Shown here piece by piece: positions 1 to 64,000 of a stretch of DNA of 64,000 nucleotides (the first letter of the stretch is position 1; each line of letters opens with the position of its first letter). Origin of the DNA: Monocercomonoides exilis PA203 (lineage: Eukaryota; Protista; Preaxostyla); NCBI GenBank assembly GCA_001643675.2, contig LSRY02000021.1:992001-1056000 (forward strand), in the 5' to 3' direction. The translations under genes were made by a program, and so were the position numbers. The notes under the pieces are model-generated. The model did no database searches. It was not told the DNA's origin and worked only from the letters and a program-made list of their open reading frames with translations.

Positions 1-2320
1 CATCAAATGTGCATCCATCATTCAGATGCCAAAAAGAAGAATTGTCTTTCACTCCATCTCCTCCTTTCAAACTCGAAATGGTCAATGAGGCAAAATCTGA
101 GCAAATGATGTTTCTATGAAGAGAAGGATATTTTTCTATATAAGTATTGTTACTCAAAAACTCTCCTTTCTCAATCGTCACTTTACCAGCGGACGCTGAT
201 AATCCACCTGATGAAGCATCAGAAATAATCACATCCTTCATCACCAATGAATAATTCGCTGAATTGCAAGTGATCCATTCCATTTGCATATTTCTTCAAT
301 ATTTTTATTTCTCTCATTTTCACTTTCTTTTGCAGGAACTCCAATATATTGGCATGAATCCATCGAAATTCCCTTTGCATTATTCATATCCATAATGCTT
401 CCTTTATCAAACACGGAATAACAGTTTGAACAAGTGCATTTAGAAAGCATTATTTGAGATGATGATAAAGAAACTGAAAGAACAGAAGCTCCTTCTGAAT
501 TCCTCGAACTATTGTTGAATGAAGAGCTTCCTCCTGAAACACTTACAGAAGTTGAGCTGTCAATCGAAATGATGCAACCTTCTGACAATTTCACTCCATC
601 AGCATCAATTCCATTCGGCACAACACTTCCACACTGCCCAATCTCAACAACATATCTTGTTGATTCAATCTGTTCCAACTTCATGTTTGTCAACGAAATT
701 TGATCCACGCTCAACAGAAAAGAAGACTTATTAAATGAAAGGAATGAGATTGAGCAATTATCAACATGAAGAATTCCATTTTCGATGCTCAACAATGTTG
801 AATTGAGAACAACAAATTCGATGTTTTCTGACTCCACCACAGAAGAAAAATTGACAAATAAAAGAGAAAGCTGTCCATTTGCTTCATAAACAATGGAACT
901 GCCTGAATACAAAAACGACTGGCAAAAATTGAATTTCAATCATTCAATCCGAACTTTCTCTGAGATTGTGACAAGATTTCCCTCATCGGTTATTGTTGAG
1001 TTCAGACACACCAAAGCAGCTGAGGGAGATTGCAATGAGCGAATAGTCACATCAAGAACATCACACTTCCCAATAATTTCTGTTTGCCCCAAGATCAACA
1101 GCTGCGAGTACAGAGATAGAATGATGTGCCGCACTCCAAAGCTCAATAAGTGGCATGGTGTGTCGAATTCTCCACATTGCTTGCTGTCTGCGCGATTGTC
1201 TGCAACTGATGACACAAATATCGTCTCACTCAGATATTTCTCAACCCTCAGGAGCAGATCTTCTTCATCCAGAAAGGAATCTGTTGTGCAGTCCCACATC
1301 GCCAGCTCTTTCACAAATGGTGCTCTGAAATCCAGCAAGAATTGCCCTTCAACTTTTTGTGCATCAATTGAGTGGCATCGAACATACACATCTCTCCCTC
1401 TCAATGCAGAGTTACCTTTGAATGTGAAATTCGACAACACAAAATTCAGAGGCTGCTCAGCTGTCGAGGTGAATTCCAGAAACAGCCACCCACCTCTTCC
1501 GGTTGTTGAACAGAAGCACTCAGAAATCGTGCAAAATGAGCAGTCAAATCTTCCTCTCTCATTCAACACACAAAACATCCCTCCTCCCTTTCCACACCTC
1601 TTTCCACCACATCCCTTCATCGTTGTGTTTCGAATCACCATTTTAAAAGGCTCATCGTTATCATTCCGAATGATGGGAATATTACTGATTGTGTTCTTGG
1701 TGACTTCTTCGAATGAGCTCCATTCAATAACAATATCTTGCTTATCTTCATTTCTCTCTCTGCTCTCTCTTCTTGAACTCTTTGCTATGCACAATCCGCT
1801 TGCTCCATCCAGCTCAATGCTCTTCATCGAAATGTTTTTGATTCTCAAAATCGTTGATGATAGCACAGAAATGACATCTTTTGAAAAGCAACGTGATTGC
1901 ATTGATGCAAATTCCAATAAAACTGCTCCTCCATCTGCTTTGATCATCCCATAGTTCATCATTTCTTCTCCACTCTCTTCATTTTTTGAGAATGAACAGT
2001 CCTTCAGAGTCAATAATCTTTCGCTTGAGCCAACATGCATCAAAACATTCACACCACTTGCGAATGAAGATGGTATCACAAACTGCATCAGTTCGAAAAT
2101 GGCAATTCCATCAGTCTTCATTACTGCTCCTTCTGCTCCTTCAAGCGATGAGATACATTCGAATGAGCACATGCTGCTCTCATCCGATTTTACTGATATT
2201 CCACTCGCATCAATACTTTTCTGCAGATATCCTTTTCCAATGATGTTGATATTCTTTTCATTTTCTTCGGGCAGTCTTGTCAACGAATGATCCATTGACA
2301 GACAAGGATAATCTGAGAAT

Positions 2321-2511
<191 letters not shown>

Positions 2512-4167
2512 TCACATCACAACCTTTGCTGCCAATAAATATCTCTGAGCCAAAAGTTCTCCAAAAATACACCAGCGGGATGGCATTTTCTGTATCACTT
2601 CCATCAAAGCCTCTCATGGAATCCAACGAAATATCTGACAGATGTCCAGATACAAATGGAAGAGAGACATTTGTGATGCTCTTTGTCAAGTTGAATGACT
2701 CAACAAACAGGTCATTTCCATATCTTGCAACATTCGGCTTGTCTTCCTCATAAACAGGGGATGAAATCACAAATGAAGAATACTCATCAATCAGCTTCAG
2801 TGCCATCCCTCCCCCAAACCCAATCTTCCGTTCTTCTGCTGGTGCAGTGCATCCCTTGAATGTGCACGAAATAATATTCATTTGAGTATTCTTTTTCAGC
2901 CGAGCATCAATAGCCCCTCCTCTTCTTTCATCAGCCAGCACTGAGCATCCGTCAAATGAACATTCTTCAATATTTATTTGTGTGTTCCTATATTCATCAT
3001 TGCTATTGTCAATGCTCACACACCCTCCATTTCCAGCTGCTCTTTCCATTTTTGTGAAATTGCTGTTCGTCATATTCATCCACTGAGTGTTCATAAACTC
3101 GGCCTCTGTGCTGCTTCCATGCAATAAGATCAATGGATTTCCACTCAAATTAATTGATGAAACAGATAACGAATCAACAGCCATTTTTCCAGACTCAACT
3201 GACAAGAACAGTAATGTCAAGTCTGATGATAAATATAGAAGAGAAAGATAGCATTGAGATGTGGGAAGTTATGAAGAGGAAGAAGAAATGAAAATGGAGT
3301 GAAGAGGAAGAGAAGGAGGAAAAGAGAACACAAATTTTGATAATTCTGCTTCAACACTTGCTGAAATCATCGTTGAATTGGAAATTGAATTTGAATCAGA
3401 GACTGTCCAGCCACTTTGATCATCATTTCCTCGGATTTCATGTTTCTGTCCAGCAAATGCCAATTCTTCGCTCATCAAAATCATTCCATTCACAACTACT
3501 TTCTTTTCTCCTGTTAATCGTGCGAGTGAGAGCTTCATTGTCAAACAAGGGAATTGGACAATTCCGCAATGAGAATGGTTAGATGCCTCGAAGTTGCTCA
3601 CAAAGATTTCTTCTGGGGTGGGAAGGAGATAGATGCACAGAGGAATGGTCACACTAGCGTTTCCATTCTCATATCCTCTCACCTTGTCAGCAGTATCTGA
3701 CGATGCCGTAACACACGAGATCTTTTGTGATTTTGCAGTCACTTCCAGATTCGGAGAAAGAACAAAGATATCTTTTCCCCACTTAGCCGTGTTTATCCCA
3801 AAGGAAGAAGAGATCAGGAAATTTGGATTTTCATTCAATAGTCGAAGGAGGATTCCTCCGCCAAGTCCATTTGTTGCTGAACAAAAGCATCCATCAAAAG
3901 ATCCGCTTTTCACTTTCACTTCGTTTTCATTCACAATGCACAACATCATCGATCCTCCATTTTCTGAATTTGTGCTTCCACATCCTTCAAAAGTGCTCGA
4001 ATTCAGATTAATGTTTGCTTTGTCATTGGAAAATGACATCACTGTTGCTCCGCTGACTGTTCTTTCAACTCTGTCAAAAGTGAACTCTAAAAGTGTCAAG
4101 GAAATCTCATTTGTTGAAGAAAATGAAAACAAGGAAACTGTGGAGATAGTCTTTGCCCAGTTCACAT

Positions 4168-4407
4168 GGGTGATTCTTTTTGAAAAGTCACAAATATTTA
4201 ATTTACAAATAAATCAAAAATTTCATATTTTGATCAAATTTCGGTTCCCGCTCATGTAACTTTACCAAAGCGGAGTATATAATTTGACAACGCTATTTTA
4301 CACATTCCTGTGAAGTTGTATGAGCGGGAACCGAAATATGATCAAGATATGAAATTTTTGATTTTTTTGAATATTAAACATTTGTGACTTTTCAAAAAGA
4401 ATCACCC
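4168..4407. mobile_element. 240-bp hairpin MITE with GGG termini and 4-bp TSD (ACAT), Sola-like
   Basis: TIRs are gggtgattctttttgaaaagtcacaaa ... tttgtgacttttcaaaaagaatcaccc, with ACAT at 4164-4167 and 4408-4411. Removing the element and one TSD restores the host frame (LINVQNGMFQMEHVNWAKTIS). Confidence 0.93.
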
Positions 4408-6328
4408 ACATGTTCCATCTGAAACATCCCATTCTGAACATTTATCAATTCTGTAGTAAATGCTGTTTCTGAAGATTGCCCATTTCCAGCAGATATGTTC
4501 AGTCTACTAATATGCATCTCTCCCGTTCCAGTAATCTCAAACAGCTTGACCCACGGTTATTCGGATGAAACGAGTCATGCACAAGGACAAAGTCCCTGGC
4601 AGTCAATGTGCCTGTCGAGACCGAAAACAGAGACAAACCTGATTTTTCAGATTCTGTCTGCACAATTGCTGCTAAATCACTTTGGCCGTATATTGTGTAA
4701 GTATTGTCACTGCAGTCTGTGCTTTTGGTCTCTGTAACTGTTCCTGCGAGTATCTCGATATCCTTCACAAAGCTTGGAATCAGCTGAGTGAGGCAGTGGC
4801 TAATTGTGCTGCACGGATGGCCTTTATCTATTCCACATGCATATGTATCTATGGCATTTGGTTGTGTTTCAATCGAAGAAACAAACCTCACAGTTCCAAA
4901 ATCATTGCGAAGCCAATCACTGCGATCAATAATTGAATTGAAATTTGAACTAACTCTGCTTGATGTATTTCTTGTAGAATAGCAACTGGGATCAATGTTG
5001 TTTTCTGAAGAATTTTGAAGAACAAGGTCATGCCCTCCTCCATTACAAGAATTGTTGTGGAAAAAACAGAAATAAAACAAAATTCCCTGATTATTTGCTT
5101 TTATAAGCTCCGAAACAGCGCCTCCTCCACACATTGAATGACAATAGCAAAAAGAACAGTTAGAAATGACTTCTTGATCAGTGCTACTCCAATGTTCAAT
5201 TGCTCCTCCAGTGGATGAGCTTGTATGATTAGCTTTACAAGACTCAAAAAATGAATTGATTATGCAATGTTTCTGTATTTGAGTTTTTACAAAACTGTGA
5301 TCAATTGCCCCAACATCGTTTCCTGAAGAACAGCTACGAAATAAACAATCATCAACCATTGATTGCTTGTTAATATTCTCTGTCATGACTCCGCCGCCCA
5401 CGCTGTCCGTGTTTCCTCGTGCAGAGCATTGAACAAATGTCGAATGGAGGGCATAGGTTCAAACGCGTTCATTTTGCAATTTGCCTTTTTAAACCCTCAA
5501 ATTATAACAAATTAATAGATAATAATTATTTAAAAACTTTTTATGGACCGATTTTTCGAAAAAAATTTTTCTTGTTGAAAAAAATGATTTTTGAAAAATG
5601 ACCCATAAAAACATGAATTTCATTGAAAAATATTCAAATTTAAAAGAAAATGTGATTTTTACGAATCAAAAGTGTTTACATTATTATATACACTTATTTT
5701 ATTTGTTAATTTTATCACAAAAAATATAAATCATAAATAAAAAATTTAATTAAATATCTTTGATCTAACCCACAAGTAAATTATTTATTATATAAAATGT
5801 TGAATATGTTGTTTTGGTTTAAATAGAACCTAAAAGTATGTAATTCGTTCACTTTTATATGTTAATATAAGTATATTATTATATGCGTACTTGTTTTATA
5901 TTGAAAACAGCTTTTATTATCAGTGACACAAACGCATGCATTTTCACTTCCATGTTGTTAAGCTGAAAGACTAAAATTTCAAAATTGGTAGCAATGGAAC
6001 GCAAAAGGTTTTATATAGTTTTTTTCATCAAATAAATATTTGTTTAGCTATTTTCATACGAATTTTTTCTTGTTTTTTGGAATATTAATATTTTTTTGTA
6101 TTAGGCTCGATCATAGCATGCTTAAATAAATCAATGTTGCAAAATTAAACATTACTTACACAAAATAGCTCAATATTGAGAAATAAAAACATGTACTAAA
6201 TAAAAGTTTGGTTTTTTTTACCATTAAAAAAGGAATTGTTTGAATTTGATTTATTTAACTCTAACAGTGAATTTGATGTTGTAATATGTAGAAGCGAGGA
6301 AGAACCATGCCAAACGATGTAGAAATGG

Positions 6329-9300
6329 ATGGAAAACATGGAAAAGGAAAGTGGAATGAAGACAATTCAGATTGAAGGATCAACCATTATAAGAGATTCA
6401 TTCAATGTGTCCAATTATTTAATCAAAAAGGATTCGAAGATGGGAGAAGAGAATGTGAAGGCAATATTGAATTTTGAAAAATCAATTGGAAGCCAACCGG
6501 AATATTTCATGGTGAATGATGATCATCTTGAATTAACCAACATCCAACTTCAACTTGCCTCGGGATTTGAGAACTCAGCCAAAGAAATTGTTTCAAACAA
6601 AGGAGGAGATTTGGTGATAAGTGAATGTTCATTCCATTCAGAAGCAGGAGTGAACAATGGATTTGATTGTGTATTTGTGGATGCAATTGGAGGAAGTGTG
6701 GAAGAGAATGATGGAGGGTCTCACACACAAGATTGGCTTGTTGGATGTTCGGGTCTTCTGACAATGAAGAGACTTTCATTTGTTGTGAAAGGACAGATGA
6801 ATTCAAGAAGAAGTGCATTCATTCACTCAACGTCAACTCTCAGTGTGACGAACTGTTCAGTCTTATTTGAGAGTGGGGCAATGACTGATGGAAAGATAGG
6901 ATACAGCATCATTGATATGGCAGGAGGAGAATTAATTATGAATGGATTTGTGATCGAAGGGTCAGTGACAATGAATGGGAAATCTCCAATAACGCTGACA
7001 AATGGAGCTCAAATGGAGATTTTGAACAGCAGAGTGAGTGGAGTGGAAATGACTGGAGGAAGTGGGAGTGGAGGAGGATGTTTGAATGTGGAGATGAAGG
7101 AAGGAGGAAATGTGAATATTGAAGAAAGCAATTTCTCATCAAGATGCTCAGGTGGAAATGGGATGAAAGGAGGAGGGATGATGATATCAGTGGGGAATGT
7201 GGGGAACTTGGAAATGAAAAATGTGAAATATTCAGGGTGTGAAGTGCCATCAGAGGATAAGGAAGAGAGAGGAAGAGGAATTGGAGGAGGGATATTTGTG
7301 AAGCTGGCAGATGAGATGGGAACATTTGTGATGGAAGGGATGGAATTTGAGGGATGCAATGCCTGGAAAGGGAAGAATATGTTTGCGTCAGGATGGAATC
7401 TGAGAGAAATTGTGAACAAGGAGCACCTGAAATGGGAAATGAATGATGAGGAGTTGGATTTATTGGATGAGTTGTGTGGATGGGAGAGGAAGACGACAGG
7501 AGAGGAGGGGTATGTGATTCCATTGGTTGTGTATTTGTGGGGTAATTGGAGCGGAAATGGGTTTGCTTCGAAAGAGAAAGGAGGAGACTTCAGTGGGTGT
7601 GGATATTCAGAAGCACCATGTTCGTCGATTGATCATCTTGTCTTACTGAGATACGAACCACTTGGAGAAGGGGAATCACACATCAAGATTGTGGGATCAG
7701 GTTCTGTTCAAAAAGCAATATCATTTTTGTTATCATCATCTTCAAAAACTTCAGTTGTATCAATTGAGGGAGAGAAAGAAGGAACAGTTCTGAAAGTGAG
7801 TGAGGGAGGAAGAAACGAAGGCAAAGAAGAAGGAGAAAATAGAGAGGCAATGGTTGCTTCAGAAGTGATCCTCTCATTTGTGAATGTTTCATTTTCTCTC
7901 CCAAATGTGCTTGTCCACTATCTGGCATTCCTCAAATCATCATCAATGAATGGTGCCCTTTCTGTGAAAAGCTGTTCATTTGCTTGTGAGGATCCTTTAA
8001 AAGAAACGTGTTTCTGCTTGGTGAAAGTGGATGGAGGGAGTGTGACAATTGAAGATTGTGCTCTGAAAGAATTCCATTTTTCACAAGGTTTTGTGGAATT
8101 GTCTTCAGATGTGAAAGTGGCAGACGTGATGAATCTGTCAATCACCAACACAAGCATTTCGGGAAGGAGTCTGATTTCGCTCAGTGAATCTGCTCTCTCA
8201 TTAGCAAGCTTATTGAAAGGAGCAACGATGCTGAGAGGCAAAGAGAATGGAGATGGAGTGATGTTGCTGAGCATCAACAGCTCATCATTCACAAGCATCA
8301 CATGCAATGATAGCAGAGCTGCAATTCTGAATGGTGACTCATTTGATGGTGGAATGAAGTGCTGTGTGGAAAAGTGTGTGACGACAAAGTGTCTGAGCGA
8401 GAAGAGCGAAGAGGGAGGATGGATGAAAGTGAGTTTGAGGAGTGGAGGAAGTGAGCTGAAAGTGAGTGGCTGTTCGTTTGGGATGTGCATTTGTTCCACA
8501 GTGAAGGGGAGAGGAGGAGGGCTGATGATTGATGCATCTGGCCTGGGTGAAACACAAGAAGGAACAGAGGATACACCGCCTTTGGGGATAATGATTGAGA
8601 GCACCAGATTCACAATGAATGATGCATTTGTGGGGAAGGATGTGTTCATCCGGTGCAAGTGGATTGAAAAGCAGATCAATGAGAAGCTGTTCTCGCTGGA
8701 CTTCAGCCAGGATGCTCTGAAGTCGAACAACTCGATTTGTGGAAGCGACGAAGAGAAAAGAGATATTGATCTGATCCCGCTGATCACATTCTATTATGGC
8801 CAGCAGGTGTTTGTGGAAGCGAATGGGAGGGATATCAGACAGTGTGGAGAGCAGACGAATCCATGCAAAAGCATCAGCCACGGAGTGCCTCACATTCAAA
8901 AGGGGATCATGAATGTGATTTTTATTGATGGAGAAGGGGACATTGGAGGAGAATGTGTGATTGGAGATTTGAGTGTGAAGTCAATGAAGAAGATGAAGGC
9001 GACAGTCCATTACAATGCAACAATTCAAGAGATGGGAAATGAAGGGGCTGTGATTGTGTTTGTGAATGAGAGTGTGATGGAGAAGTGTTTGTTTGTGTTT
9101 GGAGAGGCATTTGAAGGGGTTGAGGAGAGTGCTTTGAAAGAGAAGGATGGGAGATTGGAGATTTCAGATTGCTTTTTCAGCTCGTCAGCAATGGATCTTG
9201 TGATGAAGAGCATGATTCTTCATGTGGAGAGAGGAGAGATGAAGATGAGCGAAACGTTGTTCAGTGGAATTCATTCAGCTGTGCAACTTCTGTCATTCTG

Positions 9301-9547
9301 TGGAGAATCTTGTGTGTCAATTGCTGAGACACGAATATTGAATATCGAGTGTGAGGGAGAAGTTGTGAGAGTTGGGGGAAAAGCGAAGGCAGAGATGAAG
9401 GAAATGAAGTTTGAGAATATGTCAGTGGCTAATGAAGGAAGCGTGATGAAGATGGATGGAGCTGATAGGGGGTTGTGTGTGCTGAACTGTTCCTTTGTGA
9501 AATGCCGGAGCACAATCAAGAGAGGAAGGATGATAAGGATATGTTAG
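6329..9547 (+). CDS. 1072-aa internal fragment of the Cys-rich surface/receptor-like family (transposon cargo, copy 1)
   Basis: Uninterrupted ORF with CGYSEAPC, CGEQTNPC, GRGGG and GKDVF motifs. Homology continues past both ends (CRSEEEPCQTM* upstream; degenerate to ~9740). No signal peptide or TM segment is evident. Confidence 0.7.
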   Translation: MENMEKESGMKTIQIEGSTIIRDSFNVSNYLIKKDSKMGEENVKAILNFEKSIGSQPEYFMVNDDHLELTNIQLQLASGFENSAKEIVSNKGGDLVISECSFHSEAGVNNGFDCVFVDAIGGSVEENDGGSHTQDWLVGCSGLLTMKRLSFVVKGQMNSRRSAFIHSTSTLSVTNCSVLFESGAMTDGKIGYSIIDMAGGELIMNGFVIEGSVTMNGKSPITLTNGAQMEILNSRVSGVEMTGGSGSGGGCLNVEMKEGGNVNIEESNFSSRCSGGNGMKGGGMMISVGNVGNLEMKNVKYSGCEVPSEDKEERGRGIGGGIFVKLADEMGTFVMEGMEFEGCNAWKGKNMFASGWNLREIVNKEHLKWEMNDEELDLLDELCGWERKTTGEEGYVIPLVVYLWGNWSGNGFASKEKGGDFSGCGYSEAPCSSIDHLVLLRYEPLGEGESHIKIVGSGSVQKAISFLLSSSSKTSVVSIEGEKEGTVLKVSEGGRNEGKEEGENREAMVASEVILSFVNVSFSLPNVLVHYLAFLKSSSMNGALSVKSCSFACEDPLKETCFCLVKVDGGSVTIEDCALKEFHFSQGFVELSSDVKVADVMNLSITNTSISGRSLISLSESALSLASLLKGATMLRGKENGDGVMLLSINSSSFTSITCNDSRAAILNGDSFDGGMKCCVEKCVTTKCLSEKSEEGGWMKVSLRSGGSELKVSGCSFGMCICSTVKGRGGGLMIDASGLGETQEGTEDTPPLGIMIESTRFTMNDAFVGKDVFIRCKWIEKQINEKLFSLDFSQDALKSNNSICGSDEEKRDIDLIPLITFYYGQQVFVEANGRDIRQCGEQTNPCKSISHGVPHIQKGIMNVIFIDGEGDIGGECVIGDLSVKSMKKMKATVHYNATIQEMGNEGAVIVFVNESVMEKCLFVFGEAFEGVEESALKEKDGRLEISDCFFSSSAMDLVMKSMILHVERGEMKMSETLFSGIHSAVQLLSFCGESCVSIAETRILNIECEGEVVRVGGKAKAEMKEMKFENMSVANEGSVMKMDGADRGLCVLNCSFVKCRSTIKRGRMIRIC

Positions 9548-10075
9548 TGCGTGGATGTGCTGATTGGATCGTATGTGTTTGATGGAGAGGAAGGAGATGA
9601 AAAAGAAGGAAAGCATGTAAATGAGGATAAAGGAAGAGATGTACAAATGGGATGGATCTGTTGTGGATGTTGTGAAGAGTTCTGTTTTGATGAAATACAC
9701 AGCAATCTCTAATTCACCAGAAGGTGGAATAACAATGAGTGAAGAAAATATATAGATGAAAGTCATAAACGTTTAAAATTATTTACTGAGACTTTTTCAC
9801 TTTGCAGAAATTACAATTAACATTTTTTCTAATTGTTTATCGCAATACAATAACTTTATTTGATAATTTAAATGATTTCTCATCTAGTATTGTATTATTT
9901 TGAAGACATATAAATTTTTTTAATTATTATATTGAGAAAATAATTAATAGAAGATAAATGTTTTCAATGAAAAATTAATATTTTCAAAGCAGTTTTGATA
10001 TTTGTAACAAAAAATATTCCCATAACTTGATTATCAAAATTTAAATTGAAAAATATTTTATACAAATTCTGTCAC

Positions 10076-11761
10076 ATGGAGACTCAATATAACAAAGAAG
10101 ATATTCAAAAATTAACTTTTTGTGAATTTCTTATTATGTCAAATGGAAATAACAAATTAGCTCTAGATATTTTGTCATCGATGGGATGCATTAAAAAGTC
10201 ATTCAAATGCTGGAAATGCGAAAAAGAGATGAATCTGACAATGAAAAAACCCGAATGCGACTATTACACTTTTTAAATGTTCGTCGTGTGGAAAACTTTA
10301 CAGTTGGAATCATGAATCTTTGTTTATGGATTTCAATTTATCGCCTTACTACGTCATGACACTGTTTTATCACTTTTGGTACAAACATTCTGTGAATGAG
10401 GTTGTGATAAAAACAAAACTATCATAGAACACAGTCTTAAGCTTTTTCAAAAGATTACGTAATATCTGCTGTTATCTTGAAGCGCTTGATACCGAAAAAA
10501 TAGGAAAAAACAGAAAAGTTGAAATGGATGAAACACTGATTCACAAAAGAAAAAATGGGGTGGGAAGAGTTAAAGAACAGCAGTGGCTGTGGGGAGCAGT
10601 TGAAAGAAAAGTGGAAGGAAAGCCGCAAAAATTAAAACTTGAATTTGTACCAGATAGAACAGAAGAAACATTGTTATATTTCATTTAGAAAAACATTGAT
10701 ATATCTTCGGAAATTTACAGTGACAAATGGTCTGCTTATAGTGGAATAAAGCGATGTGGATATACGCATTACAGTATTAATCATTCAGAGCATTTTTCTG
10801 ATCCAGCTGACAAAACAATTCATTCACAAACTATAGAAAGCATGTGGTCGCATTTAAAACATCTTCTCCCAATCAGAGGAAGAACCTATGAGAAAACAAA
10901 AGAATATACCTACGAATTTCAGTACAGATTTAATAATAAAGGAACAGTTCACAGTTTTCTCGATGATATTTCTAAAATAAAAAAAGGGACTTTGATAATT
11001 ACATGGAGTCTTATAATAAATGTGAAATTAAAACGAAAACGGCATTAACAAAAGAAAAAAAGTTCAAATTATCATCATACATTCTGAGAAAAGAAGAAAA
11101 GAAGAAAAAAGATGAAGATGCAACATTATTGGATGAAAACGAGCTTGATGCTTTCTTTAAGGAGAAGAAAAAATTACAAAAAATAGGATCCAAAGTGATT
11201 ACTGAAAAGGGGAAAAGAAGATTAATCGACGAATCTGATGATGAACGCAATGATGCTAAAGATGACATATCAAACGACGATAATCATTCCAATTTATTCG
11301 ATGATAAAGAAGATGAAGAAAAGGAGAGAAATGATAAGGAAAATGAAAATACACAAAACAAAAAACAAGAAAAAAATGATGAATCAGGCTAAAGCAGTGC
11401 CGTCATTCCAAAGCTTCAAAATACTGAGGAAAACAGCGAAATGGATGAAAATGATGAACAAAAAACAGATGACTGTTATGAGGATCTTCTTGAATTTGAT
11501 GTGAATGATTAAAAACCACGGAAAAGAAAAATAAAAAGAAAAAGGTCAAGCAATGGAAGATTTTGCAAAAAAGATGAAAACCAACTTGCATCAAATTTAG
11601 AAAAAGAAACAGAAAGTTTTTGCGAAAAAAAAGAAAATAAAATTAGTGAGATAAAGAAAAAAGAAAAGAAAAAGTTGTTTTCAATAATGAATCAAAAAAC
11701 TTTGAGAAGTCAAACAAATGCATTAAACAAAGGAACGCAACAATTCCCAATTTCACTATAA
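10076..11761 (+). pseudogene. Merlin/IS1595 (ISXO2-like) DDE transposase A, disrupted
   Basis: Zn ribbon CWKC...CSSC; VEMDET, IYSDKWSAY, SQTIESMWS and YEFQYRFN motifs; K/E-rich tail ending QFPISL*. In-frame stops at ~10425, ~10686, 11390 and further downstream. Confidence 0.92.
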
Positions 11762-12479
11762 CAGGCAAAGGTGTATTTATAGCACATTCCCAATCCTTGG
11801 ATATTCTTTAAAACATTGTGATAAATATAAAGTATATTTAATAACAAAACATTTGTATGGACTGGAATTTTGATATTCATTTTGATCCTTGAGAAAAAAC
11901 AATTTTTAAAAATCACCCATAAATCTGAGTAATTTTACAAATTTTTGATAAAAATTGATAATTTTAAAATATCAAGCAGCTGAGAGGTCATTTATTATTA
12001 TATACTCTTATTTTATTTATGATTTTTCAAAAAATAAAACATTTTAAAAATAAATTATAAAATTTTAATATTTTGATCAACCCCACAATTATATTTTTAA
12101 TAACCAAAAAATTAGAATTTGCTTTCTTTCATCAAGAATTGAACCTTCGTTTGCGAACATATAACAAATCATATATATGAATACAGTTTTAAAGTGTGTG
12201 ATGAATAATTATCTATATATCATTCAAATCTTTATGTATTTTGATTATGATTTTTAATATGAAAATTTTTGTGCAGTTTGAGGATGTTTATGTTACACAA
12301 TGATGATCATGAATAAAGAAGCTTTGTTGATGCCATGAAAGTATGAATTTCATATTAATTAACTTATTTATAGAATATTTTTTACGAATTGCGTCATTTA
12401 TTTATTTATTTTTTACTGAATCAATGCAGTATGTTAATTACAAGAAGATATTTATAGAAGCAACAACTACTGCACAAAT

Positions 12480-14746
12480 ATGAAAGATGGAATGCGTTTT
12501 GCAGCAAAGGAAAGAGGGTTTCTTGATTTTTCATTTGTGGGGATGAAATTCAATACAAACACAGCAAAAGTCGGAAACGATATTTTCATCGAATGTTATA
12601 ACATCGAATGATAGATCAATATGTGCAGAGTAAGTGTTCTTTGAGTTTATCATGAAAATATTTTCATCTAATTTAATTTATATTTGATGTTAAAATATCA
12701 AAGCATTTTGTTCAATACACATCGAGAACTTCATCCGGTGGAAGTTACGTATTGCAAGGAGGCAGTTTGATTGGGCCATCATTTGTCAAATCACCATTCG
12801 TGATAGCTTTCTCTGTTTTTATATGAGAGCAACAACTTTTCAATTATTATGAACACAAGAAGTGGTGAAGGAGGTGCTGCGAAAGTGACATTAAAAATGA
12901 CGAAGTTTTGGTTATAAAATCAACAAATGCATCATCCTGCACACTTTCATTTAGCAATGGAAAAGGAGGATTCTTGTGTTTGGATTGTCAAAATTGTTTG
13001 TATCAAAAGCCATTTCTTTTGGAAGGTGTTTCGTTTGCAAACAACAATGCAGCCATTGGAAAGAATGTGTTCATTTTGGGAAAGGATTTCAACAGTTCTG
13101 TGACAAATGACTCATTCAAGTTTGATTATTCATCAATGAAAGGCGATAATAATTTGTTTGTTGGAAGTGATAGTCATTATTTAAACAAAGACTTGTTCAT
13201 GTTTTTGATTCCATTCAGCTCATTTGAGATATTTATTTCATCGAGTGGATTTGATGTTGCACGTTGAGGAAGTGAAGAAGAGCCATGCTTCACAATATGG
13301 AAAGGGATGGAAAACATGGTAAAGAAGGAGTTTGTAAAGATGAGTATTGGTGTTGTGATGATTGTCGACTGTGAGTTTGTAACTGAAATGAGCAAGGAAG
13401 GAATTGGATCTTTTGTGTCTGATGTGTGGGTTTGGAGCATGAAAGGCGGAGAGATGCAGATGGATCGTGTGACAAAAAGAGGGATTGAGTTTTGTGGAGG
13501 AGGGATATTAAGTGTGGAGGGAGGTAGATCGGAGCTGGAGATTATCACAGCAAAGGATGTGAAGAAAGATGGAGAAGGTGTGATTGTTGGGGAGAAGTGG
13601 TCAGAGATGGAAATGAGTGAGATTACGATAAAACGATGAGAGATGAGAATGGGGAGCGGGGTTGTTGCAAAACGAGGAAAGAGATTCAGAGTGTGATACG
13701 ATTAAATGTTCTCAGGGTGCGGATTTAAGGAAGGGAATGGGAGGGAGATGAAGTGTGAGGTGGCAGAAGGCGTGGTGGTTGTTGAGAGCAGCACATTTGA
13801 AGGATTCTCGGCAAGAAAGAATGAAGAAAAAGGAGGAGAGATTTTCATAAATGCTGTTGGAGAGAGCTGTTAAAATTGCTTTGAAGTCTAGGGGTGTGTT
13901 AATGAAAGGAGCAGGGCAAGTGAAGGGAAAGACGTGTATGTGGTGTGTGAGGATTCATAAGCAATAATTTTTCCGAAACGGTTTGAGATAGAGCTTGTGG
14001 GCAAGGATGGGAAGGACAAAGTGGAGCTGTGAGGGAGGGACAATGGAAGATTTGCAAGGGAGAGTGTTGGTTTGCTTCTGTTTCTGATGAAGTTCAGCGG
14101 AGATGATGTGCATGTGTCGGAAGGGAGTGGGATGGATGTTCTGGGGTTTGGGAAAGAGGAGATTGCATGTGAGACGCTTTGGTGTGGGATTGGGCATCCG
14201 AAGGAAGAGAGTGGGCAAGAAGAGCAGAAGGTTGTGGTGAGCGACAGATGTGTGGTGAGTGACTGTTTTGTGTTTGAGCGAAGAACAATGATATGTAGGC
14301 CTGATACAGAAAAAGCAAAGCAGGCGAAGATGCATGTTGAATCGGAGCTGAAGAGTGATGGATGTGAAGCTGTAACGTGAAGAAGTGAGTGCCTGAGTGT
14401 GAGGATGTTTGTGATAAGTCTTCTGCAGGTGTTTGGAACTGGGCAAAGCATGGTTCTGGGAACAGAAGGCGGGGTGGTGAATGTTTCGAATGTGGGGTTT
14501 TAGTGGAGAGAGAGCGGGGTTGTTGGATACAGGATTGTGAGCACGTTGACGGGGATGCTGAATGTGCAGAACTGCTCTGTCAGGGAAGCAACGTTTGAGA
14601 ATGCGCCATTTGCTGTGCATTCATGTGTGGTTGTGGAGAGCTTGGAGGCGGATGGAGTTACAAGTGAGGGGAGCAGATCAGAGGGAGTGATGGAGATTGA
14701 GCTGAGTAGAGAAGAGAAGGCTATGTTGAGAATTGCAAGTGCTTAA
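12480..14746 (+). pseudogene. Mosaic of degenerate Cys-rich receptor-family fragments
   Basis: Motifs GKGGFLCLDC, GKNVFILG, R*GSEEEPCFT and GKDVYVVC, with many stops and frameshifts. Confidence 0.7.
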
Positions 14747-15349
14747 GGATGATGTTGATCTGTGAATGAAAAAAGAGTGTATGTATATGTGTGTGGAAGT
14801 TTGAGAAATTAAAACAGTTTCAGGAGAGGAACATCAAAGAACAATGTTTAAAGGAGAACCGACTTGAGTTCACATTTGTGAAATGAACAGTGGATGAAAG
14901 TTGTGTAATAACAATCTGGGTTATTTGAGGAAGGGTGTGGAGATGGAGAGTGAAGTGGAAACCGGTGAAAAGGAACTTGAAAAGAAAAAAGGAGAGTGAA
15001 GCTTGTGAAGTGTTACGATGAGGCGAAACTTAATACAATTAATAGTGAGATGATATTTTTGTGAAGCACTTGAATAACAAACTCTTTAATTAAGAAACAA
15101 CAATTTTTTGTCGATTATGAAATAAATGTGATTTTGTAAGAAGAAACAATCTGTTTTGATATTTCAAAATCGAAATTCAAAGATAATCAATGAATGTCAT
15201 TTCATTAACGCAATTCCTACGCTTGAGAATAACCTTTTCATTTATATCGATTATGTTCATGAAAAGCAAAGGAATTTCTTTTTTATCTTGTATTGTTATG
15301 TTGTGTCATTGTCAAAAAGTGAAGTGAAATGGTGTTGTGATAAATTTAT

Positions 15350-16891
15350 CTACAAACTAATAGGAGATTGCTCGGTTCCAATATTTGTTGATTTAATAAA
15401 ACTTCGAAGTATTTTTCGATTATGAATTGCATTTGTTTTATCTTTTTTTTTTTTCTTCATTTCTTCAATCTTTCTCTCCTTTTTTTCACAAAACTTTATG
15501 GTTTCAAACTCCATCGTTTTCAACTGTTGGCTATCGTTATTTTTCAGAAATCTTCCGTCACATGATCTATATCTTATCTTTTTCTTCTTTCTTGCAGTAT
15601 TGCAATCTGAGTCTGATGAGTATATATCATCTCCAGTTTCAACTTTTGTTTCTGTTTCTTTCTCTTCTTTCTCTTCTTTCTCTTCTTTCTCTTCTTTTTC
15701 TTCTTTTTCTTCTTTCTTTTCTTCTTCTTCTTCCTCTTCTTTATCTTCAATTTTTCTTCTTTTGAAATTTTCTGTTTCATTTGTTTCAATCAATTTCTTT
15801 GATAATCTTTTTTTCTTTAACATTTCATCAAGTTCATTTTCATCAACCATTTCATAATTTCTTCTTTTTTTCATTTCCTCTTTTTTCAAATAATAAGAAG
15901 ACAATTTGAATTTTCTTTCTTTATTCAAAACACTTATCATATTTGCAGCACTTTCGTCATTGGCACGTAAAAAAACATCCAAACTTCTCTTATCAATCTT
16001 TGATAATTATTTCATGAAAGTTGTTGGAGTCAGTCTATTGTTATATCGATACTGAAACTCATAGTCATATTCCTTTGTCTTTAAATATGTTCTCCCTCGT
16101 TTTGGAATATGATTTTTCAGATGAGACCATATGCTTTCAATTGCTTGTGTGAAAACAGTTGGATTTTCCGGTTTGACAAAATTAAGAGTTTGATTTACGC
16201 TGTCTATTGTGAAACCATTTTCACTGATGCAATTATATGCTGACCATTTATCAGACATGATCGTTGCTGATCTTTCAATGTTTTTTTTAACGAAATATAA
16301 AATCGTGTCTGCTTTTCTATCAGGAAGAAATTCAACAATCAGTTTTTGAGGCTTTCCTTTTTCCTTTCTTTCAATAACACCCCATAACCACTGCTGTTCT
16401 TTGCATCTCCCAACACCGTTCTTTCTTTTGTGTATTAAAGTTTCATCTATTTCCACTATTCGATCTTTTCCGATTTTTTCCATTTCGAATGTTTCAAAAT
16501 AACAGCATATTCTTCTCATCTTTTCATTAAATTTCACAACAGTTTTGTTTGTAATATTCAGCTCTAAAGTGACTTCCTTTATTGAATGCTTGTACCAAAA
16601 ATGATATAATAGAGATGCAATTTTCAAAGGTGATAAGTGAAATTCCATGAATATTGAATCATAACACCAACTGAAAATTCTTCCACATTTTGAACATCTG
16701 TATGCATAGTAATCAATTTCTTTTTTGTACAGCTTCAGCTCCATCTTTCTGTCGCATTTCCAACATTTCCTATATTGTCTGATCAATCAGTATTTAGATA
16801 GCAATTCAACTGCAAGATGGTTTTTGTTGTTCGATCGAATAGTAAACTCACTGAAAGTTAATTCTTTTTCCAATAATTCGTTCTCACTCAT
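15350..16891 (-). pseudogene. Merlin/IS1595 DDE transposase B (514 codons, two in-frame stops)
   Basis: ATG at 16891; CWKC...CSKC; VEIDET, IMSDKWSAY, TQAIESIWS and YEFQYRYN motifs. Stops at 16787-16789 (TGA) and 16007-16009 (TAA). ORF 15350-15982 is the in-frame K/E-rich tail ending QSPISL*. Confidence 0.93.
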
Positions 16892-17514
16892 GTATTTGAT
16901 TAAATAGTTCTGCAAATGATCAAAAATTTAAAATTTTGGATATTTATAATGGAAAATTTTCAAAAAAAAACATGCATTTGGAATTTGATTTTTCACTTCT
17001 TTTTGACATAAAAAGCAAATATTTTTTTTTAAATAATTTGCATAATTTTTTTCATGGTCTCATTACGAAAAAACAAAAATAAATAATAAAAAATAAACAT
17101 GATCACAGCATTGTCTTTTTTTATAAGAACAATGAGCGCACAATTACAAAAGGTTAATCATGTGTTATTATTTTGTTCATTAATAAAAAAGTTTGGATTT
17201 GTTTTCCATTTTGTTTAATTTCAATTGTTTGCTCATCACTGCACTCATTTTTTTCCAAACATATAAAAACACATTAGAATCATATTTTCTTTTGTTTCAT
17301 ATTATCATTCTGGTCTTTCTCCTAAAGAATTGTTTGGAAAGAATATTTTCTTCTCAACATTTTTCCATCCGCACTCCACACATATGATAATACTCGAGTT
17401 ATGCATTCTTCCTTTAAGTCTCTGTTTTAACTGTTATCGCGAATCATCATGAAAAGAATTGTGCCCGATGGAATGCTCTTGAATCATACCCGATTCACAT
17501 CCATCATCATATCC

Positions 17515-18600
17515 CTAACTTCCACATTCGGTGTGTGCTCTCCACAACTTTCTTAACTCCACAACCGCACTCTCTCCATTTTGAATCTTATCTCCCGCCA
17601 CCTCTGCCTCATACTCCCCAAACGGAATATTCAGTGTCAGACACTCCCACAGCATCATCCCAATCGAGAATGAAACAGATTCTTTTGTTGCTCCCATCTT
17701 CTTGTTCATCAGCAACTCTGGAGCCTTCCACCTCAAACACTCTTTTCTGTTGTATTCATCATCATCAAATGCTGAAGAAGGAAGGGAGTCCTCTTCATCA
17801 TCATCACTGGCAGATGTCACAACAGTCGATGAAGAGATGGACGATGAATCGGAATCATCAGAAGAGAAGTCTGAATGCATAACAATGCAGATGACCATAT
17901 GTTCCGAGAACAGAACAATGTGCGGACTCAGATTGGAAAGAGAAGAAAGTGGATTTTCCATTTCATCAAATGAATGAAGTGCTCCATTCGCCACCCAAAA
18001 CAGAATCTGTGCAGCTGTCATCTCTCTTTCTTTCAAAGAGCCAATCGCCATCTCCTTTTTCTCATTCCTTCCATGAAGCAGCATGAACATCGAATCCCTC
18101 AGATCCACAATCAGCTTCTCATGAGGCGATGAACAGGCCATTGGATCCACCAGATTCGACATCGACGAAGTGGTGGGGCACGTATCCTCTCCTCGAACAA
18201 ATGTTGAATCTGAATCAGTTGTTGAAGTGGATGAGATGGATGGTGACGGTGTTCGCTTTCTTGTATCTTCTTCCTTCTCATCAGCTTTCTCCAGTGCCCA
18301 TTCTGGAATCTTGTCAGAATCTCTCCCCAAAATATATTCTGTGGAGCCATTTTCACTCAACAAATACTCTTCTGACTCAGAATACTGCATCTCCTTTCCA
18401 TTCATTCTCTTTTTGATCCTCTCCTCATTCTTCTTTTCTGCTTCCCTCTCTGCTCTCCTCCACTGATCTTCAGGAGACATTTCCATCGTTATCATTTCAA
18501 ATGCCTTCGGGTCCTTCTTTACTGTGTCATTTACAATCTCTCTCAGATCTTTGTTCTCTTTCTTTGCTTTTCTCCATCGAATGGTCACAATAATTGTGTA
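17515..18600 (-). pseudogene. Cytoplasmic C-terminal fragment of the receptor family with a degenerate tyrosine-kinase-like domain
   Basis: Begins at a post-TM basic patch (IRWRKAKK). LRWKAPELL...SVSFSIGMMLWECLTLNIPF matches kinase subdomains VIII-IX. No HRD, DFG or Gly-loop is present. Confidence 0.75.
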
Positions 18601-18621
18601 GTTCTGATGAATTGTAATAAA

Positions 18622-18867
18622 TCAAATCAGATCTGTATCATTTGTGCTATTGCACAAATCCCTTCCATTTATTGCATCACTGCGATTGTAATTGTTTTCT
18701 AGAAAATCAAACTGAAATTGTTTTTCATTGATCTGTGATGCGATGTTGAAGCATTCGATGAAAATATCATTCCCGACTCTTGCAGTGTTTGCACTGAATT
18801 TCATCCCCACAAATGAAAAATCAAGAAACCCTCTTTCCTTTGCTGCAAAACGCATTCCATCTTTCAT
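18622..18867 (-). pseudogene. Short Cys-rich receptor-family fragment spanning the inner boundary of the right arm
   Basis: FSANTARVGNDIFIEC...QFQFDF motif; paralogous to 12480-12620. Confidence 0.7.
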
Positions 18868-19585
18868 ATTTGTGCAGTAGTTGTTGCTTCTATAAATATC
18901 TTCTTGTAATTAACATACTGCATTGATTCAGTAAAAAATAAATAAATAAATGACGCAATTCGTAAAAAATATTCTATAAATAAGTTAATTAATATGAAAT
19001 TCATACTTTCATGGCATCAACAAAGCTTCTTTATTCATGATCATCATTGTGTAACATAAACATCCTCAAACTGCACAAAAATTTTCATATTAAAAATCAT
19101 AATCAAAATACATAAAGATTTGAATGATATATAGATAATTATTCATCACACACTTTAAAACTGTATTCATATATATGATTTGTTATATGTTCGCAAACGA
19201 AGGTTCAATTCTTGATGAAAGAAAGCAAATTCTAATTTTTTGGTTATTAAAAATATAATTGTGGGGTTGATCAAAATATTAAAATTTTATAATTTATTTT
19301 TAAAATGTTTTATTTTTTGAAAAATCATAAATAAAATAAGAGTATATAATAATAAATGACCTCTCAGCTGCTTGATATTTTAAAATTATCAATTTTTATC
19401 AAAAATTTGTAAAATTACTCAGATTTATGGGTGATTTTTAAAAATTGTTTTTTCTCAAGGATCAAAATGAATATCAAAATTCCAGTCCATACAAATGTTT
19501 TGTTATTAAATATACTTTATATTTATCACAATGTTTTAAAGAATATCCAAGGATTGGGAATGTGCTATAAATACACCTTTGCCTG

Positions 19586-21271
19586 TTATAGTGAAATTGG
19601 GAATTGTTGCGTTCCTTTGTTTAATGCATTTGTTTGACTTCTCAAAGTTTTTTGATTCATTATTGAAAACAACTTTTTCTTTTCTTTTTTCTTTATCTCA
19701 CTAATTTTATTTTCTTTTTTTTCGCAAAAACTTTCTGTTTCTTTTTCTAAATTTGATGCAAGTTGGTTTTCATCTTTTTTGCAAAATCTTCCATTGCTTG
19801 ACCTTTTTCTTTTTATTTTTCTTTTCCGTGGTTTTTAATCATTCACATCAAATTCAAGAAGATCCTCATAACAGTCATCTGTTTTTTGTTCATCATTTTC
19901 ATCCATTTCGCTGTTTTCCTCAGTATTTTGAAGCTTTGGAATGACGGCACTGCTTTAGCCTGATTCATCATTTTTTTCTTGTTTTTTGTTTTGTGTATTT
20001 TCATTTTCCTTATCATTTCTCTCCTTTTCTTCATCTTCTTTATCATCGAATAAATTGGAATGATTATCGTCGTTTGATATGTCATCTTTAGCATCATTGC
20101 GTTCATCATCAGATTCGTCGATTAATCTTCTTTTCCCCTTTTCAGTAATCACTTTGGATCCTATTTTTTGTAATTTTTTCTTCTCCTTAAAGAAAGCATC
20201 AAGCTCGTTTTCATCCAATAATGTTGCATCTTCATCTTTTTTCTTCTTTTCTTCTTTTCTCAGAATGTATGATGATAATTTGAACTTTTTTTCTTTTGTT
20301 AATGCCGTTTTCGTTTTAATTTCACATTTATTATAAGACTCCATGTAATTATCAAAGTCCCTTTTTTTTATTTTAGAAATATCATCGAGAAAACTGTGAA
20401 CTGTTCCTTTATTATTAAATCTGTACTGAAATTCGTAGGTATATTCTTTTGTTTTCTCATAGGTTCTTCCTCTGATTGGGAGAAGATGTTTTAAATGCGA
20501 CCACATGCTTTCTATAGTTTGTGAATGAATTGTTTTGTCAGCTGGATCAGAAAAATGCTCTGAATGATTAATACTGTAATGCGTATATCCACATCGCTTT
20601 ATTCCACTATAAGCAGACCATTTGTCACTGTAAATTTCCGAAGATATATCAATGTTTTTCTAAATGAAATATAACAATGTTTCTTCTGTTCTATCTGGTA
20701 CAAATTCAAGTTTTAATTTTTGCGGCTTTCCTTCCACTTTTCTTTCAACTGCTCCCCACAGCCACTGCTGTTCTTTAACTCTTCCCACCCCATTTTTTCT
20801 TTTGTGAATCAGTGTTTCATCCATTTCAACTTTTCTGTTTTTTCCTATTTTTTCGGTATCAAGCGCTTCAAGATAACAGCAGATATTACGTAATCTTTTG
20901 AAAAAGCTTAAGACTGTGTTCTATGATAGTTTTGTTTTTATCACAACCTCATTCACAGAATGTTTGTACCAAAAGTGATAAAACAGTGTCATGACGTAGT
21001 AAGGCGATAAATTGAAATCCATAAACAAAGATTCATGATTCCAACTGTAAAGTTTTCCACACGACGAACATTTAAAAGTGTAATAGTCGCATTCGGGTTT
21101 TTTCATTGTCAGATTCATCTCTTTTTCGCATTTCCAGCATTTGAATGACTTTTTAATGCATCCCATCGATGACAAAATATCTAGAGCTAATTTGTTATTT
21201 CCATTTGACATAATAAGAAATTCACAAAAAGTTAATTTTTGAATATCTTCTTTGTTATATTGAGTCTCCAT
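19586..21271 (-). pseudogene. Merlin transposase A, mirrored copy
   Basis: Reverse complement of 10076-11761. It shares the nonsense codons but lacks the two homopolymer frameshifts. Confidence 0.92.
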
Positions 21272-21799
21272 GTGACAGAATTTGTATAAAATATTTTTCA
21301 ATTTAAATTTTGATAATCAAGTTATGGGAATATTTTTTGTTACAAATATCAAAACTGCTTTGAAAATATTAATTTTTCATTGAAAACATTTATCTTCTAT
21401 TAATTATTTTCTCAATATAATAATTAAAAAAATTTATATGTCTTCAAAATAATACAATACTAGATGAGAAATCATTTAAATTATCAAATAAAGTTATTGT
21501 ATTGCGATAAACAATTAGAAAAAATGTTAATTGTAATTTCTGCAAAGTGAAAAAGTCTCAGTAAATAATTTTAAACGTTTATGACTTTCATCTATATATT
21601 TTCTTCACTCATTGTTATTCCACCTTCTGGTGAATTAGAGATTGCTGTGTATTTCATCAAAACAGAACTCTTCACAACATCCACAACAGATCCATCCCAT
21701 TTGTACATCTCTTCCTTTATCCTCATTTACATGCTTTCCTTCTTTTTCATCTCCTTCCTCTCCATCAAACACATACGATCCAATCAGCACATCCACGCA

Positions 21800-24700
21800 C
21801 TAACATATCCTTATCATCCTTCCTCTCTTGATTGTGCTCCGGCATTTCACAAAGGAACAGTTCAGCACACACAACCCCCTATCAGCTCCATCCATCTTCA
21901 TCACGCTTCCTTCATTAGCCACTGACATATTCTCAAACTTCATTTCCTTCATCTCTGCCTTCGCTTTTCCCCCAACTCTCACAACTTCTCCCTCACACTC
22001 GATATTCAATATTCGTGTCTCAGCAATTGACACACAAGATTCTCCACAGAATGACAGAAGTTGCACAGCTGAATGAATTCCACTGAACAACGTTTCGCTC
22101 ATCTTCATCTCTCCTCTCTCCACATGAAGAATCATGCTCTTCATCACAAGATCCATTGCTGACGAGCTGAAAAAGCAATCTGAAATCTCCAATCTCCCAT
22201 CCTTCTCTTTCAAAGCACTCTCCTCAACCCCTTCAAATGCCTCTCCAAACACAAACAAACACTTCTCCATCACACTCTCATTCACAAACACAATCACAGC
22301 CCCTTCATTTCCCATCTCTTGAATTGTTGCATTGTAATGGACTGTCGCCTTCATCTTCTTCATTGACTTCACACTCAAATCTCCAATCACACATTCTCCT
22401 CCAATGTCCCCTTCTCCATCAATAAAAATCACATTCATGATCCCCTTTTGAATGTGAGGCACTCCGTGGCTGATGCTTTTGCATGGATTCGTCTGCTCTC
22501 CACACTGTCTGATATCCCTCCCATTCGCTTCCACAAACACCTGCTGGCCATAATAGAATGTGATCAGCGGGATCAGATCAATATCTCTTTTCTCTTCGTC
22601 GCTTCCACAAATCGAGTTGTTCGACTTCAGAGCATCCTGGCTGAAGTCCAGCGAGAACAGCTTCTCATTGATCTGCTTTTCAATCCACTTGCACCGGATG
22701 AACACATCCTTCCCCACAAATGCATCATTCATTGTGAATCTGGTGCTCTCAATCATTATCCCCAAAGGCGGTGTATCCTCTGTTCCTTCTTGTGTTTCAC
22801 CCAGGCCAGATGCATCAATCATCAGCCCTCCTCCTCTCCCCTTCACTGTGGAACAAATGCACATCCCAAACGAACAGCCACTCACTTTCAGCTCACTTCC
22901 TCCACTCCTCAAACTCACTTTCATCCATCCTCCCTCTTCGCTCTTCTCGCTCAGACACTTTGTCGTCACACACTTTTCCACACAGCACTTCATTCCACCA
23001 TCAAATGAGTCACCATTCAGAATTGCAGCTCTGCTATCATTGCATGTGATGCTTGTGAATGATGAGCTGTTGATGCTCAGCAACATCACTCCATCTCCAT
23101 TCTCTTTGCCTCTCAGCATCGTTGCTCCTTTCAATAAGCTTGCTAATGAGAGAGCAGATTCACTGAGCGAAATCAGACTCCTTCCCGAAATGCTTGTGTT
23201 GGTGATTGACAGATTCATCACGTCTGCCACTTTCACATCTGAAGACAATTCCACAAAACCTTGTGAAAAATGGAATTCTTTCAGAGCACAATCTTCAATT
23301 GTCACACTCCCTCCATCCACTTTCACCAAGCAGAAACACGTTTCTTTTAAAGGATCCTCACAAGCAAATGAACAGCTTTTCACAGAAAGGGCACCATTCA
23401 TTGATGATGATTTGAGGAATGCCAGATAGTGGACAAGCACATTTGGGAGAGAAAATGAAACATTCACAAATGAGAGGATCACTTCTGAAGCAACCATTGC
23501 CTCTCTATTTTCTCCTTCTTCTTTGCCTTCGTTTCTTCCTCCCTCACTCACTTTCAGAACTGTTCCTTCTTTCTCTCCCTCAATTGATACAACTGAAGTT
23601 TTTGAAGATGATGATAACAAAAATGATATTGCTTTTTGAACAGAACCTGATCCCACAATCTTGATGTGTGATTCCCCTTCTCCAAGTGGTTCGTATCTCA
23701 GTAAGACAAGATGATCAATCGACGAACATGGTGCTTCTGAATATCCACACCCACTGAAGTCTCCTCCTTTCTCTTTCGAAGCAAACCCATTTCCGCTCCA
23801 ATTACCCCACAAATACACAACCAATGGAATCACATACCCCTCCTCTCCTGTCGTCTTCCTCTCCCATCCACACAACTCATCCAATAAATCCAACTCCTCA
23901 TCATTCATTTCCCATTTCAGGTGCTCCTTGTTCACAATTTCTCTCAGATTCCATCCTGACGCAAACATATTCTTCCCTTTCCAGGCATTGCATCCCTCAA
24001 ATTCCATCCCTTCCATCACAAATGTTCCCATCTCATCTGCCAGCTTCACAAATATCCCTCCTCCAATTCCTCTTCCTCTCTCTTCCTTATCCTCTGATGG
24101 CACTTCACACCCTGAATATTTCACATTTTTCATTTCCAAGTTCCCCACATTCCCCACTGATATCATCATCCCTCCTCCTTTCATCCCATTTCCACCTGAG
24201 CATCTTGATGAGAAATTGCTTTCTTCAATATTCACATTTCCTCCTTCCTTCATCTCCACATTCAAACATCCTCCTCCACTCCCACTTCCTCCAGTCATTT
24301 CCACTCCACTCACTCTGCTGTTCAAAATCTCCATTTGAGCTCCATTTGTCAGCGTTATTGGAGATTTCCCATTCATTGTCACTGACCCTTCGATCACAAA
24401 TCCATTCATAATTAATTCTCCTCCTGCCATATCAATGATGCTGTATCCTATCTTTCCATCAGTCATTGCCCCACTCTCAAATAAGACTGAACAGTTCGTC
24501 ACACTGAGAGTTGACGTTGAGTGAATGAATGCACTTCTTCTTGAATTCATCTGTCCTTTCACAACAAATGAAAGTCTCTTCATTGTCAGAAGACCCGAAC
24601 ATCCAACAAGCCAATCTTGTGTGTGAGACCCTCCATCATTCTCTTCCACACTTCCTCCAATTGCATCCACAAATACACAATCAAATCCATTGTTCACTCC

Positions 24701-25018
24701 TGCTTCTGAATGGAATGAACATTCACTTATCACCAAATCTCCTCCTTTGTTTGAAACAATTTCTTTGGCTGAGTTCTCAAATCCCGAGGCAAGTTGAAGT
24801 TGGATGTTGGTTAATTCAAGATGATCATCATTCACCATGAAATATTCCGGTTGGCTTCCAATTGATTTTTCAAAATTCAATATTGCCTTCACATTCTCTT
24901 CTCCCATCTTCGAATCCTTTTTGATTAAATAATTGGACACATTGAATGAATCTCTTATAATGGTTGATCCTTCAATCTGAATTGTCTTCATTCCACTTTC
25001 CTTTTCCATGTTTTCCAT
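21800..25018 (-). CDS. 1072-aa Cys-rich receptor-family fragment (cargo, copy 2)
   Basis: Translation is identical to 6329-9547. Confidence 0.7.
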   Translation of the reverse strand: MENMEKESGMKTIQIEGSTIIRDSFNVSNYLIKKDSKMGEENVKAILNFEKSIGSQPEYFMVNDDHLELTNIQLQLASGFENSAKEIVSNKGGDLVISECSFHSEAGVNNGFDCVFVDAIGGSVEENDGGSHTQDWLVGCSGLLTMKRLSFVVKGQMNSRRSAFIHSTSTLSVTNCSVLFESGAMTDGKIGYSIIDMAGGELIMNGFVIEGSVTMNGKSPITLTNGAQMEILNSRVSGVEMTGGSGSGGGCLNVEMKEGGNVNIEESNFSSRCSGGNGMKGGGMMISVGNVGNLEMKNVKYSGCEVPSEDKEERGRGIGGGIFVKLADEMGTFVMEGMEFEGCNAWKGKNMFASGWNLREIVNKEHLKWEMNDEELDLLDELCGWERKTTGEEGYVIPLVVYLWGNWSGNGFASKEKGGDFSGCGYSEAPCSSIDHLVLLRYEPLGEGESHIKIVGSGSVQKAISFLLSSSSKTSVVSIEGEKEGTVLKVSEGGRNEGKEEGENREAMVASEVILSFVNVSFSLPNVLVHYLAFLKSSSMNGALSVKSCSFACEDPLKETCFCLVKVDGGSVTIEDCALKEFHFSQGFVELSSDVKVADVMNLSITNTSISGRSLISLSESALSLASLLKGATMLRGKENGDGVMLLSINSSSFTSITCNDSRAAILNGDSFDGGMKCCVEKCVTTKCLSEKSEEGGWMKVSLRSGGSELKVSGCSFGMCICSTVKGRGGGLMIDASGLGETQEGTEDTPPLGIMIESTRFTMNDAFVGKDVFIRCKWIEKQINEKLFSLDFSQDALKSNNSICGSDEEKRDIDLIPLITFYYGQQVFVEANGRDIRQCGEQTNPCKSISHGVPHIQKGIMNVIFIDGEGDIGGECVIGDLSVKSMKKMKATVHYNATIQEMGNEGAVIVFVNESVMEKCLFVFGEAFEGVEESALKEKDGRLEISDCFFSSSAMDLVMKSMILHVERGEMKMSETLFSGIHSAVQLLSFCGESCVSIAETRILNIECEGEVVRVGGKAKAEMKEMKFENMSVANEGSVMKMDGADRGLCVLNCSFVKCRSTIKRGRMIRIC

Positions 25019-26149
25019 CCATTTCTACATCGTTTGGCATGGTTCTTCCTCGCTTCTACATATTACAACATCAAATTCACTGTTAGAGTTAAATAAATCA
25101 AATTCAAACAATTCCTTTTTTAATGGTAAAAAAAACCAAACTTTTATTTAGTACATGTTTTTATTTCTCAATATTGAGCTATTTTGTGTAAGTAATGTTT
25201 AATTTTGCAACATTGATTTATTTAAGCATGCTATGATCGAGCCTAATACAAAAAAATATTAATATTCCAAAAAACAAGAAAAAATTCGTATGAAAATAGC
25301 TAAACAAATATTTATTTGATGAAAAAAACTATATAAAACCTTTTGCGTTCCATTGCTACCAATTTTGAAATTTTAGTCTTTCAGCTTAACAACATGGAAG
25401 TGAAAATGCATGCGTTTGTGTCACTGATAATAAAAGCTGTTTTCAATATAAAACAAGTACGCATATAATAATATACTTATATTAACATATAAAAGTGAAC
25501 GAATTACATACTTTTAGGTTCTATTTAAACCAAAACAACATATTCAACATTTTATATAATAAATAATTTACTTGTGGGTTAGATCAAAGATATTTAATTA
25601 AATTTTTTATTTATGATTTATATTTTTTGTGATAAAATTAACAAATAAAATAAGTGTATATAATAATGTAAACACTTTTGATTCGTAAAAATCACATTTT
25701 CTTTTAAATTTGAATATTTTTCAATGAAATTCATGTTTTTATGGGTCATTTTTCAAAAATCATTTTTTTCAACAAGAAAAATTTTTTTCGAAAAATCGGT
25801 CCATAAAAAGTTTTTAAATAATTATTATCTATTAATTTGTTATAATTTGAGGGTTTAAAAAGGCAAATTGCAAAATGAACGCGTTTGAACCTATGCCGAT
25901 TTCCCATTCGCATTTATCTTCTTCAAACCTTATTGCTCCTATTATATTGATGCACTGGTCAAAACTTTGTAAAAATGGTGTCTAACAGCATTTAAACAGC
26001 AGTCTGTGTAAAAATCAAATTTAATTGCTCGCATGCAACTTGTCCCTCAGTCCCTGATTAGATGCTACAATTACAATATTCAAACTTTTTGGAACTTGCT
26101 TTCAAAGTCAAGGACAATTTAGTTATCTTTGCTGAGTGGAGACAATGCC

Positions 26150-26743
26150 TCATCCGACGCCAAGCATCCATTTTCTCACTTTTCTCTTCTCTTCTCTCTC
26201 CTCCAAAATAGCCTCTCCCAAATAAACGTGATGCTCATCATCCCGCAGAGCTGTATTATCCCTTCCACCACCGGCTTCCCCACAATACACTCGTGTTCTG
26301 AACACAGATTCACCACAGCCTCCACCACCGTCATCATCACCAGATAGTCCCGCCAGCTCCCATAAGCACTCTCATCAACCAGCCTCAAAAACCTCAAATG
26401 CAGCGATTTCACATCCAGAATCTGCTCTTCCTATTTTCTCCAAATCAATTGTGGTGCCCTTTTCCTTTTACTCCTCATTCATTACTACACATTTCATTGA
26501 TATTTGCTCCTGTTTCACATCTTTCCCCCTCCATCTGAATTTCAGTCTGAAGTGATGCCCAAATACAAATTTCCTTCTTCTTCTTCTGATTTCCTGTTCT
26601 CCTGTCGAATGCCATCTGCTGGAGAAGAATTGCTCACTTCAGGTTCCACTGAATACTTTTTGCCTGCGCTCGCCTCAGTCTCTGTCCTCGCATTCACAAA
26701 CCTCAACCGACTCATTCCAAGCGCCTCCACGACCAGCGGCGTC
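26150..26743 (-). pseudogene. Distal fragments of the IQCH-like pseudogene interrupted by the element at 26744
   Basis: Joining 30740 onward to 26735 downward restores LEEAMAPLVVEALGMSRLRFVNA. Region 26176-26430 looks like a paralogous piece. Confidence 0.5.
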
Positions 26744-29700
26744 GGCATAGGTGTAAATTGTACCACTTTCAGTTTACATTTTTTCAAGATTTGAATATTA
26801 TGGCGTTAATTTATCCAATTTAACTAAGCGATTCAAGGAGGGAAATTTCGAAATTCGACAAAAAATTTTCTCTCTGAAATTCAAAAATTTCGACACCCAT
26901 AATATTTTTATTTTGATCATATTTTATTGAAATTTCTTTTTCTTGCTTTGCAAAGATCAAATAAATTTGTCGATTCAATGGAGCAAGAAGAAATATAGCG
27001 TTTAATGTTTGTCATGGTAAATTTTCGTAAATATTATTTTTTATATAGCTTATTTTTATCGATTTGATAATTTAATTATATACTAGTATTAGCTAAATAA
27101 TAAGTTTTCACTTTCAAGATAAAATAGATAACAACTTATATGAAAGGAATTATCATGATTGATTTAAAAAATATTTGTAATAATAAGATTTTTATATGTG
27201 TTTAATAATTATTGATATATATTCTATTATTGGCAATGTATTCGTTGGAACTGGGATGAATTTCTGTTTATGAAAGGATGAAGGAAAAGCTAGATTGGGC
27301 AGATGTATTTGTTGAGTGAGGTTAAGGAGCAGTTGGCATTTGGAAAGGTGAGAAAAGAAGATAGAGATGGAGAACATTGGGATGGTGTGGAGCTTGTTGC
27401 AACAAGAGAGGGAAGATGAAGGAATGGGAGCATTTGATTGATATTATGCAATGATTTGGATGTTGCGGGATGTCTTCGAAAATTCACAAAAAAAGTCATG
27501 ATTTTTTGTGGATAACCTTTTAATTCTATATTATATATTTTTTTATAATCCACATTGTTGTTTTCTTTTTCATTCCATCTTCTTTTTCGTTCGTTGCTGT
27601 TTGCGGTTTGTTATTGTTTGATCAAATTTTTATCTCTGTTTTTTACTGAGTTTTCACAAAAAGCTCAATTATAACGATTCATCCATGTTTTATTTTAACT
27701 TTGCAAAGCTACTAACGTTGCCCAATACAATTATTAAAGACATTAGTGCGAATTAGTGAAAACTTGCACAAATAAAAAACAATTAATTCAATTATTCACC
27801 TTTTTCAAAGTTTTATTAATTAAAGATAAAAAAATTGCAATAAAGAAATTAGGAATTCAAATGATTCGGAAAAAAAATTTCAAAGCTGGTTCTGAAAATT
27901 GCTTCTGCCTGGATCAGGAATTATGTACCACTCTATCTGCAGTGTGTGATTCGATATTTGTGGTGCAGAGTTCGAATTTATTTTTTTTTCCCCTTTAATA
28001 GCAATTATTAGAAACTGTGGTGGAGATGGTACAAATAGCAAATCCAAGATTGGATTCTCTCCTTCAGATCTGGGATTTACCGTTATTTCAACCGGCAAAA
28101 ATATTTCGATTCCAACAGACATCCAAACACATTTGTCGACAAACATACTATTGCGTTGTCGATGAAGAAGAAAGAGAATTCATCCCAATCACACTTGCAT
28201 TTCTTCCTTTCCCCATAATTGAAATCTTCTTTTCCCCAACACGAATCGTTGTTCCTTCGCTCACATGCCTCCCAACCAGTCTTGTGATTGCCGAGCCCGG
28301 CTGTTTAATGCTCGAACTCACCGCATGCCCCACGGTCTTGCACGGTGCTGACTCACTCATCCCACACAGGTTGTTTGCATCATTCCCACTCACTCCAACA
28401 TACCGATCCTTCATCCCTTCCTTCAACCAGCCCTTCTTTTCTGTATATTGACAATTATAATAACGGCACACTCTCGTATCATTGCTGTTCGTTGTGTACG
28501 ATTCATAGAACGGGCTAGCCGATGAAAAGAAATTGTAATTATCTTCAAAATACACATCACGGACATATAGAGTGGAATTTATGCAACTTCAATCGTAGAA
28601 GAAGAGAAAATAACATTAATTGAAGTCAATTGAAGCTGTTTGTTGGTCTGAATAAAAATATAATATTCCGCCATATGATACAGCTGAACATGAAATGAAC
28701 TGGAGGCTCCTCATTTTGAATTTTTCAGTAACAGTTACACAATACGTCCCTCCACCATTATAATTTGTGAGCGTATGCGAAGTGAATGAGCACTCAAACA
28801 CGCACGCACTCTCCCCTCCTTCAATTTCTGTTCCAATGCATCCTGTTCCTGAAACCTGAAAATTATCAAGATCAAGCCCTCATCCATATCCATTTGCTTT
28901 GCAATTCTGGAATTCACATCCGCTGATTTGAACACATAATGAAATCGCATAAACACACATTCCTCCACCAAATTGATTTTGAGCAATACAAGAATTATAA
29001 AAGTTGTTTCTGATGTCCACAGATTTGATTGTATGTGCCATGATGGCTCCTCCATCCCAACTTGCGTAACAGTCATTGAATGCACAATGCGAAACGAACA
29101 TTTCTCCAGACTTAAGATTATGCATATAAATCGCACCGCCATTCGAACCGCTGTCAGAACCGTCTTGAACATTTCCAGTAGCCTTTGAACCACTCCATTC
29201 ACACCAAGTGAACGTATTCGCTATATTTTCTGTCATGCTTTGTCTCTCTGGGCGTTTCTTATTGTCTTCAGTTCCTTCACATACAACATTCCTTGTCCGA
29301 CAACACCCAACAAACGAGGAATTTGAGGTGGTCAAAGAGGTCAAGGGGTTGCTGAGTGAAGGAACAATCCCTCCATCATAAACCTCACAAACAGAAGTGA
29401 ATGAGCAACTGCTCATAAAACATGTGGTTTGGGTTGACATAGTGGCTGAAGACGAGCACAGATCAGGTGCTGTTGAGATGTTGAAAAATGTCAGTTGAGA
29501 AAGGGATATAAGATGGATGGAAGGTGAAGCGAAATATTGGCAAAAAGATGAGAAATAAAATTCATTCACAGAAGTTCTTCCTTTCCCTTCACTTATTTGC
29601 CACATGATCCTTTGTGCTATATCGTAAAATATCCCATTGAGCTTGAATTCACCTTTTTCTGCCTCTTCTGCTGCTGCTTCCAAAAAGATTTTTGTAAATA

Positions 29701-30739
29701 AAAAATTCCACAAAAATTCCTTTTCCCATTCTCTTCAGTTTTTTCCATTTCGCTCATCTGCCAAACACTCTTCAGTTGCCCATTTCTCCCAATTTCTTCC
29801 AGGAATGCTCATAAAAAAAGGCAGTGCTTCCACATCCCATGTTTCATGCTCCCCCGGCACTTCTGACAACACCTGATCGTATCACGCATCAATCAAATCA
29901 AAAATTAAAAAATACAAATAAAAATAAAAAATGGAACATGAAGAAAATGAACAAACAAGAATGAAATACCTCCACAATTCTTCATTTCCCTTCACTCCCC
30001 TCATCCCCTGTTTGCCTCTCTCCAAATACCTCTCGATCCAACATCATTCACTTCAAGCACCACACCACACCACGCCTTCGCCTTTCAAATCTAATTCCGA
30101 ATAAAGTAAAATAAAATGTTGTTTTCACCCGCTCTTCCATTGCCCATTCTACTTCACTCTCAGCATTCTTCTCTCCATCTTCCTCCATCCAGCCCTCAAT
30201 CCAAATTAATGCAGTTGGATTCCGATCTTCATTTTGTCGCAAACCTTTTTTGTGCAGTTGAATTTAAAAGGGATAAAAAACAGCATCAAAAAAAAGTTAA
30301 TAAGCAATAAAAAATAATTAGCATACGCAGCATATGTTTTCTTCCGTTTTTGCTTCGATGGAGTTATTGAATCATAACACTTTATTTTTTTAAAAAAGGT
30401 GGCATTGCGTATTTATTGAATTTATCGAAATAAGCTATATAAAAAATAATATTTACGAAAATTTACCATGACAAACATTAAACGCTATATTTCTTCTTGC
30501 TCCATTGAATCGACAAATTTATTTGATCTTTGCAAAGCAAGAAAAAGAAATTTCAATAAAATATGATCAAAATAAAAATATTATGGGTGTCGAAATTTTT
30601 GAATTTCAGAGAGAAAATTTTTTGTCGAATTTCGAAATTTCCCTCCTTGAATCGCTTAGTTAAATTGGATAAATTAACGCCATAATATTCAAATCTTGAA
30701 AAAATGTAAACTGAAAGTGGTACAATTTACACCTATGCC
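26744..30739. mobile_element. Non-autonomous cargo-carrying Merlin element ('Pack-Merlin'), 3996 bp
   Basis: 312-bp TIRs (26744-27055 and 30428-30739) start ggcataggtgta. The 8-bp TSD is gcggcgtc/gcggcgcc (26736-26743; 30740-30747). No transposase inside. Confidence 0.92.
28148..29713 (-). pseudogene. N-terminal-region fragment of the Cys-rich receptor family (cargo)
   Basis: ORFs 28880-29713, 28616-28801 and 28148-28555 carry SCSFTSVCEVYDGGIV, FTWCEW, NGGAIY and CGMSESAPC; they are frameshifted relative to each other. Confidence 0.75.
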
Positions 30740-31580
30740 GCGGCGCCATCGCTTCTTCCAGCTTCCCCTGGTTCTCTTTGATTCTCTCCACAAACTATTT
30801 GTGCGCTGTCGGATGCCTGCCTTTCTCCTCATTCCCATCACCTCCCTCTTTTCTTCCCCTTTCTCCTTCCTCTACTTCTTCTCGCTCCTCCAGCACAGCC
30901 AGTGCAATCGCTGCAGGCGATAAAACCACATCCTACATCTTCAGCCCCACAGCATCCAACCCATTATCCACAATCTCCCCCACTTCACACACAGCAACCC
31001 CTCGCCCCATCACTTCCTCGTCCAGCTTCACCACCACACGCCTCGACTGTTGCGATCGCCATATTTGCAGCAACGGGTCAAACAGATCGTAGATCGACGG
31101 GAACGCATTCTCATCTGCCGCTGCAAAGATCCGCTTGCTTCCCGACTTCGTGCCCACGTACGCTGCAAGCAAAGGAAGCTGCACCACCAGTGGAACCGAA
31201 AGCATCACCGAAAGTGCCACATCGTACGCACACACAACACCACCCATATGGAATCCCCCACAGAGTCACAACATGTCCCCACATTGTCTTTTGCTCTCTC
31301 AATAACAACAAATTGTGATTTGCAAACACTTCAGCTGCTTTTTATGCAACAATCTTCAACCACCTCTTGACATTGTCCATGGCTGATGCTGAAGTGAATA
31401 AAGCCGCCACCTCCGAGGAATCCGAAAGGCCAATCATAGGTGTCGATGATGAAGATGAAGATGAATTATCTTCTCCTGACGACTTCTTCTCTAATCTGTT
31501 GCGTTGCACAAACAGCGATGAAGCATACGAAGAACTCAAAAAGTGATGAGTGAAGAGATATCTGTTGTTCTTCTCCATAT
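30740..31580 (-). pseudogene. IQCH-like (IQ motif containing H, ATP-grasp-like region) gene fragment
   Basis: TKSGSKRIFAAA...IYDLF...VVKLDEEVMGRGVAVC resembles the IQCH motifs STKSGSKRIF and FKxDxEFGGRG, recalled from memory rather than searched. Confidence 0.6.
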
Positions 31581-31956
31581 TTCAAGAAGCTTTTTGAGAT
31601 GAGCTATTATTTCGAAAACCGGCTCAGCATCAACAAAAAGCTAATTGTCAGTCCAAAATTTGAAACAGAAATTTCAAACTTATCCAATGATAGGCAGTTT
31701 GTGCTGCTGGAACAATAGATGAAGAATAAACACAGGCAAAGAAAGCGGAAATAGATCAGAAGGTGCTTTTTTAAATGTTTCGAACAGACTGAAGAGCGAA
31801 AAGCCGAAGGGCATCTGAATCTCAGAAAGTAGAAAAGTTGAATGGAAAAGTGATGGAAACTGTGTGTTTGCGGAAGAATATCTAGGAAACTAACTTCTGA
31901 AACTTTTCAAATGTGCCAAAAATGGTGAAAAAGCGGAAGAAGACATAGAAAAAAGG

Positions 31957-32058
31957 ATGATGATGATGATGATGATGATGACGACGACGACGACGAAGAC
32001 GACGACGAAGAAGAAGAAGAAGAAGAAGAAGAAGAAGAAGAAAAAGAAGAAGAAGAAA
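31957..32058. repeat. Compound trinucleotide repeat (GAT)n(GAC)n(GAA)n
   Basis: Read directly; would encode poly-D/poly-E on the + strand. Confidence 0.9.
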
Positions 32059-32116
32059 AAGGCAGACAATTTATTGAAGAATTGAAAATTTCCGTTTTAT
32101 TCGAATCGAAGATCTG

Positions 32117-33115
32117 GGGTAATTTATAAACCCGAACATTTTCATAAACCCGGTTATTTTTTTTGTTCGTTGAAACAGAATGAATACAACATAAAAATAC
32201 AAAAAGCAAACTTTTATATGTTTATTTTACTATTTAATGAAAGAACTAAAATTTTTTTGTTTCAATTTTTGTTTTTGACGAAGATCAAAGGAATTTTGAA
32301 TTAATTTTTGATCATTTGTTTTGCTCATTTTTAACCAACTCTCATTTTTTATTTGTTTTTAATTACAAGGTCATAAAACATACATAATGAAGTTTTTTCA
32401 TTCGAAATGTTTTATGTTTTTATCTATTTTTTCTATTGTTTTTCTCATTTCATCATTTTTGACAAAAATCATGAAAAACTGAAAATTTCTTATCTATTGT
32501 TGTATTTCACGATTAATATTTCAACATGCCATGTAAAAAGATTAAAATACATAACATATTTCATTTGTTTGTCAAATTAAATTGAAACAAAAATGAAATG
32601 AACAATTAAGTGATAATCAAAAACTGATTGATCCAACTGTTGCAACAATACTTCACAAAGTTGTAACCAAATAAAGACTTCGTGAAAGTATTTTCCTTTT
32701 CATGCACATCATTAAAAATATCTCATAAATGTCGTATCATCCAAAATTTTCAGTTTTTCATGATTTTTGTCAAAAATGATGAAATGCGAAAAACAATAGA
32801 AAAAATAGATAAAAACATAAAACATTTCGAATGAAAAAACTTCATTATGTATGTTTTATGACCTTGTAATTAAAAACAAATAAAAAATGAGAGTTGGTTA
32901 AAAATGAGCAAAACAAATGATCAAAAATTAATTCAAAATTCCTTTGATCTTCGTCAAAAACAAAAATTGAAACAAAAAAATTTTAGTTCTTTCATTAAAT
33001 AGTAAAATAAACATATAAAAGTTTGCTTTTTGTATTTTTATGTTGTATTCATTCTGTTTCAACGAACAAAAAAAATAACCGGGTTTATGAAAATGTTCGG
33101 GTTTATAAATTACCC
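32117..33115. mobile_element. 999-bp foldback MITE with 372-bp TIRs and GGG termini
   Basis: Runs gggtaatttataaacccg ... cgggtttataaattaccc. Arms 32117-32488 and 32744-33115 are nearly identical. No clear TSD. Confidence 0.88.
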
Positions 33116-33394
33116 TAGAGAGTGGAGCGAATGATATCATATGTTGTGAATTGGTTCATTTGATCAGAAGAGAGCAAAAGAAGATGTTTCATTCAGCTCA
33201 AAAATGGAAAGATTTAGCTGTCACGCTCGTCTTAATATTCACATAAGCTTCTATGTTTGTAACTTGCTACTAAATAATCGAACCTTGTTTTAACCAATGA
33301 AACAGATACTTGAAAAGATGATCAATGAAGAATAAAGTATCTTACTTGTTTTCGAAACATCTTTGAAAAGAATTAACTGTAAATATAATAATTG

Positions 33395-33395
<1 letters not shown>

Positions 33396-33439
<44 letters not shown>
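33396..33439. repeat. poly(T) tract, about 44 nt
   Basis: Read directly. Confidence 0.95.
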
Positions 33440-34494
33440 CGTTAAACTGAAAAAATAATATGGGATATTGTGAAATGATCAACAAATTTGGGGAGAAATT
33501 TTCATTTTCAGACAATCGTTCCACCCACAATATAAGATTTTTCCATATTTTGTTTTCGTAAAGAAAATTTATTTTTATTAATTTTATTTATAATTATTTT
33601 TTTTTTAATCTTAGTTTTTATTTTTATTTTTCATTTTAGAATAATTATTGCCATATCCCAATTCACTTTTATATCAACAAAATCTCAATTAACAAATGAA
33701 AGTCTACCTGGGAGGTCATATCTGAACCCAAATCCTGCAAGTTTTCATGATTTATAATAAAATCATAAAAACAGGACGGATATGACCTTGCCCTCAATAA
33801 TTTTTCATATTACATTGGGTAAGCTTAGACTTTCATTTATTTATTATTTGATTATTTTTTTTGCTGAAATTTTAATTTAAAATATTATTGAAATAAAAAA
33901 CATTAGAAGATAATGACATCCTTGGAGAAATCAATTCTTCTTCAGAGCTGCTAAAATTTTGTTGAAAAAGAATAGGTGAATTAACAGAAAAAAACGACAT
34001 ACCTGAATTGTCAGTTGATGAATTTGAATTAAAAATATTTCTTGAATGAAAATTGTTATATGAAAAAGAGTTATTTGAATTGGAAGAAAAAGAATTATTA
34101 CTTAAAGAATTATTAAAACACATGTTTTGTTCATCAATATTATTTTTATCATTTATCAAAGATAATCTTTCTTTAATCATTTTTCTCACTCCTTTTCCAA
34201 TCATTCCTCGATTACCTCCAGCAATGTCAATCTTCGAAGTTCTATTGAAATATTTTCTATCCTTTTTATCTTTTCTAACCCTTTCTGCGAATGAAAGTTG
34301 AAGGCATTTCGATGTTATCATATTACTTAAAGGAGATCCATAGAGTTTTTCATTTTCCTTGAAAAAATGAAAATATTTTTTCATTCCTTTCACGGCTAAT
34401 TCTCCCCACATGAAACAGTTTCCAGGCTGATATCTGAACAAACACATGAATTCAAACGATTCAAATGAAATAACACACTGATAATCAGAAAATT

Positions 34495-35661
34495 TTAGAA
34501 AAAAACATGAATGACAGACTTTAAGAAATAATGCCTTGTTGAATTATTTACGTCGAGGGAGTTATCTTCAGATATCGCATTGCTTTGATCATTCTCTCTG
34601 AACGGTGTTCTTGTTTGTAGAACATGTGAATTTGTTGAACAAGGAAGATATATTGTTGAAGAATCATCCTCATCTCCAAATAAATATGAGTTGCATTTGC
34701 CACAGAAAAAATCGATCAAGTCATAAATTGTTATCAATTCACGATTTCCAAGATGATTATTCAATAAGTTTGTCAGAAATCCGAATTCGCTATCGCACTC
34801 ATTCTTGACGTGGTGCTCTGCAAAAAATGAGTGCGAACATCTTTTCCCCGCAAACAACGGTGATGCCGAATAAAATATGTAATGCATAACACGAGCGTTG
34901 CGAAAGTGAGGTCCATTGTCGCTGAAGAAATGAAAAGAATTCACATTAAAAAAAATATCACAACGAGGCAATTTATTCAAACATTCACAAACGAATTTAT
35001 AATCATGCGTTAAAACATCAGAAAAAAAATTAAACACTTTTTTTTTTAAATAACAATTATTATCAATACTAAATACTACAAAGCACAAATGAGAAATATG
35101 CTTTTTCTCATAAAAATTTTGTCCAGTTTCGCGATTTGTAATCGGCAAGCTCCAGTTTTCCTTAAAATCCATAAGGATCATAGCTTCACATCTTTTCAGA
35201 TTATCTTTCATACAGTGAAAATACTCTCGTTGATTTTCTGCCATTTTTTTGTGCTCTTGGATAAGATTCAGCTCATTCTCTTCAGATTCATATAATCTCA
35301 TCGATTTCTTCTCCATCTCAATCATTTTTCTCTTTAAATACTCTCCCTTCTCGCAGACCTCACAAAGATCTGTTCTTCTCTTTGTTTTTCTGAAATTCCT
35401 TGTTTTTCGACAGAAAGTTAAATATGACATTTTCAGTCCAGTCTCTTGTAATAATTGACGATGCAGCTCTTTCTTCGTTTTTTCAATGATTCGTTTTTCT
35501 CCTATAGAGAAAATCTTTTCATTTTTAAAACTACTAGAGCTATTTGTACTTCCATTCTGTGTTCTGGACTCATTCAGTGCTTCTTTATGAATAACAGCAT
35601 TTGCATTTGATGACGCTTCTTGGCTAATCTGGATTTTATCTCCTTTTTTTTCATTTTTCAT
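34495..35661 (-). CDS. Sola-like (Sola2-type) DDD transposase core; ORFs 36436-36621, 35985-36395 and 33872-34447 are probably further exons or fragments
   Basis: KRRTDLCEVC followed by the acidic triad MDFKENW / FSDNGPHFRN / FFAEHHVKNECDSEFG. The usual HHGK reads HHVK here. Confidence 0.75.
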   Translation of the reverse strand: MKNEKKGDKIQISQEASSNANAVIHKEALNESRTQNGSTNSSSSFKNEKIFSIGEKRIIEKTKKELHRQLLQETGLKMSYLTFCRKTRNFRKTKRRTDLCEVCEKGEYLKRKMIEMEKKSMRLYESEENELNLIQEHKKMAENQREYFHCMKDNLKRCEAMILMDFKENWSLPITNRETGQNFYEKKHISHLCFVVFSIDNNCYLKKKVFNFFSDVLTHDYKFVCECLNKLPRCDIFFNVNSFHFFSDNGPHFRNARVMHYIFYSASPLFAGKRCSHSFFAEHHVKNECDSEFGFLTNLLNNHLGNRELITIYDLIDFFCGKCNSYLFGDEDDSSTIYLPCSTNSHVLQTRTPFRENDQSNAISEDNSLDVNNSTRHYFLKSVIHVFF

Positions 35662-38600
35662 TGATTTATTTTTTTTGATGTTTGTCTTTTCTTTTTTTGA
35701 GGGTTGAAGAGTTCTTTTAGAAGTCTCAATGAGACGACAATATGTACCGGTGTAATGATCAGAGATGTTTTCATCTGTCCTATTATGATAATTCGTTTCA
35801 GAATCGTCTATAATAGATGTATTAACAGAATCGATCGCATCACTTGGAGAATTGATGGAGAAGTTGCTTTGTGTAGATATATTTTTAGATGAAGCTATTC
35901 AAACACAATATGTGATGATCAACAAAACAAACAAACACAAAAATATCATTAAAAGCATTTTCATCATGAATACATTAATGTGAATTAGCTCGAAAAACCT
36001 CTTTTTTTTCTTCTCCCGTTGCTCGAGCTGCAGGAACTATGACTATTCAGCCAACGTTCGGCAATTTCAAATTGAGAATTATCTGTTTCATTAATATTTT
36101 TCAGAAAACACATACAAAAAAACATAAAGCTAATAAACAAACCCTGCTTTTTAAGCTCTGTTGCTTTTGTTGGAGGTTTTGTTTTGGTGTCTTTTGCTTT
36201 TTCGCGTGAGTAATAGTTTTCTCCGCGAGTTAATTCCCAACCGTTATCTTTGAGTTCTTTTAAAGATATATCAGAAGATAGCGCCGACAGAAGGGATACA
36301 CCGTCTTTTTTTGACAAAGACTTTGAATATGTAGCAAGGTTCTGAAGTATTTTGTTGAATTTCTCTACTAACAAAGAATATATTGCAAACAGCAATTGAC
36401 AAAGAAGATAATAATCATAGTAAATTATTCATATGTTATCGAAAATTAAACATACCAGCGCAATTAACCTCCAACACTTTCCGGAAGGATTCACCAAATT
36501 TGGAGCGGAAAACAAAATATTCAAAACCTCCCTTCGGATCCTCAGGTGATGCATGAAATATCGTATCTGCAATAGTTGATGCAATTCGACTTGATGCCGC
36601 TTTTGATTTGTTATTAAACATTTTTATAAACTATCTGATCACAGACTAATTATTAAAACTGTACAAAAAATTCAGGATTGGAAAAACGACAAAATGATTA
36701 AATCTCATAATATTAAAAATGAACAGAAATATCTATTTGATGACAATAAACGGTCAATAATTGATTCGAATGCAATAATAAATACAAATGATATTCTTTT
36801 GTATTTTTTCTTGCATTTGCTGAAAACCAATTGAAATCAATGTTAATTTCATCAGTTTCGATTATCTTTCAGTTAACATTTCGATATTCTTCATGAAGGA
36901 GGGAGACATATTTATATTTATTTGCTATGATTTAACAAGAAGAACAAGAGATCATTACTGGATAAGTTTTTATCGAAGGAGAAGACATAGGAGCGAATGA
37001 TAGAAGCAATCACTTCAACTTGTCGCCCAAGTTGGAAGCAATTGTCGCAGGCAAAAGAGGAGCAGAAGATCAGGATTTTGCAGAAGGAGAAGGAAAGAGA
37101 AGAGCAATATGAGAGAGAAAGAGAAGTTGGTGATATGTACAACCTCACTCCAATGAAGTCCGCAACGAAACGAACATCAAGAAAGAACAAAGGTGATGTG
37201 GAGTAACTGAGTGAGTGGCAAAGAAGCGTTAAAGGAGGAAGAAGGATGGCTCACGGCAACGATATAAGTGGAGTAATTTGATCTCTAACTTCCTTGTTGA
37301 ATTCTTCTTTCAGCTCATTTTATGGCCTGGTTCGGTTTCTGTTTCCGTTCTTTTGTATTCTCAACAGGGATTGGCGTTGCAGGTGTCGTGCAACACCAGG
37401 AAATTTGGTGCGTTCAATAGCTAAATCTTACAGGAGCAATAATAAAGCAAAGCAGCGCAGTTCGTTTGTTTCATTTGAGAATGCAAGAGCCAAATGAAGG
37501 AGGAAGAGGGCATTAATGGAAGATATCGCTATAGAAAGAGAAGTTTGATGGGTTGAATAAACTGCAGGATTTTGATGAATACAATTTGTTAGAAGGGATG
37601 AAGAGTTTTCTAGGCGAGGAAGATGAGGAATGGGAATGAAATAACCATTGGAGGGAGTCAGGTCAGAAGATATTTTTTATATGTCTTACAAAAGCAGCTC
37701 GACTTACAGAGAATCTGAATAGCACTGAGCTTCTTTTTTCAAGAATTTATATCTGTTTCTGCCTCCGCTCAGTGCAAACAAAAATAGAGAAATTTCTTCA
37801 GTTTCCACTTATTCTTCTTCTTCTTCTTCTTCTTCTCGTAGAATTTCTCCATATCCATCATCACCTTCATAATCTTCTTCTCCTTCATCATCATCATCTT
37901 CTTTCTCTTCTTCTTTTTCTTCTTTTGCTTCTTCTTCGTCTAATACTTATTCTTTTTCTTTTCCAACTTTTTCCACCTGGACGCTTTCCACAGACAAATC
38001 TGTGGATGATCCCGAACCAGCGAGCACAAGTGTTGCCTAACAGTATCTGATGAACACGATCTTAATAACGGAGATCCAACCAAATATAATTATGGGAATG
38101 TGTTTTTGTTACGAAAAATTCAAAATGCTCACTCAATTTGCCTTCTATCCTGTTCTCTCCCCCTCTCCCCTCTCTCTTCCTTCCTCTCCCTTTTTCTTTC
38201 TCTCTCTATTTCTTTCTATTTCTCATTAACCAACTTTAACTGCACCTTCGCTGCATGCTTCTTCACAGCAACGCACTCAGGCTTTCAAAGCTGATGTCAT
38301 CATCGAGCAGTTCAAAATGCAGATGTTGATGAAACACTTGCTCATAAATCCTCATTGTACGAACTGATGAATTTGTCTCCACACATTATGTGCATGTTAA
38401 CTCTGCACTCTTCAGCAACAGGGAAGTGCAGCAACACCCACAGTCGCTCCAAGCATCACAAGATTTCAGTGGGCCTTTTGTAATGAAGGAGCTATGTGGA
38501 ACACCCCATTCAGATCTGTCTTTCTAGCATCAGATGCAACATTTCCAGAGGTCTGTGCTTCAGTCTTTATCGTCTCCGCTGCAGAACGAGTCTTAAAATG

Positions 38601-39434
38601 GAATGAGCATTGTCTTTGTTGAAACATTCATAACGAAGCACAAATAACTAGCTTCTCAGACACTTATTATCTTTCATTTGTCCGATCGTTTTCGCTGAGA
38701 TGGCTCACGAAATCGAAACAAAGGGCAAGATGTGAGGAAAGAAGAAGAAGAAGAAGGAAAACTGCAAAGGAATTTATTGGAATGGAAGAAGAAGAAGTGG
38801 GAGGAGGATGAGGAGAAGACGATGACGATGAGTGTGATGAATCAGAAATAAAAGAAGGAGAAAAAAAAAACATTGAAGTTCGAAGTGAAGAGTGAACAAA
38901 TGTTGAAGAATGAGGATAACGAACAGATGGTGGAGCGGTTGTGCAAAGTGGAAAAGAAGGAGAGGAGAAGGAAGAAGAATAAGAAGAATGAAGTGGAGCA
39001 GGAGGAAGTGAAGATGAAGATGAAGAAAAGAAGATGAAGAAGGAGTTGAAGGAGTTGAAACAGACAAAATACAAGAATTTGAGAAAAAGACGATAAATGA
39101 TTAAATAGTGATAGAGGAGAAGAAGAAGATGTAGAAAATGGCAAAGGAGAATGGAAAGACGAAGACGAAGATGAAGGAGAAGGAGAAGGAGAAGGATAAT
39201 TCGATATAAGTTCCGAAGAAAAAACAGACTGCCTGAGAATTGAAGAAAAAGGATAATCAAACTGATGAGAAGCAGATGAAATGGATTGCACTGAGCAGTT
39301 TTCTGTTTGAGACAGCCTGTTTTTCTTTTCCGTCCCAAACGAAATAGTCCCTTCGCTTATCTCTCTTACAGTCCCAGACTTTTTCTTCGGGTTGATCATC
39401 TTGATTTCCGTACTTTTTCTCCATCTTCATCAGA

Positions 39435-40160
39435 ATGCAGGCAATATGCGGGTTCTCTGCCATTACATTTTCTGTGCTTCTTCCGCGTGCTCCTCTGCCC
39501 CTTTTCGGCTATTCTGAAGTCAGTCTCAGTGTATTTGTTCAAAGCAGACTCCTCTCTGTCACAGCAACACCTCTCCATTCTGCTCCAGCAGCTCTTCTTC
39601 TCCTTCACATCGCTGCTCGATCTTCTGCCTGCCAAGCAGAAGAAAGCCATCCAATTCGTCCCTCTGTTCGCCTTCCTCGCGATGTCTGCCTTCTGTCTCC
39701 TGTTTGCTCTTGGCTGCTACTCCTTGCCAATTACCCTCAGCGCTGCCAGGACTTTCTTTCTCCTTCTCTGTCAAAGCAGTCGGGAAAGTGGACATATGCA
39801 GTGAAGTCGCTGTATTCTCTTGCTCCTCTGGATGGTAACAGTGCTTGTCAGGATGAGCTGCCTCCTGTTTCACGTGAAGCAGAAATGGCGTTGTTGACCT
39901 CTCTCATTTCTTGTCTGTATAATGCCCCATCTCCGTCTGCGTCTGCTTCTTTCTCCATTCTTATGATTTTGAAAGGAACGAAGCCGACTCCTCTTTTTGC
40001 TTCAGATTCATCCTTTTCCACAATTTCGCTTCCATCTATTCCAATTTCACCAGAAGATGCATTTTATTCGATCATTTCGCAGTCATTTTGTGATGTTCTT
40101 TTTTCTTCGACAAAAGCACCCAGCCACGTTGCTTCCATTTGTTCTCTCGCTTTGTCCTGA
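39435..40160 (+). other. 241-codon ORF of unknown identity in a GC-richer, probably pseudogenic block
   Basis: Supported by ORF length only; no recognisable motif. Confidence 0.25.
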
Positions 40161-40354
40161 TTTAATCCCATTCGTCACGATGTTGCTGAGTATAAGTCAT
40201 ATCCTTTGCTTTTGGAGAAGTTTTTGACACGGATTGAGATTGGCTGGCTGCTCCTCAAGTCAAGAGAGTTGCTGTGTTCACTAAACAGAGAGATGAATGA
40301 AAAGTGGATGGGGGTGTATTTATCTGTTGTGACACGCACAGTGACACAAGCATA

Positions 40355-40355
<1 letters not shown>

Positions 40356-40387
<32 letters not shown>

Positions 40388-40410
40388 TTCTTCTTCTTCT
40401 CCTTCTCCTC
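40356..40410. repeat. (TCA)n/(TCT)n trinucleotide repeat
   Basis: Read directly. Confidence 0.85.
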
Positions 40411-43103
40411 CTCTTTCTTCTTCCGAAATGACATCTTCCCCACTGCAAACAGCACAAGTCCATTCAGCACCATGAAACATCAAGTGTTATCAGCAGCAGT
40501 ATTATTGTCGTGTCATTCTTCTGATCTGTTAAATGGAGAGAGACATACTCCACAAATTCATTTGCAGGAAGTGCTGAACAAGTATGTGAAGAACAAGAGC
40601 TCTCAGCAAAGGCAGATATCTCAGAGAGAGGGAAGACAGGGAGAAATAGGAGAAGTGACAGGGGAGCAGAAGTGTGCTTGAAGAGAAGAGACAAAAGCGA
40701 AGTGGCGTATAATGCTGGTGGTTTCAGTGTTGCAGTGGGAGAGGGTGGATAAATGAATTCGGTGATGTGTTGGTTTTGATGATAAAAATGTTTATGATGA
40801 TGAAGAGAAAGAAGAAGACGAAGGAATAAAGATGATTATTTCCAAACAGATTATTATATTTCTTTTTCTGAAAAATCCTTCCTGAAAATTTTTTGAATTC
40901 GTAAATCTTTTTGTTTTAATGTTCTCATAGAGTTTTCCGTTTGTATGCATAAGTTATCCGAAAGCAGATATAATAATTATGCGTTAATATTTGCCGTTCA
41001 TTTGAAATAAATGCCCATAGCATTGACAATTCTATGAAACTTCTATTCACATTCAACGCATCTAAATACAAAGGCAAAAATCATAATCACATCTTTTACA
41101 TGTCTTTTTCTGTTATTTCTTTAAATATCACGCTTGATTTCAAAAATGAAAATATATTATAATTATGGACTCCATTACAAATATTTTTTTGTGTAATAAT
41201 GTTATACACATTGTGATATGTGTGCAGAATAAGTTTGGAACAAAACACGATTTTTTTCATGAATTAAAAAATTTCGCCCCATTTGGGGTTAAATTTTTGC
41301 ATTAATGAAAAATTCAACAATTTGTTCCAAATTTTTTCTTCATCGTATCATTAAAAGTCTAACTCTCCCATGCATAATAACAAAGAAATTAATGAAAATT
41401 TAAGAAAAATATTTGAAGTAATTGAACGGCACAAAATTCTTAATGCTAAAAATTTCGTCCCATATTGTGATTGGATAAAATTGGAATAAATAAAATTTTG
41501 AAAAAAAAAATATATTTCTTCGAATAATTAGTATTTGTTCCAAGAAACACCAGTTAATTGGAATGAAAATATTGATCTGAACAGAGATAGTCTTTTCTAA
41601 TTGATTCCTCAACAAAAATTTTCCTTATCATTTTTGTCGATTTGAATTTCCTTAAAAATAAAAATCCTTCCACGTTTTATTAACATAAGAATTTTTCAAA
41701 TATCATTCGTAGTGTTTTTCATTTTCAACATTTATGTTCCAAAGTTTCTTTCAGATTGTCAAGTCAGATTGTTATTTGGAACCAGTTTTTTATTAGATCC
41801 AAAAAGAATTTTTTTTTATGTTGCTTCAAATAAAAGCTTGTACGCAATGAGAATAATTTATAACGAACAATGTATTATTGTAATTTTTTTTATGCAAATT
41901 TTTATTTGAAAATTTCTATCAGTACAAAACACGAAGCTTGTTGATTCACCAAAAACTGAATGTTCATCTTTATTACAAATATTTTCTAATCTCTATCATC
42001 TCTATTTTTTGTTTTGAATTCAACTAACATCAAAATGCGTTTTTCTGAAGTGAATCATTCTCATGAAATCAGAGATATAGTATGTCAGCAATTGATCCAT
42101 CTCGATAAGATCAGTCAATGACTCCCACTTTAAAGAACATCACTGAAAATCTAATCATGATAAACCCCTTAGAGTATCATCAATAACTCTCGATCTCTAT
42201 CTAATTATCATTGCCTATTCCAACTAAAAAAAAAAGATGACAACAACCACCAGGTATTCATAAATCGATATATTAAATTGATCAAATCGAAATGGATCTG
42301 TAGCTGACATACCATATCTCTGAAATCGTTTTTCAATTCAAACAACACTTTCGTTTGAAAAAATCTTTCAAAAATAGAGTTCAACATTTGAAAGGCGATA
42401 TTGTTAAATAGTTAAAAATGAGTTATAGAATGAAAAAGAACTTATTGAAGTGAAACAAATTATCAAAATGTTTGCTTGCTTTTTTGGAAATTGGAAACAA
42501 TATATTAATCCACACAATTGAACACACATTTTCGAGAGTAGAAAAATTATGAATTCTATGTTAAAGAATGAGGCAAAAAATGTTTATCGCACAGAAGAAA
42601 TCAAAAAATATACATAACGTTACCGATAAAGATGACATAAAAGGAGAAGTTTGATGAGAATCAATATGAATGGATGATAACATTTGTTTTGAAGACGAAA
42701 CAAATGTTGAATGTTTGACAAAATGAGCTTATCCGATGATTTTTCTTTCTTCATTTTGTACTTCTGGATTTTGTGTTATTCGGATTTCTAACTCTCTTTA
42801 ACTTTAGAAAAGAGATAACGATATTTGGTGTTTTAATTTCTTTATAAATTGAAGCCTTTTTTCATTGTGCATGGTTTTTATTTCTTCCTCTTCTTTACTC
42901 ATTATTTTTTGATTATTCTTTGATATGTGTGATTATTTTTGAAATCTTATTTTTTCTTTCAAAATTTTCGATAAAAAAATTTCCCTTTAATAATGATTAT
43001 GAAACATAAAAAAGAAATAATTTATTTAAAGGATTCTTTTTTTATGTTAATATTTTCAAACATCAAAATAAAAAACAATTATCTTTATCTTTTCTTTTAA
43101 ATG

Positions 43104-43343
43104 TCTAAATTTTTTTGAAAAGTTCTTTTTGTTTAATTTTCAAATTTAATAAAATTTTCATATTTTCATCAATTTTTTGTTCCCACGTTTTAAACTTCTA
43201 TAAAATGAAAATAAAAACATTGTTGAGGTTTTGATATCCAATTAAGGAAAGTTTAATCCGTGGAAACAGAAATTTGATCGAAATATTAAAATTTTATATT
43301 ATTTGAAAATTAAACAAAAGGAACTTTTCAAAAAAATTTACCC
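43104..43343. mobile_element. Diverged ~240-bp hairpin MITE of the 4168 family
   Basis: Runs aatttttttgaaaagttc ... gaacttttcaaaaaaatttaccc; the internal aacagaaatttgatc motif is shared with the other copies. Confidence 0.75.
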
Positions 43344-43809
43344 AAATAAAAAATTGCTTTCCAGTGAAACGAATCATAGAAGAACAAACACCCAGAAAAA
43401 AGTTATGATTAAAAAATAAAATAAAATAAAATAAAATTAAAATAAAATGAAATGAAAATAAAAAAACACTCATATTTTCTTCGAAGAGTTTTCAGAAGAA
43501 TTCAAAAGTTTTGAAGATCTGCATGACTCTGCTTTGTGCTTAGTAATAAGCTTCGGCAGTTGATATTTTTCGATTCAAATTGTTTCATTTGAGGACGAAT
43601 TTTGACAAATTGTCTTTTGCTTCTTGAATTTGTTGTCAAAACTCTTTCAAAGTGGTGGCTTTCGAAGATAACTGTGAGATTGGCGGTGATGAATCCTCTG
43701 AGAATTTTGATGAATTTGAAGAATTTTGTTGTGATTGATTGCAAAATAATTTCTTTTGTTCTTTTTGGAAGTCTGTTGAATGAGGAAGAACCGATTCTTT
43801 TTCGGTTGT

Positions 43810-44724
43810 TTAAGGATTTTTGAAATCTTTTTTTGGAGAATAATCTCCGAATAATTTATTTTCCTTTGAATTTAAAGATAATTTCTCAGAATATTTGTCA
43901 TTTAAGGAAGATATCGAAGAACCTGATATTCTCGTCAGAACAGAAGAAGCTGCAATAGACCGCACTCCCGTTTTTGTGTATGATACTTTAACAGTCGAAG
44001 GAGTTATTGCAGCTGCTTCAACATCTGGAAGTGCATTTGCGAGAGCAGATCGATTTGCACTCAATGAAAACGAAGAAAAAGTGCAAAACTTGTTGGAGAG
44101 TGTGAACTTTAAACGAGAAAAAATATTTGAATCACAGGGCTGCAGTAAATGAGTCATGTTTGGAGGAAATTTCAGAATAACAATATTGTTTTTTGCTGCT
44201 TCCCTTGTCACTAATTCATCATCATGTGATTTGTAATTGTCCATCAGAAGAAGAGCATTTTTTGTTGAAGTCGGTTTAACTTTGGAGGTAATCAGAGGAA
44301 TCCAGCAGCCAATCATTATTTCTCTGAAAATCTCTTTCGTTATCCATCCTGATGAAGAATAAATGTTTCGAATATCAAAAGCTAGCAACGAAGAGAATTC
44401 ATCTGGAGTTTCTTTTCTGGACCACAACAAAAATCTTGGAAGAGAAGATCCGTTCGTGCATATACACAAGCACAATGTGGCATTTGGAGCTTTTGGGGGT
44501 TTAGTCGGAGAAGGTGGAATCTGGTATTTCATACAAACCACAAGTTTCATTGTTGTTTCTCCGCAGCTTAAAGAAGTTTCATCGAAATTGAAGATTGTTG
44601 ATGAATCAATACTACGCTTTTCGATAACTTCAGCTAAGTCCAAAAACCATTTTCCGATATTGTCTAAAGGTTGAGCTGATATTTGAGTCATTTCCATCAG
44701 TCTGAAAATAGCAGATTGTAACAC
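43810..44724 (-). CDS. pogo/Tigger-type DDE_1 transposase (catalytic domain; N-terminal HTH missing or disrupted)
   Basis: IFNFDET, SGWI, LLLMDNYKSH and FPPNMTHLLQPCD motifs. Confidence 0.85.
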   Translation of the reverse strand: MLQSAIFRLMEMTQISAQPLDNIGKWFLDLAEVIEKRSIDSSTIFNFDETSLSCGETTMKLVVCMKYQIPPSPTKPPKAPNATLCLCICTNGSSLPRFLLWSRKETPDEFSSLLAFDIRNIYSSSGWITKEIFREIMIGCWIPLITSKVKPTSTKNALLLMDNYKSHDDELVTREAAKNNIVILKFPPNMTHLLQPCDSNIFSRLKFTLSNKFCTFSSFSLSANRSALANALPDVEAAAITPSTVKVSYTKTGVRSIAASSVLTRISGSSISSLNDKYSEKLSLNSKENKLFGDYSPKKDFKNP

Positions 44725-45426
44725 TTCACTTCTTTTAAAAAGTTTTAAAGTTTATTGATTATTTATCGTTATAAAAGTGTCGGAAAATTCAGTCTTTCAA
44801 GCTTTTTTTTGCACAAGACATTGAAAAATAACTTCTGTCATAACTTATTTTCGCTTTCTCAGATTTCAAAATAAATTTGATTTTCAGATCCGTGAACAGG
44901 TATCGTTGAAATCAAAACATTAAGTTTTCCAACATTTCACGAATGTCAAGAAATGGTCCCATTTTTATTGTGTTTTTTTGATAAAAAAAAGTTTATGAAA
45001 AGTGCATAATTTTATATGAAAATGACTGAAGAAAAATATTTTTCACCAAATTTCTAAATTAATTTGATTTTAACATCTGCAAACAAACATTATTGATATA
45101 ATAACATTATGTTTTGCTGCCTCAGACGTATTTTAAAAAATAAATCCTTTTTATTTCAAATTTTTCGATCACAAAAAGGTTATCTTAGATGCATAATTTT
45201 TTAATGAAGATGCTTGAAGGAAAATATTTTGTCCCATATAAACAATTCACAAAGAATTTCTTGAACCTTTGTGGACAGGTTTTTCCTTGAAGCGAGGGTT
45301 TTTCCTTCAATAAAATAAGGTCATCTTTTTATTGGCACTTTTTTCTTTAATGGCGCCAATTTTTTTGAAATGAAAAAAGTTAAAAACACATCAAAAAAAT
45401 ACTAAACATGAATCAACAACTCTTCT

Positions 45427-46668
45427 TTATTTTCTTTTTCCATTTTCACGTTCAAAGGGGTCAAATTCATCACTTGTTTCATCGTCATCATTCTTAATTT
45501 TTCTGAATTTTCTTTTCACTTTTTTCTCCAAAGGCAATTCTTCTTCTTCAATAACCTTTTCATTTTCTTCATTTTCTTCAATTTCCTTTTCTTTTTCTTC
45601 AATTTCTTCAATTTTCATCTTGTGCTTTTCATTATATTCATCCCATTCATCAAGAAACTTTTCTTTTGTTATTTCTTTTCCGAAGAAGTCGAAACAATGA
45701 GAATGAGAAGGAATGAAGTATTGAGAAGACTGAGGAAGTTTCATTAGAACCGATCCAGATCCATTGCTGAGGACTCCGTTGTTAATGAAGGCTTTTTTGA
45801 TCACAGATGGGGTTATTGCTGTGTTAAGGGCTTGTGGCAAAACATCTACAACAGTTGTTCTTTTTGAAGATGAGGAGGTGGATGATGGAGAGCTGTAATT
45901 GTTTGAAAGCTCTGACTTCAACACTGCAAATACGCCTCTGTCCAGTGACTGAGATATGTGTGTGGTATGTGGAACGAAGGTGACGACGTCTATTTCTGCT
46001 TCCTCGAACAGTCTCCATATCGTCAGATCTGCCCGCGATGAGTGTGAATTTAGGAGAAGAAGGCAACGATGAGATTCTTTTAGAATTCGCTTTATTCTGT
46101 CAATGATAACTGGCAGCAGGACTGTTAAGGCGTATTTTTTGAATGACGTTTTATCCATCCAGCCGTTTGTGTTTGGCCAAATGTCAAGCGACGGCGTTAA
46201 CAGTGTTGTCAGTTCTTTCGGAAAAGTTGCGCTCGGCCACTGCACGACAGACGGAAGCGAGAAGCCATCAGCAGCGATTCCAACAACGAGAGCGGCATTC
46301 GGCATCCGTTTGGCAGTCTTTTTGAACCCAGCTTGCTCATCTGCGGGATGAACAACACCACATGACGAAGTTGGAATTCGAAGCGAAGATTCATCGACGT
46401 TGAAGATTAATTCCTCGGGATATATGTTTGCATCGTGTAATGCTTGTAATTTTGCGAACCACGGCTTTTGGACTTTCTGGCAAGATGCTGCAAGTCTGTT
46501 AATATCAACTTGCTTTGGAAGCGATGACTTCAATTCCGGATGGCGCTTTATGAAGGCGTGAACCGTCTTTAGAGTAACTGTCTTTTTCTTCTTTTCTTCA
46601 TTTTCTCCTTCTTCTTCACTATCGTTAATTGTATTTTCCATCTTAATACAAATTAATATACAATTCAA
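45427..46668 (-). CDS. pogo/Tigger-type DDE_1 transposase, probably inactive
   Basis: IFNVDES, NGWMD, LLLLNSHSSR (catalytic D replaced by N) and FVPHTTHISQSLDRGVF; acidic tail. Confidence 0.82.
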   Translation of the reverse strand: MNCILICIKMENTINDSEEEGENEEKKKKTVTLKTVHAFIKRHPELKSSLPKQVDINRLAASCQKVQKPWFAKLQALHDANIYPEELIFNVDESSLRIPTSSCGVVHPADEQAGFKKTAKRMPNAALVVGIAADGFSLPSVVQWPSATFPKELTTLLTPSLDIWPNTNGWMDKTSFKKYALTVLLPVIIDRIKRILKESHRCLLLLNSHSSRADLTIWRLFEEAEIDVVTFVPHTTHISQSLDRGVFAVLKSELSNNYSSPSSTSSSSKRTTVVDVLPQALNTAITPSVIKKAFINNGVLSNGSGSVLMKLPQSSQYFIPSHSHCFDFFGKEITKEKFLDEWDEYNEKHKMKIEEIEEKEKEIEENEENEKVIEEEELPLEKKVKRKFRKIKNDDDETSDEFDPFERENGKRK

Positions 46669-48200
46669 ATATCAATTGCAAACCAGATCACGAGCTTTTC
46701 GTAATGTGAGGCTTGTCCCAGATCGGGATTCAATTGTGACTTCTTCTGCAAATTATCTTTCATTTTCTGAACAAATAATTGGTGAGTCTCGAATTTTTGA
46801 AATTTGCATGAGTGCTTTTATAGCTTTAACGGTGTATTCCATTGTTTTCTTTCTTAACTTTCATATAAAACCTCATCCTCAAGTTAGACTCACTATCCTT
46901 TACAATGTGAAAATTTTTTTCTAACTTGCGTGAAACTTCATGTTATGAAATAAAGATATTGCTTCATTCAGACTCTTCTACCTAGCTTCTTGTTTCTTTA
47001 TCACTAGTAATTTCATATATGTATTATGGGTAATGATCATTAATATTTCTGTGAGATCATTTATGAAATCATAACTTTTTTCTGTGTGCTGATGATTCAA
47101 AGATTGTTTGTTTTTGGGAAGAGATTTTGTATTTCAATTTAAAATTTCATCAAAACCATTTCAAAAACAAATGTTGAAGCTGAAATGAAGATGAAGATAT
47201 GTTTAATTAGTGTTTTCACTTCTCAGTGTTTTTTTGTTAGTATATAATAAAGAATTTTAGAACAGAAATTTTTGAATGAAAAAATATGATTTCAAAAATA
47301 ATCACCCAATATCCGGCTGAAATTAAACGATATGACATTACACAGAACAAAAATAAAAAATAACTATTTTATTTATGTATTTTTGGTCAATTTTCTTGAT
47401 TTTCGAATATTCTTTATTAAAATTCATTTTTTATTTACTAAAACATTTTTCATCATAAATTCACATTATTCAAACACATATAAACATGTTGATGAAAAAT
47501 CATAAGAACTGTTATTGATCAAAAAATCAATTTATCAATGAAAAATGAATCCATCAAAAAAACATGAAATTACTAATTTATTTCATCCATCATTGAAAAC
47601 AATGAAAAATGAATGGAAATAAATTAAATTCATCGTTGCATGAAAAATGAGATTTTAAATGAATGTGAAAAAATCCAGCTTTGAATGTATTCAACGAATC
47701 GTGATTATTGAAACTATAATCTCGTTATATTTTGGAAAACGAAATTTGAATCACAAAAGTTCTCAAAGTTAACAAGGAGGGATGGAAAAAATGTTTTTTT
47801 TTATTTTAATTTTTATTTTTATTAATTTATTTTATATTTTTTTAAAAAAAATTGAAAAAAAAACTGATTACACGTGTTATTTGAATAGACTGTTCAGAGA
47901 ATTATGGTCTTGAAGGAGAAAAGAACAATGAAATCAGTTTATCAACTTCTAATGTTATTATGATTACATTGTTTGACCAATATTAAAGAAGATTTCGTTT
48001 TTTATAAAGACTTCATTCAAAGTTACAAATGACACGTTCAAAAAGAAAGTTTTGAATTCCAAACTTCATATTTCGAAGATATTCTTCTCACACTCAAATT
48101 TTCAAAATTAGTACGATTATTAATTTCTTTCAATTACTTCATTTCCTTTTCTCTTCAGCGAGCATACTCTAATGATTGATTATTAAATGTTGTATCTATA

Positions 48201-48635
48201 CCTCTGTGACCTGACAAATCACATGAATCCTCGTCTGTCACAAAAAAAAAAAATTCAATTCAAATTTAAATAAAATAAACTATTGCTAAAACTTTAAAAG
48301 ACTTTTTGAAGCTCTTTGGAAAAGATTTGTTGATAGCAGCTGTAATATCTGGTTGTTTTTTCTTTTTTGTCAGTGACTGTCAATGACAAATTGTGACAAA
48401 AATATTCCTCAACTGACATTTCCTTTCTTAAAAAAAAATGTTGGGAACTTGATCATATTTTATTAAATATTTGTTTTTTCCAAAATAATAAGAATTGTTA
48501 TATATCGATTTTCGAATTATTATTACAGTAATTGAGAATAAAGAAATCGTTATCAATAACCCTTTTTGACAAATCATAAATTTCTTGTCAGTCATTTTGT
48601 CATTTTTTCAATTTTTTCTTGTCATGTCACAGAGG
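48201..48635. mobile_element. 435-bp MITE with 17-bp TIRs (cctctgtgacctgacaa / ttgtcatgtcacagagg)
   Basis: TIRs read directly. Contains multiple internal tgac/gtca motifs; the right part is repeated at 59460-59736. Confidence 0.7.
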
Positions 48636-48659
48636 AATAGTTGTATCATCTTCTTCAAG

Positions 48660-48830
48660 TTTATGTGTTTCAAAATATGTGAACCAGCTCGCTACTCTTT
48701 CATCTGCTGAAAAATCTCTCTTGCTCCTGTGTGTTTGTCAGCAAACCTGTGCCACAACTTCTTCATTCTTCCGAAAAACTGTTCAATGGATATTCTATGA
48801 TGAACAAGAGCTTTGTTGCACTTGTTTGCA
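48660..48830 (-). pseudogene. C-terminal remnant of an ISL2EU/PIF-Harbinger (DDE_Tnp_4) transposase
   Basis: NKALVHHRISIEQFFGRMKKLW motif. Confidence 0.65.
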
Positions 48831-50889
48831 TATATATGATTCCTATGTGGGTAATTCTTTATGAAAAGTCGCAAATGTTAAAATATTCAGATGAATCAAA
48901 GTTTTCATATTTTGTAAAAATTTTTGTTAACGTACTCCAAACTTCACTAATATGGAATCTATTTCTCAATAATGCTATTTCACTCATTCCAAAAAAGATT
49001 AGTGAGAAGAAACAGAAATTTGAGAAAAACATTAAATTTTTGATTTATTTGATAATAAAACATTTGCGACTTTTCAAAAAGAATTACCCATGTCTTCATC
49101 AAATTCTTCTGTTCCGCTCTCTCCCGTTCTTTTTCTTGCTCCTTTCTCTTTTCCATTCAAAATCTCTAAATCTTCATTCTAGTGAATTGTGTCACTTCTT
49201 TGAATGGAAGAAATGTGAGATTGCATTAATCAAAATATCGAAGATTCTTGGTTAATGGATTCATAGGAATATGGAGTGCGAGAACTCCCAGTAGATGAAT
49301 CTTCTTAATTGGACCCAGCATACGATATGGAGTTGGAGCTTAACTGTGTCGAGGCTGGGGACTGTGCCTTAGCATACGATATTGAATTAATACATGAAGA
49401 GCATGTTTTTGGAGACTGGGACCTTTCTCATGATTGCGAACTTGAGCTTGAACGTGTTGATGCAAGTAAATGAAATGAATCGCAACCTATCTGTCAAGAA
49501 GATATTGAAGAATAATTTGGAATTAGGTTTATGCAGATTGGTGGAAAATTTGCATATTACGATGATAATGGTGTTAAAGCTGTGGACTGAAATGCAGTAT
49601 TCGATTGTGATTTTTTATTTGATGAGAATATTTGAGAATAAGTGACTGTGTGATTTATTAGTTGCACATTCGTTGTTAAAGGAGCTCGAGAACGTGTGGC
49701 TATTAAAGAAGGTGAATAACAGATTTGAGATGTCGAAATTGTAAAGTTTTGTATCATGTGTGTTGATATTTGTAAATCTCTCTGCTCAAGTGTTTAATAA
49801 CAATCTTTCCACATCAATATCAAATTCGGCCTCGATTTTGATATAAAAGGTTTTGATCGTATTTCAATTGGAGAAAATCACTCCAATTTTTGTAATCTTT
49901 TTGCGGTTTGTCCGGAAATAAACTTGATATGTCCGAAATAAAGTTAATCATTCTATGTTAACTGCTTATGAGAATTATGAAATTGGGCGAAATATTTTCT
50001 TCAGGCATTTTCATATAAAGATAATCAACTTTTCATGGACTTTTTAAGATCAAAAAACGCAATAAAAATGAGTCCATTTTTTGACATTTGTGAAATGTCG
50101 CAAAACTTAATGTCTCGATTTCAACGATGTCTGTTTATGGATATGAAAAGCAAATATATTTTGAAATTTGAGAAAGCGAAACAAAGTTATGAGTGAAGCA
50201 AATATTCATTGCATCGTGCAAAAATGCTTGAAAGTCAATATCTTCCCCCAAATAAACACTGCTTTTTTGGAATGTTATTGGAAAAATGGAACGTGAACAG
50301 ATTATTGAAACAAGAATGAAGGAGAAAAGAATTGAAGTTGAATAATCCACACGCAACCTTGAAGAGTATGAAGAAAAACCTATTTTTCTGCAAATAATTT
50401 TTCCAATTGAATATCAACTTCATCAATCAATTAATTAAAATGCGTATTTCTTGGAAAAAAAGATTAGTTGAGAAATGAGAAAATAAAGAAAGAAAATGAG
50501 AAGAAAAATCCAAATACCCCCATCTATATTTTCCATAACATTTAAATAATCGGAAAAATGCGGATACTTTGACCAGAAGAAAACCGAAAATTGTTTATGC
50601 AACTTAATATTCATTAAATACCATAACAACATCGTTTTATAATGTAAGGTTTCAAATTGGCATCGACCTTTTTTTTCCACTTGACAAAAAAGACAGGACA
50701 AAACAGGTCAACAATAAAACCAATCATATAAATAGTAAAGAAGGAAATTAAAACAAAAATAAATTCTTGTCAATTGGATAAATTTCCAAAGAATTATTAG
50801 TCACTCAGCTACAAAAAGGAAAAACATTCGCGAACTTATTACTATCTGAATCCAATTTCAATCAATTAGAATTTGATTTGTTTTTTATA

Positions 50890-51380
50890 GAAGAATAACA
50901 ATAACGCCTTCAGCATCCAATATTGATGAAAACAAACAATTACGAATCGATTTTGTGAATCAGTTATTTCTCTTTCAAAAGGATGGAGCTTATATATTTT
51001 TCATGGACGAAACATCTTGGAACATCGATTGCAGAAGAAGACATGGATGGGTCAAGAAGGGAGAAAAACAACTAGTACCACCTCCTCCAATCACTCAGTC
51101 GGTATATGCAATTACATCAATTTCACACAATGGAATGGGCTGTTAAAAGCTGAATAAATGGTTAGTCATGCATGTATTTTTTATATCCTTCATGAAAATG
51201 TTTCTCATGACCAAAAATTACAAAGACTCATCCGTCATTGTGATGATAAATACATAGATTTACCATTTTCACACAGAAGATATCATTCAAGAAGCTGGAC
51301 AGTTTGCTTTGCGCAATGCAGTATGTTCATCGGAATTAAATCTGATTGAAAATATCTTTGGTATTTGGAAGCAAAAAGGC
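50890..51380 (+). pseudogene. Tc1/IS630-type (DDE_3) transposase remnant
   Basis: YIFFMDETSWN...GW, followed by frameshifted SSELNLIENIFGIWK. Confidence 0.72.
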
Positions 51381-51949
51381 TGAAGAAAATTCTCTCAGAT
51401 TAGAAGTAAAAGATCATTTCATTACAGCATTTTTGAAGACTTTAAAAGAAATATCACATTGTGTTGTTTGAAGATTATTTTTTATTACGCTTTGAAAACG
51501 AAGTCTAATCTCGAGTTCTCGAAAAAAGAGATTTATGAACAGTCAAAACAATCTATATTTTATTTTGAATTGATTTTTTTAATTTTTCTTTTTCACAATT
51601 GATGAGCGAAAAGCATAGAAGAGGATATTAATCAACTTGGTTTAATTTTTTGGTAAAAATAACAACTGAAATTGCGAAATCTTAAATGAAAAAATTTGCA
51701 CTGTGATAAAATTTCACACTAAAATGGTGGCTGTTGTTTTTCTTATTAATATTTCTACACAAATGTTATTCCAAAAAAAAACTTTTTCGTCATTTTTCAT
51801 TGTTCACAATCAGGAGTGAATTAGACTTTGCGAAGTTTTAACTTTCTTATTTGCATTATGAAGTCTACAAAACATAGTAGAAAATTTTGACACTTCTTTA
51901 TTAATTTTGAATACATATTTTTTAACAGTAAACTATATATAAATTAAAT

Positions 51950-52198
51950 AATTGTCTTAATTTTTTTGAAAAGTTCCTTTTGTTCAATTTTCAAATGAAA
52001 TAAAAATTGTATATTTCGATCAAATTTCTGTTCTCTCTCATGAAACTTCACAAAAATAAAAATATTACCAATTTCAAGATTTTATTTTCATAACAGCAAA
52101 ATTTGGTGAGTGGGAACAGAAATTTGATCGAAATTTGAAATTTTTTCTTTATTTGAAAATTAAACATAAGGAACTTTTCAAAAAAAATAAAGACAATT
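51950..52198. mobile_element. Diverged ~245-bp hairpin MITE of the 4168 family
   Basis: Runs aattgtcttaatttttttgaaaagttcc ... ggaacttttcaaaaaaaataaagacaatt; colinear with 4168-4407. Confidence 0.75.
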
Positions 52199-53459
52199 AA
52201 TTGTTTGAACATATATTTTTAGCAGGAACATTAATAAACAAAAACAATAACAAACAAACCCAGCTCTCAGGATTAATTAACTTCTCCAATAGCTTAATTT
52301 ATTGACGATTCATCAGTACACATAATTGAATCATACTTTAAAAAAAAATCGTTTTCCAATGAAGAATCCAAATTAAATTAAACTTTTGCACACTTTAACA
52401 CGGTCAATTGCATTATTAAAAGCGAAAAATGCTGAAATACAAGTTTTTTCTTTTTTTTCATTCCATTTTTCAAAATTTTTTTTAAAAGTGACATCATATC
52501 AAAAATTTGTCCCATGGATGTTTATTATTTTTCATTCCGTTTCCATAATTCTAATTAAAAAAACTAACTTTCACAACAATGTTTGTTGGTTTATTGCAAA
52601 CTTCAAATTGGGAAAAAATATTTTGAATCAAAAAATAATATATTCTGTTTTGTGATCAAAATTCAAATAGCTGATAAACAATGAATATGCTTCATCTTTT
52701 CTTCGTTCATGTTGGAATTAATGAGATCAAAAATGCTCAAGGTATGTAACAATTCTATTTTTATAGAAATTTAATTATTCTGTTAATGATTCTTTTATAT
52801 ATTTGAACTGAAATTTGCAATGCCCAGAACGAATTATAATATTTCATTCTCCAATTATTGCTTACGCATGTTAAAGAAAGCAATGAATATATAAAGTTGA
52901 ATGGTTTGCTGTTTTATTTAGAGTTGTGTTATTTATTCTTTATTTTTCAATTTTAACTTTCTGTATGGATGCATAATTTGCAAAAGAGCACCATTTCAGA
53001 GATGCAAAATGATAAAAGATTATGGAGATATGAATTCGAATCCATTTGAAGGATGAGTGAGCAGTTTTAGAGAACGGAGAATAATCAATTGACGATAAAT
53101 GGGAATAAGGATTCTCACCAAATACTGGCGATTCAACATCTCACTCAACTTCAGGATCAAGCAATCATATTGGTTCTTCATTTAAACCTGCAACTTCATC
53201 GATTATTCCATTCACGAACATTGTGAAATCCAATGAATCAACGAAACACTTTTTTGAAGAATTTCATCTTTAGAAAAACGTTCCATGCAAGAAAAAGAAA
53301 CGAAAAGAAAAGAAAAAGAATGGAATAAAATCTTCAGTCAAAAAAAGCTTGATTATGTAAGAGAGGTTCTTCAGAATGTCCAATGATGAAAAAAACCGCA
53401 CTCACTTCAAAAAGAATTTAGCAGAAAACTAAAAGAACAGCTTCACAATGAAAAAGGGA

Positions 53460-55200
53460 TCAAAAATTACAAACATCGGAGAGTCTGGCAATGGAGACAC
53501 GGATGAAGAAGAAGAAAAACAAATGGAATTGTGAAGGCGAATTGGATAGCAAACGATGAAAGTGCATTTTTGAAAGCATGTGCACCCTCCAAGTTCAGTC
53601 TGGCAACGTCGCGCGAATCAAAGCAATGAATTGTGTGGTTGCTAAACCCAGCAAACCAGTAAGAGGCATCAACGTTGACAGATCTTTCACGCGCGTATTG
53701 CAATTCAATCAGCAGTAGGATAACATCTATCATGGAAACCTTGAGTAGGATATCCCCTTCTGCCTCTGATACGTTGCTGAGTCAGATTATGAATGCCCTC
53801 CGGCAGAAGTGGATCTCACGCTTCATCTTCGCGCTGACTGTGCTGAAGAATGCACAACTGCAGACTCTTCTCACTTTGTTGTAGATGAGCACCTTTTGAA
53901 AATTTCAGCAAAATTTTTCGTTGCAGTGGAAATGAATGTTACTGGAAGAGTTGTACAATTGCTACAAGCCATCCCGTGGAGAGGGCAGAGAAATTATTTT
54001 ATTGAAGCAGTCAAACTGCAAAAGAAAGTGCACCAAAAGCTAACCAGACGACATTCTGGTACCGAGTGAACCAGAAGACACTATCCCACAGCTGTTTAAC
54101 ACAATCCACTAGCTTTTCGCTCCGCTTCTGTCTCTTCTGACAGGCGCTGTCTGCTCAGAGTCAGACGAACTCCTATTCGCTGAAAGAGCACCAAATGCAC
54201 CTGTCTGTCGTGTTTCTTCGTTCATTCCTTTCTCGCCAATAATGTGTCTGCTTGTTCCACTTTTCAACATCTCTTCGATGCACACTCTTTCTGATCCATA
54301 TCCAGGTGGATACTACTCAGAAATGAATGTTGGGATGTACCCGGTTCGAAAGCGCTATCTTCTTTCGCATTTGTCAGATCTACTTCTTCGGGCATCTCAG
54401 GAGAAACAGGAAATATTGAAGATATTTGCATTGAGTTGCGCAACGAAACAGGAGCTTAAGAGCGAAGAAGCGATTTCTGTTTCAGCAGCTGTGGTGCAAT
54501 TTCTGGTGACGACTGAGCATCTGATTGAGAAGGAGGTAATTGGCAGCCAAATGAAGAAGCTGAAGAGATCAATCGCTGCGCTGTTTGTCGCAATCGGAGA
54601 GTCGAAAAGTCTTTCTGTGAAGAAAGACAACATGTGCGGTTATCACATTGAAGTGAAACTAATTCCCCAGCCTGGGAACCTGCTATGGATTGAACCTCTT
54701 CTCCACTTTTGAGACTGGGATCAGTTTACAAGACCAGAAAAACGGAGAGATCAGAAGATCCATCAGGTTTCTCTGTGTATTTTCCAGCAACTGCTTCAGC
54801 AAATCAGCAGAAGCATCCGAGAGCAGAAGAGAGGAAGAGGCCAAAGATTACCTTGGTAGTGAAACACCTGAGCATTGATCGCCGAGAGTGTAAAGCATCC
54901 AGACACTGCTTGTATCATGGAATAATGTATAAAAGACTGCAATGGAGCGCATGAAAAGATATGCAGCGTAGTGGGAAAAAGGCTTCGCGGAAATCGTTTT
55001 ACTTTGCCTTTGAACATGAATGAAGAAAATATGCAGGGCGAATGGATGCACAGGCACAACAGACTGCGGAGATGCTGGAAAAATGAGCACACTTGCGAGA
55101 GGATAGCAGTGACGGACTTTGCAGTTGTGACTGACGCGATAGAAGAGCTGTCTTGAAGCAATATCGGAACAGGCGTGAACGCGAGGGAAGTTCGTTCATT
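53460..55200 (+). pseudogene. Degenerate coding-like block of unknown family
   Basis: Higher GC with a chain of short + strand ORFs (largest 54242-54712); no recognisable motif. Confidence 0.3.
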
Positions 55201-55564
55201 TTACTTCGTTCTCTTCATTCCTTTCAATGAACTTCTTCGGTTTCGCCTGTTTTCATAATTATCATCTTCATTTTTTATCATTCTTCTTATTCTAAATCAA
55301 ACAAATTATGTTATCTACATAATTCATCCATTGTTTTGTCTTGCTCCTCATTCATTGAAAGGACAATCATCAAGCTTTTCAGCAGCTGCACAACTCTCTT
55401 CAAATCTATCTCAATTTTCCGGGAAGCAATCCTCAAGCACATATAGGCTTCTACTGCAAGACTTTCATTAATGCCGTGAATACCAATAAGATATTTCGTG
55501 AATGTGAAGTAATGGAAGAATATAACTTCTGTAGCTGGCGCACTTCGAGAGAATCATCGTCTCT

Positions 55565-56350
55565 GGCTAAGCCATTGCTTCTTCAAGCTTCCTCTGTTTC
55601 TCTGTGATTATTTTCACAAACCATCTGCATTTTGTCGGATAGCCTCCATTTGTCTTATTCCCATCACCCACCTTTTTTCCTCTCCTTTCTCCTTCCTCTG
55701 CCTCTTCGCGCTCCTCCAGCACAGCCAGTGCAATCGCTGCAGGCGATAAAACCACATCCTACATCTTCATCCCCGCAGCATCCAACCCTTTCTCCACAAT
55801 CTCCCCCACTTCACACACTGCAATCCCTCGCCCCATCACTTCATCACTTCCTCGTCCAGCTTCACCACCACACTCACGACTGTTGCGATCGCCATATTTG
55901 CATCGGCTCGTCAAACAGGTTGTGGATCGAAGGGAACGCATTCACATCTACGGCTGCAATGATCCGCTTGCTCCCCAACTTCGTGCCAACTAACACTGCA
56001 AGCGACGGAAGCGGTGCCACCAGCGGAACCGTAAGCATCGCCGAAAGCTCCACATCATCTGCACACACAACACCCCCACACAGCACCCCCCGCCCCGTCA
56101 CAACACATCCCCGCAGCAGCTGAAGCACTCGCAGCGACAGCTGCATGTGCTGCGCATACACATCAGTCACCTCAGGCACCACAATCCACAGCCACCTCTC
56201 GATGTCATCCATCGCTCCTGCCGAAGTGTATGACACAGCCACTACCTAGGCATCCGAATGGTCAATCGCATGCACTGAAGATGGCTGATCATCTTCTGTC
56301 GCCTTCTACTCTTCGCTTCTCTGGATCTTGTATTGCGAAAAAGATAAGCA
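55565..56350 (-). pseudogene. IQCH-like gene fragment, copy 2
   Basis: TKLGSKRIIAAVDVNAFPSIHNLFD; homologous to 30740-31580. Confidence 0.6.
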
Positions 56351-57239
56351 TGCTGTTGTAGATGAAAGGTCAGAGCGAAAAGACGTCTTATTCACTTCAT
56401 CGAGAGCACATACAAAACATCTTCGTATGAACAGAAATATTTTTCTGTTTAGAAAACCATCTTTTTTCAATCAATTTTGAAGAGATGAAACAGGAAATCT
56501 ATCAAAAATGCATGAAGTGAAATGAAAAAAGAAGAAAAACACACATGATGAAATGAAATCAATTTGAATTCAACAAACTGTTTTATTCTCAATATGTTAT
56601 TAGATTTTTTTTTTTTTTTTTTTTTTTGAGTAATTTATAAATGGATATTTCTTTTGGAATTTTTCATCGTGCTATTGTTTTTTTATAGCATTAATAACTG
56701 CTCTTTGAAAACATTTTTTTTTCTGAATATCTATAAAATTATAACAAGCACAGTTTCGATGAAATTTCCCTGTTTGATAATTATTATTAAAAAATACTCC
56801 AAAACAAGCAACTCAATTTTATTTGTCTGGAAACATCAGAAAATTAAAAAAACTTAGTTATCATCCATAATATAATAATGAAAATTCGAGCAGATGAAAT
56901 GAAAATGAAGAAATAAAATCATAAAATTCATTTGATTCAAACAACCGGAAAGCATTCATTCAAATATGTGTATTACAAAATTTAATGAACAATTCATATA
57001 AAATCATCAAATATGCATTTTATTTATATTATTATAAGCTGAAAAAAAAATAAATAAATAATTTTTAACAATATATTATGGGATTGGAATGATCAAAATA
57101 TTATGATCATTATTGATCTTTTGTGGGACAAGATTAAAGTGATGGAACTTTTCAAAAAAATTTAGACATTTATATAAAAGATATTTGTTGAACATTGAAA
57201 TATGGTTGTATCTTTCATCTCATTTCATGGTTTGATTAA

Positions 57240-57800
57240 CTCTTTTCCGGATATTCTGTAGTTATCCACGGCAGCCCATCATTAACCAACTTTTTTTAAT
57301 TTGAAAATCAACAAAGTTAAACATCTAGTTTGTATAACTCTTTTTCAGATAGAGTTCGCATCTGAACATCCGTTCTTTGAATAATTCAACATAAAACTTG
57401 CAAATATCATTATCCTCTGATATCAACAAGGCTTTGTGTGGAAGTCAAGCTCTCAATGTAACTTCGAATTTTTAACCATAGATATAATGATACCCATCGT
57501 ATAGGGCTTTTTGTTCACTGAATAAAATTGGGGGAGGCGCAGTTTTGACAGTGGTTGCATCAACGAGGAGAGCAACGTTGGAAAAGGGACCGGGAGATGG
57601 AATTGGGGGCCGTGGAGGAATTTGAAACATATCATCCAGAACATTGAGTATAAGTGATCAAATTTCTTCAATTGCTTTGCTCATCATTGGCTCTTTAATT
57701 TTTAAAAAATGATGAAATTCTAGTAATTGTGGAACTTGAGGAAAGCCGTTCCAAGTTTATTAAAAGAAAATCGAGTCCAAAAAGAAGTTCTTGTGTTCAT
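57240..57800 (-). pseudogene. ISL2EU/PIF-Harbinger transposase remnant (N-terminal part of the DDE domain)
   Basis: Manual translation gives FSNVALLVDATTVKTAPPPILFSEQKALYDGYHYIYG*KFEVTLRA*LPHKALLIS. This frame is not in the ORF track. Confidence 0.68.
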
Positions 57801-59459
57801 CTTTTATTGATTTAATCTTTTTATGATTGTGTCAAATTTCACAATTACCCATAAACATTCAAAAGTTATTTCTTGTGCTCATCGCTTTCATCTTCAAGAA
57901 AAGAATCAAAAATAATTCCATATTCTTCTTTTTCTTCTTTTTTTGTTTTTTCTGTTTTTTCTGTTTTTTCATAATCGTGTCACATTTCTGTTGATTAAAT
58001 TTTTGTAATAATATTTTCTTTTAGTTTTTCCAATTGAAAATATGAATAAGCCAATTGTTTTTGAAGAAATATTTCTTTCACTTCATTTTGTTCAGTTTGA
58101 CATATAATGTGTTATAGTTTTTGTCATGCCTTTCGTTTTCATAAAAAAACGATATTTGAGTTTGATAATTTATCTATTTCTTGAATATCATTTTCTTCCT
58201 AAAACAGATATGTTGATGACTGTGCATCTTTATTCTAAAATTTAAAATGAAAAAGTAAGTCTTTGAAAAAATTAGAAATATTCAATCCTCAACTTCATTT
58301 ATCACCTGAAAGAGATTTTTTTCAAAAAGACAAAGAACAAAAATATAAACAACACACAGTGAATTGTTATGATTACAAAAATAATCACCCATACAAACAA
58401 ATACATAATCCAACCTATACGACTCAAAATTCTTCCTTTAACTATCTCAATGATTATTTTCTAAACTTCATTTTTTTATAATAAGTTCAGAATAAAAAAC
58501 AATTATGCCATATTTTTATCCAGAAAAAATTTGTTGTAAAAAACATAACATATTCGAAAGCATATAAAATAAAAAAACAATTTTTTAATTCTCGATAATA
58601 TTTCATTTTCTAAAAATGAAAAAAATAACATTTTAATATTATTCTTCAGTTAAATTTAAAAACTTACATATACACATTTAATATTGAATTATGAAAAGAG
58701 AAAAACAAAATAATCATTCTTTAAAATATCCATAACCTAAAAAAATATAAAAAATAAATTATTTTTGGTTAATTTAAATCAACTTTCGTTTCTCATTTTC
58801 CAATAAATACTTTTAATCGAATTTATCTAATTTACCAAAATATATCACTAAATTTTTTGAAAAAACAATTATCAACAATCAAAGGTCATTGCAAAAAAAT
58901 GATATATACCTTATAAATATATAATTATATTCCAATATCAAGTAACAAATATTATATATGTCTAGATTTTATTTATTTCAATAAATAAAATTTTCAAAAA
59001 AATGTTTATCAAAAACTTTTTTAATTTGATTTGTAATAAATTAAATTTGTGTTTTTGATGTTTTGATAAAGTGTTATTTTATTGTGATTATTTTTTTAAT
59101 TGAAAAAAGAAAAATTTTTGGAATAGAAAGATATATTTATTGTTTTTCAAAGATCAGAAATGATAATTCTCTTATAAATGTGTTTTTTGATTTTGTAATT
59201 TTTTTAGAATTAAAGATTTTCATTATGGTATTGAATGTTAACCTCATTATAGTAACAAGTTGTGGAAACATTTGTGTGAAAAATTAATACTAATTTATAG
59301 ATATATATATATATAAATAAATGTATTAATATTCCAATTTATTAATTATATTTAGTTTTTTTTAAAATAATACGAATGATAGTGAAAACATTAAAAAACT
59401 TTTATTTTTTTAGGATAAAATTTGTTGGTGGAATGTGAAATATCTATCTTTTTCTTTTT

Positions 59460-59736
59460 TGTTAGTGACGGTCGTTGAAGGTCAATGACAAATTGTAACA
59501 AAATAATTCTTCAACTGACATTTTTTGTCAAAAAAATACATGTTGAGAATATGATCATCTTTATTAAAATTTTGATTTTTTCCAAATAAAAAGAATTTTT
59601 ATTAGTGTTTTTTTTAATTATTCATTTTTGTGATTGATAATTGTGAAATCGTTACAAATAACCATTTTCGATAAATCGTAAATGTCTTGTCAGTCATTTT
59701 GTCATTGTTTAAATTTTCTTTTGTCACGTCACAAAG
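59460..59736 (+). repeat. Partial diverged copy of the 48201 MITE (right end)
   Basis: gtcaatgacaaattgtaacaaaa...ttgtcagtcattttgtcatt...gtcacgtcacaaagg matches 48370-48635. Confidence 0.75.
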
Positions 59737-60089
59737 GTCTATGAAAAAATCGTTCAGAAAGAATTGATGCTATCATTGTTGATGGAAAATGCTGTGTGAC
59801 AAACGCTGTTTATGAAAATGAATTCTCTCTTTCATTCATTAATCGATATGTTTCTGCTGTTGAAAAGTGAAGAATCGTGGGATAAATTAGTAGTACAGAA
59901 CTTTTTTCAGAAATTGAAAAAGAAACAATAACTGGAGTCATCAGAATAGAAAGAATGACAGGAGTGAGTATATTCTGTTACTCAAACGAATAAACTGGTT
60001 TGTAATTAATTTTATTCAATTTGAAACTTATTTTTTAAAACAATTAAGGATGGAGTCATTTCCGTCTAACAGAAAAATTCGAAGTGGAG

Positions 60090-60460
60090 AAGAAGAACCG
60101 GAAGTCAAAATTACAATATCAACTTCGTATTCCTTTGTCAAACGCAATCCAGATCTCAAAACATCCATTCTTCATAACGTTGACATTGAACGTTTTTCTG
60201 TATCAAACAAACAATCGCTTCATATTTTCATCTTTCTTCTTCAATCACTTCATGACTCTCACTAATACTCTCCTTCACTCATCTTCAATACCTACGAATC
60301 CTCTTCTCGTCTCTCCAACTCCACAAAACAACTAGCCGTTCATCCTTCAGACGTTCCAGTTAATTTTTTTCAAAAGCTCCAATCAACATGCCAAATTCCA
60401 GGGTTGTGGTTGGAGTTGGGTTTATTGGTTATTCTTTGTTAAGTCTTATTCTTTGACCGT
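60090..60460 (+). pseudogene. Degenerate pogo-like transposase fragment related to 45427-46668
   Basis: SFVKRNPDLKTS..NVDIER compares with AFIKRHPELKSS..QVDINR; LIFN, VHP and MPN..VVG are recognisable across frameshifts. Confidence 0.65.
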
Positions 60461-60976
60461 CAAAAAAATAGCCACCATAAAAGAAATTCTTGTTTAGAAA
60501 ACTGCATCATGTTTGGAAAGATAATGATTGATGGAAGATTGTCGCATTGTTTGCTCCTCATGTCGAAAAAAATTCTCTTCAAAGAATTGCGAAAAAAAGA
60601 TAATATCTTTTTCAAAACGAAGATAAATATTTCCTTCTTTTGGATTCACATCCTTCTTAAACACACATGATTTTCGGCATCAAATTTTTGTCGTGTTGAT
60701 TTATGTGTTCATTCTTTTTTTTCAAAACTCATCTCACGAAGTCATAAGACTAAATGTTTTTTTTGCTGTTTATTAATAATGTGTTTTATGATCAATAATG
60801 ATGTTCAACTTTCTTCTTTTATATAACATCCACGAAAAACAGTCGTAAATATTCAACCACAAGCTTGGCAGACTGCATTGTTTTATTAACACATCATTCC
60901 ACTTTAGAAAATTGAAGAATGTTCGCTTGATGGTCGAATTCTGTTTAACAAATGATATCTTGTGCTGTTTCAGTAA

Positions 60977-60979
<3 letters not shown>

Positions 60980-61020
<41 letters not shown>
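60980..61020. repeat. poly(A) tract, about 41 nt
   Basis: Read directly. Confidence 0.95.
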
Positions 61021-61021
<1 letters not shown>

Positions 61022-62669
61022 GATATGTCGTTCGGTATATAATTGACATGAGAGAATTATAATCAATGTATTTGAATTAAAATACTTTATTATGAATGTG
61101 TTTTCAAAAAAAATCACCACCACAGCATATTTCTCCACAGCCCTCACTCTACTTCTTCCTCTCCTTCCTCTTCATCTTCATCTTCCATTTCCACTTCCTC
61201 CGCTTTATCTTCCGCTTTTTCTTTCACTTCTCCTCTCCTCCCCCCTCCATCTCTTTCTCCTCTCTCTTCTAACCTTTTATCCTCTCCCTCTTTATTTCCT
61301 CCTATACTTCCTTCTTTCTCAGTGCTTTGATTAATTTCCTTTCCTTTTCTTCCTCCTTCCTTTTTTCTTTCATTGCCAAAGTGAATATCCTTTGCTCTTT
61401 CACAACTTTCTTCTCCATCTATGCCTTCAACACCTTCACTCTCAGCTTTGCTCTTCCTCTCTGTAAATACTACTTCCTTGTCCTGTACAAGCCCACTTAG
61501 CAGCCCACCCACCTTGGACCCCTCTGTCACGAACCTCCTCACCAGCTCAAACACCTCTTCATGCTTCTCTCGGTTCTACCCCGGAATATTTTCCCCAGAC
61601 TCCTCCAGCCGCAATAGCCGCACACAGCACCGCACAACGCACATTCCCGCACATGCGATCCATCTCTCCCATCCATTCGCATGTTTCCATCAACCTCTAA
61701 ACTTAAACCATTGTTTGAATTAATATATGTGTATTGTTAGTATACTCCACATCTATATGAAGAACATGCTTTAATGATACAAATGAGAAAGAAAAAATAT
61801 CAGTAAATTTGAAAAAAAATTATACACAAACAATAAATACAAAAATTGATACAAGATGTCTAAATTTTTTTGAAAAGTTCCATGACTTTAATTCTGTCCT
61901 ACAAAAGAACAAAAATGATCAAAATATTTTGATCATTCCAATCCCATCATATATTGTTCATTATTTATTATTGGAATTTTTTGAACTAATCATTAAATAT
62001 GAAGCTTCAATTTTTTTCATTTCAAATAAATATTTATCTCCATTTTCATATTTGAGATAAAAAATTATCTTTTTGTTGAAATTTGAGACAAACAAATAAT
62101 AAGTTTTTATTTTTTCATTTTCATGTCATCAGTTTGAAAATTCATTTTTATTTCTGGAATGTTTACAAAGTTATTGACATTTTTCCTTGTTGCAGGATAA
62201 ATAAAATTTTATTTGCTTGTATTGTATTATTTTTTATTAGATATTATCAAACAGGGAAATTTCATCGAAACTGTGCTTGTAATAATTTTATAGATATTCA
62301 GAAAAAAAAATGTTTTCAAAGAGCAGTTATTAATGCTATAAAAAAACAATAGCACGATGAAAAATTCCAAAAGAAATATCCATTTATAAATTACTCAAAA
62401 AAAAAAAAAAAAAAAAATCTAATAACATATTGAGAATAAAACAATTTGTCGTATTCAAGGTTATTTTATTTCAACATGAATATTTTTCTATATTTTTCAT
62501 TTCATTTCATGCATTTTCAACAGATATCCTGTTTCATCTTTTCAAAATTGATTGAAAAAAGATGGTTTTCTAAACAGAAAAATATTTCTGTTCATACGAA
62601 GATGTTTTGTATGTGCTCTCGATGAAGTGAATAAGACGTCTTTTCGCTCTGACCTTTCATCTACAACAG

Positions 62670-63275
62670 CATGCTTATCTTTTTCGCAATACAAGATCCA
62701 GAGAAGCGAAGAGTAGAAGGCGACAGAAGATGATCAGCCATCTTCAGTGCATGCGATTGACCATTCGGATGCCTAGGTAGTGGCTGTGTCATACACTTCG
62801 GCAGGAGCGATGGATGACATCGAGAGGTGGCTGTGGATTGTGGTGCCTGAGGTGACTGATGTGTATGCGCAGCACATGCAGCTGTCGCTGCGAGTGCTTC
62901 AGCTGCTGCGGGGATGTGTTGTGACGGGGCGGGGGGTGCTGTGTGGGGGTGTTGTGTGTGCAGATGATGTGGAGCTTTCGGCGATGCTTACGGTTCCGCT
63001 GGTGGCACCGCTTCCGTCGCTTGCAGTGTTAGTTGGCACGAAGTTGGGGAGCAAGCGGATCATTGCAGCCGTAGATGTGAATGCGTTCCCTTCGATCCAC
63101 AACCTGTTTGACGAGCCGATGCAAATATGGCGATGGCAACAGTCGTGAGTGTGGTGGTGAAGATGGACGACGAAGTTCCGGAAAGAATGGTGGCAGTGTG
63201 TGAAGTGGTGTAGATTGTGGAGAAGGGGATGCATGTGGTGGGGCTGAGGATGGAGGATGTGGTTCAGTCTCTGGA
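62670..63275 (+). pseudogene. IQCH-like gene fragment, copy 3 (mirror of copy 2)
   Basis: ORF 62780-63148 is nearly identical to 55874-56242. Confidence 0.6.
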
Positions 63276-64000
63276 TGTGCTCGATGAGCGAGATGAGGAA
63301 GAGGTTATAGTGAATGAAGAAGAATTTAAATAAAAGAGCGTGATATTCGTTGTGGTTTAATCTGATGGTGAGCTGAAGAGAAGTGTTCTGATCCAACAAG
63401 GCAGTCAACGAATGATGTGTGTGCTTAGTGGATAAGCGGTTTGTGACTGTGTTGGACGAACTGAACATGATACTGCCAAGAAGTCATGTATCGTCGTGAG
63501 TCAACGGGTGGAGATACAGCAGAAGCACAACACGGAAGAAGCAGTCATTGCTTGAGCCGTGCGAGATTTTGGTTCAATATGCAACTGGGTGCGGTTAGGA
63601 TGAAGCAGACGATTGTGGAAGGCTTTTTAGATGAGTTTTGTGTGCATATCGAATGTTTCGGGAACAAAGCAGAGGAGCGCAAGTTTGGTTGTGGGATCTT
63701 CAGCAGACTGTCGGAGTTGATGAGTCATGCGACCTTATACGACCTGCTGCATCAACGGATACTGTTTTGAGGAGTGGCAGCGTCTGTTGGGACGTCACAC
63801 GGATGATTCGGAGAAAATGAAGACGATAATGGAGGAGAGAATTGAGGCGATATGGCAGAGCAGAAGAATGCAACGTGAAAGAGATTTTGAGCAATTACAT
63901 GGTGACAATGTGAGTACATTCTTTTGTGAGTGTATTTGATCGCGCGTTTGATGCGGAGACGTTGTTAACGGAGTTGGATGATAAGAGACAGGTTGAGGTG

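Follow-up and report, generated by a model that had tools for sequence, protein, structure and literature searches.

The locus analysed here raises the question of whether a 20.4-kb structure with long mirrored arms and pieces of host receptor genes is one giant transposon or the product of several separate events. The window, C16:992001-1056000 of Monocercomonoides exilis, is a stretch of 64,000 nucleotides whose first base is position 1 in what follows, and the genome searched was the 82.3-Mb, 101-contig assembly. The structure was found to be a composite (5450-25897, no strand assigned) of a family-A Merlin and a nested family-B Merlin, with mirrored arms and no TSD.

Comparison of the window with itself by BLAST revealed an inverted repeat, 5450-12620 against 25897-18727, that is 99.8% identical over 7172 bp. 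Base-by-base comparison confirmed two near-identical inverted arms of 7103 bp with the termini proposed in an earlier reading made from the sequence only (hereafter the sequence-only reading): a left arm (5450-12552, plus strand), the probable donor copy, and a right arm (18795-25897, minus strand), its mirror copy. Two 1-bp homopolymer indels (10270 and 10978) and no substitution were found between the arms over 7103 bp (<0.042%). Beyond this stretch, identity to the mirror is about 83% for about 70 bp (12553-12620, plus strand); here one receptor motif is present in two paralogous versions, and the end of the latest copying tract falls within it. At both indel sites the short-read contigs of runs X2-X4 have the right-arm form; hence both indels are assembly errors of the left arm, frameshift differences between the arms are rejected, and no true difference between the 7103-bp arms was found after the read-contig check. 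Read variants in 9500-12552 could be assigned to two sister copies, J13 or J59, except at one unassigned site (12356 T>A).

The left end of the structure (5450-6328, plus strand), with the terminus GGCATAGG, represents about 0.9 kb common to all family-A copies. The termini of the clade are GGCATAGGT, and the TIRs start with GG. The terminal 18-mer had 55 matches in the genome against none for a control, mostly as facing pairs. For a wider 10-mer there were 245 matches, compared with 112 for the control; in the 100 matches listed, 32 facing pairs and seven back-to-back pairs were present. Family A comprised 27 paired copies with sizes from 1.7 to 20.4 kb and, across the clade, arms of 0.3-7.1 kb. 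The TSD of 8-9 bp expected of Merlin elements was present among the family-A sisters, where 16 of the 27 copies had a perfect 8-bp TSD, two had a 7/8 match and in one more the TSD was shifted by a terminal change. It was absent from the nested element and from the 20.4-kb copy, whose outer flanks agree at 3/8 positions and around which no TSD of 7-10 bp was found. In 23 of the 27 A copies, the first 300 bp of the two ends were identical at 99% or more, a level reached by only three of the 351 between-copy pairs. Overall, A ends are about 100% identical within a copy, with a median of 91% between copies, and within-copy end identity is unusable for dating these elements.

Receptor-family fragments were found between the ends of many other A copies, and in this respect the proposal of a cargo-carrying family stands. 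In four A copies of 5.4 kb (L015, L018, L020 and L021) this receptor piece is found again, but no transposase; with a host fragment between TIRs with a TSD, in several copies, they qualify as Pack-TYPE elements. Shorter A copies are deletion derivatives. In the sister J13 (C13:173742-184510), which is flanked by a perfect TSD, the arms measure 4.4 kb and are 99.9% identical, and the transposase frame is open; the order is end, receptor piece, transposase and mirrored receptor arm.

Comparison with J13 revealed that the 20.4-kb structure consists of two nested Merlins of different families and is not one transposon. Identity to J13 covers 5450 to exactly 11763, the base before a second Merlin terminus that starts at 11764 and is mirrored at 19583. 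J13 has no insertion at this site, and its own mirrored arm begins at a distance of about 48 bp. Since the site is empty in J13 and identity ends at 11763, B was inserted into a J13-like A element. The entire spacer, together with 0.8 kb on the inner side of each arm, belongs to the nested family-B Merlin (11764-19583, 7820 bp, no strand assigned). A second Merlin transposase, further ectodomain pieces and a kinase C-terminus had been read in the spacer, and all three are present; however, they are not the spacer of a single element, as the spacer belongs wholly to nested B. The B transposase (15350-16891, minus strand) keeps its DDE residues and has stops at codons 35 and 295. One B cargo (12474-15070, plus strand) consists of decayed receptor ectodomain pieces common to B sisters, and the other (17515-18588, minus strand) is a receptor-family cytoplasmic tail with a kinase C-lobe and without a TM segment. 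The 8-bp target of the B insertion (11756-11763, plus strand) has a mirrored copy at 19584-19591 and no direct repeat. Both ends of nested B have a terminal T-to-A change that is absent from most B sisters. These sisters, of 9.2-9.5 kb (C76:92963-102443, C20:99983-109466, C35:8767-18151 and C91:1344346-1353500) and 15.1 kb, have the same layout of end, kinase piece, transposase, opposed ectodomain piece and end, the kinase in the 15.1-kb sister (C64:335497-350618) being placed by coordinates only. In this largest sister, about 7.5 kb lies between the left end and the kinase and, judged by coordinates only, may hold most of a receptor gene.

The family-A transposase (10076-11392, plus strand) keeps D151/D216/E254 and has stops at codons 117 and 204; its mirror copy (19955-21271, minus strand) has the same two stops. 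Broken transposases were read with X at the stop positions. The DDE_Tnp_IS1595 profile (PF12762) was above the cut-off in all three transposases, with the DDE triad intact, and the Merlin identity first proposed, also from the GG ends, is borne out. Two in-frame stops are present in each of the three, so no open frame is left in the composite, which is now non-autonomous. The A transposase is 96% identical in amino acids to the open ORF of J13, and the region differs from J13 by 2.9%; B and A transposases are 52% identical, and the nearest transposases outside the clade are 28-32% identical. By its sequence the 20.4-kb copy belongs to the Merlin family. With no TSD and no intact transposase, movement of the whole as one transposed unit is not supported. 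A further A-type transposase region, 83% identical and with an open frame, was observed at C16:1373573-1375503. Equal-scoring inverted pairs of Merlin transposases were also observed at C19:624302/625146, C25:1119886/1149312 and C80:178071/180449, which suggests more mirrored composites.

Next to the transposase, each arm holds the 1072-codon ORF noticed earlier, at 6329-9547 (plus strand) and, as a mirror copy, at 21800-25018 (minus strand). This cargo ORF is an intronless mosaic of mid-ectodomain pieces from a receptor/TKL-pseudokinase family, the largest gene family of the M. exilis genome (PMC6759080). It had been called Cys-rich; cysteine represents only 3.5% of its residues, hence it is not notably so. 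Full-length relatives are single-pass proteins of 2,200-2,900 aa with a kinase C-lobe, and the cargo ORF matches none of the N-terminus, TM segment and kinase of such members. No Pfam or PDB match was found for it; the homologues nearest to it are named proteins of M. exilis. No RNA run contained the stretch. Matches to one subfamily cover residues 1-129 and those to another cover residues 124-1072, and identity to J13 along the ORF fluctuates from 79 to 96%.

For bases 7168-9105, identity to five genes on C5 is 88%, higher than to the 5.4-kb sisters, and a sixth gene there aligns at 86% along more of the sequence; no clade end was found near those C5 genes among the matches listed. The best host matches of the cargo cluster chromosome-locally (C5, C18 and C20), again without clade ends nearby among the matches listed. 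The cargo resembles host receptor genes more closely than it does the cargo of sisters; hence the element borrows from the receptor family. As far as sequence comparison goes, the pattern fits host-to-element patching of the cargo by receptor paralogues. Borrowing from the host family is supported; the system that duplicates and shuffles the host family, as the sequence-only reading had it, is not, and neither building nor reshuffling of that family by the element is supported. The element itself cuts a host receptor gene in the left flank (241-5449, minus strand), and a kinase probably of the same gene (C16:990547-991545) lies just before the window. When 40 of 1254 candidates were scored, the best match of the B kinase piece (88%, against 81-83% for the other 38) was a same-strand kinase about 18 kb away, which probably belongs to this interrupted gene. 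Some annotated receptor genes are transposon cargo, with P0001 (MONOS_3978), 80% identical to the cargo and assigned to the contig of J13, as a warning case. Unclassified repeats that overlap the kinase family are a puzzle in the M. exilis genome (PMC8767320), and the clade accounts for part of this overlap.

Taken as a whole, the structure was probably assembled stepwise, from a J13-type A element, through insertion of B and left-to-right copying of an arm, with recurrent patching. The substrate was a family-A Pack-Merlin of the type that J13 represents. As the empty site in J13 shows, a family-B Pack-Merlin then entered this element between the transposase and the right arm of A, about 48 bp short of the latter. 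The A arms on the outside and the B arms on the inside could pair as nested inverted repeats, which would leave 1.9 kb of the left side, the transposase, mismatched with about 50 bp of the right side, and a break on the right side would be repaired from the left template through intra-element gene conversion or a template switch. Such a repair would double the A transposase, turn the direct TSD of B into a mirrored one and leave a tract ending in receptor homology at 12552/12620. Most likely, the left end of A, the cargo and an already dead transposase were copied rightward by repair between paired inverted repeats; the left-to-right direction rests on one sister, J13. Arm-to-arm copying of this kind, the pattern of which is found family-wide, would recur, and host paralogues would patch the cargo. 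Both arms have the same two TAG stops and the same B terminal T-to-A change; hence the copying postdates these changes. The occurrence of no substitution in the arms, against 2.9% from J13, indicates that the copying was recent or recurrent. The missing outer TSD lies outside what the copying explains.

Two further loci replicate this nesting and mirroring. J59 (C59:411965-427696; L027 and L028) is a 15.7-kb A composite with 6.4-kb arms, each containing an A end, cargo and half an A transposase, together with a MITE-like piece of 324 bp and one end of a nested element. L012 (C49:550012-554300) is an A copy in mirrored flanks (300/300) with no TSD, and these flanks match the inner element of J59 at 95%. 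An ORF for a DUF5906/VapE-like helicase lies in the inner element of J59, which is possibly a mobile element of the helicase type or a virus-like one. At the locus studied here, a nested insertion adds another inverted-repeat pair to the first, and what lies between the two pairs would then be copied across. A traceable case of such nesting-guided arm growth is what this locus adds. It can only tentatively be suggested that the clade is a standing exchange platform for the largest gene family of M. exilis, in which nested insertions lengthen the arms, copying homogenises the receptor pieces, tracts pass between cargo and intact genes in both directions, and some B elements move near-whole receptor genes.

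Three other explanations of the arms were weighed. According to the first, which we consider unlikely, two arms came to lie head to head around B through two separate A copies, a local inverted hop or ectopic recombination. The missing TSD would then be accounted for, as in chimeric Galileo copies that lack a TSD for the same reason (PMC3573991), but the duplicate also takes in the end of B and its 8-bp target, and no mirror of these would be expected from a hop of A. Moreover, a search for a reciprocal partner end with either flank 8-mer found none, and the similarity of any other A copy to the end of this unit does not exceed 95%. Joined to each other, the flanks read in frame, but the alignment with the nearest homologue does not extend across the join, and the right flank begins with 245-280 bp of unique sequence. 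A 13-nt mirrored motif common to the flanks is possibly a repair scar; 105 of 20,000 random pairs scored equally high.

An assembly artefact, with two loci brought together by a right arm that arose as a duplicate or through polishing, is very unlikely, and the composite is very probably a real structure in the genome. Suspicion arises from the absent TSD, from flanks whose continuity is unproven and from the assembly itself, made from Nanopore reads with Canu and ten Pilon rounds (PMC8767320). The reads speak on both sides. Contigs of X1 and X4 begin at 12523, 30 nt ahead of the first arm difference, which is the signature of a fork, one that B sisters could also give. In X2 there is no fork at 12523, and a contig bridges the junction of left arm and spacer (12479-13020). 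Contig depth does not measure copy number; in the deep runs it favours two arms along most stretches, and in X2 and X4 one AT-rich part of the arm is at the unique level. Against an artefact, both flanks and both spacer ends are differing unique sequence, independent homopolymer errors distinguish the arms, near-identical ends occur family-wide, and J13 combines its 4.4-kb arms with a perfect TSD. Finally, a giant Merlin moving as a 20-kb unit that duplicates and shuffles receptor modules has precedent in cargo-carrying A sisters of up to 10.8 kb with perfect TSDs and in the possible near-complete receptor gene of the 15.1-kb B sister, but is highly improbable for a unit with no identical second copy in the genome, no TSD, dead transposases, a nested B, a broken mid-gene piece as cargo and best host matches in local clusters away from listed clade ends.

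Merlin families F1-F7 of M. exilis are reported to be 1.4-1.9 kb long, with 23-29-bp TIRs and no cargo, and reported Merlin TIRs span 24-462 bp (PMC8101967). The present clade shares with F1-F7 the DDE_Tnp_IS1595 domain with its DDE triad, GG termini, an 8-bp TSD and the genome, whereas its termini, arm lengths and receptor cargo differ. Identity with F1-F7 was rejected on the terminus and the size, and the clade motifs were not found in the available part of the supplements of PMC8101967. Arm length in Merlin is thereby extended from less than 0.5 kb to 7.1 kb. In Galileo, of the P superfamily, TIRs extend up to 1.26 kb by recruiting element spacer (PMC3573991). As in extended-TIR Galileo copies and Drosophila Foldback (PMC3573991), the TIRs of our composite would have grown by taking in internal sequence, with repair from the other TIR; unlike in Galileo, the arms have acquired cargo from host genes, a transposase over its full length and one end of the nested element. 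The composite is likewise Foldback-like in that a spacer separates two long, near-identical inverted arms, but no internal tandem subrepeat array was found in the arms by self-BLAST. As in plant Pack-MULE and Pack-TYPE elements (reviewed in PMC13317346), non-autonomous TIR elements with host gene fragments and deletion derivatives occur; unlike these, the elements are Merlins of a protist with one dominant cargo family, and the cargo lies inside inverted arms and beside a transposase. No description of a Pack-Merlin was found in the literature searched. The elements form an undescribed Merlin clade in which Pack-type cargo is combined with extreme TIR extension, and the locus is a Pack-type Merlin that provides a dated, replicated case of long-TIR growth.

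Other elements were observed alongside. A second element of the GGCATAGGT clade (26744-30739, 3996 bp) has 312-bp perfect arms, a 7/8 TSD and decayed N-terminal receptor-like cargo, and sits in a dispersed repeat. At L017:1053-6424, an A copy houses a different Merlin, whose arms of 1742 bp are 99.7% identical and contain a 30-bp tandem repeat. Two DDE_1 (pogo/Tc1-type) ORFs (43810-46668) lie within or near the inverted repeat pair 44794/50234. A palindromic MITE family of about 240 bp occurs at 4167-4408, 43095-43351, 48848-49090 and 51946-52202, as well as in both arms of J59. Further inverted repeats of the window are those of a 1.0-kb element (32113-33119), whose arms of 376 bp are 99.5% identical, and an inverted pair of 1.4 kb (55750-63264) with 88% identity.

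Follow-up and report, generated by a model that had tools for sequence, protein, structure and literature searches.

The window analysed here, a stretch of 64,000 nucleotides of Monocercomonoides exilis DNA, contains at 26744-30739 a unit of 4 kb bounded by long terminal inverted repeats (TIRs), with a copy of an 8-bp target-site duplication (TSD) on either side. With a probability of roughly 0.8, we consider it a complete non-autonomous DNA transposon of the Merlin superfamily, carrying a beta-helix gene that would have been exchanged with paralogues. The features are the following, in window coordinates:

26100-26735, no strand: left flank, member of a dispersed repeat with 182 candidate loci
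26736-26743, no strand: left TSD copy gcggcgtc, one C-to-T difference from the right copy and from paralogous empty sites
26744-27055, + strand: left TIR, 312 bp, 100% identical to the right TIR
27056-27292, no strand: subterminal sequence, matched only by TIR-bearing loci (query 1-222)
27293-27571, - strand: segment of ~280 bp that belongs to the captured gene unit or to its 3' region, with 73-78% matches at many loci lacking these TIRs (on contigs C42, C80 and C51)
27572-28153, - strand: 3' region, where the cargo probably has its degenerate C-terminal coding part and its 3' UTR, 80-95% identical among the closest sister copies
28154-29593, - strand: cargo coding region, a single-frame pseudogene colinear with MONOS_16280 residues 111-595 (60% amino acid identity)
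29626-30205, - strand: 5' flank of the cargo gene, 86-91% identical to at least 30 loci without these TIRs
30206-30427, no strand: transposon-specific subterminal sequence, without counterpart at loci lacking the TIRs
30428-30739, - strand: right TIR, 312 bp, 100% identical to the left TIR
30740-30747, no strand: right TSD copy gcggcgcc, equal to the sequence of paralogous empty sites
30748-31400, no strand: right flank, same dispersed repeat, 395 candidate loci, with a paralogue in the window at 55571-56231

The sequence-only reading of this DNA had reported 312-bp TIRs and an 8-bp TSD with one mismatch. Both were found as described: the outer 312 bp of the arms are identical, the whole inverted-repeat alignment (26743-27070 against 30413-30740) extends over 328 nt at 98%, and the TSD copies match at 7/8 positions. 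The element ends in GGCATAGGTG...CACCTATGCC, and both TIR ends read GGCATAGGTG, with the terminal 5'-GG of Merlin elements. Empty-site paralogues, which the same reading had proposed to look for, also exist, since homologues of the left and right flanks share an overlap of exactly 8 bp, the octamer being present once, at 10 or more other loci (at least 10). The paralogues L067, L068 and L069 read through without interruption with one octamer, ACGGCGCC, GCAGCACC or GCTGCGCC. The window copy inserted at GCGGCGCC, inside one copy of the dispersed repeat, and the C-to-T change in one of the duplicated octamers followed insertion.

The target of this insertion is a dispersed repeat of 180-400 copies without coding signal, rather than a gene. 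Homology of the right flank to a region near 55565-55760 had been pointed out and is indeed present, the first 300 bases of the flank being 86% identical to 55571-55873, and identity over 55571-56231 being 80%. It had also been proposed that the empty site restores the reading frame of the target. Excision in silico does give open frames, of 195 aa on the + strand and 82 aa on the - strand, but the observation is not diagnostic, because both strands are open and the paralogues of the repeat show no codon periodicity, with no third-position excess; a Pfam search with the ORFs of the repeat returned nothing. Elsewhere in the window, a perfect palindrome with 7.2-kb arms (5450-12620 and 18727-25897), not made by transposition, has flanks that are not direct repeats.

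In the M. exilis assembly (82.3 Mb) a 29-bp terminal motif occurs 27 times in forward and 25 times in reverse orientation, against 0 for the control. The genome-wide search for the TIR and its TSDs, suggested earlier, recovered at least 17 paired copies of the element, and sister copies number about 25 in all. Almost the whole 4 kb of L031, L032, L033 and L035 can be aligned to the window element, at 79-81%, and the remaining sister copies are alignable piecewise, at 70-85%. The TSD is a perfect 8/8 in L031, L032, L035, L037, L038, L041, L043, L044, L059, L060, L061 and L064, and 7/8 in the window copy, L033 and L045. The window element moved as a unit, as shown by the empty sites and by at least 17 copies that share its interior and lie at different loci, each flanked by its own 8-bp TSD; the cargo unit has been transposed repeatedly. 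In Logan contigs (assembled reads) we saw no excision of the window element. These contigs contain joints from 26737 to 30746 with inserts AGCA or AGAA, both with 21-nt sides, which were rejected as excision products because AGCA reproduces the empty site of L068 and the short sides indicate cross-mapping paralogues. Only short pieces of the window element are covered by RNA contigs, at 95-99% identity, with no clear expression.

Merlin superfamily DNA transposons are reportedly the subject of Feschotte 2004. An 8- or 9-bp TSD and a conserved terminal 5'-GG define them, and they are already published for M. exilis: at least 7 families have been reported in Monocercomonoides sp. PA203, with TIRs of 23-29 bp and only transposase-bearing copies, in a paper from which the term 'non-autonomous' is absent (PMC8101967). 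The window element shares with these families the 8-bp TSD, the 5'-GG termini, the host species and a partner with DDE_Tnp_IS1595; it differs from them in having 312-bp TIRs, in having no transposase and in carrying a non-transposase gene. The partner, L061 (contig C40:833747-840620), is an element of 6.9 kb with 207-bp TIRs and the TSD CACAAGAA, whose ORF of 518 aa matches PF12762 (DDE_Tnp_IS1595) with E=4.2e-15 and 56.5 bits, the cut-off being 27. The terminal 124 bp of its TIR match the window TIR at 89.7%, with 30/30 identical positions over the first 30 bp. The assignment to Merlin made from the sequence alone is thus supported, since the TIR termini are those of an element encoding a PF12762 transposase, and the TSDs of the family are mostly perfect octamers. 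The transposase lineage of L061 comprises one intact and four partial copies in the genome. With this transposase tblastn gave zero matches within the window element, in agreement with the reported lack of one.

Cut-and-paste movement with an 8-bp staggered cut has happened. The window TIRs would retain the terminal recognition sequence of an IS1595/Merlin-type DDE transposase encoded at another locus, and this enzyme would excise the element and reinsert it with the staggered cut; the sharing of the TIRs suggests that mobilisation may have been due to the C40 transposase in particular.

The interior had been described as a mosaic of Cys-rich receptor fragments. It consists instead of one colinear gene with its 5' flank: the cargo gives one tblastn match in one frame to MONOS_16280, and in the sister copy L034 the alignment continues to residue 699, the C-terminus of that protein. 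In the window copy the coding region has 3 in-frame stops and no frameshift and is dead; this copy is an ordinary, decayed family member with no special role. Two transposon-borne cargos are still open reading frames, annotated as MONOS_4821 and MONOS_11206. The 5' flank is 86-91% identical to loci without TIRs, whereas its identity to most sister transposon copies is 83-88%, and its homologues without these TIRs often occur as inverted pairs; loci were considered outside transposons when absent from the TIR matches listed.

The cargo, a single gene accompanied by ~580 bp of its own 5' flank, belongs to a very large family, specific to M. exilis, of Cys/Gly-rich right-handed beta-helix proteins. 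The family has 2,278 candidate loci in the genome, its public matches are all uncharacterised M. exilis proteins, and most of its ORFs measure 2,000-4,400 aa. The label 'receptor' could not be kept, as no transmembrane or signalling domain was found in the cargo. Pfam reported no family above threshold for the cargo ORFs, only Chlam_PMP below it, and one cargo homologue has a precomputed PF13229 domain. In the AlphaFold model of the L042 cargo, residues ~45-325 are all-beta, with pLDDT 61-93 (mostly >70). Foldseek against PDB returned no match for the cargo model at E <= 0.001, and VIA-align gave Z values of 18.4-14.3 with 50 beta-helix chains, over ~250 residues at up to 18.4. Based on VIA-align, the predicted fold is a right-handed parallel beta-helix (pectate-lyase-like), made of stacked parallel beta-strand coils.

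Across the family, the coding region of the cargo has a history different from that of the transposon backbone. Mean CDS identity is 0.728 in pairs of copies with TIR identity of at least 0.94 and 0.725 in pairs below 0.85 (r=0.19), and copies with TIRs 94-98% identical have CDS that are only ~73% identical. L031 and L032 are 92-100% identical outside ~27930-30100 and 52-85% inside, while the breakpoint between L031 and L033 lies elsewhere, near 28330-28430; breakpoints are sharp and their position varies with the pair. A 128-bp identical stretch, read as a conversion tract, is found within the cargos of L035 and L041, otherwise ~70% identical. The cargos have dN/dS of 0.2-0.47 at dS of 0.6-1.2. 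A single capture was evaluated with a tree of query-anchored pseudogene translations and family proteins of 296-941 aa only, of which the details of topology are weak; the cargos are not monophyletic and are interleaved with family proteins matching none of the fetched transposon copies.

From the contrast between TIRs and CDS, and because breakpoints are sharp and different between pairs, we infer that cargos have been exchanged with paralogues. Repeated gene conversion, or template switching in post-excision gap repair, would be the most likely cause of the decoupling, and the exchange partners would be hundreds of paralogues with a conserved 5' flank and 3' end. Mapping of the interior to donor genes, proposed earlier, yielded no exact parental gene: the best matches of the window CDS reach 79-80%, at loci absent from the listed TIR matches, and sister copies 72-75%. 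For the swapped cargo of L031 or L032 the assembly holds no donor more than 80% identical, the best non-self match being 78-80%. Since no such donor was found, the exchange mechanism is one that we only infer. A recent conversion of the whole tract by a paralogue still present in the genome is no more than a candidate, and mosaic conversion on a fine scale, donors since lost or some other diversifying process may be responsible instead.

Hundreds of loci, none of them among the TIR matches listed, have homologues of the coding region and the 5' flank, the best coding match being 80%. The proposal that this family moves captured gene pieces holds as far as the repeated transposition of a gene-carrying unit is concerned, but the cargo is a near-complete single gene and not a set of pieces. 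It could also be hypothesized, although we consider it unlikely, that this Merlin lineage has long carried the beta-helix gene as a passenger or second gene, not as captured host DNA, that much of the 'host' family derives from transposon-borne copies and that the transposon drove its expansion. A passenger of ~1,536 codons lies on the opposite strand in the autonomous partner L061 and in the related elements L062 and L063, and it matches at 46% over 762 aa the 1,072-aa ORFs adjoining two divergent Merlin transposases in the window (Pfam on the 1,072-aa ORF gave nothing); part of this passenger matches the C-terminal region of the cargo-family protein P0055 at 41%, and L063 holds a cargo-family fragment. 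The cargo dN/dS below 1 and the frequent arrangement of family genes in palindromic pairs with conserved outer flanks would fit a passenger as well. However, this TIR family has only ~52 ends in the genome, far fewer than the ~2,278 candidate loci of the cargo family, the common 5' flank stops ~207 bp short of the TIR position at loci without TIRs, and most family ORFs far exceed what a 4-kb element could hold.

Still less probable, in our opinion, is that the backbones were homogenised, the TIRs and subterminal DNA being copied between elements in transposition-linked repair, so that only the CDS shows the true, old age of the copies. The outer 200-bp TIR segments are 99-100% identical within the element in 11 of 13 copies and differ by 2-22% between copies, and the inner TIR of the window copy shows 27% divergence from the closest relatives of this copy, the pattern being symmetrical in the two arms; copying from arm to arm between TIRs therefore clearly occurs. 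The lack of a close donor for the coding regions also speaks for homogenisation. Homogenisation would nevertheless require tracts that cover, on either side, ~1 kb of neutral interior and end at pair-specific points inside the gene, while the TSD of each copy indicates an independent insertion and young backbones are most simply the result of recent transposition.

It is very improbable that the element is Mutator-like or hAT, superfamilies that also have long TIRs and 8-bp TSDs, rather than Merlin. Long TIRs, GG termini, 8-10 bp TSDs and gene capture are indeed typical of Pack-MULEs, but the only transposase found between TIRs with these termini is of IS1595/Merlin type, on which account MULE or hAT was rejected, and PMC8101967 describes Merlin families of this species with 8-bp TSDs. 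That no transposon inserted, and that two independent solo ends or a local inverted duplication surround resident sequence, has practically no chance of being correct even in a genome rich in perfect palindromes of non-transposition origin, being refuted by the empty sites, which join both flanks with a single 8-bp site, and by the recurrence of this interior, bounded by the same TIRs, at 17 or more unrelated loci, each with a TSD of its own.

With the reading of an exchanged cargo in a Merlin element, the analogy with 'Pack' elements drawn earlier becomes a loose one. Pack-TYPE elements of plants (Pack-MULE, Pack-CACTA) carry gene fragments, often from several genes, and template switching during gap repair has been proposed for their acquisition (PMC6379663, PMC8903248). 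The element described here resembles them as a non-autonomous TIR element with a TSD, with gene sequence instead of a transposase and a cargo that moves with the ends, and the route proposed is again template switching in gap repair. It differs in belonging to Merlin and to a metamonad protist, and chimeric fragments of several genes were not found: the cargo consists of a single, near-complete gene and its 5' flank, of the same type and from one protein family in all copies, its coding region is decoupled from the backbone and no exact parental gene is identifiable, and autonomous relatives carry passengers too.

The trypanosome VSG and Plasmodium var genes encode variant surface proteins, and segmental gene conversion diversifies these families. 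As in these, conserved flanks surround a hypervariable coding region, with short identical tracts shared by members that are otherwise diverged and hundreds to thousands of paralogues; here, however, there is no evidence of surface location, switching or antigenic function, M. exilis is a gut commensal and some cassettes lie inside a mobile element.

More generally, it is possible, although we propose it only tentatively, that Merlin elements are vehicles and recombination partners for a hypervariable beta-helix family of ~2,000 members, in which transposon-borne cassettes swap CDS with chromosomal paralogues via post-excision repair and then scatter. The swapping cassettes would be bounded by the conserved 5' flank and 3' end of the family. 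If true, the transposon would aid the spread and diversification of the beta-helix family, this family may form a sizeable part of the 35% of the genome classed as 'unclassified repeats', and the near-perfect symmetry of the long TIRs would be explained by the arm-to-arm copying already described. Records of non-autonomous DNA transposons with gene cargo come mostly from plants (MULE, CACTA and related superfamilies), and the literature searched contained no gene-carrying Merlin. A Merlin example in an amitochondriate protist extends gene carriage to another superfamily and another eukaryotic supergroup, and its decoupled cargo offers a concrete, tractable system for the study of exchange between transposon cargo and a multigene family. 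Such exchange may help explain the large fraction of unclassified repeats and the expanded gene families in the M. exilis genome.

The insertion of the element at 26744-30739 is real. The sequence-only reading had given these ends, 312-bp terminal inverted repeats (TIRs) and a target-site duplication (TSD) matching at seven of eight positions, and the repeat search and the end sequences reproduced all of this exactly:

26743-27070 and 30413-30740: inverted arms, 328 nt, 98% identity (inverted-repeat search of the window)
26744-27055 and 30428-30739, opposite strands: outer TIR, 312 bp, 100% identity
Element ends: start GGCATAGGTG, end the reverse complement of GGCATAGGTG
TSD: left gcggcgtc, right gcggcgcc, 7/8 match

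The element sits in a dispersed repeat, of which the left flank finds 182 candidate loci and the right flank 395. At 10 loci or more, left- and right-flank homologues meet and share exactly 8 bp, and the empty-site paralogues whose search had been proposed are therefore present; examples, on contigs of the same assembly, are:

C7:483801-483808
C58:754968-754975
C5:82065-82072
C34:1004190-1004197

In each of three empty sites examined in sequence (L067, L068 and L069) a single octamer spans the junction, ACGGCGCC, GCAGCACC or GCTGCGCC; the window instead shows octamer, element and octamer again. This shows that the target was GCGGCGCC and that the C-to-T change in the left copy came later, and it excludes two separately inserted ends bracketing resident DNA. 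It had also been claimed that the empty site restores a reading frame. Excision in silico does give open frames, but both strands are open, and in six aligned paralogues variable sites are not concentrated at third positions, so that the restored frame has no evidential value; what the element entered is a repeat and not a demonstrable gene. The sequence reads examined were assembled contigs only. Contig joints spanning the element contain either AGCA or AGAA as an insert; since AGCA reproduces the empty site of L068 and both inserts have 21-nt sides, the joints were read as cross-mapping paralogues rather than as excision, for which the assembled read contigs give no evidence.

Genome searches covered the assembly of 82.3 Mb in 101 contigs; in the ONT assembly paper of M. 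exilis, DNA transposons account for 4.5% and unclassified repeats for 35% (PMC8767320). The TIR search returned 71 candidate sites, of which 40 were scored, and a 29-bp terminal motif occurred at 27 forward and 25 reverse sites versus none for the control. Sixteen paired loci were taken for comparison with the window element: L031, L032, L033 and L035 match it nearly end to end (4 kb) at 79-81%, and the remaining copies match piecewise at 70-85%. The 8-bp TSDs expected at other copies were found, perfect in 12 sister or related copies, with no apparent target consensus among the TSDs of the copies:

Perfect 8/8: L031, L032, L035, L037, L038, L041, L043, L044, L059, L060, L061, L064
7/8: window copy, L033, L045
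Weaker or absent: L034, L036, L040, L042, L046

One of the latter, L046 (C13:683665-684831; 1,167 bp), is an internally deleted copy that keeps the first 966 bp and last 222 bp of the window element and has no matching TSD (CAACAATG vs CCCCTTCC); it is 97-98% identical to the window copy, and this sublineage was therefore active fairly recently. A distant member of the cargo's protein family adjoins it. Two 3.3-kb relatives without transposase, L059 (C9:1028279-1031615) and L060 (C40:559945-563277), have perfect TSDs, TCTTTATG and GAAGAGAG, and TIRs with about 70% identity to that of the window element; in both, an inverted fragment of ~250 bp resembles the 3' end of the cargo gene.

The assignment to Merlin was right. 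The same ends are found in L061 (C40:833747-840620; 6,874 bp, TSD CACAAGAA, 207-bp TIRs), of which a 518-aa ORF encodes an IS1595-type transposase (DDE_Tnp_IS1595, PF12762; E=4e-15, 56.5 bits vs a cut-off of 27). Between the window TIR and the L061 TIRs, identity is 89.7% in the first 124 bp, of which the first 30 match throughout; further in they are unrelated. No match to the L061 transposase lies inside the window element, which is thus well supported as a non-autonomous Merlin member, presumably mobilised by the L061 enzyme. This transposase lineage counts one intact and four partial copies in a genome with at least 575 candidate IS1595-type DDE segments. The same ends also bound two elements of about 11.4 kb, L062 (C74:69871-81348) and L063 (C7:1625522-1636938), whose sequence was examined in part. 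Both contain the partner transposase as a partial or broken copy, together with large passenger frames; because L063 also contains a fragment of the cargo family, it could be intermediate between the autonomous and the 4-kb form.

The interior had been described as a mosaic of receptor fragments, and this was not borne out. The cargo coding region, 28154-29593 (-), is one single-frame tblastn match to residues 111-595 of the M. exilis protein MONOS_16280 (60% identity; three stops and no frameshifts in the window copy). Open cargo frames are kept in L042 (538 codons, annotated as MONOS_4821) and L035 (532 codons, MONOS_11206), and the alignment of L034 extends to the C-terminus of MONOS_16280, so that the ancestral cargo was a near-complete short-type family member. 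The 5' flank of the cargo, 29626-30205, is 86-91% identical to at least 30 loci outside the TIR matches listed, many of them in inverted pairs. Given this shared flank and the colinear single-frame match, the interior is a single gene unit together with the 5' flank belonging to it. A 280-bp piece, 27293-27571, is likewise common to loci without the TIRs, judging from the TIR matches listed, and the rest of the subterminal DNA occurs only in the transposon family.

The cargo family has 2,278 candidate loci in the genome, with open frames of 600-4,400 aa, and its public relatives are all uncharacterised M. exilis proteins. Pfam was silent on the cargo, and Foldseek alone gave nothing significant for its AlphaFold model (45 homologues), which is confident at residues ~45-325. 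The model aligns with right-handed parallel beta-helix proteins, among them AlgG epimerase, tailspikes and pectate lyases (Z up to 18.4), a predicted fold. On C42, C53, C71 and C80, short-type members commonly form convergent palindromic pairs of equal scores, 6-11 kb apart, with a conserved 5' flank at the outer side of each pair.

Cargo and backbone, the latter being the transposon ends and subterminal DNA, differ in history. In a five-way alignment, L031 and L032 share 94-98% identity in the TIRs and 96% in the transposon-specific segment, whereas their coding regions share only 70%. In 100-bp bins they are 92-100% identical up to ~27930, except for one bin at the inner TIR edge, fall to 52-85% in the coding region and 82-86% in the 5' flank, and return to 92-99% from ~30100; L031 and L033 break elsewhere, near 28330-28430. 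Among 13 copies (78 pairs), identity of the outer TIR varies from 0.78 to 0.985, yet that of the coding region stays near 0.73 (r=0.19), with means of 0.728 at TIR identity of at least 0.94 and 0.725 below 0.85. Compared with each other, the cargos give dN/dS of 0.2-0.47 and dS of 0.6-1.2, so their differences look like those between functional paralogues rather than decay after insertion. The best matches of the window coding region are loci outside the TIR matches listed (79-80%, vs 72-75% for sister copies), and in the protein tree transposon-borne cargos are scattered among family proteins matching no transposon copy examined. L035 (~2461-2640 of the element) and L041 share a 150-200-bp tract at 88-100%, 128 bp of it exact, in cargos otherwise ~70% identical, which looks like a recent short gene-conversion patch.

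The simplest reading of this decoupling is that the coding region would have been exchanged repeatedly with paralogues sharing the conserved flanks, through gene conversion or, alternatively, template switching in repair after excision. The main weakness of this reading is that for neither the L031 nor the L032 cargo does the genome contain a donor exceeding 80% identity; exchange must then have been fine-scale and multi-donor, or the donors are gone, or it is the backbones that were homogenised instead. Some observations favour this last explanation. In 11 of 13 copies, the outer 200-bp TIR segments of the two arms match each other at 99-100%, whereas different copies differ by 2-22%, and the inner TIR of the window copy (26944-27055 / 30428-30539) diverges by 27% from its closest relatives, symmetrically in both arms, a pattern that implies arm-to-arm copying within elements.

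An unlikely account of the cargo's origin makes it a passenger of old standing in Merlins and not captured host DNA. The 1,072-aa ORFs that bear on it lie among several other elements noted in the window:

5450-12620 and 18727-25897: palindrome, arms ~7.2 kb, 99-100% identical, spacer 6.1 kb
6329-9547 (+) and 21800-25018 (-): 1,072-aa ORFs of the palindrome arms, each arm also with a Merlin transposase
15968-16903 (-): third Merlin transposase
32113-32488 and 32744-33119: inverted repeat, 376 bp, 99%, spacer 255 bp, possibly a small foldback or MITE-like element
45427-46668 (-): 413-aa ORF, DDE_1 (PF03184), E=7.5e-12, indicating a pogo/Tigger-type transposase, the second DNA-transposon superfamily of the window

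Both outer ends of the palindrome start GGCATAGGTT, Merlin-like and with 9 bp in common with the window element; the adjoining 8 bp (gaatggag / gatttccc) form no direct duplication, and the flanks look inverted rather than directly repeated. A second frame of L061, L061:2331-6938 (-), on the opposite strand (~1,536 codons, two stops), shares 46% identity with the 1,072-aa ORFs over 762 aa, and the transposases beside these frames are 46-52% identical. This suggests that a conserved second gene travels with several Merlin lineages, so passenger genes may be a long-standing feature of these Merlins. However, the ~2,300 candidate loci of the cargo family outnumber the ~52 ends of this TIR family, and at loci without TIRs, judging from the TIR matches listed, the shared 5' flank ends 207 bp short of the TIR. 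Capture followed by exchange is thus the more likely course.

Merlin elements were already known in M. exilis PA203, with 8-bp TSDs and over 100 copies in 7 or more families; the published TIRs are 23-29 bp long and the term 'non-autonomous' is absent from that paper (PMC8101967). In plants, TIR elements are known to capture genes, and the literature searched contained no link between such capture and Merlin. The copy in the window is an unremarkable, dead representative of its family. The added interest lies in the most interesting result, the decoupling of cargo and backbone.
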